From IMG/VR virus record IMGVR_UViG_3300027759_000001: a DNA stretch of 64,000 bases, one strand, 5' to 3'. The notes beneath the pieces were generated by a model, which saw only the letters and a list, made by a program, of their open reading frames with translations, had not been told where the DNA came from and did no database searches. The stretch comes from a virus (lineage: Duplodnaviria > Caudoviricetes). Shown piece after piece: positions 1 through 64,000 of this stretch. Both the position numbers and the translations under genes were made by a program. How positions within the stretch are numbered: the first letter of the stretch is position 1; each line of letters starts with the position of its first letter.

Positions 1-2
1 TA

Positions 3-182
3 GAAATTAATCTATTTTTAAATGAACCAATAGATTTCAAATCCTTAAAATTAAAGAAAACACTTAAATTATTAGTAAAAGAAATTTATTCGGATGTTTT
101 GATAAACAACCCTAATTTCAAATTTTATTTAACAAAAACAGGTAATGTTAAACCAATTAAAGTAAAAACGGAAACGGCCTAA
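3..182 (+). CDS. 3' end of hypothetical protein (truncated by window start)
   Basis: Open frame EINLFLNEPIDFKS...KTETA ending TAA at 180-182; not in the ORF track because it has no start codon in the window. Confidence 0.7.
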   Translation, partial: EINLFLNEPIDFKSLKLKKTLKLLVKEIYSDVLINNPNFKFYLTKTGNVKPIKVKTETA

Positions 183-190
183 TATTTATA
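183..190 (+). promoter_or_regulatory. putative late promoter TATTTATA
   Basis: 13 nt upstream of protease ATG; motif recurs before many genes in the gene's orientation. Confidence 0.65.
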
Positions 191-203
191 ACTAAAACTT
201 ATT

Positions 204-932
204 ATGAGTGAATATAAAATTTTAGGGCCTAGAGATACAGGTAAGGGAATTCTTATTGAATACGATGCAGGATATATTAACCCAAAAGAAGGTCGTAATT
301 ACGAGATATTAAAAGAATCATCAAATCATTTGGACCATTCAAAACCATTTGAATTTTATGCAGTTCTGCAAAAATACAACACACCTAACAGAAATGGTAG
401 AGTATACCCTGAGAAGATATTAAAAAGAGAATCAGAAAATTATAGAAAGATGATTGAGAAAGGAACCTCATTATCTGAATTAAACCACCCTGAGTCTTCT
501 TTAATTGATTTAGATCGTGTGTCACACCTAATAACAGATATATGGTGGGAAGGACCTGTATTGTTAGGTAAACTTAAATTGTTAACAAGTCCTGGTTTCC
601 ATGAAAGAGGGATTGTTTCTACTAAGGGAGATTTGGCAGCAAACTACTTACGACAAGGAGTTACTTTAGGTATATCTTCTCGTGGTGTAGGATCCCTTAA
701 AAAGGTGGGAGAACAAAATGAAGTACAAGATGATTTTGAACTTATTTGTTTTGACTTAGTGTCTTCACCATCAACACCTGGAGCTTATCTTTTCCAAGAT
801 AAGAACGATAGAATGAAGTATGAGGAGAACTTAGAAGAAGACAAAAAAATGTCAGTAGATCGTCATGTTGGTGAAAGTGGTAACAAATCGCTTGACTTAA
901 TGAAAAGATTAACCGATTATTTAGATAAATAA
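204..932 (+). CDS. gp21: prohead core protein protease (T4 gp21-like)
   Basis: Motifs NRNGRVYP, SELNHP (catalytic His), GISSRGVGS (catalytic Ser), FDLVSSPS; lies upstream of scaffold and capsid genes. Confidence 0.95.
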   Translation: MSEYKILGPRDTGKGILIEYDAGYINPKEGRNYEILKESSNHLDHSKPFEFYAVLQKYNTPNRNGRVYPEKILKRESENYRKMIEKGTSLSELNHPESSLIDLDRVSHLITDIWWEGPVLLGKLKLLTSPGFHERGIVSTKGDLAANYLRQGVTLGISSRGVGSLKKVGEQNEVQDDFELICFDLVSSPSTPGAYLFQDKNDRMKYEENLEEDKKMSVDRHVGESGNKSLDLMKRLTDYLDK

Positions 933-940
933 AAAAAACT

Positions 941-1156
941 ATGGAACAAGGAGAAAAGTATTTTGTGGCTAAAATCACATCTGATTTATTAGATACTGAA
1001 TCAGGAAAAGTAAAAAAAACAAGAGAAGAAAAATTAGTATTGGGTTATTCACCAACTGATGTTGAGGCAAAAGTTACTAAAGTGTATGAACACTATACTA
1101 TGGATTGGAGAATTACATCAATCACTGAAAGTAAAATTGATGAGGTAATTAGTTAA
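941..1156 (+). CDS. small protein resembling DUF4494 family
   Basis: YFVAKI...KKTREEKLV.GYSPTDVEAKV...WRITSITESKIDEV resembles the DUF4494 pattern from memory; not verified by HMM. Confidence 0.55.
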   Translation: MEQGEKYFVAKITSDLLDTESGKVKKTREEKLVLGYSPTDVEAKVTKVYEHYTMDWRITSITESKIDEVIS

Positions 1157-1175
1157 TTTTTAATTAATTTTTAAG

Positions 1176-1208
1176 ATGGGTATGACATTAGTTGTACCCA
1201 TTTTTTTT
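1176..1208 (+). terminator. intrinsic terminator
   Basis: ATGGGTATGAC-ATTA-GTTGTACCCAT stem-loop followed by T-tract. Confidence 0.85.
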
Positions 1209-1249
1209 GCCTAATAATTAGAAAAAATGAATTTTTTTAATTTACCTAC

Positions 1250-1257
1250 TATTTATA
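1250..1257 (+). promoter_or_regulatory. putative late promoter TATTTATA
   Basis: Follows the terminator, 18 nt before scaffold ATG. Confidence 0.7.
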
Positions 1258-1275
1258 TTGTAAAACAAACTATAG

Positions 1276-2730
1276 ATGAACAAAAAATCAGTTGTTGAAG
1301 ACGCATTATTCCAAATTCGAAGTTTGGAAGAAGCTCTTAAAGAAAATGCAAAAGGAATACTTTCTTCTACAATGAAGAATGAAATCAGCTCATTAGTAAA
1401 AGAATCTCTTAGAGAACAAGAAGAGATTGACGTTGAAGACGAAGAAGAGGTTGTTGAACCTGAAGGTCAAGTAGATGATGTCGAGGATGTAGATTTAGGT
1501 GCAGAACCTATGGCTATGGATGATGACATGGAAGATGACGACATTGAAGACATTGACATGGGTATGGAAGATGAAGATGCAATTGACATGACTGGAGCAG
1601 ATATGTCAGATGTAATTAAAGTTTTCAAATCTATGAGTGATGAAGATGGAGTTATCGTAAAGAAAGATGCGAATAATAACATTACATTATCAGATCCTGA
1701 AACTGGAGCTGATTATTTCATCCAACTTTCTGAACAATATCAAGATGAACTTGATGAACAAGATGAAGATGAAAGTGAAGATCTTACATTAGACGAAACT
1801 TTGTATGAAATTGAAATGGATGACTTCGGTATGTCTGATGATATGGAAGATGAAGAAGAAGAAGAAGAAGAAATGGATTTTGAAGAAAGACCAAGACGCA
1901 TGAGTCGTAGACATAATGAAGAAATGTATGAAACTCCAATGTACGAAACTAATGTTGATGAAACTTTGTATGAAATTGAAATGGATGACTTCGGTATGTC
2001 TGATGAAGAAGAATATGAAGAATTAGATGAAGAAGATTTGGATCATGTAATGGAATCAAAATTTAAAGCTAAAGGAGTTGGAATGGGTTCACCTAAATTC
2101 AAGTACGGACAAGTTATGGATTATAAAACTACCAAACAAAAAGAAGGTAAAAAAATGATCAACACAGGAAGTGCTAAAAAATTCTCTTATAAAGATGGAG
2201 AAAATTTAGATGGTGAATACAGACCAATTAAAAAGAGAAGAGAAACTACAGAAGCTTCACGTACATTAGGTGCAGGAACAAAATTTGGAAGAAATGGTTT
2301 ACCAAAACCAAAAGCAGCTCCTAGACACATTAGTGAAAATGAAGTAGAATTACTAAAATCTAAAAATGAAGAGTACAGAAAGGCTTTGAATCTTTTCAGA
2401 ACTAAATTAAATGAAGTAGCAATCTTTAACTCTAATTTGGCTTACGCAACTAGACTGTTTACAGAACATTCAACAACAAAACAAGAAAAAATAAATATAC
2501 TTAGAAGATTCGACAATGTTGAAACACTTAAAGAATCTAAAAGTCTTTATAAATCATTAAAAGATGAATTCTCATCTGAAAAAACTAAGGAAAACTCTAT
2601 TAATGAGTCATTTGAAAAATCGGTTACTAAAACTCCTGTATCAGGATCAGCCGTTAATTTGATTGAATCTAAAACTTATGAGAATCCACAGTTCTTGAGA
2701 ATGAAAGATTTAATGGGAAAAATAAAATAA
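1276..2730 (+). CDS. prohead core / scaffolding protein (gp22-like position)
   Basis: Very acidic; lies between protease and MCP; many L/I-x-E motifs; C-terminal coiled region LNEVAIFNSNLAYATRLF. Confidence 0.75.
   Translation: MNKKSVVEDALFQIRSLEEALKENAKGILSSTMKNEISSLVKESLREQEEIDVEDEEEVVEPEGQVDDVEDVDLGAEPMAMDDDMEDDDIEDIDMGMEDEDAIDMTGADMSDVIKVFKSMSDEDGVIVKKDANNNITLSDPETGADYFIQLSEQYQDELDEQDEDESEDLTLDETLYEIEMDDFGMSDDMEDEEEEEEEMDFEERPRRMSRRHNEEMYETPMYETNVDETLYEIEMDDFGMSDEEEYEELDEEDLDHVMESKFKAKGVGMGSPKFKYGQVMDYKTTKQKEGKKMINTGSAKKFSYKDGENLDGEYRPIKKRRETTEASRTLGAGTKFGRNGLPKPKAAPRHISENEVELLKSKNEEYRKALNLFRTKLNEVAIFNSNLAYATRLFTEHSTTKQEKINILRRFDNVETLKESKSLYKSLKDEFSSEKTKENSINESFEKSVTKTPVSGSAVNLIESKTYENPQFLRMKDLMGKIK
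1795..2006 (+). repeat. 47-bp exact direct repeat (1795-1841 and 1960-2006)
   Basis: gaaactttgtatgaaattgaaatggatgacttcggtatgtctgatga occurs twice. Confidence 0.95.
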
Positions 2731-2762
2731 AAATAAACTAAAAAAAATAAAAAACCAAAAAA

Positions 2763-4592
2763 ATGGGAGCATTATTAGAATCAGGTCTTGTTGGTAACAT
2801 CGGGTTAAAACACCTTAAAGTTATCAAAGAAGATACTATTAACAAATGGGATAAATTAGGATTCCTTGAAGGCCTTAAAGGCCACCTAAAAGAAAACGTA
2901 GCACAGTTATATGAAAACCAAGCTTCTTTCTTGATTAACGAAGCAACTTCTGAAGGTTCCAACGGAGCATTTGAAACAGTTGTTTTCCCTATCGTAAGAA
3001 GAGTTTTCTCTAAATTGTTGGCTAACGATATCGTTTCTGTACAAGCAATGAACTTACCAATTGGTAAATTGTTCTTCTTTGTGCCTCGTATCCAAGGATA
3101 TGATAATTCAACCGCTAACGGTGGAGAACATTATTCACCAATCGGATCACCAAATGGTCCTGCACCGGCAGACAACGCAGGATACCCAGGTGGAACAGGT
3201 ACATCATACGCTAAAAATCTTTATGATTTATTTTATGAAGGTTCAGAAGCAGCGTTAGATCCTCCAGGATTGTTTGATTACTCTAAAGGTGAATGGACTG
3301 CAGTTACTGCGGCAACAAACGTACAAGTTTGGAGTGGTAGTACCTTAGAAAATGCGGGTAATAATAATTCACAATACACTGCAACTACAGGAACAAGAAA
3401 AGTTATTATCAAAATGTGTGACTTTAACAGAGCTGGTGAAGGTAAATTAATCGGACCTGATGGTAACGAGATGGATACTGAAACTTTCTTATCTGACCTT
3501 AAAATTATTAAAGATTCAGGTTTAACTGTGGCTGGAACATCACCTTGTACTGTTGACGCATCAACACCATTATTGTTTAGAGTTGTTACTCAAATCTACG
3601 GTAAAGGAATCGTTAAATACGGTAGTCAAGCTCAAACTTCTTACGCATCAACAGGAAATGGTGGTTCTTACTACGATATCTGTGACGCAGAAGGTTGTAT
3701 CTATTTAGAGGTTGATTTATCTTGTCCTGTATGTGCTACTTGTGGTACTACATTAGACGGATACACAGGAACAACTTTAAGTGCTATCGCTCAAGCAACT
3801 GCATTTACTGCGGTTTACAGAAGATACAAAAACTTAGAGTTTGAAGATAAAATCGGTGAGGTTTCTTTTGATTTAGAATCAGTAACTGTTTCTGTAACTG
3901 AAAGAAAACTAAGAGCACAATGGTCTCCTGAGTTAGCTCAAGACGTTGCTGCATTCCATAACATCGACGCTGAAGCTGAGTTAACTGCATTGTTATCTGA
4001 GCAAGTTGCAGCTGAGATTGACCGTGAGATCTTACGTGACTTGAGAAAAGGAGCGGCTTGGAACTTACGTTGGGATTACAACGGATGGAGAAGATTGTCT
4101 TTAACAACATCTTACACTCAAAAAGATTGGAATCAAACTTTGATTACTGCGATTAACCAATTGTCAGCACAAATCCACAAATCTACATTGAGAGGTGGAG
4201 CTAACTGGATCGTAGTTTCTTCTGAGATTTCAGCTATCTTTGATGATTTAGAATACTTCCACGTATCTAACGCATCTCCTGAGCAAGATCAGTATAACAT
4301 GGGTATTGAAAGAGTAGGTACTCTTGCAGGACGTTACCAAGTTTACCGTGACCCTTACTTCCCAGCTAACACAGTGTTAGTAGGACACAAAGGAACATCA
4401 TTGTTAGACACAGGTTACATCTACGCACCGTACGTACCTCTACAATTGACACCTACAATGTACAATCCATTCAACTTTACACCTATCAAAGGTATAATGA
4501 CAAGATACGCTAAGAAAATGGTTAATAACCGTTTCTACGGACGTATCACAGTTGATGGAGTTAGAACATTTGACTTGAGAGAATTGAGATAA
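2763..4592 (+). CDS. gp23: major capsid protein (T4 gp23 family) with enlarged insertion domain
   Basis: PIVRRVF...IVSVQAMNLP.G; RKLRAQWSPELAQD.AAFHNIDAEAEL; GYIYAPYVPL; KGIMTRYA. Confidence 0.97.
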   Translation: MGALLESGLVGNIGLKHLKVIKEDTINKWDKLGFLEGLKGHLKENVAQLYENQASFLINEATSEGSNGAFETVVFPIVRRVFSKLLANDIVSVQAMNLPIGKLFFFVPRIQGYDNSTANGGEHYSPIGSPNGPAPADNAGYPGGTGTSYAKNLYDLFYEGSEAALDPPGLFDYSKGEWTAVTAATNVQVWSGSTLENAGNNNSQYTATTGTRKVIIKMCDFNRAGEGKLIGPDGNEMDTETFLSDLKIIKDSGLTVAGTSPCTVDASTPLLFRVVTQIYGKGIVKYGSQAQTSYASTGNGGSYYDICDAEGCIYLEVDLSCPVCATCGTTLDGYTGTTLSAIAQATAFTAVYRRYKNLEFEDKIGEVSFDLESVTVSVTERKLRAQWSPELAQDVAAFHNIDAEAELTALLSEQVAAEIDREILRDLRKGAAWNLRWDYNGWRRLSLTTSYTQKDWNQTLITAINQLSAQIHKSTLRGGANWIVVSSEISAIFDDLEYFHVSNASPEQDQYNMGIERVGTLAGRYQVYRDPYFPANTVLVGHKGTSLLDTGYIYAPYVPLQLTPTMYNPFNFTPIKGIMTRYAKKMVNNRFYGRITVDGVRTFDLRELR

Positions 4593-4614
4593 TCAATTAA
4601 ATACCGAATAAGAG

Positions 4615-4644
4615 AAAGGAGACAAGTAATTGTCTCCTTTTTTT
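4615..4644 (+). terminator. intrinsic terminator after MCP (possibly bidirectional)
   Basis: AAAGGAGACA-AGTAAT-TGTCTCCTTT followed by T-tract; a convergent gene ends at 4643. Confidence 0.9.
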
Positions 4645-4885
4645 ATTTATCAATAGTTTGGTTAGGTTCTTCCAATTTTGACAACACTCTAATGGCTTTT
4701 GATATAACTTCAGATTCACCAATTGTAAACGCTCCACGTTTATGTGATGCTTTAACTGACTCAATTAAATAATATAATGCGTGATCTTTATTCATAGATA
4801 TAAGAATTGCATCTAAATGTTCTTCACTTAGTAAATTGATGGTTCCAAACAGGTTACCAAATAATTCATTTTCTTGTTCTTCCAT
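4643..4885 (-). CDS. hypothetical protein
   Basis: 80 aa ORF filling the gap; converges on the terminator. Confidence 0.7.
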   Translation of the reverse strand: MEEQENELFGNLFGTINLLSEEHLDAILISMNKDHALYYLIESVKASHKRGAFTIGESEVISKAIRVLSKLEEPNQTIDK

Positions 4886-4900
4886 TTTGTATTGTGTTGA

Positions 4901-4908
4901 TATTTATA
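4901..4908 (+). promoter_or_regulatory. putative late promoter TATTTATA
   Basis: 14 nt before ATG 4923; supports the revised start. Confidence 0.65.
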
Positions 4909-4922
4909 ATAGTAGACAAATT

Positions 4923-5648
4923 ATGGATTTAAATCAAATAATAAAGAAAGTTTTATCTGAAGCAACTTCAGATAGTGGTGGGAGTAGAGGTTCATATATT
5001 GCTCCAATGCAATTAGGTATAAGAAAATTTAAAAATTCTCAAAACGGACCATTCACAATATCTGTATCAAAATACGATAGTCCAATGTTAGAATTTGATA
5101 GTTATGATGGATCAATGGATGAAACAAAAAAACAAATCAAAAAAATAGAATCTAAAGCAAAAAAAGTTACAAATTATATTAAAAAACATCCAAATTCAAC
5201 ATTTAGTGATGATGATGGTAATAATATTAACCAAACACCTGGTAAAAATAAAAAAATTGTACCTGTAAATGAGTGGGTTGAGATAACGGATGATACTTTA
5301 ATGGAAGATCTCGCAGTTTGGTTTGGTAAAAAGAAGAAACCTAAAGGGTCTTCTCAACCAAAAGGACCTTGGGTTAACATTTGTAGTAAAGTTGACGGCA
5401 AACACCCTCCCTGTGGACGACAAGATACTTCTAAAGGATCTTACCCTAAATGTAGGGCGGTTGGTGTTGCAGGTAAAATGAGTGATTCACAAAAAAGATC
5501 TGCCTGCCAACAAAAAAGAACCGCAGAAAAAAAAGACACTCAGACAGGAAAAGGACAAAAACCTATTATGACATCATATAAAACAAAAAAGGAATCCGTA
5601 GATTCCTTAGTTAATAATATTTTATTTGAAATTAGAAACTCGTTCTAA
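4923..5648 (+). CDS. putative head-internal protein, basic Cys-containing C-terminal domain
   Basis: Start revised to MDLNQIIKKVLSEA; WVNIC...PPCGR...YPKCR domain. Confidence 0.7.
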   Translation: MDLNQIIKKVLSEATSDSGGSRGSYIAPMQLGIRKFKNSQNGPFTISVSKYDSPMLEFDSYDGSMDETKKQIKKIESKAKKVTNYIKKHPNSTFSDDDGNNINQTPGKNKKIVPVNEWVEITDDTLMEDLAVWFGKKKKPKGSSQPKGPWVNICSKVDGKHPPCGRQDTSKGSYPKCRAVGVAGKMSDSQKRSACQQKRTAEKKDTQTGKGQKPIMTSYKTKKESVDSLVNNILFEIRNSF

Positions 5649-6050
5649 GATATTATGTAGAGAGTTAGTGATTTGTGAATTAACCTCTCCCTCATAATTA
5701 AGTCTTCTCTTATCTGCCTCAAGATCAAAAATATACGTTAATCTTTCCCAATCTCTTTCATGTAGTTTAACATTATAATTGTAAACGTGATTAGTGATTT
5801 CAACTCTACGATCTGTCATTGTTATGAAAATTTTCATATCGTCATTTTTAAGATAACGTTTATCAGACATTGGAGCAATCATAAATTCTGTGTCTCTATG
5901 TTGAATTATTTTAAGACATATTTTAAAACAGGTCTTTTCGTATGATAGGGTTTCATCTTGATAAGTTGGTACAATACCTGAAGATTTTTTTGACCAAATA
6001 TAAAATTTAATTTTTAATCTACTTAAGAATCTTTTTATTCTGTTTTTCAT
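5622..6050 (-). CDS. hypothetical protein
   Basis: 142 aa ORF, normal composition. Confidence 0.75.
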   Translation of the reverse strand: MKNRIKRFLSRLKIKFYIWSKKSSGIVPTYQDETLSYEKTCFKICLKIIQHRDTEFMIAPMSDKRYLKNDDMKIFITMTDRRVEITNHVYNYNVKLHERDWERLTYIFDLEADKRRLNYEGEVNSQITNSLHNILERVSNFK

Positions 6051-6121
6051 ATTTGTATAAAGTTTATGTATCTACAAATATATATAAATTATTTGAATAA
6101 AAAAATATTTTTAAAAAATTT

Positions 6122-6604
6122 TTAACAATATGCTCCTGAACAATGTCTTTTACCATCAAGACCTTTGATTTTTCCTTTACAAACTTGTACTGCGTGTCCG
6201 TTCGAATATGCGGAGGGATATACATCATATTTTGCCTTTGCTGATGCCTTACCTCTTGCGCAAAGAGGTGTACCTACTTTTTTCTTCCCTTCCATCATGA
6301 CCATATCTTCATCATCAATATTCGTAGATGATTTCATACCGTCTCTTGTAGTTTCATTCATCATAAAATCAAATACTTGATCCATATTGTTTTTAGCCTC
6401 AGAAATATGATCTTGAGCCCAATCATGTCCATTATCTAAAATAGATTCAACCTCACTACGATCAAAATTTAATAATAAATCACATTGTCTTCTCATTTGT
6501 TCTAAATTTGAAAAGAACATATATCGTTCACTTTTTTGTTCATTGAGGACTCTTTTTACCAAATTGGTAACGTCCGATTCATTTAATCTTATTATTCTTT
6601 TCAT
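6122..6604 (-). CDS. putative head-internal protein
   Basis: N-terminal IIRLNESDVTNLVKRVLNEQ; C-terminal KYDVYPSAY...C domain. Confidence 0.7.
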   Translation of the reverse strand: MKRIIRLNESDVTNLVKRVLNEQKSERYMFFSNLEQMRRQCDLLLNFDRSEVESILDNGHDWAQDHISEAKNNMDQVFDFMMNETTRDGMKSSTNIDDEDMVMMEGKKKVGTPLCARGKASAKAKYDVYPSAYSNGHAVQVCKGKIKGLDGKRHCSGAYC

Positions 6605-6608
6605 TATA

Positions 6609-7004
6609 TTAATTATTTAATCCGTTAACGCCACCTAATGTGACCATGTCTAATTGAGTTACTGGAGTACCATACCCATCAGTATAAACAGGATGAGGTA
6701 CAGTATTTGTATAATAAAATGCGGTACCATTATTAACGTCCGAAAAACAAGTGTAACAAATTACCGTTTCAGTATTTGCACTTCTTGGTATATCAATAAT
6801 ACATTCATTACAATTATCATATTGGGTGATTGCCGAATATGTTGTTGATCCAGTGGTGCCAGATATTATGGTACCACAAATAGTTTCTCCTGTTAGTCCA
6901 TTACTAAATGAATAAGTTTGTCCCGTTATTGGGGTAAACCTTACACCAAACCCAACTGTGAATTGATTTGATGATGAACATTGTTCTAATATAAAATTTG
7001 CCAT
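6609..7004 (-). CDS. putative virion structural protein (Cys/Thr-rich)
   Basis: 131 aa; CxxC motifs; late motif upstream. Confidence 0.6.
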   Translation of the reverse strand: MANFILEQCSSSNQFTVGFGVRFTPITGQTYSFSNGLTGETICGTIISGTTGSTTYSAITQYDNCNECIIDIPRSANTETVICYTCFSDVNNGTAFYYTNTVPHPVYTDGYGTPVTQLDMVTLGGVNGLNN

Positions 7005-7014
7005 ATCTTTATTT

Positions 7015-7022
7015 AATAAATA
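7015..7022 (-). promoter_or_regulatory. putative late promoter TATTTATT
   Basis: 10 nt upstream of ATG 7004 on minus strand. Confidence 0.6.
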
Positions 7023-7025
7023 TCT

Positions 7026-8483
7026 TTATTTTTTATTTACGATTTGAAATTTAATCTGTCTCTTATAAGTATTTACTTCTCCACTAGAAATGACTTTTAA
7101 ATCTATATAATATTCATTTGGAATCTTATCCCTTGTGTCAAATATAAAATAGTACTCATTTGGAGTTCTATTAAGTTTGGTCCAATCTTGTACTTGCACT
7201 TCGGTTTGACCTTCTCTAACATACACTCTATATTGACCTTCAATTTTTGGCAATTGTTGGTTAGTGGTATATGCTTTCTTGATTATAACACCAACTTTTC
7301 TAATATCGGTATTTAATATTTTTTCATCTTGTTTAATTCCATAATAATCAAAACCATATACCGCAGGATCATTAGTTGTTGTTCCAATTTGAATTGATTT
7401 CTGTAATGGGTATATTACAAATTCATTAATTACATTAGGTAATGAAAAACCATTTAATAAAATGTTTGACCAAGTATCGGTAAAAATACATGGAGTTTTA
7501 TATCCAAGTAATGGTGGTATTATTACCTCATATACACCTTTTGTTACCTGACAAGATGGTAAATTAATAAGACCCGGTATTGGAGTTCCTGTTTGATCAC
7601 CAATTGTAACCAAAGGATTATTATCTAAGTTTTGAAAATCCCCATCTTCAAAGATATATAAGTACAATTTATTAATTTTACCTAATGAAAATGAATTTCT
7701 ATCATCTTCAATTGAATCATTATAGTTTGTTTCTAAGAATGGTTCGTAGAATGTTTGAGTATGTCTTGTAAAAAATCCAACAGAATAATTACCTGTTGTA
7801 CCTGTTAAGTTTTCAACTTGAGGTAAGTAAGCAATTCCCCAACCCGTTACACCTGTTAGAGATCCATTTAAAATAGAGTTAATTTCACTTGTCATATCAA
7901 ACTCTACATTTTCATCACCAAATTCAAAATGTTGTGTATCAATAATTTGTAACTGATTATAATTAAATGACCCTGTGTTTGTATTACTATAAATCCCTGA
8001 TTGTTGCCAATCCGTAATTGTTGTCATTTCCACCCAATTTGATGGTCTATCTGAATAGTTCTTATCACTTGGTATACCAGTTACTTGATCATAGTAATCA
8101 TAACCAACACCCTCATCCCAATTCTGAGAAGTTCCCGATAAGGAATTAAGAGGTATTCTAAATAAGATTAAGTCAAATGACGTTGCTCTTAGTCTACCTT
8201 GAGATGTGGAAGTGTTTAATAATTCTTTATCAAAATAACTTGTATTAGTCATTCTTAAAGTATGAGTCGTATCTGAATTACACCCCAAACTTATAACACC
8301 ATTTTGGTATTTTTCTTTTAATAAAGTAAGATCTAAATCAAAGATAAAACGTGTAAATCCAATTGGGTTTAAAAGGCTTCCATCACCATAAAATAATTCG
8401 GTAACAGGATTTCTCCCTGAATTAACAAGACTATCAGATATTAAAGTATTATTCCTACTGAAATATGAATTATTTATTGACAT
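7026..8483 (-). CDS. putative virion structural protein (beta-rich, Ig-like C-terminus)
   Basis: 485 aa, Asn/Thr/Gly-rich with WDEGVG motif; next to the spike gene; late motif upstream. Confidence 0.6.
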   Translation of the reverse strand: MSINNSYFSRNNTLISDSLVNSGRNPVTELFYGDGSLLNPIGFTRFIFDLDLTLLKEKYQNGVISLGCNSDTTHTLRMTNTSYFDKELLNTSTSQGRLRATSFDLILFRIPLNSLSGTSQNWDEGVGYDYYDQVTGIPSDKNYSDRPSNWVEMTTITDWQQSGIYSNTNTGSFNYNQLQIIDTQHFEFGDENVEFDMTSEINSILNGSLTGVTGWGIAYLPQVENLTGTTGNYSVGFFTRHTQTFYEPFLETNYNDSIEDDRNSFSLGKINKLYLYIFEDGDFQNLDNNPLVTIGDQTGTPIPGLINLPSCQVTKGVYEVIIPPLLGYKTPCIFTDTWSNILLNGFSLPNVINEFVIYPLQKSIQIGTTTNDPAVYGFDYYGIKQDEKILNTDIRKVGVIIKKAYTTNQQLPKIEGQYRVYVREGQTEVQVQDWTKLNRTPNEYYFIFDTRDKIPNEYYIDLKVISSGEVNTYKRQIKFQIVNKK

Positions 8484-8495
8484 TTACGTTTTTAA

Positions 8496-8503
8496 TATAA
8501 ATA
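8496..8503 (-). promoter_or_regulatory. putative late promoter TATTTATA
   Basis: 12 nt upstream of ATG 8483 on minus strand. Confidence 0.65.
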
Positions 8504-10057
8504 TCAATTAATCCTAATATTTTGATTTAATATTGTATTTTGAGAATTATTAAGTATTTCCAATATTTTTTTAGATGAAGGACCATCAGGTATTGATGGA
8601 TATTCTTGTATTGGTGCAAGTCCTGGAAATGGGTGTACGTGACCTATCATAAATTGAACGATGAGGTTTAAGAATGACATTAATTCTTCACCTCTAACCA
8701 TTGAATTTGTTTTACCGTAAATCGTATCTGTTAACGTTGGTTGATCAATACCGTATAATGTATTTTTTAAATCAATCGGAGTACCTTTACTTGGGATAAC
8801 TGATTTATGTGATAACAAATAAAGAAAATCACCACCCATAACACCATATGATGTTGGGGTTGCCTCAAATGTGTCATTTGCGACCTCAGTTATTTTAACT
8901 TCAAGTTGTTCACCTAAAACATCTTGAATCCAAACCAAACCAAAACCAAATTCTTTATTTTGTGGTGATAATTTAGTTTTTGAATAAAAATTAAGAATGT
9001 TATTAAACTCAGTTAAACCACTTGGGGTATCAATATTTGCACCTACAAATATTTCGGTATTACTTTTTGTTGGGGTAAACACAAATGGAAATTGGTTTTC
9101 CAATTTAGATCCATCTTGTGATGGGTAGGAAAGATAACCATCAACATTTATTTTACCAATATTAACACCTTTAATAAAATCATTAATTATTGTTAACGAT
9201 TCTTCAGAAGTTTTACCGGTAAAGTTTAATTCATATAATGTTGTTCCTTTATAACTATCCAAATCAGAAGTAAGAAAAATTTTATTGGATAAAGTTTCAG
9301 GTACTGGAATTAAACTATATAATTTTATATTACCATCAAAAGTTGTTCCTGTTGTTGCAAGATTTGTTATTTCCCACTCAACTAAATTTTTAACTTGTCT
9401 ACTTTCTTTTATGTATTCGGTAACTGTTTTTGGTTCACCTTTAATTTTTTCTAAAGGAGATGTGGATATTTGTAAAAATGATCTTTTATCATTTGGTACG
9501 GGAATATTAAAATCCGCACTTGAAGATTTAAGAGGATCTAATTTACCTGCTCGTATTAACACATCATTTTCTTTAACAACAACATCTGCGGTTCCTCTAC
9601 CTAAAATGGCATTATCACCTGGTTCGGGGTATATTCCATAAATTTTTGGATCCGTAATCCCTGTTTTACGATCTCTTAATTGATTTGCCTGTTTGAAAAA
9701 TTCCCCTGTTGCCAACATGGACTGAGAGTTTTTCCAATCCTCTTTAGAATTATTTTGGGGTCTTGTTATTGGTCCTTGAATATAAAATTTATTCGCATCT
9801 AATCTTTCACGATTGTCGTAATAAATTAGGTTAACATATTCATTATCTTTTGGGACCTGATTAATGTAGTATGGTAACAATGGTAAAAATACAAATGGAT
9901 CTTTTGCCGTCCACTTATCATTTTCTTCATTCCAATCTTCGGGTAAAGAATCCTCATACCTTTCAAGGGTAGGTACAACTCGTACCCTACCTAACATCAT
10001 TGGATCTTTATTATCTTTTACATAACCCGGAAATAAATTTTTATTTTTGAACCACAT
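8504..10057 (-). CDS. baseplate central spike, gp5/VgrG-like
   Basis: N-terminal OB-fold motif GYVKDNKDPMMLGRVRV (cf. T4 gp5 VEDRMDPLKLGRVRV); C-terminal HVH motif. Confidence 0.7.
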   Translation of the reverse strand: MWFKNKNLFPGYVKDNKDPMMLGRVRVVPTLERYEDSLPEDWNEENDKWTAKDPFVFLPLLPYYINQVPKDNEYVNLIYYDNRERLDANKFYIQGPITRPQNNSKEDWKNSQSMLATGEFFKQANQLRDRKTGITDPKIYGIYPEPGDNAILGRGTADVVVKENDVLIRAGKLDPLKSSSADFNIPVPNDKRSFLQISTSPLEKIKGEPKTVTEYIKESRQVKNLVEWEITNLATTGTTFDGNIKLYSLIPVPETLSNKIFLTSDLDSYKGTTLYELNFTGKTSEESLTIINDFIKGVNIGKINVDGYLSYPSQDGSKLENQFPFVFTPTKSNTEIFVGANIDTPSGLTEFNNILNFYSKTKLSPQNKEFGFGLVWIQDVLGEQLEVKITEVANDTFEATPTSYGVMGGDFLYLLSHKSVIPSKGTPIDLKNTLYGIDQPTLTDTIYGKTNSMVRGEELMSFLNLIVQFMIGHVHPFPGLAPIQEYPSIPDGPSSKKILEILNNSQNTILNQNIRIN

Positions 10058-10259
10058 TTCTTGCTTGATATTCTTTTAATAGTGTATTATATGTCAACTC
10101 TAATTTGTCTAAATGACTTGTCATTTTAATTAAATTTTCTTTTGTAATATCAAAATCTTTTTTAATAAATTCCATAGCCAAAATTAGATCTTTATTAGGT
10201 CTAACCTTATGTTCTTTAATAATTTCCACAACTTGTTGTGATTGTACTTTATTATCCAT
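10041..10259 (-). CDS. hypothetical coiled-coil protein
   Basis: Start revised to MDNKVQ; heptad pattern. Confidence 0.65.
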   Translation of the reverse strand: MDNKVQSQQVVEIIKEHKVRPNKDLILAMEFIKKDFDITKENLIKMTSHLDKLELTYNTLLKEYQARNVVQK

Positions 10260-10270
10260 TTTTTTATATT

Positions 10271-12178
10271 TTATTTTCCATAACAAACTATTGGTGTTGT
10301 TTGACCAATTGGTGTTATACTTAGTGGGTATATTGCAACTTGTGATTTACCATTTGATGCATTTTCTTGATCTGATCCATCTAATAGAGCCTTTATTGAT
10401 GCTAACATTAAATTAGGACTTCCATCTGGCATCGTACCTGTTGGTAATCCCAATTCTTCAAAATTTGCAATAACATTTAAAAATGCTCTATCTGAAGAAT
10501 AACCACTTAAAAGTTTTGAAGTTAATAATAATGGTAATGGGATGTCCCCACCAAATCCTTTTGATGCGATTTTTAACGCATTTAATAGATCATCAATCAC
10601 ACTTTTACATTCCCTGAAATCTTTTATAATTTTAGCAATTGCAATTATTAATTCAGTTAAAGATAATATTGTATTTAATCTTTTATTATTTAAACCTCTA
10701 ATCACATTTAAATTTACCGATTTGACTAAATTCAAAATATCTTTTTTAATTATATCAAATAAAATTTTAACAAAAATTTCTCCTACTTTTGAGGCAAATT
10801 TAATAAAGAACGATTTAAGTTTTTTTGCAAAATCCATAAATGAACTAATTTGTAAATCTAAATTTTGACCTAATGATTTTGTTGTTATCATTAAAGGTAA
10901 AACAACTTTAGGTGAAAGGACTGTGGATACCATTGCCTTTGGAAACTCTTTAAGGAATGATAAATCAATATTTATTTCCAATGGAAACCATCCTGGATTT
11001 TTAGTTAATACATCAGTTAAGTTAGATGCGTCATCTATACTATTTGAATTATTTTTACCATCAACAAAAATAAGATTATTTAATGCGTTTGTGATACTAT
11101 CCGAGTCAACGGGTAATTTAACTGTATTACATTCCTCAAATTCAACAACACCTAATTTAATATCAGAAACTCTTGAATCAATAAAACGTAAATCAATGTC
11201 TGTGAACTCAAAGAAGGATTCGTCAACATTATCATTTTCCGACAATTTTGCAATTCCTGACACATCAATCTCTTTAGTGTTATCAAAACACAATCCTAAT
11301 ATTCTTTGTATGATTAGTAGTATTTTTTGTAAGTCTTCTAAATCTGCATTACCATCTCCTTTTTTAATAGAAACCGCACCTGTTAATTGGTTCATTAAGT
11401 TGGCAAAAAAATTAGTTTCATCAAAAAGTTTTATTGTTGTGAAGTAATCTTTTAAAAATTCAGAAATTTTATTTGTTGTCATTCTATTCTTTAAATCAAC
11501 TTTAAAAAAGTTACCTTGGATAGTTTGTAAAGATGTTGGGTCAACGTAAGACTCAACATAAGTAATGTCAAATAACTCTTGCCCTGACGTACCCATATAA
11601 CTTTGTCCAGATGCCGGAACACTAAATGGTTGGTTAATATTTTGAGTTCTATTATATAATTCCTTATTCATTGAAAATGGAAAACTACTATATTGAACAC
11701 TTTTCTTTTCATATAGTAATTTACCCACATCTGTTGCAGGATCTTCTTTTAACGTGTTAAGTAGGTCAACTGACTTAACTCTAATATAAATAGTTTGAGG
11801 GACAAATTCTTGGTCTTGTGAACAACCTACGGCACTTAACATTAATTCCAATAAAATATCATCTAATTTTGGAACAATTTCTTTAATGGCTTTTGTAAAA
11901 GTTTTTTTAAGATAACCATTACTACTTTTACCTGACCCTAATGATTGAAAGTTTAGGTCTAACAACTTATCAAATTGAGTTTTAATTTCTTTTTGATATT
12001 TGTTTTTTAATTTTTTTGCATCAGAAAGTTGTGTGGAAACTTCAGATTTTTTCTTTTCTAAATTTTTTCCAGCTTTTTTTCGTAGATCTTCAATATCACT
12101 ACTAACCTTCTTATACTTTTTGAGTACAGTTGTTTTTTTATCTACGTCATTAAAACCATCTTCAGTATCCTGTGCCAT
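10271..12178 (-). CDS. hypothetical protein, possibly baseplate/tail associated
   Basis: 635 aa, helical C-terminal half; operon context with the spike gene. Confidence 0.6.
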   Translation of the reverse strand: MAQDTEDGFNDVDKKTTVLKKYKKVSSDIEDLRKKAGKNLEKKKSEVSTQLSDAKKLKNKYQKEIKTQFDKLLDLNFQSLGSGKSSNGYLKKTFTKAIKEIVPKLDDILLELMLSAVGCSQDQEFVPQTIYIRVKSVDLLNTLKEDPATDVGKLLYEKKSVQYSSFPFSMNKELYNRTQNINQPFSVPASGQSYMGTSGQELFDITYVESYVDPTSLQTIQGNFFKVDLKNRMTTNKISEFLKDYFTTIKLFDETNFFANLMNQLTGAVSIKKGDGNADLEDLQKILLIIQRILGLCFDNTKEIDVSGIAKLSENDNVDESFFEFTDIDLRFIDSRVSDIKLGVVEFEECNTVKLPVDSDSITNALNNLIFVDGKNNSNSIDDASNLTDVLTKNPGWFPLEINIDLSFLKEFPKAMVSTVLSPKVVLPLMITTKSLGQNLDLQISSFMDFAKKLKSFFIKFASKVGEIFVKILFDIIKKDILNLVKSVNLNVIRGLNNKRLNTILSLTELIIAIAKIIKDFRECKSVIDDLLNALKIASKGFGGDIPLPLLLTSKLLSGYSSDRAFLNVIANFEELGLPTGTMPDGSPNLMLASIKALLDGSDQENASNGKSQVAIYPLSITPIGQTTPIVCYGK

Positions 12179-12552
12179 TATTTATTCAGTTTGTAACTAT
12201 TATCTGTTGAGGTGTCTTTATCAATTAAACTTTTAAATGTGTCATCATCAAGATCTAAATCCGACAAAGTAAAATTATCCTCTTGTTTCTCCTGAGATTT
12301 TTGCCAAATTTGCGCTTGTAGTTTTGATAACGATAGTTTTTTCTCAACACAATCATTAATAATCTTTTGTTGTTTTTCAATAACAGGACCAATAAGAGTC
12401 ATATCTTCCGGTTCTTTCATCATTGTTAACATCTTGTTTTGTATTCTAATTGCGGTATTTCTTTGTTCTACAAGTTCATTATAAATCTCTTGCATCAAAG
12501 ATAACATTGATTCCTTAGTTAGATTAATTTCTTTTTTTGTCGGCCTTCCCAT
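12178..12552 (-). CDS. hypothetical coiled-coil protein
   Basis: 124 aa; TACTTATA 3 nt upstream. Confidence 0.75.
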   Translation of the reverse strand: MGRPTKKEINLTKESMLSLMQEIYNELVEQRNTAIRIQNKMLTMMKEPEDMTLIGPVIEKQQKIINDCVEKKLSLSKLQAQIWQKSQEKQEDNFTLSDLDLDDDTFKSLIDKDTSTDNSYKLNK

Positions 12553-12555
12553 ATC

Positions 12556-12563
12556 TATAAGTA
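12556..12563 (-). promoter_or_regulatory. late motif variant TACTTATA
   Basis: 3 nt upstream of ATG 12552. Confidence 0.5.
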
Positions 12564-12572
12564 TTTTTTATT

Positions 12573-13322
12573 CTATTTTAATAATTCATTTACGATATGA
12601 AAGTATATTTTTTTATATCTTTTTAATGAATTACGTATTTCTTTTGTACTTAAATTGGTCATTTCCCTCAATTCAAACAGGATAATGTTCTTATTAAATT
12701 TATTATTATTTGATGTTTCTTGAAAAATTGCCCCATAATTTGTAAAAATGTCAGTTAAAGCTTCTCCCAATTTTATTTCTTGTTCAGATATATTTGGTTC
12801 ATTCATATTATCTTTAAGTTCATTAAGGAATTTTTTTATAATTTCTTCAGAACTTACATCGTCATTATCAATATAATAAATCATATCTGGCATATTATGA
12901 ACATCTCCCGAAATATCTTCATAAGATATTTTTCTATTCATTTCTTTTTGGTCTTTTAAAATTTGTCCCATAAGATAATTTTTACAGATAGTCCCAAAAT
13001 AAGAATAAGCCTTTTTCTCTTTAGCCGGTTTAAACTTGTCTATTTTAGTCATTAAAAATGAATGAGTATCCATGTGGATCTCCTCAAAGTCCATGTCTCT
13101 TCTGTATAATTTATATCGTCTAATAATTGACGATATCATTTTATCTAAGGGGTGTTTTAAAAACTCATTATAAATTTTGTTCTTTTCGTCAAAAGATTCT
13201 GCGATTAGGTAGGCCCTAACCGCATCTTCTTCTCTTACGTCAAAATAATTATTTACTGTTGGTTTTCTTCCCTTCTTTTTCTTTTCATTCTCTTCGTTTG
13301 ATAAATTACCATTTTCGGACAT
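12573..13322 (-). CDS. gp55: RNA polymerase late sigma factor, T4 gp55-like
   Basis: Region-2-like KFKPAKEKKAYSYFGTICKNYL (cf. gp55 family FDPEKS.NPFAYFTQI); ATG overlaps the upstream TGA (TGATG). Confidence 0.7.
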   Translation of the reverse strand: MSENGNLSNEENEKKKKGRKPTVNNYFDVREEDAVRAYLIAESFDEKNKIYNEFLKHPLDKMISSIIRRYKLYRRDMDFEEIHMDTHSFLMTKIDKFKPAKEKKAYSYFGTICKNYLMGQILKDQKEMNRKISYEDISGDVHNMPDMIYYIDNDDVSSEEIIKKFLNELKDNMNEPNISEQEIKLGEALTDIFTNYGAIFQETSNNNKFNKNIILFELREMTNLSTKEIRNSLKRYKKIYFHIVNELLK

Positions 13323-14128
13323 CAAATTTCTTGTGGTTCATATTTTATGTCCCTCTGTGCGGTGTAGAAATATTCTTTCTTAGCCGCCTCAATCCAGAAT
13401 TTAGCCTCATCTTCACTTAACCTGTTGTCACCATTTTTGTAGTTCCAAAAAATAGATCCTTCTCTTAAGTTCATATGTTTGTATCCGATCTTAGGGATTG
13501 TTAAAAATTTAACAGATGCGTGAGTCATACGTAAAAAGAACTCATAACCAAATGTTAATTTAATGTTTGATTTAAATTTACCAAATTCTAAGAAAGTTTC
13601 TTTTTTAATAACCATTCCAGCAATTTGGAAATTTTGATACATTTGTAATGTTTCGTTAGTTAAATAACCAAGTTCTTGTGTGAAGTTTGCCGCAAATGTT
13701 GCTTCATTTGTAAATCCTACAAATACTCCTTTATCATTAACATCAACAACAATTGGTAAAAACGCTTCAATATCTTTATAGATATCCATATATTTTTGTG
13801 AGTTTTTAAACCATATGTTTGAATATTCATCATCAAACTCAATTAATGAAACCCAATCAGAAGTTGATATTTCAACACCTTTATTAACTTGGTTTGCAAA
13901 GTTAGGTTCGTCTTTCCACACTTCAAATTTAACGTTTAATCCATCAAAATCATAAGAGTTAATGTGTGTCTCCAAAAGAGAATCATCACAATAAACGATA
14001 ACCAATTCACTTACAGTTTCACCTTGGTTTTTAATTGATTTGATACATCTATCAAAGAAGTCCTCAAAGTCTGCGGACCTAGCAGTTTTAATTGGTAATA
14101 TTACCGAGATAGTTTTATTATTTTCCAT
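13322..14128 (-). CDS. glycosyltransferase family 2-like
   Basis: ISVILPI start; EFDD DxD-like motif; start revised to MENNKTIS. Confidence 0.75.
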   Translation of the reverse strand: MENNKTISVILPIKTARSADFEDFFDRCIKSIKNQGETVSELVIVYCDDSLLETHINSYDFDGLNVKFEVWKDEPNFANQVNKGVEISTSDWVSLIEFDDEYSNIWFKNSQKYMDIYKDIEAFLPIVVDVNDKGVFVGFTNEATFAANFTQELGYLTNETLQMYQNFQIAGMVIKKETFLEFGKFKSNIKLTFGYEFFLRMTHASVKFLTIPKIGYKHMNLREGSIFWNYKNGDNRLSEDEAKFWIEAAKKEYFYTAQRDIKYEPQEI

Positions 14129-14129
14129 A

Positions 14130-15191
14130 TTATTCAGTTGTTTCAAGTTTAGATAGTTGAGCCTCAAAAGAATCTGCTCTTGTGTCAATCATTTTTGCAA
14201 ATAATTCAACAACTTCTGATTCAAATTTTTCTTTGGTTGAAAGTTTATTAATGGTTACGTCCATTTCTTCGTATAATTTAGGGTTAAGATTGTCTTCTAA
14301 CCAATTTTGTATAAAATCGGCAATAACATCAACAATCATATTTTGGTTATTGATCCAAATACCATTTTCTTCATTCATCCATTCAGGTGTGATATTAGGT
14401 ACCAATCCAATAACAGGTATTCCCATCTTCATAGATTCAAGTGGGAATGTACCAAATGAACTAATATTATCAATCCACACGGATGCAAAACTTTCTTTCA
14501 TTGCGTTTGTAAACTCAACTTGAGATAACCCTCTTAAATCTCTAAATGTAATCCATCTGTATTGTGGAAATTTAGTGTAAAAAGTTTTAATTAAATTTAC
14601 CGTATCTCTGTGATCTCTTGTATGTACACCAATAATTGTTTTAGGTGGGAATTTTTGTTTTTCAAAAACTTCAGAAATTGTTGGTTCAATAACATCAACT
14701 GAGACACTTCTCATTGTTGAAGAAATATATTCTTTTTGTTTTTCTGATGTTGTAATACATTTATGGAATCCAAGTTGAGTCCAAGTTTGTCCAGGTTGTA
14801 GTGTTTCAAAAATGTAATCATATGATTGCGATAACACAATTTTACCACAAGGTAGTTTAGTTATTTGATCCATTATGAATCCGTAAATTTCTGGAATAAC
14901 AATTAAATCTTCAGGTGAGATTTCTAAATTAGTTCCTTCAATAGATTTATGATCTAAATTTGTCATATATTCCTCACCTAACCAATCTGTTACACCAAAG
15001 TATTCAGGGGTTTCATGTAGTATTATGGCATTAAATCCATTATTTTTTAGTGACATAGCCATTTCGTAAATGTAACGTATTGACGCTTTTGCATTTCCTT
15101 TAGTGTCCTGTACTATAAAATAAATTCTTGACTTCTTATCCCTCATTTTCTGAATGGATTCTTCTAGTTTTAAAATTTGTTCTTGGTTCAT
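14130..15191 (-). CDS. GT-B fold glycosyltransferase-like (GT4-like)
   Basis: SFGTFPLESMKMGIPVIG matches the E.FG.p.lEam..G.Pv motif. Confidence 0.7.
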   Translation of the reverse strand: MNQEQILKLEESIQKMRDKKSRIYFIVQDTKGNAKASIRYIYEMAMSLKNNGFNAIILHETPEYFGVTDWLGEEYMTNLDHKSIEGTNLEISPEDLIVIPEIYGFIMDQITKLPCGKIVLSQSYDYIFETLQPGQTWTQLGFHKCITTSEKQKEYISSTMRSVSVDVIEPTISEVFEKQKFPPKTIIGVHTRDHRDTVNLIKTFYTKFPQYRWITFRDLRGLSQVEFTNAMKESFASVWIDNISSFGTFPLESMKMGIPVIGLVPNITPEWMNEENGIWINNQNMIVDVIADFIQNWLEDNLNPKLYEEMDVTINKLSTKEKFESEVVELFAKMIDTRADSFEAQLSKLETTE

Positions 15192-15194
15192 GTT

Positions 15195-15449
15195 TTATAT
15201 TTTATTTATTATTTTTTTCATTAAAAGTGTATTAAAAGCAATTTTAAAGGGAATAGTCACCTCATTATTTTTCATACCTAAATTTTCATCCACTTCTCCT
15301 ATTTCAGTTAAAATTGTGTCAACCATTGCTTTAACTGACTCATATTTTACTACGTGGATTTGAGTTTCACCACTTGTACCACTATACTGGACAAAGTCCT
15401 CTATTTTATCTAAATCAATATAATAGTTTTCTCCAAACACATTAAACAT
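15195..15449 (-). CDS. hypothetical protein
   Basis: 84 aa, translationally coupled in operon. Confidence 0.75.
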   Translation of the reverse strand: MFNVFGENYYIDLDKIEDFVQYSGTSGETQIHVVKYESVKAMVDTILTEIGEVDENLGMKNNEVTIPFKIAFNTLLMKKIINKI

Positions 15450-16119
15450 TCGCTTCTATTTTTTTAATCGTTAATTCCAAATCAGATAAAGAAGAAATTT
15501 CGTATTCTGATTTGATGTTTTTATTATAATCTGTAATAAATTTTATAATGATTTTATTATCAGGTTTATTTAATAGTAGGTCAGGATTGGCCGTAAGTAA
15601 AATATCTACCTCACCTAACATATCATTTTTTGTTATTTCACTATAGAAAAATACTTTTTCCACTAAACAACCAAATTTGGATAAGAAAAAAAGTGATGAT
15701 GGTTTAGATCTACCTATTTCATCAGAAACAATCATTAAGTCATAAGTATCTCTCAAGTTATAGTAAATATCGTTTAACAGGTTAAATGATAACATCTCTG
15801 TTGATGGTGCATGTCCAAATAACTCCATTGTATATTCTTCATACATAAATGAATATAAATCATCTTTAGATGGAAATGAAAAATGAGAACCTAAATCTAA
15901 TGATGTGACAGGACTTAAAACTTTATATTCAAAATTATTAATCTCTAAGTTTTCATTAAGTTCAATTACCTCATCTGTATCACCTGAAAATTCAATTTCA
16001 TATGTTTTATCCGTTGACTCATTAAAATGAGTATCAACTAAATGTTTTTCATATAATTCAGTAAATTTACTAATAGTGTCTCTTAAAACACCATTAATCT
16101 CAATCCCTATTTTCGTCAT
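15442..16119 (-). CDS. HAD-superfamily 5'(3')-nucleotidase-like protein (degenerate motif I)
   Basis: IGIEINGVLRD start; overall layout resembles NT5C-like phage proteins. Confidence 0.55.
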   Translation of the reverse strand: MTKIGIEINGVLRDTISKFTELYEKHLVDTHFNESTDKTYEIEFSGDTDEVIELNENLEINNFEYKVLSPVTSLDLGSHFSFPSKDDLYSFMYEEYTMELFGHAPSTEMLSFNLLNDIYYNLRDTYDLMIVSDEIGRSKPSSLFFLSKFGCLVEKVFFYSEITKNDMLGEVDILLTANPDLLLNKPDNKIIIKFITDYNKNIKSEYEISSLSDLELTIKKIEANV

Positions 16120-16846
16120 CGTACTTAACTAATATTTCACTAATTAATGGGTTTCTAACATTTTTGGCATTTTTAAAGTCATATATGCCAATATCTGGTA
16201 TACCACTGAATCTTTGTAGTGCGTCGTAAAGTCCCGATTGTTTTTTATCTTTATAACGATCCGTTTGTTCTAAATCACCTGATATAAAGAATTTACTATT
16301 GTATCCAATTCTTGTTAATAATAATTTCATTTGATTAGGGGTAGCATTTTGACCTTCCTCAAAAATTAAAATTGAATTATCAATATTCATTCCTCTCATG
16401 TATGCTAACGCAAATACTTCAATTACTTCATACTCTTTTAATTTTTCTCTCGCTTCTTTACCAATTATTTTATTAAGTAAGTAATAAGATGGGAAAATAT
16501 AAGGGTCTAATTTTTCTTCTAAATTTCCTGGAAGAGATCCTAACTTTTCTTCAGCCTCAACTGCGGGTCTAACAATAATAATTTTTTCGTATGAATTGTT
16601 TGGGTCCATTAATAAATCTACCGCTGCTTTCATTGAAATATAACTTTTACCAACACCTGCCGGTCCTGAACAAATTGTAATTTGATTGTTAATCAAAATA
16701 TCATAATAGTCTTTTTGATTGTCGGATAAAAATTTACTTTTTTGTTTTCTTTTGATTACAGAGTTAATTAACTCTTTTCTTGAAATTTGTGGTTGAGTGG
16801 TTGACGTTGTATCGTCTTTTAAAGTTGGTTTTTTTCTAATAGCCAT
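16100..16846 (-). CDS. phoH: PhoH family ATPase
   Basis: GPAGVGKS, VRPAVEAEEKLGSLPG, AYMRG, DE-like FEEGQN, LLTRIG, GDLEQTD. Confidence 0.95.
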   Translation of the reverse strand: MAIRKKPTLKDDTTSTTQPQISRKELINSVIKRKQKSKFLSDNQKDYYDILINNQITICSGPAGVGKSYISMKAAVDLLMDPNNSYEKIIIVRPAVEAEEKLGSLPGNLEEKLDPYIFPSYYLLNKIIGKEAREKLKEYEVIEVFALAYMRGMNIDNSILIFEEGQNATPNQMKLLLTRIGYNSKFFISGDLEQTDRYKDKKQSGLYDALQRFSGIPDIGIYDFKNAKNVRNPLISEILVKYDDENRD

Positions 16847-16880
16847 AAGTTTTTTATTTAAGTTAAATATAAAACCAACT

Positions 16881-16888
16881 TATAAATA
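16881..16888 (-). promoter_or_regulatory. putative late promoter TATTTATA
   Basis: 34 nt upstream of phoH ATG. Confidence 0.5.
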
Positions 16889-16896
16889 ATAAATAA

Positions 16897-17562
16897 TTAA
16901 TTATATTTTACGGTTTTAATAAAATACTTTTTGGTTGCCTCAGTTCTTTTTTTTCTTTGTTCTAAACTTGAGTGTAACGCTTCAGGACCCTCCTCCAAGT
17001 TGATTAATCCATTTAATATTAAAGATGGGACAATCTTGTAATTTGAATAGGAAGATATTTTTATATCTTCACAAGTAGGTTCATTATCTAATAAAACATT
17101 TTTTAAAATTTTACTATCCATGAACATAAATCTACCTTTAATAACATCAACTATGATATCGGTATCATCATAGGGTTTATTTATGTGTTTTGATTCCCAA
17201 TAATCTTTTTCCTTATTTAAAACGACACCCGAATAACCAATTATTGGGAATGTCCTATTTTTCCCTATAGTCTCATATGTCTTTAAACAATTTTCAATAA
17301 CATCTGTTTTATTAAACATTATATCATCATCTAATGTAAAAATAAAACCTTCATCAACCATTGACCCAACTAACCATCTTGGCCAACATTTAAAATTATT
17401 TGACGAATTAATTTGAACATCTACATCATAAGATGTCTTATCCTCAATATTATTATTCCATAACCATATATCAATATCAATTGATTGATCTCGGATGGAT
17501 TGAATCACTTTAACAATGTTTTCTTGTCGTTTCCAATTTAATAATAACGCAGTTACTTTCAT
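16897..17562 (-). CDS. GT-A fold glycosyltransferase-like
   Basis: ALLLNWKR start, FTLDDD motif, CEDIKIS. Confidence 0.65.
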   Translation of the reverse strand: MKVTALLLNWKRQENIVKVIQSIRDQSIDIDIWLWNNNIEDKTSYDVDVQINSSNNFKCWPRWLVGSMVDEGFIFTLDDDIMFNKTDVIENCLKTYETIGKNRTFPIIGYSGVVLNKEKDYWESKHINKPYDDTDIIVDVIKGRFMFMDSKILKNVLLDNEPTCEDIKISSYSNYKIVPSLILNGLINLEEGPEALHSSLEQRKKRTEATKKYFIKTVKYN

Positions 17563-17564
17563 TA

Positions 17565-18269
17565 TTAGTTACGTTCAAACCCCTCCTCAACGTGATTACA
17601 CGTCACACTGTTTATTAAAGTACTTTTTAAATTATTACTTAAAATATAGGATGCACATCTTTCCCATAATTCAGCATCGGCCGGTAAACCAACAACACCA
17701 GTTTCATCAAATAAATCTCTATATTTTAGAGGTATTGTTTTAAAGTTCATACATACCGATGAATGAATTAAAGATTCGGATTTAGGTAAGTGATTAATAT
17801 AAAGACCAGTACCATTAGTGTATGGTAAAATTACAGTATTAAGGTAATTTGATTTAGTACAAATCCAATCTGAATTAGTTTCTTCAATGCATTTATTAAT
17901 TAATTCCAAGTGATTATTTTCCCATTCATCGTCATGGTCTAAACGACAAATATAATGGTTACCTTCAGACATAGACAGATCAACACCATGATTTGTTGCG
18001 TTAACTCCACCATAAGACCATAAAGCCCACTTATTGATATAAAAATCTCGTTCTTTAGCAACATCTAAATTAACAAACAATATTTTACTTTGATCGTAAT
18101 TTGATATTAATGTCTCAACCTCATTAGGGTGTTCATATCTATCGCCAATTAAGTAAATTTTAAAATCCTGATGGGTTTGATTAAATAAGGAATCTAAAGC
18201 TTTTTTTAGATGTGCTAATGTAGATCCATCTGACCTATAATATGTTGGAGTAACTATTGATAATTTCAT
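17565..18269 (-). CDS. glycosyltransferase family 2
   Basis: LSIVTPTY, ALDSLFNQT, RLDHDD. Confidence 0.85.
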   Translation of the reverse strand: MKLSIVTPTYYRSDGSTLAHLKKALDSLFNQTHQDFKIYLIGDRYEHPNEVETLISNYDQSKILFVNLDVAKERDFYINKWALWSYGGVNATNHGVDLSMSEGNHYICRLDHDDEWENNHLELINKCIEETNSDWICTKSNYLNTVILPYTNGTGLYINHLPKSESLIHSSVCMNFKTIPLKYRDLFDETGVVGLPADAELWERCASYILSNNLKSTLINSVTCNHVEEGFERN

Positions 18270-18883
18270 TTTTTTCTAATTATAAAACAATTACCATCTA
18301 ACATAGATTCTGGATCGGCCTTAAATAAATTGGGTAATGTTCCTATTATTTCATAACCATCAAGTGTAGATATAATGTGATCCACCATAGGTCTTACTTC
18401 AGGACTAAATTCATAATCATTATAATCGTCAAAAACAATATAACCACCATTTTTAACCATTGGTGAGTATAACTCAAAATCATTCTTCACTCCATTTGAT
18501 GAGTGATCACCATCTATAAATAAAACATCAATATCATCAATAAATGTTTTAAGTTTTTCTAGTGTTTCTATTTTCTGAGAATTACCTTGAATATATTCGT
18601 AATGATTATTAAAGATATTAAATTTTTCTATATTTTTAATTGGGACTTCAGGTGATATAGGGGTTCCTAAATCTATACAAAAAACATTAGTATTTTTTCT
18701 TTGACAGATTAACGATGCCGATCCGCCAGCATAACACCCAATCTCCACATAATTAATATTGTAATCATCAGGATACGTTTTAATTATGTCATATAAAATA
18801 TGATAATGATGGTGAAAAGTTTTTCCATACATTTCATTTGATATTCTTCTTGTAATATCTAAAGATTCTTCCGTGTGAGTCAT
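18266..18883 (-). CDS. class I SAM-dependent methyltransferase (Methyltransf_24-like)
   Basis: VEIGCYAGGS, LFIDGDHS..GVKND, GGYIVFDDY. Confidence 0.9.
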   Translation of the reverse strand: MTHTEESLDITRRISNEMYGKTFHHHYHILYDIIKTYPDDYNINYVEIGCYAGGSASLICQRKNTNVFCIDLGTPISPEVPIKNIEKFNIFNNHYEYIQGNSQKIETLEKLKTFIDDIDVLFIDGDHSSNGVKNDFELYSPMVKNGGYIVFDDYNDYEFSPEVRPMVDHIISTLDGYEIIGTLPNLFKADPESMLDGNCFIIRKK

Positions 18884-18901
18884 ATTAATTTATATTTTTT
18901 T

Positions 18902-19687
18902 TTAATCTTGTTCTTTTTTATAAAATCTTTTATTTTCAGGTTGGTACCATTCATCCAAAGATGCGGGTACCCTTGAGTGATACCCTAATAATTGTTGTAA
19001 TTCAAAACTAAACTCATCAATCCTGTCGTAACCAATTGCTCTTGGGTAATCTAACAATTGTTTCATGAACGATTTACTTACGGTTATTGGAATTGCTCTT
19101 CTATGGTCTTGTGTTATATTGGGTGCCGATGAATGCCAAACATTGGCGTTAAAAACTATCATATCACCCTTTTTACCAACGGCTTGTATTGCGTTTTGAA
19201 AAAATTCTTCGTCACTTGGTTTTTTTTTATCTAAATGAGAATAAGGTAATAGATATGTTGCACCATTTTCAATTGTAAAATCATCCACCATTAATAAACA
19301 ATTTAACATAATTGGGAAATCACCAGAATAAAATCTTAAATCTCTGTGAACAATTGCCGAGAAATTTGGTTGATTTGGTAGATTATCTAATCCACTAAAT
19401 GAATTAATAATACACTTACCATTAAAAAAAGATTCCGAAAGGAACTCAAAGAATTTTTTATTTTGGATATCTTCCAAGAAATTAATGAATATTGGATTAC
19501 TTAATAACGCATGAAGCGCAACTCCATTAGTTTGAATATCATTATGGTTATTTAATTGAGTTTTTCTATGCTCAATAAATGCTTTGTCCAAAGCATCCCT
19601 TAACAAATCTAACCAATTTTCATCAACTAAATTTCGGATAATTGTATACCCTTGTTCTTTTAACTCTATAATATTTTCTTTTTTCAT
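18902..19687 (-). CDS. PhyH-like 2OG-Fe(II) dioxygenase
   Basis: HRD (HxD), ENGAT.LLP.SH, GDMIVFN..VWHS. Confidence 0.9.
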   Translation of the reverse strand: MKKENIIELKEQGYTIIRNLVDENWLDLLRDALDKAFIEHRKTQLNNHNDIQTNGVALHALLSNPIFINFLEDIQNKKFFEFLSESFFNGKCIINSFSGLDNLPNQPNFSAIVHRDLRFYSGDFPIMLNCLLMVDDFTIENGATYLLPYSHLDKKKPSDEEFFQNAIQAVGKKGDMIVFNANVWHSSAPNITQDHRRAIPITVSKSFMKQLLDYPRAIGYDRIDEFSFELQQLLGYHSRVPASLDEWYQPENKRFYKKEQD

Positions 19688-20349
19688 TTTAAAAATTTTT
19701 CACCTGTAATTCTATTTCTAATTATTTTTGCAGGATTACCATAAACCAAAACATTATCAGGTAATGATTTAATAACTAAACTTCCCGCACCAACTACAGT
19801 GTTTTCCCCAATTTCTATTCTATCTAATACTGTCACACCTAAAGTTAATGCCGAATATTTACCTAACTTAACATAACCTCCAGTAATGGAACCTGCGGAT
19901 ATACTGGCAAAATCAGAAATAACACAATCATGTTCTACTTGAGCTCCTGTTGCAAAAAATGTAAAATCTCCTATTACTGATTTGGGGTTGAATATACACC
20001 CCGCCATTGCAACTATACCTCTCCCTAATGTTACATTATTACCTATTACAACTGATGGATGAATGGCGTTTACAAACTTAAAATCAGGCACTAAAGACGA
20101 TATTTGAAGAGATACATTAGATCTTCCCCAATTGTCACCTATAGAAATCACCCCACCATATAGTTCATATTCTTTAACTAATTCAGATAAATTTTCTTGT
20201 CTACCAATTATTTTATATCCAAACCTATCAGAACCAATATCATGTAAAGAATCAATAATACCTACAATATTGTATTTACCTTCTTTTTCAATAATATCAA
20301 TAGTGTAATGAGCTTGATTTCCCCCACCAATTAAAACTATATTTTTCAT
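19684..20349 (-). CDS. sugar O/N-acetyltransferase, PglD/NeuD family (hexapeptide repeat)
   Basis: LIGGGNQA, AIHPSVVIG, VEHDC, GNPAK. Confidence 0.9.
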   Translation of the reverse strand: MKNIVLIGGGNQAHYTIDIIEKEGKYNIVGIIDSLHDIGSDRFGYKIIGRQENLSELVKEYELYGGVISIGDNWGRSNVSLQISSLVPDFKFVNAIHPSVVIGNNVTLGRGIVAMAGCIFNPKSVIGDFTFFATGAQVEHDCVISDFASISAGSITGGYVKLGKYSALTLGVTVLDRIEIGENTVVGAGSLVIKSLPDNVLVYGNPAKIIRNRITGEKFLK

Positions 20350-20990
20350 TGATTATAAATTTTAAATTTTGATAGATCAGGGTATGGTAACTCTAAATCT
20401 TGATTATGTTTTTTATTTCCCTTTAAATCATAGAATTGGGACATCATCAACAATCCTCTTGCGGATAATTCTGGCATCATATAAAAGTTCCAACCTATCA
20501 TATCAAAATTATCGTCATGATATGAACATTCTCTTCTACCACTAAATCTTGCTCTTTTAAACCATAACATCGCCTTATGGTCATCAGTTAAAATTGCACC
20601 TCCCTTACTAAGTTTTAATGTTTTATATGGTCCTGTAAATGAAAGACACATATGGGACTTTGGGATATACATATCGGCAGTAAATCTCAAAGCCGAATCC
20701 CAAACATTACTTGGGGATAACTGATATGCTCCTTTAATTGTTTCACCCTCAACAGGTGTAAAATTAACTTTTAATCCTGAATGAATAATTTCACACGGAA
20801 CTGATGGGTATGTCTTTGATGGACAATCTACCTTATCTGATGTTAAACTTTTTTTTATGTTTTTTTCATAATATAACGCTAAAAATATTGCGTTACTCAT
20901 GTTGTCTAATGCAATTGCATATGGTGCTCCTGTGTAATCACATAGTGATTTCTCAAAGTCTTCAGTTATTTTATGTACTCCTTGTGCCAT
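20346..20990 (-). CDS. DegT/DnrJ/EryC1/StrS-type aminotransferase, short form
   Basis: FEKSLCDYTGAPYAIAL, DSA, SF...K...GGAILTDD, GWNFYM; only 214 aa. Confidence 0.8.
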   Translation of the reverse strand: MAQGVHKITEDFEKSLCDYTGAPYAIALDNMSNAIFLALYYEKNIKKSLTSDKVDCPSKTYPSVPCEIIHSGLKVNFTPVEGETIKGAYQLSPSNVWDSALRFTADMYIPKSHMCLSFTGPYKTLKLSKGGAILTDDHKAMLWFKRARFSGRRECSYHDDNFDMIGWNFYMMPELSARGLLMMSQFYDLKGNKKHNQDLELPYPDLSKFKIYNQ

Positions 20991-20991
20991 A

Positions 20992-22503
20992 TTATATAAT
21001 TATAATGTTATTTTTTATTTTGTCTATATTATTTTTAATAGATGGAAGTAGATTATTGTGGTAATCGTAATTTAATTTTACCAAATTTTTTGGATCATCA
21101 TTTCTTGTTTGGGATTCATAATGATACGATACACATTCACTACATATATAGTTTTTAAAACCTGAGGATAAAAGATTCATATTAACTTCAACATCTTCAA
21201 AACAAGAAACATAATTTTCATTAAACATTCCATATTTTTCAAAAGTGTATTTTCTAACCATCATTAGACCACCCGTGTTACCAAAAACTTCTTTTGTTGA
21301 GTTAGAATAATTGTAATAGTTTTTTAAATTTAAATGTGTTACGCCAATTCTATTATCTATTTTATTAATGTACATTAAGATTCCATCATGTTGTATTGTG
21401 TTATCCTCAAAATGAAGTCTAGCTCCAACGGTACCTGTCATCCTATTTTTTTCAAATACTGACAACATTCCAGTAATAACGTCATTTATTATTTTTATAT
21501 CGTTATTAGAGAATAATAAAAATTCATATTCATCTTTAGGTAAGTTTTTTACAACATCATTATTAATCTTTGCAAAATTATAGTAATCATACTCAATTAA
21601 TTTAACATTCCCAAAAGGTAATATATTATCCTTAATCCAATTTTTTTCTTCTTCAGTTGACCCTGTGTCCGCAATGTAGACATCAAAAATTTTATAATCA
21701 CAATGATCGTAAAATGATTTAACACATTCGTATAACATTTCAACTTTACCTTTAGTTGGTATTATAATTGCAATCTTACCAAATTTTTTAAATTCTTTTC
21801 TTTTTATATCGGGAGCGTAAATAAACGAAGGTTTTAAATCTAAAGGTAACATACTACCCCATTTTTCTACAAATTTTTCTTTACTCTCCCAAAATTCCTG
21901 ATTTGGTTTTCCTATGGATTGGTGAGTTATTTCAAAGGATGAGGTAACTCCAATTTTAATCCCATCTAAATAATTTGGAATACAGAATAAATGATCGTAA
22001 AAGTGAAATTTACCAATTGTTTCATCAAACCTATGTTTAATTTTTGTTTTATCAAATGACATGAATAAACCATCAATTGTAACAACAGGAATTAAAAATG
22101 GTAATTTAGGTGAATATTTGTTTAACCATTTTTTTTGACCATCAGGATGGTGATAAACTTGACCAACCATTGTTTGAGTCATTCTATCCCAATAAACTCC
22201 TGACTCAGGAAAATAACAAGATCCGGCTTTTCCAATTATACCGAATTCGGGGTTATTAGAATAATCTTCTAATAATTTTTTACCCCAATTCTTTTCAAGT
22301 TTAATATCATTGTGACAACATACCACAATATCATAGGTTGATTGCGTGACACCACTATTATAAACTTGGGATAATGAATATTGGTTATGATTAACAAATT
22401 CTAAAATCTGTACATCGTTTAATCCTACCGTTTGTAACAAATGTTGTTTAAATTTGTTATTATATTCTTGATCCTTATGTGTTGAGTATATAATTGTTAT
22501 CAT
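20992..22503 (-). CDS. two-domain GT2-family glycosyltransferase
   Basis: N-domain CHNDI...IDGLFM; C-domain AIIIPTK, NNDI, TGGLMMVR..FE..G.FNE. Confidence 0.85.
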   Translation of the reverse strand: MITIIYSTHKDQEYNNKFKQHLLQTVGLNDVQILEFVNHNQYSLSQVYNSGVTQSTYDIVVCCHNDIKLEKNWGKKLLEDYSNNPEFGIIGKAGSCYFPESGVYWDRMTQTMVGQVYHHPDGQKKWLNKYSPKLPFLIPVVTIDGLFMSFDKTKIKHRFDETIGKFHFYDHLFCIPNYLDGIKIGVTSSFEITHQSIGKPNQEFWESKEKFVEKWGSMLPLDLKPSFIYAPDIKRKEFKKFGKIAIIIPTKGKVEMLYECVKSFYDHCDYKIFDVYIADTGSTEEEKNWIKDNILPFGNVKLIEYDYYNFAKINNDVVKNLPKDEYEFLLFSNNDIKIINDVITGMLSVFEKNRMTGTVGARLHFEDNTIQHDGILMYINKIDNRIGVTHLNLKNYYNYSNSTKEVFGNTGGLMMVRKYTFEKYGMFNENYVSCFEDVEVNMNLLSSGFKNYICSECVSYHYESQTRNDDPKNLVKLNYDYHNNLLPSIKNNIDKIKNNIIII

Positions 22504-22509
22504 ATTTTT

Positions 22510-23355
22510 TTAATCTATTTTATTTATTATCCAATTTTCGGGGTAATAGTGTGGACAATGAAATAAGTCATAACAATTACCGGCAAGGTTTTTCCCCGAA
22601 TGAATTACTTTTCCATTATTAAAGTTTTTAACATACCACATTTGCCACCAACTAAACGTTGAGCTTCCCCCAATAAAATTATCACATAGGGTACCTAAAA
22701 TAAATTGATCCATTGGGTCATTTAAATATTCATTAGAATGTTGTATGTAGGTATTATTTGATTCGGCAAATAAAAAGTTTTTATTTATATAATAATTTTT
22801 ACACCACTCAATGTCATCTGAAAAAATTATAACATTATAATCCAAATAATTTGGAAATTCTTTTTTTAACGTATCTTCATACCAAGTTTCAGGTATTTGG
22901 TAAAAACAGTTGTGACCTACAAAATCACCTCTTCTAACACCAATCCCAATTGTCGGTTTTGTAAAAAAATCTTTGTATCGGGTTTTTACCTCTTTAATTT
23001 TTTCTTCTTTTATTTCTAAAATATTTTTTATATAATTGACATCATCAATAAACCATTTTTCTGATTGTAATCCAGGATATCCTAATATATTAATTATTTT
23101 GTCATTATTTAATTTAAAAAACTCAATAAAATTTTTTTTTTCATCATCACTATATTTTCTGTTTAGAAATGAATACTCAATATCGTAATTCTGGTTTTCA
23201 GTCACATTAGGTAAATTTTTTAAATAATCCCATAGAAAATATTCAGGAAGTACAATCTTATTATTAGAATGTTTTGCTAAGTAATTTAATCCTGTAAAAA
23301 GAAATAACCAATTACCTAATCTTAAGTGGTTACCCCAACCATTGCATTTTATCAT
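22510..23355 (-). CDS. GT11 alpha-1,2-fucosyltransferase-like
   Basis: RLGNWLF, VRRGDF, IFSDDIEWC, STFSWW. Confidence 0.85.
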   Translation of the reverse strand: MIKCNGWGNHLRLGNWLFLFTGLNYLAKHSNNKIVLPEYFLWDYLKNLPNVTENQNYDIEYSFLNRKYSDDEKKNFIEFFKLNNDKIINILGYPGLQSEKWFIDDVNYIKNILEIKEEKIKEVKTRYKDFFTKPTIGIGVRRGDFVGHNCFYQIPETWYEDTLKKEFPNYLDYNVIIFSDDIEWCKNYYINKNFLFAESNNTYIQHSNEYLNDPMDQFILGTLCDNFIGGSSTFSWWQMWYVKNFNNGKVIHSGKNLAGNCYDLFHCPHYYPENWIINKID

Positions 23356-24188
23356 ATTAAAAAATTTTCATTGTAGTATTTTTTTGCATTTTCTTCTGAT
23401 TTTACATAATGATGTTCACTATGAACGGTTTGATATCCACTACTTAATTCAGACCAATATGAGTGGATGTATTTTTCATTATAGTTTACAAACTTATAAC
23501 CTTTTAAATGTAAACTTCTAAACCATGCAACTCCCGAATCGGGACCAAAAACACCAAAAAAAGGAGTATCTCCATTTGGATATGTTTCTTTATTAGACAT
23601 TTTTATGTTTATTAAACATGCCCATTCATTTAATCTACATTCAGGTAAAGGTTTTGGGTTAATTTTATCTACATTAGTAATATCGGTTCTAACATATGGT
23701 AATCCTAAAGAAATAACTTCCTCGTATGTTGGGTTCCATTCGTAAAATTTTTCACCACTACATAAGTTTGCTTTATGTGCTGGACAATTCCAACACTGAC
23801 CAATTCGGCCTATACCAATAGAATCATTTATTTTATTTAACATATCACCAATGACATCTCCTGTATATAAAACATCATTATGGGTAACAAATAAAAATTC
23901 TTTATTACTAGTTTCAAAACTATATTGATGAGGACAATTAAATCTTTCGTTTTGGTTAGTTATGTCTTTTATTGTATACATTAAAATAGATTTTTCTGGT
24001 TGATAAACTATTAAATTATCAAAATAACCCATTATCCAATCAACATTATCGTTAAAAGGATGTGTTGGTTCTTTTATAAAAAATATTTTATCAATGTGTT
24101 CTCCCGAATGACTCATTAAACTTTTTAATGTACATAAAGTTTGCCATGGTTTACCATAAGCGTGTACTATAACATCTACTTTTTTCAT
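23352..24188 (-). CDS. putative GT-A fold glycosyltransferase
   Basis: VDVIVHAYGK start, THNDVLY, RLNEW; glycosylation island context. Confidence 0.5.
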   Translation of the reverse strand: MKKVDVIVHAYGKPWQTLCTLKSLMSHSGEHIDKIFFIKEPTHPFNDNVDWIMGYFDNLIVYQPEKSILMYTIKDITNQNERFNCPHQYSFETSNKEFLFVTHNDVLYTGDVIGDMLNKINDSIGIGRIGQCWNCPAHKANLCSGEKFYEWNPTYEEVISLGLPYVRTDITNVDKINPKPLPECRLNEWACLINIKMSNKETYPNGDTPFFGVFGPDSGVAWFRSLHLKGYKFVNYNEKYIHSYWSELSSGYQTVHSEHHYVKSEENAKKYYNENFLI

Positions 24189-24194
24189 ATTCTT

Positions 24195-24776
24195 TTATAT
24201 TCCAGTACTACCAAACCCATTATCGGATCTGTCTTTATTTTTTATTGTATCAACTTTAATTAAGTCTAACCATTTTCCACATACTACAGGACATACAACG
24301 GCCTGAGCAATTTTTTGACCTTCTTTTACTTCAACAGAACTATTTGTTGTGTTAAATAATATTACTTTAATTTCACCTGTATATCCTTGATCTACAGTTC
24401 CTGGTGAGTTTAACACCATTAAACCTTGATTAATGGCTAATCCACTCTTTGATCTAATCTGAATTTCATAATTTTCGGGAACATCAAAATGAACTCCTGT
24501 TGGAACTAATATTCTACCAAATGGTTCAATAGTTAATGATTCCATTGAATATAAATCCATACCTGAATCAGTTGGATACGCAAAATTAGGATCGTATTTT
24601 TTTGATGAAAATTCTAATTTCATTGTTGGTTGGTAATCTTCCATTTCTTTTTCAAGTTCAAAAAGATCCAACCCATGTTTATCTATAATTTCATCATAAT
24701 TCATTTCATTCATGTCATCACCAAACATTGAATCTAATTCTTCTAATTGTTTTATTAATTTTGTAACGTCATCCAT
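24195..24776 (-). CDS. dut: trimeric dUTPase with acidic N-terminal extension
   Basis: SGMDL, RSKSGLA, NSPGTVDQGYTGEIKV, RSDNGFGSTG. Confidence 0.95.
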   Translation of the reverse strand: MDDVTKLIKQLEELDSMFGDDMNEMNYDEIIDKHGLDLFELEKEMEDYQPTMKLEFSSKKYDPNFAYPTDSGMDLYSMESLTIEPFGRILVPTGVHFDVPENYEIQIRSKSGLAINQGLMVLNSPGTVDQGYTGEIKVILFNTTNSSVEVKEGQKIAQAVVCPVVCGKWLDLIKVDTIKNKDRSDNGFGSTGI

Positions 24777-25477
24777 TATTTTAATTCTTTTAATTTAATT
24801 ATTGCATCAATTAGTACCTCAACATCTCTCTCACAGTACTCACCAATTTCTTTTAACATACCTTTGTTCCAATAACAATCATGGACTTTGTCTCCTGTTA
24901 CGTCACCACCCTTTGGTGTTGGGATATCTAAACAAGAACACATCAAGTCTAATGATCCAATTGCGGTATACGCTCCGTATTGCCACACATCCTTTGTATC
25001 AATTGCTTTAACTTCCCAAGGTTTTGTGTCGTATGATGGTAAAATTGAAGATGGTTTTAATCCATTGATGATCATTCTTTTTGCAATCATTGGAATATCA
25101 AAGTTTTTTAAATTGTGACCACATAAATAAAAATCCAATTTACCACAACGATTTAACAACGTTTGTAAATCTTTTAATAATTTACCTTCATTATCACTTG
25201 AGAATGTTTGTTTTTTAACTTCATTGTTATCCATAACAAATGCAACACTTACACAAACTATTTTTGCAAATTCAGGAACCAATGCAGTTCTTTTTGCAAA
25301 AATTTCATCCAAAGATAATTGGGCGTCTTCAGGGAATCTTTTTTGAAACCAATCAATGTATTTAACAAATTGTTCAGCAACTCTTGGGTATTCTTTTACA
25401 CAAGTTTGATAATCTTTTGTTATTCCTACTGTTTCAATGTCAAGGAATAAAATTTTTGTAATTGGGATATTAATCAT
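24776..25477 (-). CDS. DEDD 3'-5' exonuclease (PolB exo2-like)
   Basis: FLDIET, GHNLKNFDIP, YCERDV. Confidence 0.85.
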   Translation of the reverse strand: MINIPITKILFLDIETVGITKDYQTCVKEYPRVAEQFVKYIDWFQKRFPEDAQLSLDEIFAKRTALVPEFAKIVCVSVAFVMDNNEVKKQTFSSDNEGKLLKDLQTLLNRCGKLDFYLCGHNLKNFDIPMIAKRMIINGLKPSSILPSYDTKPWEVKAIDTKDVWQYGAYTAIGSLDLMCSCLDIPTPKGGDVTGDKVHDCYWNKGMLKEIGEYCERDVEVLIDAIIKLKELK

Positions 25478-25928
25478 TTGATTCTAAATTTTTTATTAAA
25501 TCTGGATTTTGTTTTAAAGTTTGTATTGTAATAAGGTCTTTTATTTTGGTTGTTGACCAATTATGAGATCTAGTTGTGTAAATAACCTCAATAGGTAGGT
25601 GATCACCCGTAAATCGTTTACCGATGTAATCATCACCTAAAATTCTTACATCAGGTTTGTAAAATTCAATTAACTTAATAAGATCTTCTTCAGTTTGATA
25701 TGTAACAACCTCATCAACGTATTTTATTGACATCAAAGTTTTATACCTTTCATACAAAGGTACAACTGGTTTATATTTAGTGAATCTTGTTTCAGATGGA
25801 TCTCTTTGTAAGAATACCATAAAATAATCGCAATTTTCTTTTGCGGTTTCAAATGTGTATATGTAACCTGGATGTAACAAATCAAAGTTACCTGCCGTAA
25901 AACCTATTATTCCTTTTTTATTGTTCAT
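25470..25928 (-). CDS. cytidylyl/adenylyltransferase (TagD / RfaE domain II-like)
   Basis: FTAGNFDLLHPGY, ER...L...KYVDEV, PDVRILGDDY. Confidence 0.85.
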   Translation of the reverse strand: MNNKKGIIGFTAGNFDLLHPGYIYTFETAKENCDYFMVFLQRDPSETRFTKYKPVVPLYERYKTLMSIKYVDEVVTYQTEEDLIKLIEFYKPDVRILGDDYIGKRFTGDHLPIEVIYTTRSHNWSTTKIKDLITIQTLKQNPDLIKNLESND

Positions 25929-25929
25929 G

Positions 25930-27144
25930 TTATTTAATTAAAGATTTATAAAATTCTGATCTTGTTTTAGTGACTTGGTTAAGGTCATATTTATCTTTTA
26001 CCGTTTCGTATAATCTTTCACCAAGATCAACAATCATACTTGGGTTGTCAACCAATTTCTTAATATTTTTTGCCCAATCACTATGATTATTATTTTCGTT
26101 AACCAATAAAGCGTTACCATCGGTAAATTTACCTTGATGTAAAGCGTGTTTTAAATCAATCGTGTATGGTCCAACATTTGATGCAATTAAAGCTTTCTTA
26201 TAAAATCCAGCCTCAATAACCTTCAATTGAGATTTCATTCTGTTGAAGATATGATTTTGAATTGGTGCTAATGAAATATCAAATTTAGAATAATTCTTAG
26301 CGTAAGATGTTACAGGTTTAGTCCATACTCTAACATAATTTTCATTCTCCCAACCCAAATATTCTTTATCCTCATATTTTTCTAAAAATTCTTTATATTT
26401 TGGTGTTATAATTTTATAATCGTTAGTAAAAATTTTTTCGTATTTAAGCCAAACAGTTTCGTCAGGTTTAATTGGTCTTTGTGTTTTTTCTCCCGTCTGT
26501 TGATTTATTTCAGTTACAGTACCACGAGTATCAAATCCACATACAAAATATTGTATTTTATCTTGTAATGATGATAATTTAGAAACGGTACCGTCCATTA
26601 ACTTTAAATCGTGTAAGTGTGAAGAACCTCCTAACCAACCAACTCTGATCTTATCTGATGATACTGTTGGTTCTTTAAATTGAGATTCATTTGGGTCAAT
26701 TGCATTTGGGAATACAACTACGTTTTTATTAAATTTGCGAATTTCATTTGCAAAAATTTCAGTAGTTGTCATAACGTATGAACAAACTTTTAAATTCTTA
26801 ATGATTTTCTCATGTAATTTATTTTGCATGATTAATTGATGAATAGGATGTTCCTTTGTCGGTAACCAATAATCATCAATATCGCCAACAACAATAATTC
26901 CCATACCTTTTAATTTCTCAATCAAAGCAGGACATGAGTCATAGTCTTGACCAATAGTACGGTGGAAATGAACTATTTGATATTTTTTCCAATAGTTGTC
27001 ATCGTCAATTTTAGGTGTGTAATCAATATCAACATGAAAGTCGTTAGGATAAAGATTTTGTAATTTTACGTGTGGATCTACCGATCTAAATTTCCCAACA
27101 CCTGATGTGTCTGAGGGTAATACTAATACATTAATTTTTTCCAT
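25930..27144 (-). CDS. GT-B glycosyltransferase (GT4-like)
   Basis: Start revised to MEKINVL; DIDD, VGWLGGSSH, FN.MKSQLKVIEAG. Confidence 0.85.
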   Translation of the reverse strand: MEKINVLVLPSDTSGVGKFRSVDPHVKLQNLYPNDFHVDIDYTPKIDDDNYWKKYQIVHFHRTIGQDYDSCPALIEKLKGMGIIVVGDIDDYWLPTKEHPIHQLIMQNKLHEKIIKNLKVCSYVMTTTEIFANEIRKFNKNVVVFPNAIDPNESQFKEPTVSSDKIRVGWLGGSSHLHDLKLMDGTVSKLSSLQDKIQYFVCGFDTRGTVTEINQQTGEKTQRPIKPDETVWLKYEKIFTNDYKIITPKYKEFLEKYEDKEYLGWENENYVRVWTKPVTSYAKNYSKFDISLAPIQNHIFNRMKSQLKVIEAGFYKKALIASNVGPYTIDLKHALHQGKFTDGNALLVNENNNHSDWAKNIKKLVDNPSMIVDLGERLYETVKDKYDLNQVTKTRSEFYKSLIK

Positions 27145-27202
27145 AGTTATAATAATAATAGAAATGTAATCTAAATGTATGGAAATATCAACCCATAAAA
27201 AC

Positions 27203-27229
27203 AAAAAACCCCAATCATTGATTGAGGTT
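27203..27229 (-). terminator. intrinsic terminator
   Basis: Minus strand AACCTCAATC-AAT-GATTGGGGTT followed by T-tract, downstream of 27252..27860. Confidence 0.8.
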
Positions 27230-27251
27230 CCCTTTTTTATTTTAAATTAAA

Positions 27252-27860
27252 TTATTTTGCTATTTTTTTTACTCTAATTAACTTACCTTCAAAAATATGT
27301 TGACCAACTCTAAATTTAAAAACTTCATTACTCTTAGTTTCAGATTCAGTTAATAACCCATTTTCTCTAAGAACATCTTGTACTGTTTCTCTAACAATGT
27401 CTCTTATTACATTTGCATCTACACCAACATTAGATTGTTGTTGTCGTTGTTGTTGTTGTTTTTGTGGTTGTTTGTTTTCTAATAATTCTCCTTTTGCATT
27501 TGTATTCATCAATCTACTTGCTTTCTCAACCAATTCATTTGATAACATTCCTGATCCAACACCCATTGTTGGTTGTTGAATTGGATGTTCCATCATTAAT
27601 TTTTTAATTTCATCGGGTAATTTAGAACCTAAAATTCTATCAGATGTCATTGGTCCATTATTAATTGGTTTTGCGACTTCTTGTTCCGATAAAAATTCTT
27701 GTGGTAAATTGTAAGTTGCTTGAATAGGTTGGTAATCTTCTACCATTGGTGATGATGACCCCCCTGATGACTGAATACCATTTCTACCCATGTCATTGTG
27801 TTTTTCCATGATCTTTTTTGAGATCATTAATTTTTGTATTAAATCTTGTTCTGAATTCAT
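27252..27860 (-). CDS. hypothetical protein (Gln-rich linker, LxE motif)
   Basis: 202 aa; QQQQRQQQ; DVLRENGLLTES. Confidence 0.75.
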   Translation of the reverse strand: MNSEQDLIQKLMISKKIMEKHNDMGRNGIQSSGGSSSPMVEDYQPIQATYNLPQEFLSEQEVAKPINNGPMTSDRILGSKLPDEIKKLMMEHPIQQPTMGVGSGMLSNELVEKASRLMNTNAKGELLENKQPQKQQQQRQQQSNVGVDANVIRDIVRETVQDVLRENGLLTESETKSNEVFKFRVGQHIFEGKLIRVKKIAK

Positions 27861-27862
27861 AG

Positions 27863-28267
27863 TTATGCTAAATTTTCTTCAGTGTTATCAAAGACTGCGT
27901 TAATAATAACTTTAGTCATACTTTTATCTCCGTTAGGATTATAGTTTGGTCTTGGCTCATTAAATGTTTCTGCCGTTGGTCTAATAAATTGAACTTTGTC
28001 TAATCTAAACATTCTCCAACTTGGTAAAGGTTTTTCACCTAAGTACGCTCTGTGGGAAGCACCTTCCATGTCCCAAGCTCGTAATACAGGATTCCCACTT
28101 TTACTATAACCAAAACATACAGGTTCAATCGTTCTTAAACCATTACCTCCCGGCTCACGACCATTATAATAAATCACAACGCGCCTTTTTTTCTTAATAG
28201 CATCAACTACTGATTCAATTGATGCTACTTCAACAATAAGACCTTTTAATGTATTGTAAAGTTTCAT
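27863..28267 (-). CDS. stand-alone WYL-domain protein
   Basis: DAIKKKRRVVIYY...RTIEPVCFG...LRAWD...WRMFRLDKV. Confidence 0.75.
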   Translation of the reverse strand: MKLYNTLKGLIVEVASIESVVDAIKKKRRVVIYYNGREPGGNGLRTIEPVCFGYSKSGNPVLRAWDMEGASHRAYLGEKPLPSWRMFRLDKVQFIRPTAETFNEPRPNYNPNGDKSMTKVIINAVFDNTEENLA

Positions 28268-28554
28268 TATGCTGACGGAGTTGTGTAAGGTTTGTTTTTT
28301 TGATATTCATTAATTTTTATCTCACTAATACGTTCAATTGTATCTACAGATGAACCACCATTGGCGGTATCTAAGAATATTCCGGTTCCTTTACCAAATT
28401 CATCACCATCGGATATTGCGTCCTTATTGGTTGAGGAGTAAGGGTTAACCGACTTGTAATCGTTTTTTGGGATTAACTTTTGTCTTTGTTGTTCAGCGAT
28501 TTGTCCTAATTCATTATTAGGTTGACTAAAATCTAATCTTTCACTTGTTGCCAT
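28267..28554 (-). CDS. hypothetical protein
   Basis: 95 aa, coupled in operon. Confidence 0.75.
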   Translation of the reverse strand: MATSERLDFSQPNNELGQIAEQQRQKLIPKNDYKSVNPYSSTNKDAISDGDEFGKGTGIFLDTANGGSSVDTIERISEIKINEYQKNKPYTTPSA

Positions 28555-28555
28555 A

Positions 28556-29026
28556 TTAAATTATTTTTTTCATTATGTCGTTTATCCTTTTTAGGGCTTC
28601 TGTTATTTTTATATCATCATTAGTAGAACTATGTTCTTTTGATGGTCTATTCATATCTGCCAACCAACCCATATCATCAACTAAATCTTGATTAACGTCA
28701 GATGGCATATAATCTCTATGTATCTCAGTATTTTGTTCATCACCTTTTCTTAATTGAGCGATTGTGTCATTAGTCCAATTTTTTACGTATTCACCACCAT
28801 TTAATATAAAAGGTGCGTCAGTACCATCACCATCATAATTATCAAACCAATTTTTCATTCTACCTAATTGTTGGTAAGAAACATGACCTTTATCACGTAA
28901 ATCAATATTACGTTTATGACCTTCAATTGAGGGATCTGAATTTGGTATATAATCAAAACACTTACCTAAGTATTCGGTAATTTCTTTCGGTAATGAAATC
29001 AATTTACCATATAAATTTTTATTCAC
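28556..29026 (-). CDS. hypothetical protein
   Basis: 156 aa, coupled in operon. Confidence 0.75.
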   Translation of the reverse strand: MNKNLYGKLISLPKEITEYLGKCFDYIPNSDPSIEGHKRNIDLRDKGHVSYQQLGRMKNWFDNYDGDGTDAPFILNGGEYVKNWTNDTIAQLRKGDEQNTEIHRDYMPSDVNQDLVDDMGWLADMNRPSKEHSSTNDDIKITEALKRINDIMKKII

Positions 29027-30170
29027 CTTCTTTTAAATGTTTGATTAATTTATTAATACTAATGCCTTCTTTGTCTGCAATTTTTTTAATAGATTCAATA
29101 TTTCTTATTAATATTTTACTAACGGGAGAATCTTCAGAGTCATCTTTAGGTACTACATCGTTAGATTTTTTCCTTTTCTTTACTAATATTTCATCAATAA
29201 GATCTGTCATTTTTTGTTTTTCTAATTCAGACAATCTTCTTTTAGTAAAACAATTTCTACACAGTCCTCTTTTCTTTTCGTTCTTAAGTTGTTTATCTAA
29301 GTTTCTGTCAAAACCTAAACGTTTAACTCTTTCTTCACGCTCCATGTCATCCTCAACACCTAACTCATCTTTGAAAATTTCATCTGCCTCATCATATGTT
29401 GAAACATCTTCAGTTTCTTCAAATCCAAATGATTCAGATTGGTCAACCTCATCAAGTAAGTTTTTAATATTATTTTCTATAGATTCACCCCAATAACGTT
29501 TATAGTATGGCCATTGATTTGCTCTTGCCATTTTAACGGTTTGGTCTAATGTTTTGTGTGGGTGCATTTGTTGGTCTAACATTGGGATATTTGATCCTAA
29601 TAATGTACCATCGGCATCAACAAATTCTGCCAACTCAGCCTCACCCTCAATTTCTTTTTCTTTATATTTTTCAGGAATTTTACTATTCATTTTAATTCCT
29701 AATTTTTTCCCAAACTCAATAATAAATGGTGTTGCTAATGTTGAACCTGGTAATAGTTGTAAAACAATTAATGGTATTAACTTGGCAATATCACCGGATT
29801 GGTCTTTAATAAAATCTTTTTCTTCTTTTGATAACTCAAAATCTTTATCTTTTAAATATTGTTTTGCCGAAGACAAAATAATTTTAATTAGTAATTTTGT
29901 TTCCTTAAATTCTTTAGTAATACCCTCCTTATATTTCTTCAAACGACCTGTAATTTCACCAGTACTCATTTTTTTACCTTCAGATAGTATTACACTAATA
30001 AAAGTTTTAATATTTTTTTCTTCTGATTTATCAAAATCCATTCTACTATCTATTTGTTTAGCTTCGTTTAAATTTTCCGAAACTGAATAATATAAGGACA
30101 TTTTATCTCCTTTATCTTTCAGAAAGAAATAGTACGGTTTTTTGAAATATTCTGTATTAAAGTTAATCAT
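29019..30170 (-). CDS. hypothetical protein with LETM1-like segment
   Basis: Start revised to MINFNT; LSKEEK.FIKDQSGDIAKLIP..LQLLPG....P resembles the LETM1 helical hairpin. Confidence 0.6.
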   Translation of the reverse strand: MINFNTEYFKKPYYFFLKDKGDKMSLYYSVSENLNEAKQIDSRMDFDKSEEKNIKTFISVILSEGKKMSTGEITGRLKKYKEGITKEFKETKLLIKIILSSAKQYLKDKDFELSKEEKDFIKDQSGDIAKLIPLIVLQLLPGSTLATPFIIEFGKKLGIKMNSKIPEKYKEKEIEGEAELAEFVDADGTLLGSNIPMLDQQMHPHKTLDQTVKMARANQWPYYKRYWGESIENNIKNLLDEVDQSESFGFEETEDVSTYDEADEIFKDELGVEDDMEREERVKRLGFDRNLDKQLKNEKKRGLCRNCFTKRRLSELEKQKMTDLIDEILVKKRKKSNDVVPKDDSEDSPVSKILIRNIESIKKIADKEGISINKLIKHLKEGE

Positions 30171-30185
30171 AAAAACTTTTTTTAA

Positions 30186-30193
30186 TATAAATA
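30186..30193 (-). promoter_or_regulatory. putative late promoter TATTTATA (leftward, divergent pair)
   Basis: 15 nt upstream of ATG 30170. Confidence 0.65.
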
Positions 30194-30206
30194 CTTTCAT
30201 TTATGG

Positions 30207-30214
30207 TATTTATT
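30207..30214 (+). promoter_or_regulatory. putative late promoter TATTTATT (rightward, divergent pair)
   Basis: 10 nt upstream of ATG 30225. Confidence 0.65.
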
Positions 30215-30224
30215 AATAAAAAGA

Positions 30225-33200
30225 ATGGCGGAACAAAATATTAATCAATATGTTTATAAGAAGTACAGGATAAATCTTGAGTCTGATAGTATGGATATGT
30301 CTTTGACTTCGGATGAAAGAGATTATAATCAAGAGGTTATTTTTTCTCCGTTTTTAATTGCTCAAACATATGGAGATCGTTTACCAATTAATTTTAATAT
30401 TAGTGACCCGTTAAGTGCTCAAGATTTAACATTAACATATAAAAATTATAACACTAATAATGTTTTTGTATCACAAAACTACTATAACCCAAAAAATTTA
30501 GATTTAACTTGTTTTTCCTCATCAACGGCTTGTGATATTGGTTTAACTGGTATTGATAATGGGTTGGTAACAAAAATGTCAGGAGAAACAATTTATTTTA
30601 CAAATGGTTTATATGATGATAGTTTAAAATTTGATAGATTACATTTTGATAGAAGATTAAAAATGTTTCAAGTTACCGGTTATACTGAAACTAATCATAG
30701 GTTTTCGGGAATACCAAAAACAACTTTATATGAGGTTGTTAGTAAAACAGATCCGACTTTTGGAAAGTATCACGAATTATATGGTGGTTTTTATCAAGGA
30801 TTCTACAAACTATTTGGATATGATTATGACATTTTCCCTGAGAGAATGAATAAAGGTTGGTCAGTTGAAATGGTTATTAAACCTAGATTAGTTGATCAAT
30901 ATTTTCCTGATCCTGACGAGACAACATTAAATGAAATATATCCCGATAATAAAAATACATTTTTTTATTTTGGTACAAGAGCTGAAAATAAATTTTACCA
31001 TCATGCAGATGGTTCACCAAATTGTTTTACAGGATACACAAGAGTAACATCTGGTTTAACAAAAGTTGAAACTTGTGCTTGTTGTAATACATACACAGAT
31101 AATAGTAGATGTATTTACGTTTACCCACCAAGATCTGTTGATAATAAACATGATAACCATTTAAATTATGGTTGTAATTTATGTGGTGGAGATAAAGATA
31201 AAAAATTAACTTGTGGTTGTAATTGTGGTGAAGACGCTTGTGATATATGTGGGTGGGAATGTCAGACACATATTTGTCCTACAATTTTTGTTACACCAAC
31301 TCCAACACCAACACCAACGGTAGAACAGGGTTGTTATTGTGCACCTACACCAACACCATCATTTACTCCAACTAAAACTGCTGAAAATTGTTTATTACCA
31401 CCTGTATGTACACCAAGTTGTGCGGGTTGTGAAACTTGTTATGATTGTCTTGATTGTTCAACAACAGGATATACTTCAATAGAAGACACTTGTGAAAAAG
31501 ATCCTTTATTTGATTCTTTATCAAATGCATTCTCATTAAAATTATGTGGAGATCCAAAAAATCCAAAGATTGGTGTTAAAGTATTAAAAATTACAGGTGA
31601 TTGCCAAACATCAGGAACTTGTATTACCGGTCAAACTTATGTGACGGGTTATACTATATCCGAATATTGTTCACCAAATGGTATATACGATTATTGTGTT
31701 GACAAATGTGCCCCATTCTTTGATGTGGAGAAATGGGTTAATATTAATGTTGTATGGAATAGGTATACGTATTTAGATACTTGTGATTTAAAATATAGAG
31801 GTGGGTTAGATGATATCACTAAACGTGAATATCTTGACTCACTTGCAAATGATACAACAAAATTAATTACCGTTCCTATTACTAATGGTAAAAAGGAACC
31901 TGAAATGGTTGAACTTGTTAATCTAAATCAAAAATGGTTGGATGACAAAAAATATAGAATGGGTAGATTAAGAATCTATGTTAATGGTAAACCATTTTAC
32001 ACTATTGAAGACTTTGAAGAAATTATTCCAAGAGCACTTAATACAGATAAAGAAAGACAACTTGGAGTTCCATTCAACATTTCGTGGGGTGGGGGTACTC
32101 AAGGACTACATGAGAACTTAACTTTCTCATCAACAACTTATCCTTATAACAATTACATTCAGGATCCTGAATTATTCCCTGAGAATATTCTTAGTGGAAC
32201 AACATTTGCGGGAATGAAAACAAATATTTTATTGGAACAAAATTTTGGTGGAACATTTGAGGGTGGTATATCTCAATTTAGAATGTATGTGACACCATTA
32301 TCATCGGCTGAGGTTAAACATAATTTTAATATATTGAAAGGTACTTTTGATATGTTTGATTACGATTGTCCTGATTGTGATGTATTAGTTTGTGATGTAA
32401 ATGATTTCACATATGAAATTGAAACAACAACTACAACTCATCCATTAATAACAACAACTACAACTCATCCATTAATAACAACAACCACCACGACAAATTT
32501 AACAACAACAACTACAACACAAAATATTAATTGTCCTTATGTTTTTTTTATGAAACAAGGGAATAATTTGTGTTCTAATATTTATCAATATGACCCAATA
32601 AATAATTTAGAAACTAATGTTACAGTTCCAAATTGTAGTACATACGGAGCCCCAACCGGGATAGCCAACACAAATACAAAATTATGGACAATTGATGGAA
32701 ATACAAATAATATTACAGAATGGGATATTATAATGTCACCATTTAGTTCCAATTATGTTAAAACTATTACAACCTCAAACCCATTTGATTTTAGAACTAG
32801 ATTTATATCTGCATATAGAGACCCTATAAGTGGTTTAGTTGACCCTAATTTTTTAATATCTTCGTCATCTTCAACTATTGTCCCACAATTAACTGAAATT
32901 ATAAAAATTAATATTAGCGGTTTAAGTTGGACTAAAATTACTTTATTTAATTGGCCATCATCAATATATGATAATAGGATTATTAAAAAATTGATGATGA
33001 CAACAACTAATAAAATAATAATTTTAAATTATGATAGTCTTACTAGTGACCAATTTATAACCCAATTAGAGTATGTTGGGGGTATTTGGAGTTTAATGTT
33101 AGATGTTAATATTACAGTCTCAAGTGTAACATATGACACAATTTATCAAAATTCTTCATCTAATTATTTATTATCAGATAATATTCCTGCGGATGTTTAC

Positions 33201-33368
33201 AGTATTAACAATTCTTTTTCTAAAACTTTTATAGACCAATTAAATATATCTGGTGTGTATTTTTCATCTCAAGACCCAAATTGCGTTAATAATGAATTTA
33301 TTAATGGACCATTAGTTACACCAACTCCAACTCATCCATTAATAACAACAACTACAACAATAATATGA
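30225..33368 (+). CDS. large putative virion protein: LamG/ConA-like fold with Cys-rich insert, Thr linker and appended domain
   Basis: [20 protein letters not shown] LamG terminal strand; many CxxC; poly-Thr linkers. Confidence 0.7.
32434..33358 (+). repeat. 31-bp exact direct repeats (32434-32464, 33328-33358) flanking the C-terminal domain
   Basis: caactcatccattaataacaacaactacaac occurs at both ends, 894 nt apart. Confidence 0.9.
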
Positions 33369-33865
33369 GTAATTCAATAATTATAAAAAGTATAAATTAC
33401 GATGGTGAGGTTGCAAATATAATATTTAAACCTGACAATGATAATGTTGTAATTAATTTAGGTGATGTAACTTTACCTTGTACATTTAACCCTTCGTTGT
33501 TAATACCACCAAGAGAAATATATGGTACTTATACTATATTAGTATTAAACGATCAATGTCTTAATAGTGATTGTCCTTACATATTAAATGTTGTTAGACC
33601 AACTCCTACTCCAACTCCTACACCAACATTAACGTCAACTCCAACTAACACACCAACACCAACACCTACACCAACAGAAACAAAATATGTTTGTGTACCA
33701 ACACCAACAATCACGGTAACACAAACAATGACTTCAACACCAACGGCAACACCTCATCCGACGTGTACAAATCCGTGTGGTTGTCCATCACCAAGTAGAA
33801 CTCCTAAACCAACAAGGACACCAACACAAACTGCGACAAATGGGTATTGTCCAATACTACCGTAG
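33365..33865 (+). CDS. Pro-Thr-rich putative virion protein
   Basis: N-terminal beta domain followed by PTPTPT tract with Cys. Confidence 0.8.
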
Positions 33866-33886
33866 TTTGTTTTTTTATTATCAAAC

Positions 33887-33894
33887 TATTTATG
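33887..33894 (+). promoter_or_regulatory. late motif variant TATTTATG
   Basis: 4 nt upstream of ATG 33899. Confidence 0.45.
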
Positions 33895-33898
33895 GGAT

Positions 33899-34204
33899 AT
33901 GTTAATATTACAAATTGATGGTATAACAGGGGCTACCGCACCTTACAATTTATATGTCTGTGATGTCTATGGTAATCAATGTGCGGTTTTGGCAACAATA
34001 AATACTCCGATCCCACCATCAATAACATTAAACGTACCATCTCAATTTAATAATGTTCCAGCAATTGGTCTTAAAATCATTGATGTAAATGGTTGTGAAC
34101 AATTTGGAATCATCTATTGTGGAGATGTCAAGGGTAAAATATTCCAATCATCAGAGGTATTCTTATTCCAAGATGCAAATATTTATATTTTTGAGGACCA
34201 ATAA
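33899..34204 (+). CDS. small Cys-containing virion domain protein (paralog of N-terminus of 59337..61502)
   Basis: PYNLYVCD...C...KIID..GC motif shared. Confidence 0.75.
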   Translation: MLILQIDGITGATAPYNLYVCDVYGNQCAVLATINTPIPPSITLNVPSQFNNVPAIGLKIIDVNGCEQFGIIYCGDVKGKIFQSSEVFLFQDANIYIFEDQ

Positions 34205-34216
34205 TAACATTTTTAA

Positions 34217-34224
34217 TATTTATA
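34217..34224 (+). promoter_or_regulatory. putative late promoter TATTTATA
   Basis: 11 nt upstream of ATG 34236. Confidence 0.65.
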
Positions 34225-34235
34225 AGTAAAAGGGG

Positions 34236-37200
34236 ATGCCGAATTATCAAAGACTTACGGATAGAGTATTAGCACCAAGTGTGTCTATAAATGATATTTT
34301 ACATATTGTTATTACAGGTGACACATCTCAAAACCCTGCTGGTTCATCTTATAAAGCCACATTAGAACAAGTTGCTTCAGTTATTGGTAGTGTTGGTACA
34401 TCAGGAACAAACGGTACAGATGGTACTTCAGGAACAAGCGGAGTGAATGGAACTTCAGGAACTAACGGATCAAGCGGAGCGAATGGAACTTCAGGAACTA
34501 ACGGTACTTCAGGAACTTCAGGAACTTCAGGGACGAGCGGAACTAACGGAACAAATGGAACGAATGGTACTAACGGAACTAATGGTACTTCAGGAACAAG
34601 CGGAGCAAACGGAACTTCAGGGACTAATGGAACAAGCGGAGCAAACGGAACTTCAGGAACTAATGGTACTAGTGGAACAAACGGAACGTCAGGAACTAAC
34701 GGAACAGATGGGTCTTCAGGTACAAATGGTACAAACGGAACGGATGGTACAAACGGAACTAATGGTACAAACGGAACGGATGGTACAGACGGAACAAGTG
34801 GTACTAATGGGTCTTCAGGGACTAACGGAACAAGTGGTACTAATGGGTCTTCAGGGACTAACGGAACAAGTGGTATATCGGGAGTAAATGGAACATCAGG
34901 TACAAACGGAACTTCAGGAACTAATGGTACAGATGGAACTTCAGGAACAAACGGAACAGACGGAACTTCAGGTACAAATGGAACAGATGGTACTTCAGGA
35001 ACAAACGGGACAGACGGAACTAGCGGAACAAATGGTACGGACGGTACTAACGGAACTAATGGTACGGACGGAACTTCAGGAACTAATGGTACGGACGGAA
35101 CTAACGGAACTAATGGTACGGACGGAACTTCAGGAACAAACGGGACAGATGGTACTTCAGGTACAAATGGTACAGACGGAACTAATGGAACAGATGGTAC
35201 TTCAGGAACTAATGGTACAGACGGAACTTCAGGTACAAATGGAACGGACGGAACTTCAGGTACAAACGGAACTGATGGAAGTAGTGGAACAAACGGAACA
35301 GACGGTACTTCAGGAACAAACGGAACAGACGGTACTTCAGGAACTAACGGAACAGATGGAAGTAGTGGTACAAACGGAACAGACGGTACTTCAGGAACAA
35401 ACGGAACAGACGGTACTTCAGGAACTAACGGAACTGATGGTACTTCGGGAACAAATGGTACTAGTGGAACAAATGGTACGAATGGTACATCAGGTACAAA
35501 TGGTACTTCAGGAACTAATGGTACTAATGGTACTAATGGAACTAACGGAACATCAGGTACCAATGGTACAAGTGGAACTAACGGAACGTCAGGAACAAAT
35601 GGCACAAACGGGACTTCAGGAACTAACGGTACTAATGGTACATCAGGAACAAATGGCACATCGGGAACAAACGGAACATCAGGAACTAACGGAACTGATG
35701 GTACTTCAGGAACTAACGGAACTGATGGGACTTCAGGAACTAACGGAACAGATGGAAGTAGTGGTACAAATGGAACGGATGGAAGTAGTGGTACAAATGG
35801 AACGGATGGGACTTCAGGAACAAATGGTACAGACGGCACTTCAGGAACAAATGGTACTGACGGAACTTCAGGGACAAATGGAACCAACGGTACGGACGGA
35901 ACTAATGGAACAGATGGTACTAGCGGAACAAATGGTACAGATGGAACAAACGGTACGGATGGGACTAGTGGCACAAATGGAACTGATGGTACTTCAGGCA
36001 CAAACGGAACAGACGGCACTTCAGGGACAAATGGTACAAATGGAACTGATGGTACTTCAGGTACAAACGGAACAGACGGCACTTCAGGGACAAATGGTAC
36101 AAATGGAACTGATGGGTCAAGCGGTACAAATGGAACTGATGGATCAAGCGGTACTAATGGAACTGATGGATCAAGTGGTACTAACGGCACTTCAGGAACT
36201 GACGGTACGGATGGGACTAGTGGAACAAATGGTACGGATGGAACTAGTGGAACAAATGGAACTGATGGTTCAAGTGGGACTAATGGAACGGATGGAAGTA
36301 GCGGAACAAATGGTACTGATGGTTCAAGTGGGACTAATGGAACGGATGGAAGTAGCGGAACAAATGGTACTGATGGTACTAGCGGAACAAATGGTACTAA
36401 CGGAACAGATGGAACTAGCGGAACAAATGGTACAGACGGAACTAATGGAACTAATGGTACAGACGGAACTAATGGAACAGATGGAAGTTCTGGAACAAAT
36501 GGAACGGATGGTACTTCAGGCACTAATGGAACGGATGGTACTTCAGGGACAAACGGAACAGATGGTACTTCAGGTACTAATGGAACAGATGGTACTTCAG
36601 GTACTAACGGAACGGATGGTACTTCAGGGACAAACGGAACAGATGGTACTAATGGAACGGATGGTACTAGCGGAACAAACGGAACAGATGGGACTTCAGG
36701 GACTAACGGTACTAATGGAACAAATGGTACTGACGGATCAAGTGGTACTAACGGAACAGATGGTACTTCGGGGACAAATGGAACAGATGGTACTAACGGA
36801 ACGGATGGTACTTCAGGGACAAACGGAACAGATGGTACTTCGGGGACAAATGGAACAGATGGTACTTCAGGGACAAACGGAACAGATGGTACTTCGGGGA
36901 CATCACCCTTAATTTGTACTCCATTCTTATCGGGAGATTATTATTTTCAATCGGTAGGCTCAATATACAACGGACCTTCATATCCAAATATGGCATGGGG
37001 TCCTGGTCAAACATTAAGTGTATACGCACCTGAAGGTGTTATAGAATATATGTTAATTACAGGTTATACCGCATCAACAGGTGCGATATCTGCGGTTATC
37101 ACATATTGTTCAAATGTTAATTACAAAACAACATCGGGTGTTAATCTTTGTCTTGTAGGTGAACAAGGAACATCTGGCACAAATGGTACTTCAGGGACAA

Positions 37201-40200
37201 ACGGAACAGATGGTACTAATGGAACTTCAGGGACTAACGGTACTGATGGTACGAATGGTACAGATGGTACAGATGGTACAGATGGTACTAGTGGTACAAA
37301 CGGTACGGATGGAACTAATGGTACCGATGGTACTAGCGGTACTAATGGAACAGATGGTACTAATGGTACTAGCGGTACTAATGGAACAGACGGAACTTCA
37401 GGTACTAATGGAACGGATGGTAGTTCAGGTACTAATGGTACAGATGGTAGTTCAGGTACTAATGGGACAAACGGTACAGACGGTACTTCAGGAACTAACG
37501 GTACAGATGGAACGTCAGGAACAAATGGTACAGACGGTTCAAACGGAACGGATGGTACTAGCGGAACAAATGGTACAGATGGAACAAGTGGGATATCTGG
37601 AGTAAATGGTACAAGTGGAACAAATGGTACTAACGGAACATCAGGAACTAACGGAACGGATGGTACTTCAGGAACAAACGGTACGGACGGAACCTCAGGA
37701 ACTAATGGTACAGATGGAACTTCGGGGACTAATGGTACAGACGGTACTTCAGGTACTAATGGAACTGACGGATCTTCAGGGACTAATGGAACAGATGGAA
37801 CATCAGGTACAAACGGAACAAATGGTACAAATGGAACAGATGGTTCAAGCGGAACTAATGGTACGGACGGAACTAATGGTACAAATGGAACAGATGGTTC
37901 AAGCGGAACGAATGGTACTGACGGAACAAATGGTACTGACGGAACCTCAGGTACAAACGGTACGGATGGAACTTCGGGTACTAATGGTACAGATGGTACA
38001 AACGGAACAGATGGTTCAAGCGGAACTAATGGTACGGACGGAACTAATGGTACAGATGGTACTAGCGGTACAAATGGTACTGATGGATCAAACGGTACGG
38101 ATGGAACTTCAGGTACTAATGGAACTGACGGAACAAGTGGTACTAATGGAACTTCGGGGACTAATGGAACAAGTGGTATATCGGGGGTAAATGGAACTTC
38201 AGGAACAAATGGTACTTCAGGTACAAATGGTACCAACGGAACAAATGGTACTTCAGGGACAAATGGTACTAACGGGACTTCAGGTACAAATGGTTCTTCA
38301 GGAACTAGCGGTGTTAATGGTATTTCAGGTGGAGCTGTTTATTTCTTTAACGAATCAGTAACACAAACACCATACAAAGAATTTTCACCTATACCGACAT
38401 CAGGGTCACAACAAACAGTTACGGTTACTATTGCGAATGGTGTAACATCAACTATTCAATCATATTTAACACCCTCAACTTATCCGAATGTATCAACCAT
38501 ACCTGCGGGAATTTGGTCTTTCTTCTTACACGCGTATAAAGAAAATAATAACGCATCTTTTGATATTTTTTGTGAAGTTTATTCAAGAACAACAGGTGGA
38601 ACGGAAACTTTATTATTTTCAACAGACCCAGCACCTGTAACAACAAATTCACCAAATCCATCAATGGTATTATCTGATGGATTTCAAGGAGGATTTTCAA
38701 TCAATACAACAGATAGGATATTAGTTAAAGTTCGAGCTACAAATACCTCAAATCAATCACATACAATTACTTTCGTAACCGAAGGTACAACTCATTATTC
38801 ATATGGTCAAACTACGTTAGGTGTAATTAATGGAACTAGCGGTACGAATGGAACCTCAGGTACAAATGGTACGAGCGGAACTAATGGTACTAACGGAACA
38901 TCAGGTACCAACGGAACATCTGGTACTAATGGTACAAACGGAACTAGCGGTACGAATGGTACATCAGGTACGAATGGTACCAACGGAACTAGCGGTACGA
39001 ATGGGACTTCAGGTACGAATGGAACAAATGGTACTTCAGGGACAAATGGTACTAACGGGACTTCAGGAACAAATGGATCAAGTGGAACTAATGGAACTTC
39101 GGGCACTAATGGAACATCGGGAACAAACGGTACGAATGGAACATCAGGTACGAACGGAACAAATGGAACGTCAGGAACAAATGGTACTTCAGGTACAAAT
39201 GGTACCAACGGAACAAACGGTACTTCAGGAACTAATGGTACGGACGGTACTTCAGGAACGAATGGTACTGATGGAACAAATGGTACTAGTGGAACGAATG
39301 GTACTAGTGGAACGAACGGAACCAATGGAACAAACGGTACTAGCGGAACTAACGGTACAAACGGAACTAACGGTACAAACGGAACTAATGGTACAGACGG
39401 AACTAGCGGTACAAATGGAACTAATGGAACTAATGGAACAAACGGAACTTCGGGAACTAATGGAACATCAGGAACTAATGGAACTAATGGAACTAATGGA
39501 ACGTCGGGAACAAATGGTACGAATGGAACTAGCGGTACTAACGGTACATCGGGTACAAATGGAACTAACGGAACATCAGGTACAAATGGTACTAACGGAA
39601 CATCAGGTACTAACGGAACATCAGGTACAAATGGAACCAACGGAACGTCAGGAACAAATGGAACCAACGGTACTAGCGGAACTAACGGGACTAATGGAAC
39701 ATCAGGAACAAACGGAACATCAGGTACAAATGGTACTAGTGGTGTAAGTGGAGCGTCTGGTACTTCAGGAACAAACGGAACAAATGGTACAAACGGAACC
39801 TCAGGAACTAACGGAACAAATGGAACTTCAGGAACAAATGGCACAAACGGAACCTCAGGAACTAACGGAACAAATGGAACTTCAGGAACTAACGGAACTA
39901 ACGGTACAAATGGAACTTCAGGTACAAATGGAACTTCAGGTACGAATGGGACATCAGGAACCAATGGAACCAACGGTACAAACGGAACCTCAGGAACTAA
40001 CGGTACTAATGGATCAAGCGGTACCAACGGGACATCAGGTACGAATGGAACTAATGGGACATCAGGTACGAATGGAACTAATGGGACATCAGGTACGAAT
40101 GGAACTAATGGGACAAACGGAACGTCAGGGACTAATGGTACCAATGGAACTTCAGGTACTAATGGAACAAACGGAACATCAGGAACAAATGGTACCAACG

Positions 40201-41651
40201 GAACATCAGGAACTAACGGGACTAGCGGTACTAATGGAACTAGCGGAACAAATGGTACATCGGGAACAAATGGTACCAACGGTACATCAGGTACGAATGG
40301 TACCAATGGAACTTCAGGAACCAACGGGACAAATGGTACATCGGGGACAAATGGTACATCGGGAACAAATGGTACCAACGGTACATCAGGTACGAATGGA
40401 ACAAACGGTACAAATGGAACTTCAGGTACTAACGGAACCAATGGCACTAATGGTACAAGTGGAACAAATGGAACGAATGGTACTAATGGAACCTCAGGAA
40501 CAAATGGAACTAACGGGACTAATGGAACTTCAGGAACAAATGGAACCAATGGTACGAGCGGAACTAATGGGACGAATGGTACTTCAGGTACAAATGGTAC
40601 GAATGGTACTTCAGGTACAAATGGTACGAATGGAACAAATGGTTCAAGTGGTACTAACGGTACTAACGGTACTAACGGAACTAATGGAACGAACGGAACC
40701 TCAGGTACTAATGGAACATCGGGAACAAATGGAACAAATGGAACAAATGGAACATCAGGGACTAACGGAACGAATGGGACATCAGGAACCAATGGAACTT
40801 CTGGAACTAACGGTACGAATGGTACTAACGGAACCTCAGGTACCAACGGAACAAATGGTACTTCAGGTACGAACGGAACTAACGGAACATCAGGAACAAA
40901 CGGTACAAATGGTACAAATGGTACAAATGGTACAAACGGAACAAATGGTACTTCGGGAACAAACGGTACTTCAGGAACGAATGGTACTAACGGAACTTCA
41001 GGAACAAATGGTACCAACGGAACAAATGGTACCAACGGAACTAATGGAACCTCAGGGACTAATGGAACTAACGGAACAAATGGTACCAATGGAACCTCAG
41101 GTACTAACGGAACTAACGGAACTAACGGAACAAATGGTACGAGCGGAACTAATGGTACAAACGGAACATCAGGAACAAATGGAACATCAGGAACGAACGG
41201 TACAAGCGGATCATCACCTGTAGTACCAGGATTAGATAATGAAGTATTAACGTCAGACGGTTCGGGTAATATAGTTGCGGAAACTGATTTTACATATAAC
41301 GGTACTGATAATATATTAACACTAACAAGAAGTTACGATAAGGTTAATACTAAAACGGCAACAAATATTTCAACAACAACAACCATTGACTCATTTACAA
41401 CTAACTTTGGATGTTCGGCAATATTTGAATATTGTATAACAAGTACTAGTGGTCGTAAACGTATGGGTCAAGTATTTGCAACTTGGGACAATACAAGTGC
41501 GGTATTTACAGATATTTCATCCCCCGATTTAAATGCATCAACTGCTGCAGTAACTTGGAAAGTAAGTGTAGTATCGGGTAATGTTGAGTTAGTTGCTAAC
41601 ATTAGTGGTGCTACTTGGGACATATTAGTTGCAACAAGAATCATATTCTAA
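34236..41651 (+). CDS. giant Gly-X-Y (GTN/GTS/GTD) repeat fibre protein 1, 2471 aa
   Basis: Three in-register G-X-Y blocks separated by two globular domains; fibre-like terminal domains. Confidence 0.85.
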   Translation: MPNYQRLTDRVLAPSVSINDILHIVITGDTSQNPAGSSYKATLEQVASVIGSVGTSGTNGTDGTSGTSGVNGTSGTNGSSGANGTSGTNGTSGTSGTSGTSGTNGTNGTNGTNGTNGTSGTSGANGTSGTNGTSGANGTSGTNGTSGTNGTSGTNGTDGSSGTNGTNGTDGTNGTNGTNGTDGTDGTSGTNGSSGTNGTSGTNGSSGTNGTSGISGVNGTSGTNGTSGTNGTDGTSGTNGTDGTSGTNGTDGTSGTNGTDGTSGTNGTDGTNGTNGTDGTSGTNGTDGTNGTNGTDGTSGTNGTDGTSGTNGTDGTNGTDGTSGTNGTDGTSGTNGTDGTSGTNGTDGSSGTNGTDGTSGTNGTDGTSGTNGTDGSSGTNGTDGTSGTNGTDGTSGTNGTDGTSGTNGTSGTNGTNGTSGTNGTSGTNGTNGTNGTNGTSGTNGTSGTNGTSGTNGTNGTSGTNGTNGTSGTNGTSGTNGTSGTNGTDGTSGTNGTDGTSGTNGTDGSSGTNGTDGSSGTNGTDGTSGTNGTDGTSGTNGTDGTSGTNGTNGTDGTNGTDGTSGTNGTDGTNGTDGTSGTNGTDGTSGTNGTDGTSGTNGTNGTDGTSGTNGTDGTSGTNGTNGTDGSSGTNGTDGSSGTNGTDGSSGTNGTSGTDGTDGTSGTNGTDGTSGTNGTDGSSGTNGTDGSSGTNGTDGSSGTNGTDGSSGTNGTDGTSGTNGTNGTDGTSGTNGTDGTNGTNGTDGTNGTDGSSGTNGTDGTSGTNGTDGTSGTNGTDGTSGTNGTDGTSGTNGTDGTSGTNGTDGTNGTDGTSGTNGTDGTSGTNGTNGTNGTDGSSGTNGTDGTSGTNGTDGTNGTDGTSGTNGTDGTSGTNGTDGTSGTNGTDGTSGTSPLICTPFLSGDYYFQSVGSIYNGPSYPNMAWGPGQTLSVYAPEGVIEYMLITGYTASTGAISAVITYCSNVNYKTTSGVNLCLVGEQGTSGTNGTSGTNGTDGTNGTSGTNGTDGTNGTDGTDGTDGTSGTNGTDGTNGTDGTSGTNGTDGTNGTSGTNGTDGTSGTNGTDGSSGTNGTDGSSGTNGTNGTDGTSGTNGTDGTSGTNGTDGSNGTDGTSGTNGTDGTSGISGVNGTSGTNGTNGTSGTNGTDGTSGTNGTDGTSGTNGTDGTSGTNGTDGTSGTNGTDGSSGTNGTDGTSGTNGTNGTNGTDGSSGTNGTDGTNGTNGTDGSSGTNGTDGTNGTDGTSGTNGTDGTSGTNGTDGTNGTDGSSGTNGTDGTNGTDGTSGTNGTDGSNGTDGTSGTNGTDGTSGTNGTSGTNGTSGISGVNGTSGTNGTSGTNGTNGTNGTSGTNGTNGTSGTNGSSGTSGVNGISGGAVYFFNESVTQTPYKEFSPIPTSGSQQTVTVTIANGVTSTIQSYLTPSTYPNVSTIPAGIWSFFLHAYKENNNASFDIFCEVYSRTTGGTETLLFSTDPAPVTTNSPNPSMVLSDGFQGGFSINTTDRILVKVRATNTSNQSHTITFVTEGTTHYSYGQTTLGVINGTSGTNGTSGTNGTSGTNGTNGTSGTNGTSGTNGTNGTSGTNGTSGTNGTNGTSGTNGTSGTNGTNGTSGTNGTNGTSGTNGSSGTNGTSGTNGTSGTNGTNGTSGTNGTNGTSGTNGTSGTNGTNGTNGTSGTNGTDGTSGTNGTDGTNGTSGTNGTSGTNGTNGTNGTSGTNGTNGTNGTNGTNGTDGTSGTNGTNGTNGTNGTSGTNGTSGTNGTNGTNGTSGTNGTNGTSGTNGTSGTNGTNGTSGTNGTNGTSGTNGTSGTNGTNGTSGTNGTNGTSGTNGTNGTSGTNGTSGTNGTSGVSGASGTSGTNGTNGTNGTSGTNGTNGTSGTNGTNGTSGTNGTNGTSGTNGTNGTNGTSGTNGTSGTNGTSGTNGTNGTNGTSGTNGTNGSSGTNGTSGTNGTNGTSGTNGTNGTSGTNGTNGTNGTSGTNGTNGTSGTNGTNGTSGTNGTNGTSGTNGTSGTNGTSGTNGTSGTNGTNGTSGTNGTNGTSGTNGTNGTSGTNGTSGTNGTNGTSGTNGTNGTNGTSGTNGTNGTNGTSGTNGTNGTNGTSGTNGTNGTNGTSGTNGTNGTSGTNGTNGTSGTNGTNGTSGTNGTNGTNGSSGTNGTNGTNGTNGTNGTSGTNGTSGTNGTNGTNGTSGTNGTNGTSGTNGTSGTNGTNGTNGTSGTNGTNGTSGTNGTNGTSGTNGTNGTNGTNGTNGTNGTSGTNGTSGTNGTNGTSGTNGTNGTNGTNGTNGTSGTNGTNGTNGTNGTSGTNGTNGTNGTNGTSGTNGTNGTSGTNGTSGTNGTSGSSPVVPGLDNEVLTSDGSGNIVAETDFTYNGTDNILTLTRSYDKVNTKTATNISTTTTIDSFTTNFGCSAIFEYCITSTSGRKRMGQVFATWDNTSAVFTDISSPDLNASTAAVTWKVSVVSGNVELVANISGATWDILVATRIIF
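34386..36905 (+). repeat. G-X-Y block 1 (280 triplets)
   Basis: 2520 nt, Gly every third residue. Confidence 0.95.
37158..38336 (+). repeat. G-X-Y block 2 (131 triplets)
   Basis: 1179 nt. Confidence 0.95.
38832..41216 (+). repeat. G-X-Y block 3 (265 triplets)
   Basis: 2385 nt. Confidence 0.95.
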
Positions 41652-41704
41652 AATCAATCTTTCATTTAATTTTTCTTTTTAGATAATAAAGTTTACTTAA
41701 CTAA

Positions 41705-41712
41705 TATTTATT
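41705..41712 (+). promoter_or_regulatory. putative late promoter TATTTATT
   Basis: 55 nt upstream of ATG 41768. Confidence 0.5.
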
Positions 41713-41767
41713 TAATAACAAATAAATCAAAGGATTTTCTTTTGGATAGGGAAAAAAGAAAAAATAG

Positions 41768-44700
41768 ATGGCAAATGAATTCATAGCCCGTAATGGGGTC
41801 AAATCATTAGGTGGTGTTACATTTCCATATACTGGAGTGAGCACCACATACACAATTAATTCGGATAATTATCTAATTGATTGTACTAGCGGGACATTTA
41901 ATGTCACCCTTCCAACTTCTGCAGGTATTGCAGGACAAATCTTTGTAATTAAAAATAGTGGATCAGGAACAATAACTCTTGCAACAACAGGAGGTCAAAC
42001 TATAGATGGAAGTTCAACAAAAACATTAACACAATATGGATCAATAACCGTACAAAGTGACGGTTCAAATTGGGATATTGCGGGATCTGACGGAACGTCA
42101 GGAACTAACGGCACTAGCGGAACATCAGGAACAAATGGTACCAACGGTACTAATGGAACATCAGGTACAAATGGAACTAACGGTTCAAGTGGAACTAACG
42201 GTACAAATGGGACATCGGGAACCAATGGAACTAACGGTACAAACGGTACTTCAGGAACAAATGGTACAAATGGAACAAACGGAACGTCAGGTACAAACGG
42301 TACTAGCGGAACGAATGGTACTAACGGAACAAATGGTACGAGTGGAACTAACGGAACTAATGGTACATCAGGTACAAATGGTACTTCAGGAACTAATGGG
42401 ACTAACGGAACTTCAGGAACTAATGGTACTTCAGGAACTAACGGTACGAATGGAACTAATGGGACTTCAGGTACGAATGGTACTAATGGAACATCAGGGA
42501 CTAACGGAACAAATGGAACTTCAGGTACTAATGGAACTAATGGTACTAATGGAACTTCAGGTACTAATGGAACTAATGGTACTAATGGAACGTCGGGTAC
42601 TAATGGAACCAACGGAACATCGGGAACCAATGGGACTAACGGTACAAATGGAACATCAGGTACAAATGGAACATCAGGTACAAATGGAACTAACGGATCT
42701 TCAGGAACCAATGGAACTAATGGTACAAACGGAACTAGCGGTACGAATGGAACTTCAGGAACAAATGGAACATCAGGAACTAACGGCACAAATGGTACTA
42801 ATGGATCATCAGGAACTAATGGAACGTCAGGAACAAATGGAACCAACGGTACAAATGGTACTTCAGGAACTAACGGAACAAATGGTACAAATGGAACTTC
42901 AGGGACTAACGGAACTTCAGGAACTAATGGTACCAACGGAACATCGGGTACTAATGGAACTAATGGTACTAACGGAACAAATGGAACATCGGGTACTAAC
43001 GGGACTAATGGTACAAACGGAACTTCAGGAACTAACGGAACAAATGGTACGAGTGGGACCAATGGAACTAACGGTACTTCAGGAACTAACGGAACAAATG
43101 GTACGAGTGGGACCAATGGAACAAATGGTACTTCAGGAACTAATGGTACGAGCGGGACTAATGGAACAAATGGAACATCAGGTACTAACGGTACAAACGG
43201 TACTTCAGGAACGAATGGAACTTCAGGTACTAATGGAACTAATGGTACAAACGGAACATCAGGAACCAACGGTACAAATGGTACCAACGGAACTAGCGGA
43301 ACAAATGGAACTAACGGAACTAACGGAACATCAGGTACTAATGGAACTAATGGAACATCAGGAACAAATGGTACCAACGGAACTAGCGGAACAAATGGGT
43401 CTTCAGGTACGAATGGTACCAACGGAACTAGCGGTACAAATGGAACAAATGGAACTAACGGTACAAATGGCACGAGTGGGACCAATGGAACAAACGGTAC
43501 TTCAGGTACAAATGGAACTAATGGTACAAATGGAACAAATGGTACGAGCGGGACTAATGGAACTTCAGGTACAAACGGAACATCAGGAACGAATGGAACT
43601 AATGGAACTAATGGAACTTCAGGTACAAACGGAACCTCAGGAACGAATGGAACTAATGGAACTTCAGGTACTAACGGAACCTCAGGAACAAATGGTACGA
43701 ATGGATCATCAGGTACAAACGGAACGAATGGAACATCAGGAACAAATGGTACCAACGGAACTAGCGGAACAAACGGTACTTCAGGAACAAACGGTACTTC
43801 AGGAACGAATGGTACCAACGGAACTAGCGGTACTAATGGAACAAGCGGCACAAATGGAACGAATGGTACAAATGGAACCAACGGAACATCAGGTACCAAC
43901 GGAACTAATGGTACAAACGGAACTAGCGGACTTTCTGGTGTTGATGGTACTGATGGAACATCAGGAACAAACGGAACTAGCGGAACTAATGGTACCTCAG
44001 GAACAAGAGGAACTAGCGGAACAAATGGTACAAATGGTACCAACGGAACTAGCGGAACAAATGGTACCAACGGAACAAATGGTACTAATGGAACTTCGGG
44101 AACAAATGGCACAAATGGTACTTCAGGAACAAATGGTACTAACGGAACCTCAGGTACTAATGGGACTTCAGGAACTAATGGAACAAATGGCACATCAGGA
44201 ACAAATGGTACTAACGGAACTTCAGGTACAAATGGAACATCTGGGACAAACGGTACAAATGGTACTAACGGAACATCAGGAACGAATGGTACAAATGGAA
44301 CTTCAGGAACGAATGGTACAAACGGAACTAATGGAACAAATGGAACGAATGGAACCTCAGGTACGAATGGTACTTCAGGAACGAATGGAACTAACGGTAC
44401 TAATGGAACTAGCGGTACAAATGGTACGAACGGAACTAGCGGTACAAATGGTACTTCGGGAACAAATGGAACAAACGGAACTTCAGGTACAAATGGTACT
44501 AACGGAACTTCAGGTACAAATGGAACATCTGGGACAAACGGTACAAATGGTACTAACGGAACATCAGGAACAAATGGTACAAATGGAACTTCAGGAACGA
44601 ATGGTACAAACGGAACTAGCGGGACTAATGGAACTTCAGGAACGAATGGTACAAACGGAACTAATGGAACAAATGGAACGAATGGAACCTCAGGTACTAA

Positions 44701-47700
44701 CGGAACGAACGGAACATCAGGAACTAATGGAACCAATGGTACAAATGGAACAAATGGCTCAAGTGGTACAAACGGAACTTCAGGTACTAACGGAACATCG
44801 GGTACAAACGGAACTAACGGCACTTCAGGTACTAATGGAACTAGCGGTACTAACGGAACAAATGGAACTTCAGGAACAAATGGTACTAACGGAACGAATG
44901 GTACGAGCGGGACCAATGGTACATCAGGGACAAACGGAACGAATGGAACTAATGGCACTAGCGGTACAAATGGAACAAATGGTACTAACGGGACAAATGG
45001 TTCAAGTGGAACTAATGGAACTTCGGGCACTAACGGAACAAACGGTACTAGCGGAACGAATGGTACTAGCGGAACGAATGGAACAAATGGAACGTCAGGA
45101 ACTAATGGTACGAACGGAACAAATGGTACATCAGGTACTAATGGAACTAGCGGAACGAATGGTACAAATGGAACTAGCGGTACCAACGGGACTAATGGTA
45201 CAAACGGAACTTCAGGTACCAACGGAACTAATGGTACTAGCGGAACTAATGGTACTAACGGAACATCGGGAACGAATGGGACAAATGGAACTTCAGGTAC
45301 AAACGGAACATCAGGGACTAATGGAACAAATGGAACTAGCGGTACGAATGGAACCAATGGTACAAATGGTACTTCAGGAACTAATGGTACTAATGGAACG
45401 AACGGAACCAATGGTACGTCAGGGACAAATGGAACTTCAGGCACAAACGGGACTAACGGATCATCAGGGACCAATGGAACGAATGGTACAAGCGGTACTA
45501 ACGGAACTAGTGGGACAAACGGAACAAATGGTTCAAGTGGTACCAACGGTACTAATGGTACTAGCGGTACGAATGGAACTAGCGGTACAAACGGAACATC
45601 GGGAACGAATGGTACTAACGGTACAAATGGTACTTCAGGGACAAACGGAACAAATGGTACTAGTGGAACTAATGGAACCAACGGTACTAGCGGAACAAAC
45701 GGAACTAGCGGAACAAACGGAACCTCAGGAACAAATGGAACAAATGGTACTAGCGGAACTAATGGAACGTCAGGAACTAACGGAACAAATGGTTCAAGTG
45801 GAACCAACGGTACGAATGGTACTTCAGGTACAAATGGAACTAGCGGCACAAATGGAACTAACGGAACTAGCGGTACTAATGGTACTTCAGGAACAAATGG
45901 CACAAACGGAACTAATGGAACAAATGGTTCAAGTGGTACCAACGGTACAAATGGAACATCCGGAACTAATGGTACTTCAGGGACAAACGGAACAAACGGT
46001 ACGAATGGTACTAACGGAACAAGTGGAACTAACGGAACAAGTGGGACGAATGGTACTAATGGAACATCAGGAACCAACGGAACTTCTGGAACTAATGGAA
46101 CAAATGGTACTAGTGGAACTAACGGTACTAATGGTTCAAGTGGAACGAATGGTACTAATGGAACTTCAGGTACTAACGGTACTAATGGAACATCAGGAAC
46201 AAACGGAACTTCGGGAACCAATGGAACAAACGGTACATCAGGTACTAACGGAACAAGTGGGACGAATGGTACTAATGGAACTAGCGGAACGAATGGAACA
46301 TCAGGTACGAATGGTACAAACGGAACTTCGGGTACAAACGGAACATCGGGTACGAATGGAACGTCAGGAACGAACGGAACCAATGGCACATCGGGAACTA
46401 ATGGTACTAATGGTACATCAGGGACGAATGGAACAAATGGTACTAACGGAACTAGCGGAACAAACGGAACTAGCGGAACGAATGGTACGAACGGATCTTC
46501 AGGCACTAATGGTACATCGGGGACAAATGGAACCAACGGTACAAATGGAACTAATGGAACCAACGGGACTTCAGGCACAAATGGGACTAGCGGAACGAAT
46601 GGAACTAACGGAACGTCAGGTACAAATGGAACAAACGGAACTAATGGTACTAACGGTACAAGTGGTACAAATGGAACCTCAGGTACAAATGGAACAAACG
46701 GAACTAATGGTACTAACGGTACAAGTGGTACAAATGGGACTTCAGGTACAAACGGTACGAATGGTACTAACGGAACATCAGGTACAAACGGTACTAATGG
46801 TACTAGCGGTACGAATGGAACTAACGGCACATCAGGGACTAACGGAACTTCAGGTACGAATGGAACAAATGGTACGAGCGGGACCAATGGAACTAACGGA
46901 ACTTCAGGTACGAATGGAACATCAGGAACTAACGGAACTAGCGGAACGAATGGTACAAATGGAACTAGCGGAACAAATGGAACATCAGGTACAAATGGTA
47001 CCTCAGGAACAAGAGGAACTAGCGGAACAAATGGTACAAACGGAACCAATGGTACGAGCGGAACAAATGGAACTAATGGAACATCAGGAACTAACGGAAC
47101 ATCCGGTACGAATGGAACAAATGGTTCAAGCGGAACTAACGGAACTAACGGATCATCAGGTACAAACGGAACTTCGGGAACCAATGGTACAAACGGTACA
47201 TCAGGAACTAATGGAACTTCAGGTACAAATGGAACTAACGGTACTAATGGTACGTCAGGTACAAATGGAACCAATGGTACATCAGGTACTAACGGAACTT
47301 CAGGTACTAATGGAACTAATGGTACTAATGGAACAAACGGTACTTCAGGAACAAATGGAACGAATGGTACTAACGGAACTAGTGGAACAAATGGTACTAA
47401 CGGAACAAACGGTACGAATGGGACTTCAGGAACTAACGGCACAAGCGGGACAAATGGTACTAACGGTACAAGCGGGACAAATGGAACGTCAGGAACTAAT
47501 GGTACGAACGGAACAAATGGTACATCAGGTACTAATGGAACTAGCGGAACGAATGGTACAAATGGATCTTCAGGAACAAATGGAACAAATGGATCTTCAG
47601 GAACAAATGGAACAAATGGAACAAATGGATCTTCAGGAACAAATGGAACAAATGGATCTTCAGGTACGAACGGCACATCAGGAACTAATGGTACAAATGG

Positions 47701-48700
47701 TACTTCAGGAACAAATGGTACTTCAGGAACAAATGGTACGAGCGGGACCAATGGAACAAATGGAACCAATGGAACCAATGGAACATCAGGTACTAATGGC
47801 ACTTCAGGTACCAACGGTACAAATGGTACCAACGGAACTAGCGGCACAAATGGTACTAATGGATCATCAGGTACTAACGGAACTTCAGGGACAAATGGCA
47901 CTAACGGAACATCAGGAACCAACGGTACAAATGGAACTTCAGGTACAAATGGCACTAATGGTACTAGCGGAACAAACGGTACAAATGGATCATCAGGTAC
48001 GAATGGAACTTCAGGTGTTAGTGGAGCGTCAGGTACTTCAGGTACTAATGGTACAAATGGATCATCAGGAACTAACGGAACATCGGGTACTAATGGAACA
48101 GGATTTAATTCAATATCACCAACAACAGATAATAATGTGTTAACTGCTAATGGAACCGCAAATTCAGCGAACTCAGAACCAAACTTAACATTCAATGCTT
48201 CAACAAACTTATTAACAGTAACGGGTAATGAAACTGTTAGTGGTATTTTAACTAGTCAATCTTCGGGATCATTAGTTGCAAATGGTAAATGGTCTTTAAT
48301 GGGTAACCCTACAACTTTGTTAACCTCAAATAGTTATTATGGTGAAGTCGTAACATTTGGGGGGGCAGGTGCAACCACCCAATTTTATATGTATTATTGG
48401 TCTAGTGGAAGTACGTGGGAACTTACTGACGCCAACGCGGCGGCAACATCAAGGGGGTTAATATCAATGGCAATAGATACTAGTTTCAGTGGAGGGATGA
48501 TGTTAAGAGGATATGTATATAATTCAACATGGAACTGGACACCAGGAGCAACATTATATTTAAGTGCCTCTGGCGCTGCCGGGGTTATAACATCAACACA
48601 ACCTTCAGGTAGTGCGGATATTGTAAGAGTTGTTGGATATGCCATTAGTGCCGATTTAATTTACTTTAATCCTTCGCAAGATTGGATTGAGTTAGCATAA
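41768..48700 (+). CDS. giant Gly-X-Y (GTN/GTS) repeat fibre protein 2, 2310 aa
   Basis: N-terminal tail-fibre-type domain (VTLP...G...IKN...TIDG...SDGSNW), one uninterrupted G-X-Y block, globular C-terminus. Confidence 0.85.
42083..48094 (+). repeat. G-X-Y block (668 triplets)
   Basis: 6012 nt in register. Confidence 0.95.
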
Positions 48701-48708
48701 TACTTATA
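48701..48708 (+). promoter_or_regulatory. late motif variant TACTTATA
   Basis: Directly after the stop codon, 3 nt upstream of ATG 48712. Confidence 0.5.
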
Positions 48709-48711
48709 GTA

Positions 48712-49551
48712 ATGGCAATAATAACTAAATTAAATGACGTTTTATGTGTTAACATTTCAAAAATTGATAATGTTTTAAAAAGTAATGCGAAATTTTTTGA
48801 TGATAATACTTTTTGCCCAACACCAACACCTACACCAACAACTCCAGTTGGGACACCAACACCAACACCTACAAGAACATTAACTCCAACACCAACATTA
48901 ACAAGAACATTAACTCCAACACCAACAAATACACCTACATTAACTCAGACATTAACTCCAACACCAACAAATACACCTACATTAACTCAGACATTAACTC
49001 CAACTCCAACAAATACACCAACATTAACTCAGACATTAACTCCAACTCCAACAAATACACCAACATTAACAAGAACATTAACTCCAACTCCAACAAATAC
49101 ACCTACATTAACAAGAACATTAACACCAACGCCAACAAATACTCCTACATTAACAAGAACATTAACTCCAACACCAACAAATACTCCTACATTATCACAA
49201 ACATTAACTCCAACTCCAACAAATACGCCAACACCAACACAAAGATTAAGTTCAACGCCAACACCAACACCAACTCCAACTCTAACACCAACTACACCAT
49301 GTGGTAAAGATTGTTGTTATATAGAACTTTGTTATAGTACAATTGACTGTACGGACGCTTGTCAATGTAATCAAACTGTTAATGTATACCTATCTATTTG
49401 TAAATATACCGCATGTAGATTATCAAACGCATTTGGAATATTTGTAGATGACTCATGTACAACACCTGCGGCAGATGGTTACTATTCTAATACTGTTGAT
49501 TGTTATTATTGGGATGGGTCTTCCTCTTTAACATATCAAGGTCCTTGTTAA
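48712..49551 (+). CDS. Pro-Thr mucin-like putative virion protein with Cys-rich C-terminal domain
   Basis: Short N-terminal domain, ([12 protein letters not shown]) repeats, C-terminal domain with about 9 Cys. Confidence 0.85.
48901..49236 (+). repeat. 8 x 42-nt tandem repeat (T[RQ][12 protein letters not shown])
   Basis: Units start at 48901, 48943, 48985, 49027, 49069, 49111, 49153, 49195. Confidence 0.95.
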
Positions 49552-49552
49552 T

Positions 49553-49581
49553 AAAAAACCCCCACTTTAAAGGTGAGGGTT
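49553..49581 (-). terminator. intrinsic terminator between convergent genes
   Basis: Minus strand AACCCTCAC-CTTTAAA-GTGGGGGTT followed by T-tract. Confidence 0.8.
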
Positions 49582-49586
49582 AAGAT

Positions 49587-52500
49587 TTATTTTCTGTTAT
49601 CTATATAGAGGATTACTTCACTGTAGTACTCAATAAAATGGTCATTCCACAGATCCCATTTAATATTAACTCCATCCACAGAGAAAACTTGTATGTTATC
49701 AAACTGAGTTAAGATATTATCTCTAAAGTTTCTAAATTCTACTTTATGTTCTGGTGTTCTTAAATGCCATTCACCAACAATTTTTTTAACATTTTTTTTA
49801 ATGAAATCTAAATTTTCGGGTTTAAACATTTCGTATTCACCACCCTCACAATCTGTTTTAACAAAATCAATTCTATTTAATCCGTAAAGTTTAATAAACT
49901 TATCAAATGTAATAGACTCCATATGTGTTTCACCTCCAAATAATTGGTCGTGTTCAATCACACCATTAAAATTTGAAAGTCCTTTATTAATGTGAGTTAC
50001 AGGATGACCCAATGTATTTCTAATTAATGTTGTGAATTCACTTTCACTTGGTTCAATACAAAATACGTGTTTTGGTTTTTTATGTAGGATTGAATATGTA
50101 AAAGGACCAACACTTGATCCAATATCTAAAACGATATCCCCTTCTTCTACTTCAAAGAATTGTTCGTATAATCTCTGTTCAAATATTTCATTATACATTG
50201 CGTGTTTGTGATAATTACCATTATCGTCACCATTATTCATCCATCCCCAATCAAACTTAGGTAATGGATTACTATTGAGTAATTTATTGATTTCACCAAT
50301 AACGACTTCCGAAGTAATTTCTTTTGTACATTCAAACATCCGATCCGTATTCTTATGTAGTGGACACCAATTCCAATCACCGGCATCTAATCTATCTGAG
50401 TTAAAACATCCGTGACAAACACTTTCATTAATAACTCTATATGTATCTAATGTTGTTTCCGCCCATTTTTCACTAAATCCTGAAATCAAAACGACAGGTA
50501 ATTTACAAGCCCAAGCCAACCAAGATAATCCTGATCCGAGACCAATAAAGAACTCACATTCGGATAGGTCGTCAATTACTTCTTGTAAGTTACCTCCTTT
50601 AAAAATGGTTACACCTTTAGGGTAATGGTTATTCATGTATCCGTCACCTTCTTTAGAGTAGATCATACATTCATAACCTAAAGTATTAAGGTGGTCAACA
50701 ACTGCTTGCCATCCGTCAGGGTTGTTCCAATATTTTGATTGTGCGGTTGAGTGAAACCCAATACCAACTTTTTTCTTTTTAGGTGTGTTAGGTAATTTTA
50801 ATAGTGGTCTAACTTCTTCATAATCTAAACCTAAGATATCCGTTGCCGTTTTTTGTAATGGCATTTTCTTAAAATCAAATGGGTGTTTGTTATTATCGTA
50901 AACCCCTTCACTTGTATAATGCCAACCTAACCTATATTGTGCGTGTATATTAGTTACCAATTCACCAGGTTCAACAAACTCAATATCAGGGTATTGATCT
51001 TTAAATAAACTATTAAGGAAGGTTGATACTATAAGTTGGCAACCATGTTTTTTTCTAAATACCTCACAATAAGGAACCCAAGCCATTGTGTCACCTAATG
51101 ATTTTGATCCAAAAGAAATATATACTCTCTTATCTTTTAGATCTAATGTCTCATCATAAATTACTTCACCATTTTCTTCTACGGTTGTTCTCCATTTAAT
51201 AAAGTATTCTTTATTTAATTTAACCCAACTATTGATTGGTAATTCATTTTGATATGATATTTCATTTTTATCATCATAATATTTAATATTCAATTTGTTT
51301 TCTGTTGTCCCTTGTACTTCAAAATAAGGTTGGGTAACATAATGTCTAACAAAAGTATAATCTTTGGTTAATGGTTTGTTTTGGGTAATGTTAAGATTTG
51401 TAACTGCGTTATAAAAATTCAATAAATCTTCACCAAATGTATTATCGGGTAATATTTTATAAACATCTTTATTTTCAATAAGTTCAACCAATTGTTTTGA
51501 TATGGTTTTAACATCACCTTCTATTGGTGTTATATATCCATTAAACATACCCATGTATTGTGGTAAATCTCTTGTAAGGATTTTCATTCCATAATTGATA
51601 GATTCTCTAACAACCAACGGATTACATTCCCAAGTTGAGTTAAACATTAATACATCACAAGCCATCATGAATTTTTCAACGTCATTACGCTCACCCCATA
51701 CTTTTACGTTTGATGGTAAATTATTCATTATTGGACCCCAATAGTCTTCAAAGTTTGGAGCTTGGTTCCCAATAAAATGAAATTGGATGTCAGGGTTTGA
51801 TTCAATTAATTCTCTTGCAACCTCAACCCCTTCACCTTGATTTTTACCACTTGTCCATAACCCAACATTAAGTACGTGAGTTTTAAACATATCCAAACCA
51901 AGTTCTTCTCTTACTACAGTTTTTTTAATTAATGGGACTTGATTAAAATCACCATATATTTCATACTCCTCTAAAATTTTAGTTACCTTATTCTCAATTG
52001 GGTATAACGATAAAAACTTCATTGGTGTTTCATTTAAAAACGTTTCCTTTAAATGATAAGGGGTGACAAAACAATATGATTCAGGATTGAACTTTTTATG
52101 TGTTTGCGGGTTAAACCAAACATTATGACAAGTCTCAACCATTTTCCAAGTCCTATCATTTGAATAAAGTTGATTTAACAATGGTAGTGGGATTTTATTA
52201 AAACTTTCAAATCCTTCTAACATTTCTTCCGAATGAACAATATCAATATTATTGTTTTTAATAATATCAATTAACTCATATTTTCTTTTTGTGTCAGTTG
52301 TATCACCTAAACTAAAAAAATGACCTTCACCCAATAGATCAATTATTTTATCTCTTTGAACAACATATGTATTACTAAACTGAGAAAACTCAACCAAAAA
52401 TATTTCAATTTGGTCTTTGAATTTTTGAAGTTCTTGAATTCTTTTTAATACGAATTGAGGCATTCCACCTGTTGATAGGTGCGGTGTAAGGTACAATAAT

Positions 52501-53246
52501 TTAATTTTTTTATTCATTTCTTTGTTGTGATTTTTTTTTATTATTTCTTTAGATTTTAATAAATTATATTTTCTTTTTTCATCATCTTCACCCGAAAATA
52601 TTCCTTTATTATGTATTCGGTATATACCTCCAGGAAAATTTAAATACTTTATTTTTCCATAACAAGATATACGGTAGTTAATCCCCCAATCAAGATATGG
52701 TAATTCATACATCCACGGTTCAAATAAATTTTCTATTTTTTTAAAAACTTTACCAAAACCAACATAATTTTTTTCTAAAAGATTATCAGTAGTGACACAA
52801 TCTTTAATATCTAATGAAATTCCCCTCCACTCATCTATTTTAGGTGGTTCTATATGATTTTTATGTTTTAACCATTTTTCTCTATGTCCACAAAACACCA
52901 TGGTAGTATCAATATTATTATCTAAATAATCAACACTTTTTTGTAGAAGATCCATATTATCCCAATAGTCATCACCATCCAATATCGCAATATATTCACC
53001 CTTAGCTTTTGAGTATAAAAATTCAAAATTTTTGGTGGGACCTAAATTTTTATCAGGTTCAAAAAATTTAATCTTTTTATTTAGTTCGGCAATTCTCCTT
53101 ATATGTTGCATGCTTTTATCTGAGGAAAAATCATCTCTAACTAAAATCTCATAATCAAAATTTGTTTTTTGACCTAACGCAGAGATTAAAGCCTGTTCTA
53201 TATATTCCTCAAACATATATGAAACTATAATAACACTAACTTTCAT
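49587..53246 (-). CDS. multidomain enzyme: GT2 + GT4 + autotransporter heptosyltransferase (BAHT/TibC-like) + FkbM-type methyltransferase
   Basis: VSVIIVSY..RDD.S.D..LDGDD; E..PLVVRES..YG; SKSLGD..AW.PY..FRKKH and CHGC..WCP..FEC iron finger; LDIGSSVG..KTDCEGGEY. Confidence 0.85.
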   Translation of the reverse strand: MKVSVIIVSYMFEEYIEQALISALGQKTNFDYEILVRDDFSSDKSMQHIRRIAELNKKIKFFEPDKNLGPTKNFEFLYSKAKGEYIAILDGDDYWDNMDLLQKSVDYLDNNIDTTMVFCGHREKWLKHKNHIEPPKIDEWRGISLDIKDCVTTDNLLEKNYVGFGKVFKKIENLFEPWMYELPYLDWGINYRISCYGKIKYLNFPGGIYRIHNKGIFSGEDDEKRKYNLLKSKEIIKKNHNKEMNKKIKLLYLTPHLSTGGMPQFVLKRIQELQKFKDQIEIFLVEFSQFSNTYVVQRDKIIDLLGEGHFFSLGDTTDTKRKYELIDIIKNNNIDIVHSEEMLEGFESFNKIPLPLLNQLYSNDRTWKMVETCHNVWFNPQTHKKFNPESYCFVTPYHLKETFLNETPMKFLSLYPIENKVTKILEEYEIYGDFNQVPLIKKTVVREELGLDMFKTHVLNVGLWTSGKNQGEGVEVARELIESNPDIQFHFIGNQAPNFEDYWGPIMNNLPSNVKVWGERNDVEKFMMACDVLMFNSTWECNPLVVRESINYGMKILTRDLPQYMGMFNGYITPIEGDVKTISKQLVELIENKDVYKILPDNTFGEDLLNFYNAVTNLNITQNKPLTKDYTFVRHYVTQPYFEVQGTTENKLNIKYYDDKNEISYQNELPINSWVKLNKEYFIKWRTTVEENGEVIYDETLDLKDKRVYISFGSKSLGDTMAWVPYCEVFRKKHGCQLIVSTFLNSLFKDQYPDIEFVEPGELVTNIHAQYRLGWHYTSEGVYDNNKHPFDFKKMPLQKTATDILGLDYEEVRPLLKLPNTPKKKKVGIGFHSTAQSKYWNNPDGWQAVVDHLNTLGYECMIYSKEGDGYMNNHYPKGVTIFKGGNLQEVIDDLSECEFFIGLGSGLSWLAWACKLPVVLISGFSEKWAETTLDTYRVINESVCHGCFNSDRLDAGDWNWCPLHKNTDRMFECTKEITSEVVIGEINKLLNSNPLPKFDWGWMNNGDDNGNYHKHAMYNEIFEQRLYEQFFEVEEGDIVLDIGSSVGPFTYSILHKKPKHVFCIEPSESEFTTLIRNTLGHPVTHINKGLSNFNGVIEHDQLFGGETHMESITFDKFIKLYGLNRIDFVKTDCEGGEYEMFKPENLDFIKKNVKKIVGEWHLRTPEHKVEFRNFRDNILTQFDNIQVFSVDGVNIKWDLWNDHFIEYYSEVILYIDNRK

Positions 53247-54192
53247 TTAATAATTTTATTTCTATAACATTGTGTATGATATTTTTTATTTTTTCTGTTA
53301 TATCCGATGATATTCCATCATAAGATATTACCACATTTTTTATATTGTATGGTTTAAACCCTAAATTAACAATATCCCTATTGGATATATCATAAGAGGT
53401 CTCAACACCATCTACGTTAATTAAAACATTTATTTTTTCTTTGTTATTGTAAAAATATAAACAAACCTCATCATTGTGTACGACATCTTTAACTATAAAA
53501 AAAACTAAACCATTAATGTCGGAGTAGTCAAATAAATTATCGTCTTTATGGAATAATATTAAATCCTCAATTTTTTCTAATTCAATTTTATAATCCATAT
53601 TACTCGTAATTAAAGTATCGTAAAGCCAGTTCTCAACTATACAATTAAATTTAAGGTAACTATCAAAAGTGATCAGATTTGAAAATTTCAATAGGTTTTC
53701 TCTATCTAACGCAATTAAATGTAAACTAACTTTGTGTTCGTGAAATGGATAAAAGTTACATTTTTTATCTGATAAAAAAGTAGAAACCACCGTATTATCA
53801 ATTTCCGTATCATATATAATATGATAATATCTGTCATAGTCATAAGTTAAAGCATATTCAGATAATTTTTTGGTTTGGTAAAGTGCCGCCCACCCATAAT
53901 CAATTAAGGCTCTTTTAATTACAATTTCTTTACCTTTATCCGTATTTTTTACCCATGACATAACAGATTTTTGGGGCCAATAAAGTAATGGATTTTCTTT
54001 TGTTTGTACATAAAAATCACACATATTTATCACATCGGAAGGTAAAGGTAAAGGACTATTTACCATTACATCTAAATTGTGACTTTTAATGGTTTTGATG
54101 GTATTTATCAGAATGTCAATTTTTTCTTTGGTATCACAATAAGAACTTATTAAAACTATCCTCTTATCTTGTAAATTATTTATATTTTCCAT
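53236..54192 (-). CDS. hypothetical protein (possibly GT-A like)
   Basis: 318 aa, co-transcribed with the four-domain enzyme; IIYDTEID motif. Confidence 0.6.
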   Translation of the reverse strand: MENINNLQDKRIVLISSYCDTKEKIDILINTIKTIKSHNLDVMVNSPLPLPSDVINMCDFYVQTKENPLLYWPQKSVMSWVKNTDKGKEIVIKRALIDYGWAALYQTKKLSEYALTYDYDRYYHIIYDTEIDNTVVSTFLSDKKCNFYPFHEHKVSLHLIALDRENLLKFSNLITFDSYLKFNCIVENWLYDTLITSNMDYKIELEKIEDLILFHKDDNLFDYSDINGLVFFIVKDVVHNDEVCLYFYNNKEKINVLINVDGVETSYDISNRDIVNLGFKPYNIKNVVISYDGISSDITEKIKNIIHNVIEIKLLNES

Positions 54193-54229
54193 ACCATTAA
54201 AAATAGGGGTTTAATTATTAAAATTAAAG

Positions 54230-54237
54230 TATTTATA
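54230..54237 (+). promoter_or_regulatory. putative late promoter TATTTATA
   Basis: 13 nt upstream of ATG 54251. Confidence 0.65.
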
Positions 54238-54250
54238 ACATAAAGAATAG

Positions 54251-55222
54251 ATGCCAATACCAAATGTTATAAAATACTCTACAACTCCTGACTCAAAATC
54301 TTTAAAGGTTGGTAATTTTTCTTTGGGTGTGTCTGATAGTGCTTACGGGGATACTAATTCAACAGGATATTGGAATGGATATGACATTCAATCCAATAAA
54401 CTAGTTATTTATCAAAATAAAGCATTAAATGGTCCATCAATTAGAGTTTTTGATATAGCATCTTTTGATTTCCTTGATTGGGTAAATAATACATTCAATC
54501 AAAATTTCACAATTGGTGAAATTGAATTAACATATGTTTATATCAATAGTTTAGGATCCACAATACTTGTTGATAAAAGTTATCCTGTAATATCTACAAG
54601 TGGTTTGACATTACATTTAGATGCTGGATTTATGCCATCATATCCACAATCAGGATCAACATGGACCGATTTAAGTTTTAGTGGTAATAATTCTACTTTG
54701 TTTAATAGTCCAGTTTGGGCTTCAACTTTTGGTGGTGGTTTTATTTTTGATGGAACTAATGATTATGGTACTGCCGGTTCAGGTTTAGCCATTACCGGTA
54801 ACCTTACGGTAGCCGCTTGGGTTAGACCAACTACATCATTTGCAAATCAAGGTAATATTATGGCTAAAAGTGGTAATCAAGGATATAGAATGAGATTCCA
54901 AACTGATGGTACTTTTTGGATGTCTGCCAATGGAAATACAATCACATCACCATCTGCATATACAGTAAATAATTGGTTTTATACTGTGGGGGTATTTTCT
55001 TCTTCAGGTTTACGAATGTATATAAATGGTAGTTTAGTACAATCAAATGGTACCGCATTTTCACCGTCCTACGATGCAGGTAATTTTTTTATTGCGGGAC
55101 TTACGTCAACTCAAGAACTTTTTCGTGGTAGAATCGCGACTCTGAGTGTATACAATAGGTCTTTAGATGCGACTGAAATATTGAATAACTATAATAATCA
55201 AAAATCAAGATTCGGATTATAA
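54251..55222 (+). CDS. LamG/concanavalin A-like virion protein
   Basis: LTLHLDAG...SYP.SG.TWTDLS...FDGTNDY...LRMYING...GRIA..SVYNRSL..EIL.NYN.QKSRFGL. Confidence 0.9.
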   Translation: MPIPNVIKYSTTPDSKSLKVGNFSLGVSDSAYGDTNSTGYWNGYDIQSNKLVIYQNKALNGPSIRVFDIASFDFLDWVNNTFNQNFTIGEIELTYVYINSLGSTILVDKSYPVISTSGLTLHLDAGFMPSYPQSGSTWTDLSFSGNNSTLFNSPVWASTFGGGFIFDGTNDYGTAGSGLAITGNLTVAAWVRPTTSFANQGNIMAKSGNQGYRMRFQTDGTFWMSANGNTITSPSAYTVNNWFYTVGVFSSSGLRMYINGSLVQSNGTAFSPSYDAGNFFIAGLTSTQELFRGRIATLSVYNRSLDATEILNNYNNQKSRFGL

Positions 55223-55223
55223 C

Positions 55224-55231
55224 TATTTATA
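55224..55231 (+). promoter_or_regulatory. putative late promoter TATTTATA
   Basis: 3 nt upstream of ATG 55235. Confidence 0.55.
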
Positions 55232-55234
55232 TAT

Positions 55235-55501
55235 ATGGAAACACAATTACAAGAATACAAAAACAGAAAATTTATAATCTTTAATGTCTCAGAATTGAAT
55301 CAGATTGATTTCACTCAGGTATTAGAAACATCAATTGATACTGTTAGAAAATCTGTTGATCAAACAAAAACATTTGTTAAATGGGATGGGGTAACTCCAG
55401 AGTGTGTAAATAATTTAACAACAAAAGAAGGACCTTACACTTATGATGAGATTATTCCAATTTTATTGACAACAGAATGGACGGATCAAAGTGAAATATA
55501 A
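55235..55501 (+). CDS. small phage protein
   Basis: 88 aa; IDF.QV.ETS..T.RKS.D.TKTFVKW pattern. Confidence 0.8.
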   Translation: METQLQEYKNRKFIIFNVSELNQIDFTQVLETSIDTVRKSVDQTKTFVKWDGVTPECVNNLTTKEGPYTYDEIIPILLTTEWTDQSEI

Positions 55502-55541
55502 TTTATCTTTATTTTAATATTTCATATTTTATATTTAACAT

Positions 55542-56468
55542 ATGAAAAAAGTATGTTTAGATGTATTAGGATGTAGAGCGTTAGGTGATACTTTAGCAGT
55601 AACACCAACTTTAAGAAAACTTTATAATTCTTACGGTAAAAAAATATCTGTTGCGACTCATCACCCTTATCTATTTTTAGATAACCCATATGTTGATAAC
55701 ATCTATACCGATGTAACCGATGAAATAAAAGAAACTCACGAAGTATTCGTATCGTTTAATATTGGTTATCATCCAAATGGTATTTGTTATAAACATAACG
55801 CAATGGACATTAGACAATTCCATGCGATTAATCTTGGTTTTATGTTATCCAAAGATGAGATGGAAATGGATTACATTCCAAAACCAATTGACACAATAGA
55901 AGGTTTACCTGAAAAATATGTTTTAATTCATCCCGTGCAAAATTGGGACTCAAGAACTTGGGATGCAAAGAAATGGCAAATGTTAACCAAACTATTAAAC
56001 GAAAGAGGTATTGCCGTTGTGTCTATTGGTAAAGATTCGTCTGAACTTGGTGGATCTAATGTGGATAAACCTGTATTCAATTTCAAAATTGATTTAGGAT
56101 TAAACTTAATGAATAATACAGATATGGATCAGGCTTGGTACCTCATCCAAAATAGTATGTGTTTTATTACAATGGATTCAGGACTATTACATTTGGCGGG
56201 AACAACCGACGCAGAGATAATTCAATTAGGTAGTTCAATTAATCCTGAGTTTAGATCACCATATAGAAAAGGTTCACAAGAATATAAATATCATTACGTG
56301 GTTGGTGGTTGTGGTTTGAATTGCGCTTCCGACATGAGGTATGGTGTTAGAGAATGGCAATCAATACAAGGTATACCATCACTAGTTAATTGTTTGGAAA
56401 GAAAAGAAACCTTTGAGTGTCACCCAACAATTTTTGCGGTTTATAATAAAGTGTTAGAAATAGTTTAG
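55542..56468 (+). CDS. GT9 (heptosyltransferase)-like glycosyltransferase with Cys cluster
   Basis: ALGD.LA.TP.LR.L, VLIHP, ITMDSGLLHLAG, C.LNC...C...FEC. Confidence 0.85.
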   Translation: MKKVCLDVLGCRALGDTLAVTPTLRKLYNSYGKKISVATHHPYLFLDNPYVDNIYTDVTDEIKETHEVFVSFNIGYHPNGICYKHNAMDIRQFHAINLGFMLSKDEMEMDYIPKPIDTIEGLPEKYVLIHPVQNWDSRTWDAKKWQMLTKLLNERGIAVVSIGKDSSELGGSNVDKPVFNFKIDLGLNLMNNTDMDQAWYLIQNSMCFITMDSGLLHLAGTTDAEIIQLGSSINPEFRSPYRKGSQEYKYHYVVGGCGLNCASDMRYGVREWQSIQGIPSLVNCLERKETFECHPTIFAVYNKVLEIV

Positions 56469-56475
56469 TTAATGA

Positions 56476-56483
56476 TATTTATT
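56476..56483 (+). promoter_or_regulatory. putative late promoter TATTTATT
   Basis: 14 nt upstream of ATG 56498. Confidence 0.6.
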
Positions 56484-56497
56484 GTTAAACAACAATA

Positions 56498-58066
56498 ATG
56501 GCAACAACAAGACCTTTTTCGTATAATACAGGATCACCAATCTCAGGAACAATTCAGGTTGGTAATTTAGCCGTTGGTTACCCAACAACAGGATTTACAG
56601 GGATGGAATGGTGGAACGGACCTGATGAGGATTTAGGTTATGTGATTGCACAACCCGTTTCAGGAGATACCCAACCAACACCTATAACAATAAATGAAAT
56701 TTTTTTAAGTTCAACTTACAGGGGTACTGATATTATCCTAAGTAATAATAATCAAACCGCATATCAACAATTTGGGTATCAACAATCTGTTTTGGGAACC
56801 AACCCAATTGGTTCTACGGATAAAGTAATGTTTAGTATTTTATGTACCTTGGCAACACCACCAGCATTACCAAACAGTCACTTTGTTGGTATTGGATATA
56901 CTTCAATGAATTATCAAGGAAATCCTTATGGTGGTTACCCCGGTAATGATGGTAATAGTATGGGATATGGTAGCGATGGAAATATTTGGTATAACGGAAG
57001 CATATATTTAGGTGGTCTTCAAACTTGGGGTGATGGTGACATAATTGATATTATTATCAATAATAATGTTAATACATTGTGGGTTAGAGTTAATGGTGGT
57101 AATTGGAATAATAGTCTTTCGGATAACCCTGAAACAAATGCGGGAGGACTTGAAATTATAGGAGACCCATTTTATCCTGTGTTATGTCCAGGATATGAAG
57201 GTACAATGATAGTACAAAATTCACCAACATATAATGTTCCAAATGGATATACATTTTTAGGGTTAACATCTGCATCTGTTGGTTTTTTTAGAACAAATGG
57301 TTTTGATGATAATGAATTTATTAATATTACAAATACCCTTTTAAATTCAAATTATACTGCAACAACCGATGCTTCAACAGGGTTAACAATAAATGGATAT
57401 TGGAATTCATATACTGTAAATGGTGGGAATGGTTTAACCCCCGAAACTGCAGGAGATAACGCTCTTCAAATAAAAACGGATTATTCCGGATCAACTGATG
57501 GTTTATATTGGATTAAAAATAATAATATAAGTGGTGGAACACCATTCCAAATATATGCTGATATGACAACAGATGGTGGTGGTTGGACATTATTGGTTAC
57601 AAACCAAAACACCGATGGATGGACATATGAAAACTCTATATTATTAAATGAATTTAACCCTGTTTCAGGTGGTTCAAACTATTCAATAGTTGCTTACGCT
57701 GATTATTTAAAAAGTTCAGGTGCGACATTCCAATATATGATAGACGCTTACCAAAGAAATCAATTTGGTGGTATATGGTCAGCCCCACAATTTTATTCAT
57801 TTGTTTATACTGCTAATACACAAACATTTGTGACTATTAACACTAAATTTGGTACTTGGAATTATAATGATGGTAGTATTGAACAATATATGCCTTGGCG
57901 TAGTACTAGTAGTGGTTTATTAACCACATCATCCAATCCTGGTGGTGAATGGTGGGGAACTTTAATCACTAATGGTGGTTGGAACCCCGCACCTTGGATT
58001 AGTGGTGATTGTGGTTTAGATGGATGTATGCCTAATCCAGGAATTATATGGTATTGGGTAAGATAA
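56498..58066 (+). CDS. virion protein: anchor domain + SPRY-like insert + fibrinogen C-like domain
   Basis: WWNGPDEDLGYVI anchor; TWGDGDIIDIIIN..LWVRVNG SPRY-like; DGLYWI..QIYADMTTDGGGWTL fibrinogen-like. Confidence 0.8.
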   Translation: MATTRPFSYNTGSPISGTIQVGNLAVGYPTTGFTGMEWWNGPDEDLGYVIAQPVSGDTQPTPITINEIFLSSTYRGTDIILSNNNQTAYQQFGYQQSVLGTNPIGSTDKVMFSILCTLATPPALPNSHFVGIGYTSMNYQGNPYGGYPGNDGNSMGYGSDGNIWYNGSIYLGGLQTWGDGDIIDIIINNNVNTLWVRVNGGNWNNSLSDNPETNAGGLEIIGDPFYPVLCPGYEGTMIVQNSPTYNVPNGYTFLGLTSASVGFFRTNGFDDNEFINITNTLLNSNYTATTDASTGLTINGYWNSYTVNGGNGLTPETAGDNALQIKTDYSGSTDGLYWIKNNNISGGTPFQIYADMTTDGGGWTLLVTNQNTDGWTYENSILLNEFNPVSGGSNYSIVAYADYLKSSGATFQYMIDAYQRNQFGGIWSAPQFYSFVYTANTQTFVTINTKFGTWNYNDGSIEQYMPWRSTSSGLLTTSSNPGGEWWGTLITNGGWNPAPWISGDCGLDGCMPNPGIIWYWVR

Positions 58067-58083
58067 AATATAATTAAATTAGT

Positions 58084-59181
58084 ATGGCAACTGCAAGACC
58101 TTTCGCATATAACACAGGTTCAACCATAACAGGAACAATACAAATTGGTTCATTGGCCGTTGGTACGCCAACATCGGGATTTACTGGAAACCCTAGATGG
58201 TGGAATGGACCTGATGAAGATTTAGGGTATGTTATTTGTAGACCAAATACTAATGGAAATCAACCAAATCCTGATAATGTACCGGCTTATATCAGATTCT
58301 CAAGGTCAAAATTAAAAACAGACCAATCATTTATTAACTTAGTTAATTCTGTATTTAAACAAACATTTACAACGACCAGTGAGTGTACATCGTATTTAAC
58401 GACAAATGGGTATTGGACTTCTTATGTTTCTCCCCCAACACCAACACCAACATTAACTAATACGCCGACATTAACACCAACTCAAACACCAACATTAACT
58501 CAGACATTAACACCAACTAATACGCCAACATTAACAAGAACATTAACACCAACTCCAACTAATACACCAACACCTACAAACATTAATTCACAAGGATTTA
58601 GTTATTCTAACTTTGCGTCAACTGGAGGCACTGTTTCTGTTGGTAACGTATCACTTTCATCAAACATTCTTTTTTTAACAACTGCGGCTAATGGTCAGGT
58701 TGGTAATGTTTATAGAACAACCGCAATTCAATTTAATAGAAATTTCTCGGCTCAATGGTCAACATTTATCGGAGGAGGTACAGGTGCCGATGGATACTGT
58801 ATTCAATGGACACCAACTAATAACACTAACGGGACTGCAGGTGGTGGTGTAGGATACGTTAGTTCCGCAATAAACGCAATTACATTCTTAACATATTCAA
58901 ATAACAATTATACTTGGTATAAAAATAATGTTTCACAAGGTTCAACGAGTGTTACCCCAGGACTTTGGAGACAAACATTATATTTCTGGGGTGACTATAA
59001 TCATTCGGCACAAACATTTGCACTTTATTGGAGCACAACAAATAGTAAACCTGGTTCGGCAAATAAAACATTTACTAGTTTCTCATTTGACACAAGTTCT
59101 TATTACATGGGATTTGGTGCGGCAACGGGAGGAGCAAATGATAACCATCAATTACTTTCTTGGGTTTTAACATTCACATAA
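58084..59181 (+). CDS. virion protein: anchor domain + Pro-Thr linker + L-type (legume) lectin-like domain
   Basis: FLTTAANGQVG, GGTGADG, YMGFGAATGGANDNHQLLSW. Confidence 0.8.
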   Translation: MATARPFAYNTGSTITGTIQIGSLAVGTPTSGFTGNPRWWNGPDEDLGYVICRPNTNGNQPNPDNVPAYIRFSRSKLKTDQSFINLVNSVFKQTFTTTSECTSYLTTNGYWTSYVSPPTPTPTLTNTPTLTPTQTPTLTQTLTPTNTPTLTRTLTPTPTNTPTPTNINSQGFSYSNFASTGGTVSVGNVSLSSNILFLTTAANGQVGNVYRTTAIQFNRNFSAQWSTFIGGGTGADGYCIQWTPTNNTNGTAGGGVGYVSSAINAITFLTYSNNNYTWYKNNVSQGSTSVTPGLWRQTLYFWGDYNHSAQTFALYWSTTNSKPGSANKTFTSFSFDTSSYYMGFGAATGGANDNHQLLSWVLTFT

Positions 59182-59200
59182 TTTAATTAATAGTATTAAT

Positions 59201-59263
59201 TTGATATATGGATCTAATGTATTATCAAATTACAACGCAACTAAATCAAAATTTGGTTTATAA
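59201..59263 (+). pseudogene. orphan 3' remnant of a LamG-domain gene
   Basis: ...VLSNYNATKSKFGL-TAA matches the end of 54251..55222 (ILNNYNNQKSRFGL-TAA); no ATG; frame closed by TAA at 59168. Confidence 0.7.
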
Positions 59264-59315
59264 TCATATATTTACAGTTATCTAACCTTACCTATTAATT
59301 AAATATAAAAATCTA

Positions 59316-59323
59316 TATTTATA
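59316..59323 (+). promoter_or_regulatory. putative late promoter TATTTATA
   Basis: 13 nt upstream of ATG 59337. Confidence 0.65.
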
Positions 59324-59336
59324 TTAAAAGAATTTA

Positions 59337-61502
59337 ATGCCAAATCAAATAACATTAACGGTATCAACTGGAACACCACCATATAATATTTATGTGTGTG
59401 ATATAACAAATACGTATTGTTATTTTGCAACAACTTTTGTTGGTGGAACAATAACCTTTGATTCTCCGGCACCATTAGAATATACAACACCAATTTTAAT
59501 AAAAATAATTGATTCACGTAATTGTGAATCATTCCAATATTACCAATGTGTCCCTACTCCAACACCAACATTGACACCAACATTAACACCAACCCCAACT
59601 GGTCCTTGTACTTGTTGTTGTCTTGCGGTTAGTTGTAATAATGGTAGTGGAGGATCTTTCACTTATACCGATTGTTTTGGAAACGTTATAGGTAATGTTT
59701 TGGTTGCTGGTAATTCTATTGTGTATTATTGTGGTAGTAATGTTACTAATTTAAATAACGTTGCGGTTAATTATGGATCACCTTGTGTTAGTGGAACTTG
59801 TATATTACCTGTTCCAACTGCAACTCTTACACCAACTCAAACACCAACTCCCACTAACACTCAGACTTTAACGCCAACACCTACATTAACACAAACTGTA
59901 ACACAAACATTAACGCCAACTCAAACACCAACACCTACTAACACTCAGACTTTAACTCCAACACCTACATTAACACAAACGTTAACTCAAACTAATACTC
60001 AAACATTAACTCCAACACCAACTAATACTCAGACGTTAACACAAACATTAACACCAACTAATACTCAGCCTTTAACTCAAACACCTACATTAACACCTAC
60101 ATTAACACAAACAGTTACAAGAACTTTAACCCCAACACCTACATTAACAAAAACATTAACACAAACTGTAACACAAACTTTAACACCAACCCCAACTAAT
60201 ACTCAGACGTTAACGCAAACTTTAACTCCAACACCTACATTAACACCTACATTAACTCAAACTAACACTCAAACATTAACGCCAACTTTAACTCCAACAC
60301 CTACTAACACTCAGACTTTAACTCCAACTCCAACTAATACTCAAACTGTAACTCCAACTAACACACAAACTTTAACTCCAACTCCAACTAATACTCAGAC
60401 GTTAACGCAAACTTTAACTCCAACACCTACATTAACACCTACATTAACACAAACTAATACACAAACTTTAACGCCAACTCCAACTAACACACAAACATTA
60501 ACACAAACAGTTACGAAAACTTTAACTCCAACACCTACATTAACACAAACTAATACTCAAACTTTAACTCCAACTCCAACTAATACTCAGACGTTAACGC
60601 AAACTTTAACTCCAACACCTACATTAACACAAACAGTTACGGGAACTTTAACTCCAACACCTACTAACACTCAAACTTTAACGCAAACTGTAACACCAAC
60701 TTTAACTCCAACACCTACATTAACACAAACAGTTACAAGAACTTTAACCCCAACACCTACATTAACTCAAACTTTAACGCAAACTGTAACACCTACATTA
60801 ACACAAACGTTAACTCAAACTAATACTCAAACATTAACTCCAACTCCAACTAACACACAAACATTAACTCAAACTGTAACACAAACTTTAACTCCAACTC
60901 CAACTAATACTCAAACTCCAACTCCAACTAATACTCAAACTGTAACCCCAACTCAAACATTAACGCAAACAGTTACGGGAACTTTAACACCAACTCCAAC
61001 TAATACTCAGACATTAACTCAAACATTAACACAAACAGTTACGAAAACTTTAACTCCAACACCGACATTAACACAAACTGTAACACAAACTTTAACTCCA
61101 ACTCCAACTAATACTCAGACGTTAACACAAACGGTTACGAGAACTGTAACTCCAACACAGACGTTAACACAAACAGTTACAAAAACTTTAACTCCAACTC
61201 CTACACCAACTCAAACTTTAACACAAACATTAACACAAACAGTTACAAAAACTTTAACTCCAACACCTACATTAACTCAAACTTTAACACAAACATTAAC
61301 ACAAACAGTTACGAAAACTTTAACTCCAACACCTACATTAACTCAAACATTAACACAAACAGTTACGAAAACTTTAACTCCAACACCTACATTAACTCAA
61401 ACTGTAACACCAACTCTAACTAGAACCGTAACACCAACTTTAACTACAACACCAACTAAAACTCCAACACCTACATTAACAAAAACTAAACCTCTTCCAT
61501 AA
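59337..61502 (+). CDS. mucin-like Thr-X repeat protein with Cys-rich N-terminal domains
   Basis: Two Cys-rich domains followed by a Thr-X tract running to the C-terminus. Confidence 0.85.
59817..61487 (+). repeat. Thr-X dipeptide-periodic tract (about 557 aa)
   Basis: [17 protein letters not shown]... with Thr at essentially every second residue. Confidence 0.95.
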
Positions 61503-61564
61503 TATATTTTAATTAAACTATTGTTTTTATTTTATTTAATTATATTTTTTATTAAAAAAGAAAT

Positions 61565-62812
61565 ATGAGAATATTTGTACAAATTGCATCTTACAGAGAT
61601 CCCCAATTAATCCCAACAATTAAAGATATGTTGGAAAAATCAAAAAAACCAAAAAACATTAGACTTGGTATCGCAAGACAATTTCACCCTGAAGACGGTT
61701 TTGACGATCTTTCAGAATATGAAAATGACAACAGATTTAGAATTTTAAATATACCTTACACCGATTCAACAGGAGTTTGTTGGGCAAGAAACTTGACACA
61801 ACAATTATATGAAGGTGAAGAATATACATTACAATTAGATTCTCACATGAGATTTGAACAGGATTGGGATGACACCTTAATCAAAATGATTAAACAATTA
61901 CAAAAGAAAGGATATAAGAAACCTTTGTTGACGGGATATGTTTCTTCATTTGATCCTGATAATGATCCACAAGGGAGAGTTAAAGAGCCATGGAGAATGG
62001 CATTTGACAGATTCACACCTGAAGGTTGTGTTTTCTTTTTACCTGAAACAATACCAGGTTGGGACAAATTAAAGTCTCCAATCCCCTCAAGATTTTATTC
62101 GGCACATTTCTGTTTTACTTTAGGTCAATTTTCAACTGAAGTACAACATGATCCTGAGTTTTATTTTCACGGAGAAGAAATTTCAATTGCGGTAAGAGCA
62201 TATACTCACGGATATGATTTATTCCACCCACATAAAACGGTTATTTGGCATGAGTATACTCGTAAGGGTAGAACAAAACAATGGGATGATGATAAAGAAT
62301 GGGGTAAACGAAATGAAAGATGTCATCAAAAGAATAGACAATTATTAGGTGTTGATGGTGAAGTTCCCGATAGTGATTTTGGGATCTATGGTTTAGGAAC
62401 TGAAAGAACAATACAAGATTATGAAAAATATTCTGGTCTATTATTTTCAAAAAGAGCGGTACAACAACACACATTAGATAAACAATACCCACCAAACCCT
62501 TACACATATAGTTCTGAAGAAGAATGGAAAGAATCTTTCTCTTCAATATTTAAACATTGTATTGATGTTAATTATGGTAGCGTACCTGAAACAGATTATG
62601 ATTTTTGGGTGGTAGCATTCCATAATGCAAAAGATGAAACGTTATATAGATTAGATGCTGGAATCGATGAGATTAATAGAATGAAAAATGATCCTGATGG
62701 TTATTGTAAAGTATGGAGAGAATTTAATGCTACGGATAAACCAACCTATTGGGTTGTATGGCCTCACTCTGTATCAAAAGGGTGGTGTGATAGATTAACA
62801 GGTAATTTATAA
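61565..62812 (+). CDS. GT60-like (Skp1/mucin-type) polypeptide N-acetylglucosaminyltransferase
   Basis: IFVQIASYRD, CWAR, LQLDSHMRF (DxH), FHGEEIS..VRAYTHGYD. Confidence 0.85.
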   Translation: MRIFVQIASYRDPQLIPTIKDMLEKSKKPKNIRLGIARQFHPEDGFDDLSEYENDNRFRILNIPYTDSTGVCWARNLTQQLYEGEEYTLQLDSHMRFEQDWDDTLIKMIKQLQKKGYKKPLLTGYVSSFDPDNDPQGRVKEPWRMAFDRFTPEGCVFFLPETIPGWDKLKSPIPSRFYSAHFCFTLGQFSTEVQHDPEFYFHGEEISIAVRAYTHGYDLFHPHKTVIWHEYTRKGRTKQWDDDKEWGKRNERCHQKNRQLLGVDGEVPDSDFGIYGLGTERTIQDYEKYSGLLFSKRAVQQHTLDKQYPPNPYTYSSEEEWKESFSSIFKHCIDVNYGSVPETDYDFWVVAFHNAKDETLYRLDAGIDEINRMKNDPDGYCKVWREFNATDKPTYWVVWPHSVSKGWCDRLTGNL

Positions 62813-62815
62813 AAT

Positions 62816-63529
62816 ATGACTTTAGCAGTAATAACTCAAATTAGGAATGAATCAAAAAGATTAAAAGAGTGGGTAGAATTTCATTCTTCTTTTCATAAAA
62901 TAGACCATTTTTTATTTTATTTAGATAATCCTGAAGATAATTCTGAAGAAATGTTAAATGAATTAAAAAAAACATATAGCATTGATTATAAATTTACAAA
63001 TCCTATTGGTGAATATAATGGCAATAATTGTACAATAGCAACAGAAAGACAAAAAGAATCGTTTAAAGATGGTTTTATATTTTTAAGAGATAAATTTGAT
63101 TGGGTTGCAATTTTTGACGTTGATGAATGGATTGTACCTAATAACATAGATGATTATGATTTAAAAAAAACGTTATCTGAAGTTAGTGAAAACATTCTTT
63201 ATCTTCCTATGTATAATTTTATCCCACCTTTTGATTACGATAAATCAATTACTGAACAAAATTTTTATAGATGGTCGTGTCAAGAACGAATAGATAATGA
63301 ACATTTAAGTTGTGGTAAATCAATTATTAGAGGTAAAATTTATTTAGATAGAATATTTGATGTAGATGTTCATATAGGTCCAGCTCTTGATGGATATAGA
63401 AATAATGTAGATTTTAATTCAACAAACCACACATTTAGGTTACATCAATTTCAAGGACATATGGGACATTCTAATAAAAAATATGAAATTTTTGATGACT
63501 CAATAAAAAAAATAATAAATAAAAAATAA
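62816..63529 (+). CDS. GT92 / Glyco_tranf_2_4-like glycosyltransferase
   Basis: NE..RLKEWVEFH, FLFYLD, WVAIFDVDEW, KSII. Confidence 0.8.
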   Translation: MTLAVITQIRNESKRLKEWVEFHSSFHKIDHFLFYLDNPEDNSEEMLNELKKTYSIDYKFTNPIGEYNGNNCTIATERQKESFKDGFIFLRDKFDWVAIFDVDEWIVPNNIDDYDLKKTLSEVSENILYLPMYNFIPPFDYDKSITEQNFYRWSCQERIDNEHLSCGKSIIRGKIYLDRIFDVDVHIGPALDGYRNNVDFNSTNHTFRLHQFQGHMGHSNKKYEIFDDSIKKIINKK

Positions 63530-63535
63530 AAAAAT

Positions 63536-64000
63536 ATGAAGAAAATTTTTATAGATGGTGGAGCAAGAATTGCCGAATCATTTGACATAATTAATCGTGA
63601 TATGCCTCAATACTCTAATTTTGAATTTATATTGTACGAACCTCACCCAAATCATACTGATTTTTTAGAAAATCTTTCTAAAGAAAAAAATTTTAAATTT
63701 GTTAATGGTGCTATTTGGGATAAAACAGGATTATCCGATTTTTATCTTGCTATTGATTTTTATGGTGATCAAGGAAGTACATTATGTGATGACAAAAAAG
63801 AAAAATTAGATTTAGAAAATCCTATTAAAGTTAACACATATGATATTGTTGATATATTAAATGAGTTTAGTGATGATGATTATATTGTATTAAAATTAGA
63901 TGTTGAGGGTGGAGAGTATGATATTATACAGAGATTAATAGATACTAATAATTTACATAGAGTTAATGAGTATATTATAGAATGGCATGACCAATTTTAT
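63536..64000 (+). CDS. FkbM-family methyltransferase (truncated by window end)
   Basis: MKKIFIDGGA..., GAIWDK, IVLKLDVEGGEY; open to the window end; absent from the ORF track. Confidence 0.85.
   Translation, partial: MKKIFIDGGARIAESFDIINRDMPQYSNFEFILYEPHPNHTDFLENLSKEKNFKFVNGAIWDKTGLSDFYLAIDFYGDQGSTLCDDKKEKLDLENPIKVNTYDIVDILNEFSDDDYIVLKLDVEGGEYDIIQRLIDTNNLHRVNEYIIEWHDQFY

Follow-up and report, generated by a model that had tools for sequence, protein, structure and literature searches.

Two adjacent genes in a 64,000-nucleotide stretch of viral DNA (IMG/VR record IMGVR_UViG_3300027759_000001; the whole stretch is called the window here) encode giant Gly-X-Y proteins without proline. The questions raised by this locus are whether such chains form collagen-type fibres about 0.6 µm long and whether these belong to the virion. 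On balance, we favour the reading that both proteins, fibre A and fibre B, are trimeric collagen-like virion fibres of a T4-like jumbo phage, with a contour length of ~0.58 µm and probably glycosylated.

Genes in the window include those for PhoH, an S77 prohead protease, and a major capsid protein of the gp23 type (E 1.6e-73), whose closest counterparts come from an uncultured phage of 484 kb, Microcystis phage Mel-JY01, and Flavobacterium phage immuto. A relative with a 95% identical glycosyltransferase domain is a contig of 291,867 bp (99% complete by CheckV), and the source genome is best read as that of a T4-like jumbo phage from freshwater, ~290 kb in size. The stretch was found in freshwater and lake metagenomes from many studies. 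Small exact contigs within both fibre genes were identified in a lake metatranscriptome and are a weak hint of expression only, because DNA carry-over is possible.

Translation and counting identified 676 Gly-X-Y triplets in fibre A, arranged in three in-frame runs (aa 51–890, 975–1367, and 1533–2327) that are split by two globular inserts. Fibre B has a single run without a break (aa 106–2112) of 669 triplets, or 668 without the closing GTG, which reproduces the counts of 676 and 668 in a preliminary description made from the letters alone. Triplets in fibre A include GTN (333), GTS (188), GTD (108), and GSS (28), and those in fibre B include GTN (436), GTS (202), and GSS (22). The same description had called almost all triplets G-[TS]-[NSD] and the repeats free of Pro; the shares are 97.5% in A and 99% in B, and neither repeat region contains Pro or Lys, with 0–2 Arg each. 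Asp occurs 108 times in the repeats of A. Ser and Thr make up 44% of repeat-region residues, and all but one of the Asn residues lie within N-G-[ST]. Gly register is strict over 2,007 residues of fibre B, and chance cannot explain 669 consecutive in-frame Gly codons. Non-repeat end domains, in frame and homologous to those of relatives, fix the reading frame. A related motif at the end of both repeats, also reported previously, was recovered as DNEVLTSDGSGNIVAETDFTYN in A and as a 23-residue version in B, and is invariant or nearly so among relatives. Positions of all features are given in Table 1.

Table 1. Positions in the window of the fibre genes, their parts, and neighbouring genes.
Feature	Position	Strand	Length or basis
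1047-aa Cys-rich protein, (TP)n and TTTTT linkers	30225..33368	+	First gene of co-oriented block
166-aa protein, C-terminal half Pro/Thr-rich and mucin-like	33365..33865	+	Conserved in L035, L039, L049
101-aa protein directly upstream of fibre A	33899..34204	+	54–62% identical, same position in L035, L039
ORF A (fibre A)	34236–41651	+	2471 aa, by translation
Fibre A N-terminal 50-aa adaptor, putative virion-attachment end	34236..34385	+	74–78% identical in L035, L039
Fibre A collagen-like run 1, 280 triplets, ~240 nm	34386..36905	+	Counting, Pfam Collagen
Fibre A globular insert 1, 84 aa	36906..37157	+	Gap between runs
Fibre A collagen-like run 2, 131 triplets, ~112 nm	37158..38336	+	Counting
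Fibre A globular insert 2, 165 aa	38337..38831	+	Gap between runs
Fibre A collagen-like run 3, 265 triplets, ~227 nm	38832..41216	+	Counting
Fibre A neck motif and C-terminal jelly-roll domain, 144 aa + stop	41217..41651	+	AlphaFold2 model fold match
ORF B (fibre B)	41768–48700	+	2310 aa, by translation
Fibre B N-terminal beta-sandwich domain, 105 aa	41768..42082	+	Sub-threshold PF25692, relatives
Fibre B collagen-like run, 669 triplets, ~574 nm	42083..48103	+	Counting, Pfam Collagen
Fibre B neck motif and C-terminal knob, 198 aa + stop	48104..48700	+	Homology, trimer model, fold
279-aa protein between fibre B and glycosyltransferase	48712..49551	+	Conserved in L035, L037, L007, L002
1219-aa four-domain enzyme	49587..53246	-	Convergent with fibre block; Pfam, PDB, NCBIfam
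GT60-type polypeptide GlcNAc-transferase-like enzyme	61565..62812	+	Pfam PF11397, E 3.4e-72

At 0.286 nm per residue, the contour length of fibre B is 574 nm and that of fibre A is 240 + 112 + 227 = 580 nm. These values are close to the length of roughly 0.6 µm proposed for extended chains, but A is not one continuous helix; it would be three helices joined by two folded domains. Insert 1 of fibre A has no match in Pfam. Insert 2 is 98.8% identical to an insert within a >3527-aa fibre of the relative L007, and its nearest Atlas clusters are viral proteins with collagen repeats.

Genes flanking the fibres are conserved. The 1047-aa protein has 64–69% identical counterparts in L035 and L049, likewise upstream of the fibres, and has no sequence match in Pfam, PHROG, or PDB. 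TATAAATA occurs at 30186, 32 nt ahead of its ATG. The conserved genes upstream of the fibres have no recognisable baseplate or neck identity. In the 279-aa protein, a short N-terminal part is followed by (T-P/L-T) repeats over ~190 aa and by a C-terminal domain rich in Cys; it matches phrog_15511.

End domains of both fibres point to phage fibres and spikes. The last 106 aa of fibre A (AlphaFold2 model) share the jelly-roll fold of the T4 gp9 C-terminal domain (Z 13.0, rmsd 2.1 Å) and of Acinetobacter and Klebsiella phage tailspike C-terminal domains (Z 8.4–9.9), with a weak match to C1q-type domains (Z 4.8–5.1). The last ~120 aa of fibre B are 41% identical to the C-terminus of an annotated tail fibre protein of Flavobacterium phage immuto. 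This module is terminal in many long phage fibre-like proteins, some of which carry the names tail fibre or collagen repeat. The N-terminal domain of fibre B matches Pfam PF25692 (Phage_depo_C) slightly below the cut-off (E 7e-5), is 51–89% identical in relatives, and also occurs in fibre- or spike-region proteins of Arthrobacter, Halorubrum, and other phages. PHROG and Pfam searches with the end domains found no homology to T4 gp34–37, gp12, T7 gp17, or other named tail-fibre families, and no baseplate-docking domain was identified. In the distant relative L039, the N-terminus of fibre A is 74% identical and the C-terminal domain 44%, and fibre B ends in a different domain. N-termini that are kept while C-termini diverge or are replaced are the usual pattern of distal receptor-binding ends, and we infer that the fibres attach by the N-terminus with the C-terminus distal. 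The small, well-conserved N-terminal domains would then fasten the fibres to the tail, baseplate, or neck of the virion, and the swappable C-terminal domains would be distal ligand-binding ends.

The polarity could also be reversed, with trimers anchored to the capsid or neck by the decoration-protein-like C-terminal domain of B and glycosylated hair projecting outward. Comparable head or neck structures are the head fibres of phi29, the neck fibres of A-1(L), and the head filament of phiCbK. When the C-terminal domain model of B was compared to 48,161 PDB chains, decoration and cement proteins accounted for most of the best matches (Adjutor, Z 8.5; HFTV1, 8.3; Pam3, 7.7; also Patience, BB1, FCWL1, XM1, Sf11, E217, and TW1), although Z values of 6–8.5 are common among unrelated folds. 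The phi29 gp8.5 head-fibre base (Z 4.7–5.0) and herpesvirus triplex proteins were matched as well; by sequence, the bead domain of gp82, the A-1(L) neck fibre, gives a weak match (E 0.084; PMC10966104), and capsid genes lie in the same window. However, this module is C-terminal in many long proteins with attachment-like N-termini, such as immuto gp047 in the tail module, relatives swap C-terminal domains and keep N-terminal ones, and the C-terminal domain of fibre A resembles those of tailspikes and gp9, not decoration proteins. We consider anchoring by the C-terminus unlikely, while giving it some weight.

Several results identify the repeats as collagen type, as the preliminary description proposed. 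Pieces of 600 aa from both proteins match Pfam PF01391 (Collagen) with 296 bits (E 3e-90) against a cut-off of 27.2 bits. The orthologue of fibre B in L002/L003 has Pro-containing GAQ/GAT/GGP/GPQ repeats at the same position and an end domain 58% identical to that of fibre B. A predicted homotrimer of fibre B aa 2062–2310 (the last 17 triplets and end domain) has an ipSAE of 0.94, compared to 0.00 for the best of three controls; in calibration, the mark was reached by 20 of 30 true homo-pairs and one of 23 single chains. The partner chains have a pLDDT of 83 or more, agreement between runs is 68% of contacts or better, and the confident contacts of the model take in the Gly-X-Y part and the neck.

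The repeats of A and B contain no imino acids and no KGE or KGD charge pairs. Because both are absent, the stabilising mechanism must differ from that of usual collagens; HMM membership stands. Asn and Ser in the Y position are poor helix formers by host–guest data. Lys–Asp/Glu pairs are a general stabiliser of collagen-like proteins, KGD and KGE normally stabilise the viral ones, and KGD makes up 13% of viral triplets (PMC11923368).

These features could mean that no triple helix is formed and that the proteins are disordered, heavily glycosylated brushes of a mucin-like kind or PGII/PPII sheet bundles, with a length far below 0.6 µm. Sheet bundles of this type, as in snow-flea antifreeze protein and the tip of the phage S16 gp38 adhesin, have Gly-X-X strands of ~10 residues with turns between them. 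Consistent with such a reading, the known stabilisers of collagen helices are absent (PMC11923368, PMC8968730), the monomeric Gly-X-Y part has an AlphaFold2 pLDDT of ~30, as expected of a lone chain, and several further proteins of the phage, with (TP)n and (TX)n repeats, are clearly mucin-like. However, a linker that is disordered or mucin-like needs no strict Gly at every third position, and the register is kept for 669 triplets here and for 334 to >1,000 in relatives despite much synonymous and X/Y turnover. PGII bundles need turns every 10–12 residues, and none were found in the 2,007 residues of B or inside the three runs of A; with 669 triplets that lack any break or turn signal, the folded PPII bundle that the preliminary description offered as an alternative is disfavoured. 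Classical Pro-containing collagen repeats at the orthologous position in L002/L003 and three Gly-X-Y segments in confident contact in the trimer model also argue for a helix, and we regard its absence as quite unlikely. In the collagen-type reading, each chain would form a homotrimer, with the conserved neck motif and C-terminal beta-domain setting three chains in register before the Gly-X-Y region zips into a triple helix. Fibre B would become one helix of ~574 nm, and fibre A three helices of 240, 112, and 227 nm with its two folded inserts as joints.

Lengths in repetitive DNA depend on assembly, and the preliminary description had allowed that the repeat length might be an assembly artefact. 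The repeat DNA is degenerate, with Thr encoded in four ways and Ser by codons of both the TCN and AGY types; its longest exact repeat is 90 nt and each 99-mer occurs once, so ordinary 150-nt reads with a large k can resolve it. The tandem fibre pair also occurs in other freshwater viral contigs (L035, L036, L037/L038, and L039–L048). Together, degenerate DNA and recurrence of the pair in many independent contigs indicate a conserved family for which slippage or an assembly artefact is unlikely; exact lengths in the window are provisional. That the genes are real but their lengths here inflated or chimeric through misassembly is very unlikely in our judgement. Ten percent of 31-mer and 36% of 21-mer positions are non-unique, Logan k=31 contigs from runs containing the stretch shatter in the repeats with many alternative joints and do not confirm the length, and many related contigs stop inside repeats. 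L007 joins the A-type insert and a B-type end in one frame and is either a natural mosaic or a chimera. Against misassembly, the frame is open and in register over 6 kb with homologous domains at both ends, and complete frames in relatives have 334–881 triplets per gene. Ten separate metagenome datasets yielded contigs with a related pair whose lengths (2553/2556 aa and 3122 aa) agree to within one triplet.

Convergent to the fibre genes, in the window and in every relative with enough flank, is a 1219-aa enzyme with GT2 (1–130), GT4 (446–597), TibC/Aah-type protein O-heptosyltransferase (655–991), and FkbM methyltransferase (1039–1176) domains. The TibC-type domain matches PDB TibC 4RAP (E 2e-71 and 2.6e-72 in two comparisons) and exceeds the equivalog cut-off of NCBIfam TIGR04414 (288.7 bits, cut-off 200), and all four iron-finger cysteines (CxxC...WCP...FEC) align with TibC. 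No description of a phage TibC-type enzyme was found in the literature searched. The enzyme has relatives in 317 viral contigs. Among 80 viral loci retrieved by the TibC-type domain, 50 have a Gly-X-Y ORF of 30 triplets or more, and almost all of these ORFs are Pro-free GT[NS]/GSS. The GT60-type enzyme, a possible second glycosyltransferase acting on protein, lies 13 kb from the fibres and opens a run of three or more sugar-enzyme genes in the same orientation at the end of the window; in L049, a 76% identical copy is found ~1 kb from the only fibre gene. The window has at least 12 further genes for sugar enzymes.

Judging from these gene contents, the fibres are probably glycosylated by the phage's own enzymes. 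Folding of (Gly-Pro-Thr)10 requires galactosylation of Thr (PMC11923368). The earlier suggestion that Pro-free repeats would need modification gains support from the conserved TibC/Aah-type fusion next door, the GT60-type enzyme, and the lack of Pro and of Lys–Asp/Glu pairs. Such helices would probably rely on a dense surface of Thr, Ser, and Asn hydroxyls and amides, and most likely also on cytoplasmic O-glycosylation of Ser and Thr, for which the adjacent heptosyltransferase fusion and the GT60-like enzyme are candidates. The glycosyltransferase always adjoins a (TP)n mucin-like protein, and its substrate may therefore be that protein and not the fibres. The known targets of TibC and Aah are Ser residues within strand-loop-strand motifs of autotransporter passenger domains, with ADP-heptose as donor, and these enzymes are not known to modify collagen-like chains; no autotransporter was found near the 1219-aa enzyme. 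GmhA and the HldE kinase were not found in two near-complete relatives, so that a heptose donor, if any, must be supplied by the host. A cytidylyl/adenylyl-transferase at 25470–25928 scores equally for TagD and RfaE domain II. The glycosyltransferase also adjoins the orthologue in L002/L003, whose visible repeats are Ser/Thr-poor (the contig starts inside the gene).

Neighbouring glycosyltransferases in marine myophages are usually assumed to remodel host surface glycans. Non-virion proteins that coat the infected cell or form an extracellular matrix, with the glycosyltransferases acting on host surface glycans, are highly improbable here: those in the tail-fibre hypervariable region of pelagimyophages are read as host O-antigen modifiers (PMC7029224) and no signal physically ties the fibres to the virion, but the end-domain folds and relatives are typical of phage fibres and spikes, the genes sit in a block with structural-type proteins close to capsid genes, neither N-terminus shows an evident signal peptide by eye, and TibC-type enzymes modify proteins, not lipid-linked glycans.

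Among known systems, the fibres resemble bacterial and phage PF01391 proteins (Streptococcus Scl1/2, EPclA-type tail-fibre collagens of E. coli O157 prophages, and "collagen triple helix repeat" tail fibres) in their strict Gly-X-Y register, Pfam match, non-collagenous trimerising ends, phage-fibre context, and Pro-containing orthologue. They differ in having Thr in X rather than Y and only three or four triplet types. Bacterial collagens have 19–31% Pro in X (PMC8968730) and viral ones use KGD (PMC11923368), whereas fibres A and B have no Pro and no Lys–Glu/Asp pairs. With 669–676 triplets, they are about twice as long as a fibrillar collagen chain and do not exceed the "up to 2000 triplets" described in prokaryotes. 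BclA, in the exosporium nap of Bacillus and in C. difficile, is likewise a Thr-rich collagen-like filament with an N-terminal anchor and a C-terminal beta-sandwich trimerisation knob. Polymorphism in its repeat length sets filament length, and dedicated cytoplasmic glycosyltransferases from nearby genes O-glycosylate its Thr residues (PMC8968730, PMC7157674). In BclA, however, GPT predominates (Pro in X, Thr in Y), the repeat has 20–90 triplets compared to ~670 here, and the protein is part of the surface of a spore and not of a virus; the C1q-like match of the fibre A C-terminal domain is weak (Z ~5).

Mimivirus encodes collagen-like surface fibres together with a hydroxylase, a glycosyltransferase, and large sugar machinery. 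The window resembles it in gene content, in that one virus encodes both collagen-like fibres, putative surface fibres here, and machinery to make and transfer sugars. Mimivirus is a eukaryotic giant virus whose collagens contain Pro and Lys and carry modified hydroxylysine. Its collagen-like proteins are mentioned in PMC8968730.

The 1219-aa enzyme is like the TibC/Aah heptosyltransferases in its TibC-level match and iron-finger Cys, and in adjoining a repetitive, Ser/Thr-rich presumed substrate. Unlike them, it is phage-encoded, fused to GT2, GT4, and FkbM domains, and without an autotransporter substrate. Glycosyltransferases of mycobacteriophages O-glycosylate Ser/Thr-rich parts of their own structural proteins (Freeman et al. 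2023, as cited in PMC12619734); that account names short tails at the C-termini of capsid and tail-tube subunits as the targets, whereas the candidates here are 2,000-residue shafts and (TP)n proteins.

The proposed architecture of A and B, trimeric with N-terminal attachment and a distal C-terminal domain, is that of T4 long tail fibres, gp9, and podophage tailspikes. In contrast to T4 fibres, the shafts are collagen type and not beta-structured, and sequence homology to gp34–37 is absent. The T4 long tail fibre measures 145 nm, and the contour length of A and B is about four times that. As long, flexible, hydrophilic lines, the fibres may widen the capture radius for dilute hosts.

The window carries two adjoining genes for giant Gly-X-Y proteins, named fibre A and fibre B. 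The repeats contain no stop codons, which is the sole reason that long ORFs also occur in alternative frames on either strand; the true reading frame is fixed by the end domains, which are in-frame and have homologs elsewhere. The 676 triplets of fibre A fall into three runs (aa 51-890, 975-1367, and 1533-2327) split by two globular inserts of 84 aa (insert 1) and 165 aa (insert 2). Fibre B has 669 triplets in a single unbroken run (aa 106-2112). The preliminary description had reported two adjoining in-register proteins of 676 and 668 triplets, almost all G-[TS]-[NSD] and free of proline, and these features were borne out. Triplets of this form make up 97.5% of the repeat in fibre A and 99% in fibre B, and both repeat regions have no Pro, no Lys, and 0-2 Arg. 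The X position is Thr in 93%-96% of triplets, and Y is Asn or Ser, plus Asp in fibre A only (108 Asp in its repeats). Ser and Thr together account for 44% of repeat residues, and all Asn residues but one in the two repeats lie within N-G-[ST]. The related motif said to close both repeats, DN.VLT..G...E..(L/F)T(Y/F)(N/D) (the neck), follows the repeat in A and B and is also nearly invariant among relatives.

Features of the window and fibre genes of related viral loci (L numbers, IMG/VR contigs)
Feature	Coordinates	Strand	Content
Major capsid protein	2763-4592	+	609 aa
ORF	8504-10057	-	
ORF	10271-12178	-	
Sugar cluster	13322-27204	-	Co-oriented; three GT2-type genes, GT11-like, GT1/4-like, O-methyltransferase, PhyH dioxygenase
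Seven-gene fibre block	30225-49551	+	1047-aa, 166-aa, 101-aa, fibre A, fibre B, 279-aa (TP)n
Four mucin-type proteins	30225-33865, 48712-49551, 59337-61502		Long (Thr-Pro)n, (Thr-X)n, or TTTTT linkers
ORF A (fibre A)	34236-41651	+	2471 aa, open in Gly-X-Y-reading frame
ORF B (fibre B)	41768-48700	+	2310 aa, open in Gly-X-Y-reading frame
(TP)n protein	48712-49551	+	279 aa
1219-aa fusion	49587-53246	-	GT2, GT4, TibC/Aah-type protein O-heptosyltransferase, FkbM methyltransferase; convergent with fibre block
Three adjoining lectin-type-head genes	54251-59181	+	Laminin_G_3 (E 1e-23); weak SPRY and fibrinogen-C; legume-lectin-like
GT9 gene	55542-56468		Among lectin-type genes; best match the Aah/TibC model, weak
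GT60-type polypeptide GlcNAc-transferase-like gene, then GT92/GT2-like and FkbM genes	61565-64000	+	PF11397 (gene at 61565-62812), E 3.4e-72
L007 giant frame	L007:2-10582		One open frame >3527 aa, 1,056 triplets; A-type insert and B-type C-terminal knob
Pro-containing fibre B orthologs	L002:2-910, L003:1-699, L091, L130		GAQ, GAT, GGP, GPQ, GPT, not GTN/GTS
L035/L004 fibres			A-type up to 1234 aa (stop to stop), B-type 2396 aa
L036 fibres			A-type up to 2702 aa, then B-type gene truncated at contig end
L037/L038 fibres			1715 aa and 1311-1335 aa
L039-L048 fibres			2553/2556 aa and 3122 aa; contigs drawn from ten distinct metagenome datasets

An assembly artefact had been named as what could undo the reported repeat length. 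For the family, this explanation is unlikely: the tandem arrangement was found again in independent IMG/VR contigs, the longest exact repeat within the 14.5 kb is 90 nt, and 99-mers are all unique. The repeat DNA is degenerate, with four Thr codons, four Gly codons, Ser encoded by both TCN and AGY, 54-74 distinct in-frame 9-mers per run, and unit matching of only 60%-79% (Tandem Repeats Finder). At the level of the DNA sequence, this pattern is the signature of old repeats under protein-level selection and is unlike recent slippage. Public k=31 Logan contigs are fragmented inside the repeats, with none spanning either gene, and their many joints there reflect repeat ambiguity and related strains. 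Three freshwater runs cover the unique parts without differences. We conclude that the fibre family exists at roughly this size scale, with the exact triplet counts of the window provisional pending long reads.

The giant open frame of L007 has an insert 98.8% identical to insert 2 of fibre A and a B-type C-terminal knob that is only 50% identical. L007 is a different phage, since the repeats that flank this insert share only about 75% identity with those of the window, and the frame represents either natural mosaicism of A and B or a chimera within the contig. A designed match between the triplet counts of A (676) and B (669) was rejected, as relatives have 346 + 566, 383 + 334, and 783 + 852. 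No giant homologs were found for either C-terminal region among 1,270-4,325-aa proteins, a result that is uninformative on rarity, as IMG/VR DNA encodes such proteins.

The repeats match the Pfam Collagen model at 296 bits (cut-off, 27). A register kept so strictly for thousands of residues points to a structure in which every third residue has to be Gly. Register survives extensive X/Y and synonymous change, also in relatives with GSS/GTS replacing GTN. The fibre B ortholog of L002/L003 (end domain 58% identical) has ordinary bacterial-type GAQ/GAT/GGP/GPQ repeats; the Pro-free repeat therefore fills the slot of a normal collagen-like shaft. The Pro-containing orthologs keep the same knob, (TP)n neighbor, and glycosyltransferase.

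A homotrimer model of the last 17 triplets and end domain of fibre B (14-row alignment) gave an ipSAE of 0.94 in all three runs, compared with 0.00 as the best of three for controls; in calibration, 20 of the 30 true homo-pairs reached this ipSAE mark, as did 1 of the 23 single chains. The partners had a pLDDT of 83 or higher, contact agreement between runs was at least 68%, and confident contacts run from the Gly-X-Y part through the neck into the knob. The model supports trimerization of the fibre B end but does not demonstrate it, and its score may come in part from likeness to solved phage fibre trimers, which are well represented among structures. An A/B heterotrimer was rejected because the fibre A inserts have no counterpart in B.

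End domains of both proteins resemble those of phage fibres. The last 106 aa of the fibre A C-terminal domain (AlphaFold2, domain pLDDT 82-89) align over 106 residues with the jelly-roll at the C-terminus of T4 gp9 (Z 13.0, rmsd 2.1 A), and the model also matches C-terminal domains of Acinetobacter and Klebsiella phage tailspikes/fibres (Z 8.4-9.9). The last ~120 aa of fibre B are 41% identical to the end of gp047 of Flavobacterium phage immuto, which is annotated as a tail fibre protein and is encoded in the tail module of immuto. The fibre B knob recurs C-terminally in many otherwise unlike long proteins from viral contigs and BFVD, some named tail-fibre-like or collagen repeat. Its nearest folds are trimeric capsid decoration proteins (Z 8.5-6), with the phi29 head-fibre base at a Z of about 5. 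The fibre A C-terminal domain was unmatched in a 50,697-record collection of cultured phages. Neither this domain, the 1047-aa upstream protein, nor the two minus-strand ORFs listed individually in the table had a PDB match by sequence, and PHROGs and Pfam scans of the upstream genes and fibre A inserts were blank.

The N-terminal adaptors are kept in relatives (74%-78% identical for A and 51%-89% for B), and the inserts and C-terminal domains are exchanged. The A C-terminal domain of L039 is 44% identical, and the B protein there terminates in a different domain; L036 and L037 have a 308-aa N-domain in place of the A adaptor. Fibres that are docked through their N-terminus and use the C-terminus for ligand binding usually show this combination of conserved N-termini and swappable C-termini. 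On this basis, the N-terminus was tentatively assigned to the virion. If these are virion fibres, N-terminal attachment to the tail, baseplate, or neck is clearly favored over head attachment by the C-terminal domain of B.

In bacterial collagen-like proteins, the most common X residue is Pro (19%-31%) and the most common Y residue is Thr (PMC8968730). KGD/KGE salt-bridge triplets are reported to be anomalously frequent in collagen-like proteins, both of viruses and across all domains of life, with KGD alone representing 13% of viral triplets, and they have been proposed as a general or universal folding aid (a "folding code") for very long helices (PMC11923368). (Gly-Pro-Thr)10 is a random coil unless Thr is galactosylated (PMC11923368). 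Unlike these bacterial and viral proteins, fibres A and B are without Pro and Lys and place Thr in X instead of Y. This leaves three options: the helices are held by polar hydration networks together with low habitat temperature and sheer length, glycosylation holds them, or the fibres do not form triple helices.

The seven-gene fibre block is syntenic in relatives, and the 1219-aa enzyme adjoins the fibres in all relatives with enough flank. Its TibC part matches the TibC crystal structure (E 2e-71), scores 288.7 bits against an NCBIfam equivalog cut-off of 200, and retains four of four iron-finger cysteines. TibC and Aah are cytoplasmic enzymes that add heptose to Ser of repetitive adhesins. 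The TibC-part domain occurs in 317 IMG/VR viral contigs of up to 373 kb, and 50 of 80 fetched loci contain a Gly-X-Y ORF with 30 triplets or more, nearly always Pro-free GT[NS]/GSS; many of the 30 others end at a contig edge. No paper on phage TibC-type enzymes was found. A copy of the GT60-type gene (76% identical) adjoins the single collagen-like fibre of L049. The window has at least a dozen further sugar genes (GT2, GT11, GT9, GT92, DegT, NeuD/PglD acetyltransferase, methyltransferases, and nucleotidyltransferase) and four further mucin-type proteins. Taken together, the TibC-type, GT60-type, and other sugar genes and the mucin-like proteins make it very probable that this phage glycosylates proteins.

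Within the sugar cluster, the DegT aminotransferase ORF is fragment-sized (214 aa), the NeuD/PglD acetyltransferase is above the NCBIfam cut-off, and the nucleotidyltransferase has equal TagD and RfaE domain II scores. PhoH, dUTPase, and exonuclease genes are scattered among the sugar genes. In the 1047-aa protein, the peptide HPLITTTTT occurs twice in tandem before the last domain and once more at the protein end.

Whether the fibre shafts themselves are O-glycosylated is close to an even question. Against them as substrates, the enzyme also adjoins the L002/L003 ortholog, whose visible repeats are Ser/Thr-poor, and constantly adjoins the (TP)n protein. The latter always lies between fibre B and the glycosyltransferase and, given this position, may be the enzyme's real substrate. 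Neither GmhA nor HldE kinase, for heptose precursors, was found in two near-complete relatives. N-glycosylation via N-G-[ST] was given low weight, with no GT41 (HMW1C-type) found in two near-complete relatives. Related GSS/GTS fibres have Ser largely in place of Asn; because of this replacement and the lack of GT41 in those relatives, the sequon is probably a by-product of the repeat.

We consider A and B to be probable trimeric collagen-like virion fibres. A length of about 580-630 nm had been proposed for the extended proteins; the contour lengths would be 580 nm for fibre A and 574 nm for fibre B, with A divided into three jointed segments. Collagen helices are flexible, and mean end-to-end reach would be well below contour length, roughly 130-260 nm in a worm-like-chain estimate at persistence lengths of 15-65 nm. 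Capture of sparse freshwater hosts over a wider radius would be a plausible, speculative benefit. A stronger reading is a new collagen class, in which Pro-free and salt-bridge-free (Gly-Thr-Asn/Ser)n helices of >0.5 µm need dense cytoplasmic O-glycosylation (starting with heptose and/or GlcNAc) by phage enzymes and form lineage-wide glyco-collagen "fishing lines" that exceed the virion in length several-fold; we regard this as rather unlikely.

Phage fibres with collagen-like repeats have been recorded before, as have glycosyltransferases encoded in the fibre regions of myophages (PMC7029224, PMC3368898), and prokaryotic collagen-like chains reach 2,000 triplets (PMC11923368). No description was found in the literature of a Pro-free and charge-pair-free G-T-[NSD] composition at this length, of such a tandem pair conserved across a jumbo-phage lineage, or of the fixed pairing of such fibres with a phage TibC-type heptosyltransferase fusion, and searches on jumbo-phage collagen fibres and proline-free collagen returned nothing specific. 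A natural 2,000-residue Gly-X-Y chain without imino acids or Lys-Asp/Glu pairs is a direct test of triple-helix folding rules. If the virion-fibre reading is true, an uncultured freshwater jumbo-phage clade has fibres about four times as long as T4 long tail fibres. Virion self-glycosylation, so far seen in mycobacteriophages, would, if true here, extend to a TibC-type protein heptosyltransferase. To our knowledge, this family of enzymes has otherwise been described in connection with autotransporter adhesins of bacteria, and at least 317 viral contigs carry relatives. Myophage fibre-region glycosyltransferases, usually taken for modifiers of host O-antigen, may modify the phage's own proteins. 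For biomaterials, there is demand for Pro-free, hydroxylase-independent collagen-like sequences that can be produced in bacteria.

Outside the repeats, the window has a G+C content of ~30%. Among its genes are those for a major capsid protein of the gp23 type (E 1.6e-73), a prohead protease (S77), dUTPase, and PhoH; there is also a weak match to a late sigma factor. The closest capsid proteins (41%-45% identity) are from an uncultured 484-kb phage, Microcystis phage Mel-JY01, and Flavobacterium phage immuto. A relative with a 95% identical glycosyltransferase domain is a 291,867-bp contig (CheckV, 99% complete), which together with the T4-like genes places the window in a T4-like jumbo phage. 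The capsid protein is far longer than T4 gp23. Its best-scoring stretch against Pfam Gp23 is aa 343-594 only, and capsid tblastn matches fall in two pieces with about 55% covered; the protein probably carries a large extra domain. The stretch is present in freshwater and lake metagenome runs from about 20 studies. In a lake-water metatranscriptome (run X22), at least eight small contigs are identical to pieces of both fibre genes (window 35913-47566), which may be transcription or library DNA carry-over. The T4 late promoter TATAAATA occurs at 16 sites compared with 12.5 expected and is not enriched. One TATAAATA site lies 32 nt upstream of the first gene of the fibre block, a suggestive position.

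Follow-up and report, generated by a model that had tools for sequence, protein, structure and literature searches.

A GT2-GT4-BAHT-FkbM fusion protein, a candidate enzyme for glycosylation of collagen-like proteins in a T4-like freshwater jumbo phage

We describe a single 1219-aa open reading frame without internal stops, P0001, in which a GT2, a GT4, a BAHT (TibC/Aah-type) and an FkbM-type methyltransferase module are fused. It lies in the window (the whole 64,000-nucleotide stretch of DNA that was analysed), whose source genome is that of a T4-like freshwater jumbo phage of ~290 kb. That the third domain is a genuine BAHT is strongly supported by profile, sequence and modelled fold. The modular arrangement is far beyond chance, and homologues with a core of this type number in the hundreds. 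We consider it somewhat probable that P0001 is a soluble cytoplasmic multi-enzyme, which would furnish the collagen-like fibre proteins of the same phage with a short, methylated O-glycan; what this glycan is attached to, which donor supplies it, how the steps are ordered and that it ends up on the virion are what we infer from the evidence laid out below (coordinates in Table 1).

Table 1. The fusion gene, its modules and its neighbours, in window coordinates.
Feature	Positions	Strand	Basis
Collagen-like protein 1, 2471 aa	34236..41651	(+)	PF01391 E = 4.7e-277; composition
Collagen-like protein 2, 2310 aa	41768..48700	(+)	PF01391 E = 8.9e-277; composition
PT/TxT-repeat protein, 279 aa, Cys-rich C-terminus	48712..49551	(+)	composition
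Terminator-like hairpin, 9-bp stem then T-run	49557..49581	(-)	consensus scan only
P0001, whole fusion, GT2-GT4-BAHT-FkbM	49587..53246	(-)	ORF + profile matches
FkbM-type SAM methyltransferase module, residues 996-1219	49590..50261	(-)	PF05050, TIGR01444; model
BAHT (TibC/Aah-type) module, residues 626-995	50262..51371	(-)	TIGR04414; TibC match; model
Iron-finger Cys4 motif, C944-H-G-C947 ... W-C961-P ... F971-E-C973	50328..50417	(-)	alignment
GT4 (GT-B, retaining-type) module, residues 245-625	51372..52514	(-)	PF00534/PF13692; model
GT2 (GT-A) module, residues 1-244	52515..53246	(-)	PF00535; DxD-type motif
P0277, 318-aa ORF, GT-A-like fold + C-terminal beta-sandwich	53236..54192	(-)	model, fold matches
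Stand-alone GT9-like gene (heptosyltransferase-family), 308 aa	55542..56468	(+)	PF01075 1.7e-15

The four catalytic modules that the first-pass annotation had claimed all score above curated profile cut-offs and keep their hallmark residues. In the N-terminal one, PF00535 covers residues 4-130 with 74.5 bits (cut-off 23.3; 1.2e-20), a DxD-type motif, LDGDDYW, stands at residues 89-95, and the GT2 structures 5tze and 2z87 are matched in the PDB. The GT4 module, with PF00534 matching its C-lobe (residues 446-597, 36.7 bits against 26.4), is modelled at a pLDDT above 90 as a complete two-lobe GT-B fold, with BshA, PimB', HepE, MshA and WaaG as the nearest folds, and it retains K468 and E540-x7-E548, a motif kept in 49-53 of 52-53 homologues. 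At the C-terminal end, residues 1039-1176 match both PF05050 (37.7 bits against 22.7) and TIGR01444 (40.6 against 37.7); the model of this module has a pLDDT of ~90, and the SAM-binding glycine motif D1041-x-G-x-x-x-G as well as D1132-x-E-G-x-E are retained and are conserved across homologues.

TIGR04414, the equivalog profile of the Aah/TibC heptosyltransferases, gives the BAHT module 288.7 bits over residues 655-988 (curated cut-off 200; E = 6.3e-86), the match spanning model positions 32-373 of 374, and TibC itself (PDB 4RAP) is matched at E = 2e-71. The AlphaFold (AF2) model, with a pLDDT of 92.6, gives in Foldseek TM values of 0.81-0.84 normalised to TibC over ~375-390 columns, the top 21 matches being all TibC chains at 39-42% identity, and it contains an N-terminal beta-barrel, a GT9-like catalytic core, a beta-hairpin thumb (Y870-M871) and an iron finger. 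Lack of the BAHT fold in the third domain had been set beforehand as a test that would speak against the original proposal; since the profile score and the TibC-like model both give that fold, the objection falls away.

The iron-finger motif, expected at about 50326-50418, is found at 50328-50417, with CHGC at 50406-50417, WCP at 50361-50369 and FEC at 50328-50336. The residue numbers and roles of TibC used here, including the Fe-ligands Cys339, 342, 358 and 370, are those of PMC4358343. Cys944, 947, 961 and 973 of P0001 align one-to-one with these ligands, iron binding being predicted, and the iron-finger cysteines are kept in 147-148 of 154 family domains. D110 (the catalytic base), T226, K230 and W305 of TibC correspond to D719, T834, K838 and W909 of P0001; these positions, the four Fe-binding cysteines and F368 are near-invariant in the same 154 domains. 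Note also that in TibC the beta-barrel, the thumb and the iron finger serve oligomerisation and protein-substrate binding, and that F265, V266 and F368 are needed for the dodecamer (PMC4358343). The counterparts in P0001, the hydrophobic pair Y870-M871 for the thumb tip F265-V266 and F971 for F368, would be compatible with dodecamer contacts, Tyr and Met of the thumb pair being present in 86 and 94 of the 154 family domains, respectively. A homodimer prediction with two copies of residues 626-995 scored 0.00, which has no bearing either way on oligomerisation.

Polysaccharide gene clusters typically contain GT2, GT4, GT9 and FkbM modules, the catalytic core of the BAHT is itself GT9-like, and genes for sugar-nucleotide tailoring are present in the window as well, namely those for a PglD-like acetyltransferase, a DegT-like protein, a CmcI-like methyltransferase and a GT11. 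It could thus be supposed that P0001 remodels a glycan of the host envelope during infection, be it LPS core, O-antigen or capsule, with an auxiliary or superinfection-exclusion role, and that its proximity to the fibre genes is coincidental. We consider this very improbable, because the protein-specific model TIGR04414 gives the BAHT module 288.7 bits and LPS heptosyltransferase I gives it only 18.7, because the beta-barrel, thumb and iron finger are retained, and because the linkage to collagen-like genes, as discussed below, survives rearrangement and gene splitting. Moreover, P0001 has no membrane-like segment (maximum Kyte-Doolittle 19-residue mean 1.49) and is for this reason predicted to be soluble and cytoplasmic, and the Wzx, Wzy, WaaL and oligosaccharyltransferase families were not found among the ORFs scanned.

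The first-pass annotation had placed the fusion on the opposite strand directly after the G-X-Y and PT genes, and the genes are indeed convergent (tail-to-tail), with the PT gene ending at 49551 and the fusion at 49587; the terminator-like hairpin lies within the 35-nt gap between them, just past the P0001 stop codon. No autotransporter gene is found in the window, and the collagen-like genes adjoin P0001 instead. Short exact contigs of the P0001 gene occur in one lake metatranscriptome (X15; Logan contigs, 50006-50288 and 51636-52297), which do not establish its transcription because an RNA library may contain DNA, and the gaps in their cover carry no meaning. At the other end, P0277 overlaps the start codon of P0001 by 11 nt with its 3' end. 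It has no match in Pfam or NCBIfam; its model (pLDDT 92.6) gives weak but uniformly GT-A-type fold matches (E ~3e-4 to 3e-3), including GT6, glycogenin and the GT domain of PBCV-1 A64R (2p73), and its counterpart in relatives is either fused in frame to the GT4-BAHT N-terminus (L004, L005) or a separate upstream ORF (L007). The 308-aa GT9-like protein has neither beta-barrel nor iron finger and gives weak TIGR04414 and LPS heptosyltransferase matches; its gene is kept beside the fusion in all close relatives, the adjacent orthologue being 63-90% identical in L002-L007.

The BAHT substrates known so far, autotransporter passengers, are beta-helical and do not consist of collagen-like repeats. 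The repeats encoded beside P0001 are proline-free, Gly-Thr-Asn/Ser: collagen-like protein 1 has 676 G-X-Y triplets, with Thr at X in 629, Asn, Ser or Asp at Y and 190 T-S-G, and collagen-like protein 2 has one run of 669 triplets, with Thr at X in 642, Asn or Ser at Y and 203 T-S-G. Comparison with PHROGs yielded no informative structural annotation for the termini of the collagen-like proteins, for the PT protein or for P0277, with one exception, a weak likeness of the N-terminal domain of collagen-like protein 2 to a baseplate protein. TibC modifies Ser, not Thr, and both of the serines mapped as sites in TibA stand in the context [NT]-S-[GA] (PMC4358343). The two collagen-like proteins together contain this context 397 times, and the PT-repeat and Thr-X proteins, which are Thr-rich and almost Ser-free, contain it 0 times.

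Other acceptors could be envisaged, namely the PT-repeat, the (Thr-X)n mucin-like or lectin-headed proteins, or capsid or tail subunits. The island does offer Ser/Thr-rich candidates, at 48712-49551 and 59337-61502, together with several further glycosyltransferases, and capsid and tail-tube proteins are glycosylated in mycobacteriophages, according to work cited in PMC12619734. Such acceptors seem to us improbable, since the PT and Thr-X proteins contain almost no Ser while TibC takes Ser and not Thr, since it is the G-[TS]-[SN] collagen-like gene, not the PT protein, that turns up again as the partner in diverged contexts, and since the Thr-X protein has a candidate enzyme of its own in the adjacent GT60-like gene. 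The earlier suggestion that the fusion stands among its likely substrates is supported in part, by the linkage to the collagen-like genes, which is conserved across diverged phages, and fits the PT protein poorly: being almost Ser-free and lacking [NT]-S-[GA], it is a poor acceptor candidate for a relative of the Ser-specific TibC, and it fits better with the downstream GT60-like gene.

In every close relative examined, a G-[TS]-[SN] collagen-like gene accompanies the BAHT. In all 11 of 11 IMG/VR loci (66-95% identity) a collagen-like gene of the GTN/GTS type lies no more than 10 kb away, despite differing order and orientation, and in two near-complete relatives collagen-profile matches above cut-off were found only beside the BAHT gene. 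At 44-59% BAHT identity the pairing recurs, with the modules fused or split, in the cultured Microcystis phage Mel-JY01 and in L027, L030, L032 and L033. In L027 a stand-alone BAHT begins 3 nt after a GT4-methyltransferase gene, with two GTS fibre genes adjoining, and in L032 there are separate genes in the order GSS/GTS collagen, GT4, FkbM, unknown and BAHT. Two related T4-like phages that have no BAHT also have no collagen-like gene. The huge phage LR756504 has a BAHT and no collagen-like gene, an ORF scan finding no long collagen-like ORF within 20 kb of the BAHT in LR756504 or LR756501, and in L034 poly-Ser proteins stand in place of the collagen-like gene. It is also noted that LR756501 has a short collagen-profile match ~5 kb from its BAHT. 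The linked cases are not independent, because synteny among related phages is partly inherited, and G001, the nearest of the records compared, is uninformative on co-occurrence: it is a 37%-complete fragment that lacks a BAHT, matches P0001 only weakly through GT2 and ends in a collagen-like gene.

The GT4-BAHT-methyltransferase core is widespread, with a variable module at its N-terminus; in the architecture tally, GT2 in that place is confined to the close strain cluster of this phage. Among 150 family representatives, BAHT, GT4 and FkbM-type methyltransferases co-occur in many orders, and only about a dozen proteins are of stand-alone-BAHT size. The swappable N- and C-terminal modules comprise GT2, GT8, GT25, a class-I methyltransferase and the new GT-A-like fold, and they differ even where the phage cores are 95% identical. 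Among the proteins seen, P0128 is a triple-BAHT protein.

As to the donor sugar, three of the four sugar-contact residues of TibC are kept in P0001, where Arg286 is replaced by Val890 and Pro300, the stereoselectivity residue, by Gly904. Arg286 contacts adenine N1 of ADP-heptose and its Ala mutant is inactive (PMC4358343). Because of these two replacements the donor of the P0001 BAHT may differ from that of TibC, and P0001 might contain a BAHT-fold protein O-glycosyltransferase of the same class, with the same acceptors, that uses a hexose or another nucleotide carrier rather than ADP-heptose. This we hold to be possible, with well less than an even chance. It would agree with the finding that the collagen-linked BAHTs examined all have V, I or A at position 286, while two contexts not tightly collagen-linked have Arg. 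It would also agree with the near-twin genome G002 (99% complete), in which GmhA and heptose kinase were not found and which carries only a small nucleotidyltransferase with equal TagD-like and RfaE-II-like scores. On the other side, the heptose O4 contact W305 is invariant and the beta-phosphate contacts T226 and K230 are near-invariant, and the contact of Arg with adenine is termed weak by the TibC paper itself (PMC4358343). Moreover, the relative G003, with the same core and the same Val, encodes GmhA-like (188 bits), RfaE kinase-like (301) and RfaE adenylyltransferase-like (107) proteins, and thus a nucleotide-heptose supply exists in this lineage. Position 286 is also labile: of the 154 family domains, 47 have Arg there, 38 Val, 21 Thr, 19 Leu and 15 Ile, and the position changes state ~21 times on their tree, compared with 34-41 with shuffled labels, so that Arg286-to-Val as the mark of one donor-switched clade is ruled out. 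By analogy with TibC, we lean slightly to ADP-heptose over another sugar as the BAHT donor.

In the favoured reading, of a multi-enzyme acting on the collagen-like proteins, P0001 would be made in the cytoplasm of the infected cell and would act on these proteins before or during virion assembly. The BAHT module would perform the protein-acceptor step, transferring the activated sugar, as TibC does, to Ser in T-S-G of the G-T-S triplets. The GT4 and GT2 modules, with the neighbouring 318-aa GT-A-like and GT9-like proteins, would extend the glycan, and the FkbM module would O-methylate a sugar. A more far-reaching joint reading, which we regard as unlikely in its entirety, combines a TibC-like megadalton ring, a glycan replacing hydroxyproline, and module swapping that gives rise to glycan 'serotypes'. 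There, the fusion, assembled through a ring of its BAHT modules and carrying up to 48 active sites, would hyper-glycosylate the collagen-like chains during folding, the dense methylated O-glycan would stabilise the proline-free triple helix in place of hydroxyproline, and strain-specific fibre glycans could influence which hosts are recognised or protect the virion.

To our knowledge, all BAHTs described so far are single, unfused enzymes, and they attach heptose to the autotransporter adhesins of Gram-negative pathogens. A literature search of incomplete coverage (including TibC/heptosyltransferase, collagen-like, cyanophage, jumbo phage and Mel-JY01) found no paper on phage BAHTs. Here, in freshwater jumbo phages that are abundant, the BAHT stays constant as the core of multi-enzyme proteins of modular build. 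If the proposed function is correct, the substrate range of BAHTs would extend to collagen-like repeats, glycosylation of virion proteins in tailed phages would gain a second example with a different mechanism, and there would be a hint of how proline-free Gly-Thr-Asn/Ser collagen could be stabilised. Fusion-type enzymes of this kind could also serve the glyco-engineering of recombinant collagen-like materials.

Finally, we compare P0001 with known systems. With TibC (ETEC H10407; 4RAP/4RB4) and Aah (DAEC) its BAHT has in common ~40% identity over the whole enzyme, the catalytic Asp, the Thr, Lys and Trp donor contacts, a cytoplasmic location (predicted for P0001) and a gene beside that of a highly repetitive surface protein. 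It differs in being one module of a four-enzyme phage polypeptide, in adjoining a collagen-like protein of Gly-Thr-Asn/Ser type without proline instead of a beta-helix autotransporter, and in having Val for Arg286 and Gly for Pro300. The chlorovirus PBCV-1 protein A064R is a three-domain GT-GT-methyltransferase that builds capsid glycan. Like P0001, it is a viral fusion of cytoplasmic GT modules with a methyltransferase, for which in P0001 the decoration of a virion protein is proposed; however, A064R has no BAHT and no GT-B module and acts on the N-linked capsid glycan of a eukaryotic virus, so that the resemblance would be an analogy of architecture only. Mycobacteriophage GTs O-glycosylate the phages' own virion proteins (Freeman et al. 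2023, cited in PMC12619734), which is also what is proposed for P0001. As far as that citing paper describes them, those enzymes belong to other families and are encoded by separate genes with no BAHT, and what they glycosylate is not a collagen-like fibre but capsid and tail-tube subunits, at the C-termini. The Bacillus exosporium protein BclA, which belongs to a surface filament, carries on its Thr-rich collagen-like repeats O-glycans that are thought to aid hydration and stability (PMC8968730). The Thr-rich collagen-like repeat region is shared with the phage proteins; BclA has G-P-T triplets and other GTs, whereas the phage proteins have Thr at X, no Pro and an associated BAHT.

The fusion protein P0001 is encoded by one unbroken ORF, in which the four catalytic modules that had been claimed in the first-pass annotation are all present, each exceeding the curated cut-offs of the Pfam and NCBIfam profiles, and in which the claimed iron-finger motif CHGC...WCP...FEC is also located (see table). 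Scanning of the whole protein gave no membrane-like segment. The best-supported reading of the sequence is that P0001 would be a cytoplasmic, modular protein-glycosylation enzyme. Based on this reading, the BAHT (TibC/Aah-type heptosyltransferase) module would put the first sugar on the Ser of G-T-S triplets in the phage's own collagen-like fibres, presumably located on the virion, the glycan would be lengthened by the other glycosyltransferase modules together with the GT-A-like and GT9-like proteins encoded nearby, and the FkbM module would add a methyl to it.

Positions of the features discussed (window positions unless stated; TibC residue roles from the structure paper, PMC4358343)
Feature	Position	Strand	Detail
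P0001 ORF	49587-53246	-	1219 aa
GT2	P0001 residues 4-130	-	74.5 bits
GT4 C-lobe	P0001 residues 446-597	-	36.7 bits
Aah/TibC equivalog TIGR04414	P0001 residues 655-988	-	288.7 bits vs cut-off 200, E = 6.3e-86
FkbM methyltransferase	P0001 residues 1039-1176	-	Pfam/NCBIfam profile
Iron-finger motif	50328-50417
TibC Asp110, catalytic base	D719 in P0001
TibC Thr226, Lys230, beta-phosphate contacts	T834, K838 in P0001
TibC Trp305, heptose O4 contact	W909 in P0001
TibC Cys339, 342, 358, 370, Fe ligands	C944, C947, C961, C973 in P0001
TibC Phe368, dodecamer contact	F971 in P0001
TibC Phe265-Val266, thumb tip	Y870-M871 in P0001
TibC Arg286, adenine N1 contact	V890 in P0001		not kept
TibC Pro300, stereoselectivity determinant	G904 in P0001		not kept
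Collagen-like gene 1	34236-41651		2471 aa, 676 triplets
Collagen-like gene 2	41768-48700		2310 aa, 669 triplets
PT-repeat protein gene	48712-49551		between collagen-like genes and P0001 gene
318-aa ORF	53236-54192	-	upstream; overlaps P0001 start codon by 11 nt
Carbohydrate-binding-type heads	54251-59181	+	three successive proteins
GT9-like gene	55542-56468		308 aa; adjoins P0001 gene in every close relative
(Thr-X)n protein	59337-61502		721 aa
PF11397 gene	61565-62812		E = 3.4e-72
Major capsid protein	2763-4592	+	609 aa
Sugar-tailoring block	12573-27204	-
DegT-like ORF	20346-20990		214 aa
Counterpart of G002 nucleotidyltransferase	25470-25928
RfaE-kinase-like	G003 39709-40644		301 bits
GmhA-like	G003 119364-119834		188 bits
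RfaE-adenylyltransferase-like	G003 317823-318215		107 bits
Mel-JY01 collagen-like frame	PP395634.1 2-3052	+	at least 1016 aa

Judging from sequence and model, the third domain of P0001 is a real BAHT. In a phmmer search of PDB sequences, TibC (4RAP/4RB4) matches residues 672-991 with E = 2e-71. The AlphaFold2 model of residues 245-1219, built from a 95-row alignment, has a mean pLDDT of 92.6, and all 21 of its top Foldseek matches in the PDB are TibC chains; the superposition (TM 0.81-0.84 normalised to TibC, 39-42% identity) spans ~380 columns and therefore takes in the N-terminal beta-barrel. Thus the autotransporter heptosyltransferase profile and the structure prediction, both of which the first-pass annotation had proposed as checks, bear out the BAHT assignment. 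The residue correspondences are listed in the table, and their conservation was counted over the 154 BAHT domains of the 150 nearest cluster representatives, where the catalytic Asp and the heptose-contact Trp are invariant and the Lys, the Thr/Ser, the four Cys and the Phe are near-invariant. At the position of TibC Arg286 these domains have R (47), V (38), T (21), L (19) or I (15). On a FastTree of the 154 domains the R/non-R state changes ~21 times, compared with 34-41 times when the labels are shuffled, and position 286 is therefore labile; loss of the Arg as the marker of one clade was ruled out by these changes. It is also noted that in the metagenomic proteins P0128, P0139, P0142, P0189 and P0206, each with two or three tandem BAHT domains, the residue at this position differs among the copies.

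On the donor sugar, the related genome G003 has the same core as P0001, likewise with Val at position 286, and encodes GmhA-like, RfaE kinase-like and RfaE adenylyltransferase-like proteins, all scoring under the equivalog cut-offs, with no GmhB in the genome. These genes, which look like a partial phage-borne ADP-heptose pathway, are scattered across the 343-kb G003 (IMGVR_UViG_3300044624_002978). By contrast, a profile search of G002, a near-twin genome of the window's phage, gave of the ADP-heptose-type genes only the small nucleotidyltransferase, which has a counterpart in the window and equal TagD-like and RfaE-II-like scores. Based on these gene contents, heptose is a plausible donor, with the rival that the BAHT module would use a different one.

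For the other modules, the retained motifs make GT2, GT4 and methyltransferase look active, as a prediction. In the GT2 module, residues 89-95 carry the DxD-type motif as LDGDDYW. The GT4 module is modelled as a complete GT-B fold, to which the nearest PDB structures by Foldseek are the retaining GT4 enzymes BshA, PimB', HepE, MshA and WaaG, and it retains K468 and E540-x7-E548; the methyltransferase module retains D1041-x-G-x-x-x-G and D1132-x-E-G-x-E, the motifs of both modules being conserved among homologues.

The two giant collagen-like genes lie tail-to-tail with the P0001 gene, with a terminator-like hairpin found by consensus scan between the convergent genes, in agreement with the earlier claim that the fusion gene stands on the opposite strand directly after the G-X-Y and PT genes. 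In both collagen-like proteins Thr fills X in 94-96% of the triplets, Y is taken by Asn, Ser or Asp, and there is almost no proline. TibC targets Ser, not Thr, with two mapped sites, QN-S-GG and NT-S-AA (PMC4358343), and of the context [NT]-S-[GA] the two collagen-like proteins contain 191 and 206 copies, the PT-repeat and Thr-X proteins none. These counts weigh against the PT-repeat and Thr-X proteins in the rival that other phage proteins would be the acceptors of P0001.

Moreover, a GTN/GTS collagen-like gene lies no more than 10 kb from the BAHT gene in all 11 IMG/VR loci examined, including a 66%-identity group with different gene order and strand, and in G002, G003 and the cultured Microcystis phage Mel-JY01 the above-cut-off collagen-profile matches adjoin the BAHT gene. 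The pairing recurs where the BAHTs are only 44-59% identical and the modules are fused or split: in locus L027 a stand-alone BAHT, which begins 3 nt after a GT4-methyltransferase gene, adjoins two fibre genes of the G-T-S type, L032 reads GSS/GTS collagen, two ORFs, GT4, FkbM, unknown, BAHT, and the pairing is also seen in L030 and L033. L034 has poly-Ser proteins in place of the collagen-like gene, and the collagen-profile scan found no collagen-like gene in the huge phage LR756504, which has a BAHT, nor is there one in two related phages without a BAHT. The linkage to collagen-like genes weighs against another rival, a host envelope glycan as the target of P0001. Note also that the Mel-JY01 frame (G-T-S/G-S-S) is unannotated, runs open on the plus strand and is truncated where the record begins, with two 'hypothetical' CDS annotated opposite to it, and that the 1226-aa GT4-...-BAHT protein of this phage, whose gene is 1.7 kb away from the collagen-like gene, is labelled in GenBank only 'methyltransferase FkbM'.

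The 318-aa ORF matches no Pfam or NCBIfam family. Its model (pLDDT 92.6) has a GT-A-like domain and a beta-sandwich, and the fold matches are weak, yet all GT-A (GT6, glycogenin, the PBCV-1 A64R GT domain), making it a candidate new glycosyltransferase family. The family is virus-only; relatives carry the module fused to GT4-BAHT, and the G002 protein contains two copies of it. Beyond the GT9-like gene are lectin-headed proteins, the (Thr-X)n protein, a GT60-like gene and a GT92-like gene. The three heads are Laminin_G_3, SPRY/fibrinogen-like and L-type lectin-like; the latter two proteins have a common N-terminal segment of ~60-115 aa, with a match at the same place in relatives, suggesting that the heads are interchangeable on a shared adaptor. 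In the (Thr-X)n protein, the N-terminal domains are Cys-rich and the ~550 residues after them are a (Thr-X)n stretch (304 Thr, 11 Ser in the protein). Together with the product of the next gene, a strong PF11397 match (GT60-type polypeptide GlcNAc-transferase-like) that is followed by the GT92-like gene, it may make up another substrate-enzyme pair of the island, separate from the first.

Several features identify the source as a freshwater T4-like jumbo phage: the window carries genes for a Gp23-type major capsid protein and an S77 prohead protease, the contig on which P0001 is recorded measures 291.8 kb, by capsid protein the phage is closest to an uncultured 484-kb phage, Mel-JY01 and the Flavobacterium 'immuto' phages, and over 10 studies of lakes and fresh water have metagenomes that contain DNA of the P0001 gene. 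The Gp23 match is limited to residues 343-594 of the capsid protein, leaving therefore an N-terminal extension of ~340 residues. The long sugar-tailoring block is mixed with PhoH, dUTPase and a PolB-exonuclease-like gene and includes glycosyltransferases (three GT2, one GT4-like, one GT11), a CmcI/Methyltransf_24 methyltransferase, a PhyH-type 2OG dioxygenase, a PglD-like acetyltransferase and a small cytidylyl/adenylyltransferase. The DegT-like ORF, matching about the first 100 of 360 model positions, may be truncated or divergent.

A search with full-length P0001 gave 1914 matches at E <= 0.001, the best 120 of which, on contigs of up to 390 kb and automatically named autotransporter O-heptosyltransferases by JGI, nearly all have the ~975-aa GT4-BAHT-FkbM core at 60-95% identity. 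Among the matches examined, the GT2 N-terminus is restricted to the source phage's own cluster (at least ~97% identity), other relatives having there a class-I methyltransferase, GT8, GT8 plus GT25, or the 318-aa GT-A-like module in frame. The G002 core is 95% identical to that of P0001, in a protein of the order [318-like]-GT4-BAHT-[318-like]-[Methyltransf_24-like]. Searched exhaustively, the BAHT domain matched 1466 cluster representatives, 766 at E <= 1e-30; about 135 of the best 150 exceed the stand-alone BAHT length, either because GT4 and FkbM-type modules are joined to it in all orders or because two to three BAHT domains stand in tandem.

Finally, our literature search, in an incomplete library, found no paper joining BAHTs with phages or collagen-like proteins. 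BclA of Bacillus is a glycosylated collagen-like protein (PMC8968730). Phage virion glycosylation is known in mycobacteriophages, as cited in PMC12619734, with enzymes unrelated to P0001. What is specific here is the four-enzyme GT2 variant, the swapping of modules against a 95%-identical twin, the 318-aa partner with its GT-A-like fold and the residue-level donor question.

Follow-up and report, generated by a model that had tools for sequence, protein, structure and literature searches.

Does a gene for a long run of alternating threonines, directly followed by a gene for a GT60-like glycosyltransferase, encode the protein that this enzyme glycosylates? The question is raised by positions 59337-62812 of the window (the whole 64,000-nucleotide stretch of DNA that was analysed), which is part of the AT-rich genome of a T4-like jumbo phage from freshwater. 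The reading favoured here, which draws on analogy with characterised relatives of the enzyme and to which we give slightly better than an even chance, is that the GT60-like enzyme would place the first sugar on the Thr residues of the phage's Thr-X tracts and that neighbouring enzymes would extend and cap it, yielding a mucin-like virion stalk. The features concerned are collected in Table 1.

Table 1. Features of the Thr-X/GT60-like locus and of related genes in the window.
Feature	Position	Strand	Basis or remark
166-aa protein with Thr-Pro/Thr-X tracts	33365..33865	+	
279-aa protein, ~150 residues of Thr-X, Cys-rich C-terminal domain	48712..49551	+	further likely substrate
Adaptor N-domain, 48-residue Thr-X linker, L-type-lectin-like domain	58084..59181	+	further likely substrate
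TATTTATA motif	59316..59323	+	21 nt before the start codon (ATG) of the Thr-X gene
D1 β-sandwich domain, ~72 aa, 4 invariant Cys	59337..59552	+	alignment; AF2 model, pLDDT ~85
Short Thr-Pro linker joining D1 to D2	59553..59603	+	alignment; model pLDDT <50
D2 Cys-rich β-sandwich domain, 6 invariant Cys	59604..59816	+	alignment; AF2 model
(Thr-X)n tract to the C-terminus	59817..61499	+	residues 161-721, 561 aa; proposed O-glycosylated stalk
GT60-like (PF11397) GT-A glycosyltransferase, 415 aa	61565..62812	+	Pfam E 3.4e-72; phrog_24687 E 8e-167
GT92/GT2_4-like GT-A glycosyltransferase	62816..63529	+	candidate extender; PF01697 (GT92) E 9e-11; PF13704
FkbM-family methyltransferase	63536..64000	+	candidate sugar O-methylase; cut by the window end; PF05050 E 4.2e-9

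The ORF at 59337-61502 (+ strand) encodes 721 residues, and no other open frame of at least 60 aa exists across the repeat. The tract features Thr at 278 of 281 alternate positions, so that the Thr-X protein of the initial annotation is real, and has an overall composition of 50% Thr, 14% Pro, and 0% Ser. The X positions carry mainly Pro (77, that is 27%), Leu (74), and Gln (67), followed by Asn and Val (22 each), Lys (10), and Arg (4); Ser and acidic residues are absent from them. The motif Pro-Thr-Pro recurs about every 14 residues. Since Thr is encoded by all four codons (ACT 135, ACA 112, ACG 26, ACC 5), it is kept at the protein level and is not merely the product of a DNA repeat. The tract is long, rich in Pro and Thr, and predicted to be unfolded, as judged by a pLDDT below 50 for short Thr-X linkers, and in these respects resembles a mucin-like domain; the strict alternation and the Leu or Val at ~34% of X positions are atypical of mucin. 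A structure prediction for three copies of tract residues 161-400 gave a score of 0.00 and a pLDDT of ~30 and weighs neither way. The tract ends in ...TKTKPLP directly before the stop codon, with no distal domain, just as described at first, and a spacer of 62 nt separates the gene from that of the GT60-like enzyme. In three other freshwater metagenome runs, contigs read from the tract end through stop and spacer into the GT60 start with 0-1 mismatches; an assembly accident of the window can, hence, be dismissed as the source of this junction. A Pfam match of the 721-aa protein to SATase_N falls within the repeat and is regarded as a compositional artefact.

Far from being featureless, the first 160 residues of the protein make up two conserved Cys-rich β-sandwich domains, D1 and D2, whose alignment holds 20 invariant columns, 10 of them Cys. 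No Pfam or PHROGs match was found for D1-D2, a protein atlas returned unnamed viral clusters only, and fold searches gave weak, generic Ig-like matches from which a function of the head is not assignable. The D2 family was found only on phage-like metagenomic contigs, and a D1 HMM matches upstream of GT60 in most related loci. The product of the gene in this position can be as short as about 100 aa or exceed 3300 aa: minimal members consist of D1-D2 only (L024, L027), and two others (L010, L012) carry roughly 870-1000 Thr-X residues and then distal domains. The distal modules of relatives comprise DUF285/BspA-like repeats, a β-propeller, and further Cys-rich domains. On alignment, 59337-61502 belongs to a hypervariable, phage-specific family of modular fibres, in which stalk length and distal modules vary; the window copy has D1, the Thr-Pro linker, and D2 directly upstream of the GT60-like gene and stops right after the tract. 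Because relatives carry distal domains, it is best described as an allele of a stalked fibre that is headless at its distal end. The proposal that the tract itself is the function has to be given up, since upstream of GT60 in relatives the order is D1-D2 head, Thr-X stalk, and then distal modules.

The downstream enzyme scores 244 bits against the PF11397 'GlcNAc' profile, for which the cut-off is 21; the match consists of two stretches that together span profile positions ~2-349 of 352. The hallmarks of GT60 named in the initial annotation are present as IASYRD (residues 7-12), LQLDSHMRF (89-97), and GEE (203-205), and their columns are invariant or nearly so in an alignment of 41 sequences. 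D92, H94, and H229, a DxH motif with a distal His, are invariant in the same alignment and, as judged by their spacing, presumably correspond to the metal (Mn) site of GT27. The AF2 model (pLDDT 95) has as its best structural match in Swiss-Prot the Skp1 GlcNAc-transferase Gnt1 of Dictyostelium (Q8T1C6, E 2e-25, TM 0.65); the other top matches, in Swiss-Prot and in the PDB alike, are all polypeptide GalNAc-transferases of GT27, and glycan enzymes of the TarS/RmlT type rank far down. Sequence searches of the PDB with the protein and with the 41-sequence profile gave nothing meaningful, so that solved structures are linked to it by fold comparison only. The enzyme features neither a signal peptide nor a membrane anchor and, in the model, an extra C-terminal β-rich domain (about residues 325-415) that occurs in the phage and bacterial enzymes. 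As judged by profile and model, it is a true GT-A enzyme of PF11397/GT60 type whose nearest structural kin modify polypeptides; by analogy with these, we propose it as a putative initiating polypeptide transferase. Some contigs of RNA run X15 correspond, with mismatches, to parts of the GT60 gene; they may stem from a relative or from DNA carry-over and are, hence, not counted as proof of expression.

Established GT60 enzymes transfer GlcNAc onto Thr of Thr/Pro-rich, mucin-like repeats or onto hydroxyproline of Skp1 (PMC8724618, PMC9472816), and differ from GT27 by the absence of a C-terminal ricin-like lectin domain (PMC8724618). The phage enzyme shares PF11397 and the GT-A fold with the enzymes of Dictyostelium and Trypanosoma cruzi, and, like Gnt1, it is soluble and without a signal anchor; it differs in its extra C-terminal β domain of ~90 aa and in that its nearest relatives are bacterial. 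To the GT27 enzymes, it is linked by the fold matches (E ~1e-10 for all top PDB entries), the DxH and distal His, and a second domain after the catalytic one, whereas identity is only 12-16% and the phage enzyme would act in the cytoplasm, the GT27 enzymes in the Golgi. The epithet eukaryote-like, used initially, holds as an analogy only: the closest relatives are from Saprospiraceae (67% identity, compared with 23% for Gnt1), and more than 566 bacterial loci carry such a gene. Literature searches returned no description of what PF11397 or GT60 proteins do in phages or bacteria.

If the tract is the substrate, the two genes should travel together. An ORF with a Thr-X tract lies directly upstream of GT60 in 35 of 52 non-redundant related loci, compared with 51 of 683 other ORFs (odds ratio 25). 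In most of these loci, the upstream Thr-X gene is the same D1-family gene, and the synteny was inherited within a phage clade; it therefore counts as one evolutionary event, not 35. The nearest viral record to the window is without a GT60-like gene. GT60-positive jumbo phages of Xanthomonas and Stenotrophomonas represent a clade independent of the relatives of the window phage. They contain matches to the Thr-X pattern (64 in Xoo-sp13, 122 in XacN1, and 3 in Stenotrophomonas phage CM1), and the GT60-negative jumbo phages XbC2, SCTP-2, LR756508, and Mel-JY01 contain zero. Two glycosyltransferases are annotated in XacN1, and one of them, ORF334, is the GT60 homologue (45% identity); on Schiff staining, the virions of this phage yield two or more glycoprotein bands (PMC5852040). 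The linkage of GT60 with Thr-rich genes that had been predicted across phages holds in the related loci and in the Xanthomonas/Stenotrophomonas phages, and it extends to Burkholderiales, as described below.

The alternative that survives best, which we nevertheless consider unlikely, is that the GT60-like enzyme acts on a non-protein acceptor, such as a host lipid-linked or cell-surface glycan or a phage polysaccharide, or at a later glycan step, and that the adjacency reflects conserved gene order in a structural/glycan module. The surroundings would suit this: many other glycosyltransferase and sugar-modifying genes lie around the GT60-like gene and give the phage a large glycan toolkit. Bacterial homologues leave room for it as well, as no Thr-rich tract occurs within 8 kb in 62 of 80 bacterial loci, and the homologues of Verrucomicrobium and Saprospiraceae are grouped with GT32/GT25-like enzymes, sulfotransferases, and HtrL_YibB in what might just as well be polysaccharide clusters. 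The remaining 18 loci do have an ORF with a Thr-Pro or Thr-X tract within 8 kb, and in four Burkholderiales genomes (Ralstonia, Paraburkholderia, Achromobacter, Paraherbaspirillum) the GT60-like locus holds the sole long (Thr-Pro)n tract of the genome; in Ralstonia this tract forms the C-terminal tail of the T6SS protein VgrG. The gene directly upstream in Gemmatimonadaceae encodes a PqqD-like protein that ends in a Thr/Pro/Ser tail, and a C39-peptidase ABC peptide exporter is encoded next to the homologue of Sphingobacterium. The unique Burkholderiales tracts, the rank of the polypeptide transferases above TarS/RmlT-type enzymes, and the way in which presence or absence of Thr-X tracks the enzyme among jumbo phages all argue against a non-protein acceptor.

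Improbable, and somewhat more so, is that the tract is an unglycosylated spacer of Pro/Thr type, or a folded β structure with an all-Thr face, and that the enzyme decorates other proteins, such as collagen-like Gly-Thr-X giants or the capsid. Short Thr-X linkers are found in 10 of 12 near-complete Thr-X-bearing viral genomes without GT60, complete phages included; the tract, thus, does not require the enzyme. In the D1-D2 family, it connects folded modules in the manner of a linker, and with Leu, Val, Gln, or Asn at about two thirds of X positions and the ~14-residue spacing of Pro-Thr-Pro, β-strand segments would be possible. Three related loci (L066, L072, L077) have a collagen-like Gly-Thr-Ser protein directly upstream of GT60, and the window phage itself encodes two collagen-like Gly-Thr-X giants as other Thr-rich candidate substrates. 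Against a folded or bare spacer stand the modelled disorder of the short linkers and the clustering of the longest tracts beside GT60: among contigs with at least nine pattern matches, 6 of 11 are GT60-positive, and every negative one is a fragment.

An acceptor of the Skp1 type, in which Pro of Thr-Pro-Thr would be hydroxylated and then bear the sugar, is very improbable. Gnt1 is the single best structural match, but it was the sole GT60 entry recovered from the fold library, so its rank says little about the acceptor; the Pro content of the X positions would provide sites, and a 2OG/Fe(II) dioxygenase gene of the PhyH family is present at 18902-19687, yet the latter resembles small-molecule PhyH-type enzymes, not prolyl 4-hydroxylases, and it is the alternate-position Thr, not Pro, that is conserved across lineages. 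Glycosylation of modified DNA bases is hardly credible: although phage GT-A enzymes acting on 5hmC are known, and although the Xanthomonas phages and some relatives (L006-L009) have the gene near DNA polymerase, with a carbamoyltransferase gene and not a long Thr-X gene as its neighbour, those 5hmC enzymes are similar to base-J glucosyltransferase and TarP and carry an R..DDD..EDY/F signature (bioRxiv 10.1101/2023.12.21.572611) where the present enzyme has the DxH..H signature of polypeptide transferases, its bacterial homologues are located in T6SS and peptide-export clusters, and no hydroxymethylase or TET-like gene was seen within the window.

For the preferred reading, in which Thr-X tracts are the acceptors, the wider gene content of the window matters in two ways. 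The GT92-like gene and, after it, the FkbM methyltransferase gene do follow GT60 as first annotated. A closed cassette of substrate, initiator, extender, and capper is, however, not what the locus represents, because at least three more proteins encoded in the window have Thr-X tracts and the genes after GT60 vary between relatives: in the closest ones (L010, L012), GT34-like genes replace the GT92-like one and an O-methyltransferase gene is present, and in others a carbamoyltransferase gene is among them. A conserved HtrL_YibB-like enzyme is encoded further downstream. GT9-like genes encode other candidate protein glycosyltransferases of the phage; the one at 55542-56468 matches BAHT (TibC/Aah-like protein heptosyltransferase) weakly, with 38 bits against a cut-off of 200, and LPS heptosyltransferases score similarly. 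The TATTTATA motif in front of the Thr-X gene also lies 11-26 nt upstream of the starts at 204, 1276, 8483(-), 34236 (collagen-like), 54251 (LamG), and 55235, and at -42 from the PhoH-like gene at 16846(-); it was not found before the GT60 gene. It is the reverse form of the late-promoter motif TATAAATA, which is not enriched window-wide (16 matches, 12.5 expected); only the placement of TATTTATA before some starts is suggestive, and a role as a promoter element of late or structural genes is possible.

Beyond the observed gene structure, family membership, fold, conserved synteny, and co-occurrence, we infer acceptor, donor sugar, order of steps, and virion location as follows. The fibre family would share the architecture D1, short Thr-Pro linker, D2, Thr-X stalk, and distal modules, with the window allele ending at the stalk. 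The soluble, cytoplasmic GT60-like enzyme would move the first sugar, by family analogy an α-linked HexNAc, from a UDP-sugar to the Thr hydroxyls of Thr-X tracts, namely those of the 59337-61502 product and of the phage's other Thr-X-linked lectin and fibre proteins. This would take place inside the infected cell, ahead of assembly. The variable downstream glycosyltransferases and methyltransferases (GT92-like and FkbM; HtrL_YibB-like) would then extend and cap the glycan. The virion would thereby bear a mucin-like stalk or hair that is hydrated, stiff, and resistant to proteases.

Known systems resemble this scheme in part. To our knowledge, protein glycosylation of phage particles has been demonstrated in few cases only: mycobacteriophages and the Schiff-positive bands of XacN1. 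In the serine-rich-repeat adhesins of bacteria, GtfA/GtfB add GlcNAc in the cytoplasm to a long stalk of alternating Ser/Thr-X, which variable, nearby-encoded transferases then extend; unlike the phage system, they have an initiator pair of GT4 (GT-B), Ser-rich repeats, and accessory Sec export. The Pro/Thr linkers of cellulases are likewise extended, O-glycosylated Thr/Pro-rich spacers, tens of residues long as opposed to 561 in the phage. The glycans of giant-virus fibrils are made by enzymes other than GT60-like ones. These viruses encode the glycosylation machinery that decorates their surface fibres (PMC9614988). In mycobacteriophages, as PMC10527164 is summarised in PMC12619734, phage-encoded glycosyltransferases decorate the C-terminal tails of virion proteins; there, the modification is experimentally proven, whereas the transferases belong to other families and the substrates are short capsid or tail-tube extensions, not an alternating-Thr stalk. 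XacN1 combines its GT60-like ORF334 with many Thr-X tract proteins (ORF174, 180, 234, 236, 237, and 384) and Schiff-positive virion bands (PMC5852040), and differs from the window in that its GT60 gene adjoins a carbamoyltransferase gene and not a Thr-X gene. The 'Moraphages' (PMC12619734) apparently belong to a different lineage and add nothing specific.

On a wider scale, the bacterial and phage PF11397/GT60-like enzymes could, tentatively and with the chances somewhat against it, constitute a widespread cytoplasmic 'mucin-type' O-glycosylation system with dedicated (Thr-X)n/(Thr-Pro)n substrates (phage fibres, VgrG tails of the Burkholderiales T6SS, and tailed PqqD-like or exported peptides), and it is in such a prokaryotic system that mucin initiation by the GT60/GT27 enzymes of eukaryotes could have its root. 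Should the enzyme act otherwise, the locus would still be a clear case, from uncultured jumbo phages, of a modular fibre gene that is hypervariable. If the preferred reading is right, a very abundant clade of freshwater jumbo phages, whose GT60 homologues number thousands in metagenomes at 75-95% identity, would build sugar-coated, mucin-like stalks of hundreds of residues, initiated by an enzyme of the same family that protists use. For a whole bacterial family, with over 4700 clusters at 50% identity, there would be a concrete substrate class; T6SS VgrG spikes might carry glycans; and the origin of eukaryotic mucin-type O-glycosylation could become approachable in cultivable systems, such as XacN1, Xoo-sp13, and Burkholderiales.

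In residues 161–721 of the Thr-X protein, Thr occupies 278 of the 281 alternate positions, and the X positions are filled by Pro, Leu, Gln, Asn, Val, Lys, or Arg, with neither Ser nor acidic residues. Four Thr codons are in use in the tract; hence, Thr is kept at the protein level. As described in the initial annotation, the window copy extends its tract up to the stop codon and features no distal domain; contigs of three other freshwater runs span the tract end, stop codon, spacer, and GT60 start with 0–1 mismatches. That the tract itself is the function, as was also proposed, is not implied by the family, because relatives bear distal modules beyond the stalk. The gene directly 5′ of GT60 in viral contigs related to this one usually opens with the same 72-residue domain with four invariant Cys (D1), followed by a Thr-Pro linker and a Cys-rich domain with six invariant Cys (D2). 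Both are modeled as small β-sandwiches and the linkers as disordered. The sequence beyond D2 is highly variable: nothing in proteins of ~155 residues (loci L024 and L027), or Thr-X stalks of tens to ~1000 residues, distal to which lie DUF285/BspA-like repeats (L017, L026, L038, and L042), a DUF5122 β-propeller (L057), or more small Cys-rich domains with Thr-X linkers between them (L012, L045, and L055). The two closest relatives, whose GT60 is 95% identical, encode proteins of 1526 and 1428 residues with ~870–1000 Thr-X residues and then distal domains. Since such domains are lacking in the window copy, it is, as judged by sequence, a headless allele in a family of stalked proteins that are modular and hypervariable; the conserved D1–D2 end is presumably the attachment end. 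D1 also occurs alone, in an ORF directly 5′ of the 2471-residue collagen-like gene of the window and, in loci L066, L072/L074, and L077, 5′ of a collagen-like gene that is itself followed by GT60. Fiber genes may use D1 as a separable module, for adaptor or assembly purposes.

Coordinates of the features discussed, in the window unless a bacterial locus is named
Feature	Position (strand)	Length (aa)
Thr-X gene	59337-61502 (+)	721
GT60-like gene	61565-62812 (+)	415
Further Thr-X tract proteins	33365-33865; 48712-49551; 58084-59181	
D1-only ORF	33899-34204 (+)	101
Collagen-like gene	34236-41651 (+)	2471
Collagen-like gene	41768-48700 (+)	2310
Major capsid gene	2763-4592 (+)	609
Fusion of GT2, GT4, GT9-like, and FkbM methyltransferase domains	49587-53246 (-)	1219
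PglD-like acetyltransferase, DegT-like aminotransferase ORF, cytidylyltransferase	19684-20990 (-) and 25470-25928 (-)	214 (DegT-like ORF)
Starts with TATTTATA ~11–26 nt before them (structural and fiber genes)	204; 1276; 8483 (-); 34236; 54251; 55235; 59337	
PhoH-like gene, extra TATTTATA copy 42 nt 5′	16846 (-)	
VgrG of Ralstonia sp. 25C (L268)	10267-13131 (-)	
PqqD-like gene of Gemmatimonadaceae (L239)	7230-7955 (+)	

The gene following after a 62-nt gap encodes a PF11397/GT60 protein (E 3.4e-72), in line with its initial annotation as GT60-like. Its model, built from an alignment with 40 homologues, is confident (pLDDT 95, pTM 0.89). The best fold match among Swiss-Prot models is Dictyostelium Gnt1 (E 2e-25, 23% identity), the Skp1 hydroxyproline GlcNAc-transferase, and the matches after it are all polypeptide GalNAc-transferases; among PDB matches, GT27 ppGalNAc-Ts account for 45 of the best 50 listed, including the whole top 45. 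D92, H94, H229, E204, and E205 are invariant in the alignment, the first three apparently fitting the DxH and distal His metal site of GT60/GT27-type enzymes—an equivalence presumed from spacing and comparison with GalNAc-T2 rather than from superposition. The first strand of the fold begins right at the N-terminus, so the protein has no signal anchor; an extra β-rich domain comprises residues ~325–415. At 50% identity, the family falls into 4715 clusters, and bacterial genomes contain over 566 of its loci. It is thus not eukaryote-specific, and its closest kin are bacterial, namely Saprospiraceae and other Bacteroidota (59–67% identity), which hints at the host phylum of the phage. Several metagenomic proteins of 1600–2460 residues (P0122, P0123, P0124, P0128, and others) contain up to four GT60-like stretches per polypeptide. 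GT60 enzymes of Dictyostelium and T. cruzi transfer GlcNAc onto Thr of mucin-like repeats, and Gnt1 transfers it onto Hyp of Skp1 (PMC8724618, PMC9472816).

The proposed synteny of GT60 with Thr-rich genes across phages holds. The ORF immediately 5′ of GT60 carries a Thr-X tract in 35 of 52 non-redundant loci compared with 51 of 683 other ORFs (odds ratio 25), which, because the loci are related, is conserved synteny and not 35 independent events. Only four others in the "phages" collection carry the enzyme. Phage genomes were searched with an eight-fold Thr-X codon pattern and a control pattern: GT60 carriers of an independent phage clade gave 64 (Xoo-sp13), 122 (XacN1), and 3 (CM1) matches and zero control matches, and four GT60-negative jumbo phages gave zero Thr-X matches. 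The XacN1 virion is reported to show at least two Schiff-positive protein bands, and of the two glycosyltransferases annotated in this phage, one, ORF334, is the GT60 homologue (PMC5852040). The converse fails: a tract of at least 12 Thr-X pairs occurs in 40 viral records, of which only 12 carry the enzyme; of the 12 near-complete records among the 40, only 2 do, so short Thr-X linkers are common without GT60. With very long arrays, the enzyme is present more often (6/11), all negatives being fragments.

Of 80 bacterial loci, 18 have an ORF with a Thr-X or Thr-Pro tract no more than 8 kb from the GT60-like gene. In Ralstonia sp. 25C, this gene lies within a type VI secretion cluster, 1.2 kb from a VgrG spike (Phage_GPD and gp5_C) whose C-terminal ~140 residues are (Thr-Pro)n—the sole long Thr-Pro tract of the 6-Mb genome. 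Such a sole tract at the GT60-like locus is also found in Paraburkholderia ferrariae, Achromobacter, and Paraherbaspirillum. VgrG tails of this kind near a GT60-like gene occur in L292, L296, L298, and L249 as well, being unique in the genome for L292, L298, and L249. In Gemmatimonadaceae, the gene is flanked directly 5′ by that of a PqqD-like protein, which has a C-terminal Thr/Pro/Ser tail, and directly 3′ by HtrL_YibB; the PqqD-like domain of L239 is of the RiPP-recognition type, likewise in L235 and L240. In Sphingobacterium, the neighbor is a C39-peptidase ABC exporter, of the type exporting modified peptides. In L262 (Sphingobacterium zeae), a Pfam scan places this exporter and then two unknown genes upstream of the GT60-like gene, a layout that recalls modified-peptide (glycocin-like) clusters, and L293 (Chitinophaga oryziterrae) matches L262 by ORF size and position alone.

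The window is AT-rich (GC ~30%). Its major capsid protein is of the T4 type (PF07068, E 2e-73), and the nearest relatives of this protein belong to an uncultured 484-kb phage, a Microcystis phage, and Flavobacterium phages. Runs holding the stretch, from more than 10 studies, bear mainly freshwater, lake, or sediment metagenome labels and one soil label; close-homologue contigs reach ~300 kb, with genes for T4 gp13, family-B DNA polymerase, and superoxide dismutase. Capsid type and relatives, run labels, and contig size and genes together identify the source, by homology, as an uncultured T4-kind freshwater jumbo phage. The better of two Gp23 Pfam stretches in the capsid protein covers residues 343–594, and tblastn alignments span only about half of it, as two pieces; it probably, therefore, has extra sequence compared with T4 gp23. 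The motif TATTTATA, the reverse of the T4 late motif TATAAATA, lies 21 nt 5′ of the Thr-X gene start and also before the collagen-like gene, the LamG gene, and head-region genes. This placement suggests that fiber proteins and transferases are made late in infection. The GT60 gene has no TATTTATA before it and may depend on read-through from the motif of the Thr-X gene.

The glycobiology gene set is very large: GT2, GT4, GT9, GT11-like, GT92-like, and GT60-like glycosyltransferases; FkbM and CmcI/TylF-like methyltransferases; a PglD-like acetyltransferase, a DegT-like aminotransferase, and a cytidylyltransferase; LamG, SPRY/fibrinogen-like, and L-type-lectin-like proteins; and the two collagen-like Gly-Thr-X giants. 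The 1219-residue fusion resembles chlorovirus A064R in its multi-enzyme layout logic. The PglD-like, DegT-like, and cytidylyltransferase genes suggest that the phage synthesizes its own unusual amino sugar; the short DegT-like ORF matches only the N-terminal part of a 360-position profile and is possibly split or truncated. A non-protein acceptor of the GT60-like enzyme is a secondary, rather unlikely possibility.

Downstream of GT60, the GT92/GT2_4-like and FkbM methyltransferase genes of the initial annotation are both present. The closest relatives instead have a GT34-like enzyme (in L012 as a fusion with an O-methyltransferase), then two unknown genes, an HtrL_YibB-like protein (FkbM too in L012), and DNA polymerase; other relatives, and likewise Xanthomonas phages, have carbamoyltransferase and HtrL_YibB. 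GT92-like and FkbM thus constitute a local insertion. The conserved pair is GT60 and HtrL_YibB, present in Bacteroidota and Gemmatimonadota too. Such a pattern, in which the initiator is kept and the elaborating enzymes vary, is consistent with diversification of the glycan and speaks against the compact four-gene cassette once proposed as a fixed unit. Three further window proteins carry Thr-X tracts, so the enzyme would serve several proteins. The two collagen-like giants consist of Gly-Thr-Asn/Ser/Asp triplets with globular inserts between; Thr throughout their X position makes them alternative candidate substrates for the glycosyltransferases of the phage. That the tract is an unglycosylated spacer, or folded, and the enzyme serves other proteins such as these giants is improbable. 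Hydroxyproline is a very unlikely acceptor, the sole dioxygenase seen being PhyH-like and not prolyl-hydroxylase-like, and glycosylation of DNA is less credible still, since known phage DNA GT-A enzymes differ in signature and structural kin.

Glycosylation of Thr-X stalks on the virion by the GT60-like enzyme, with the glycan extended and capped, is moderately probable. The soluble enzyme would place the first sugar on Thr residues in the tracts; transferases and methyltransferases encoded downstream would lengthen and then cap the glycan, presumably in this order; and the stalk, anchored by D1–D2, would stick out from the virion. Glycosylation of phage virions and the chemistry of GT60 enzymes are both already known, and the literature searched yielded no paper tying PF11397/GT60 to phages or bacteria. 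Resting wholly on comparative genomics, the association of GT60 with Thr-rich tracts spans lineages and is testable.
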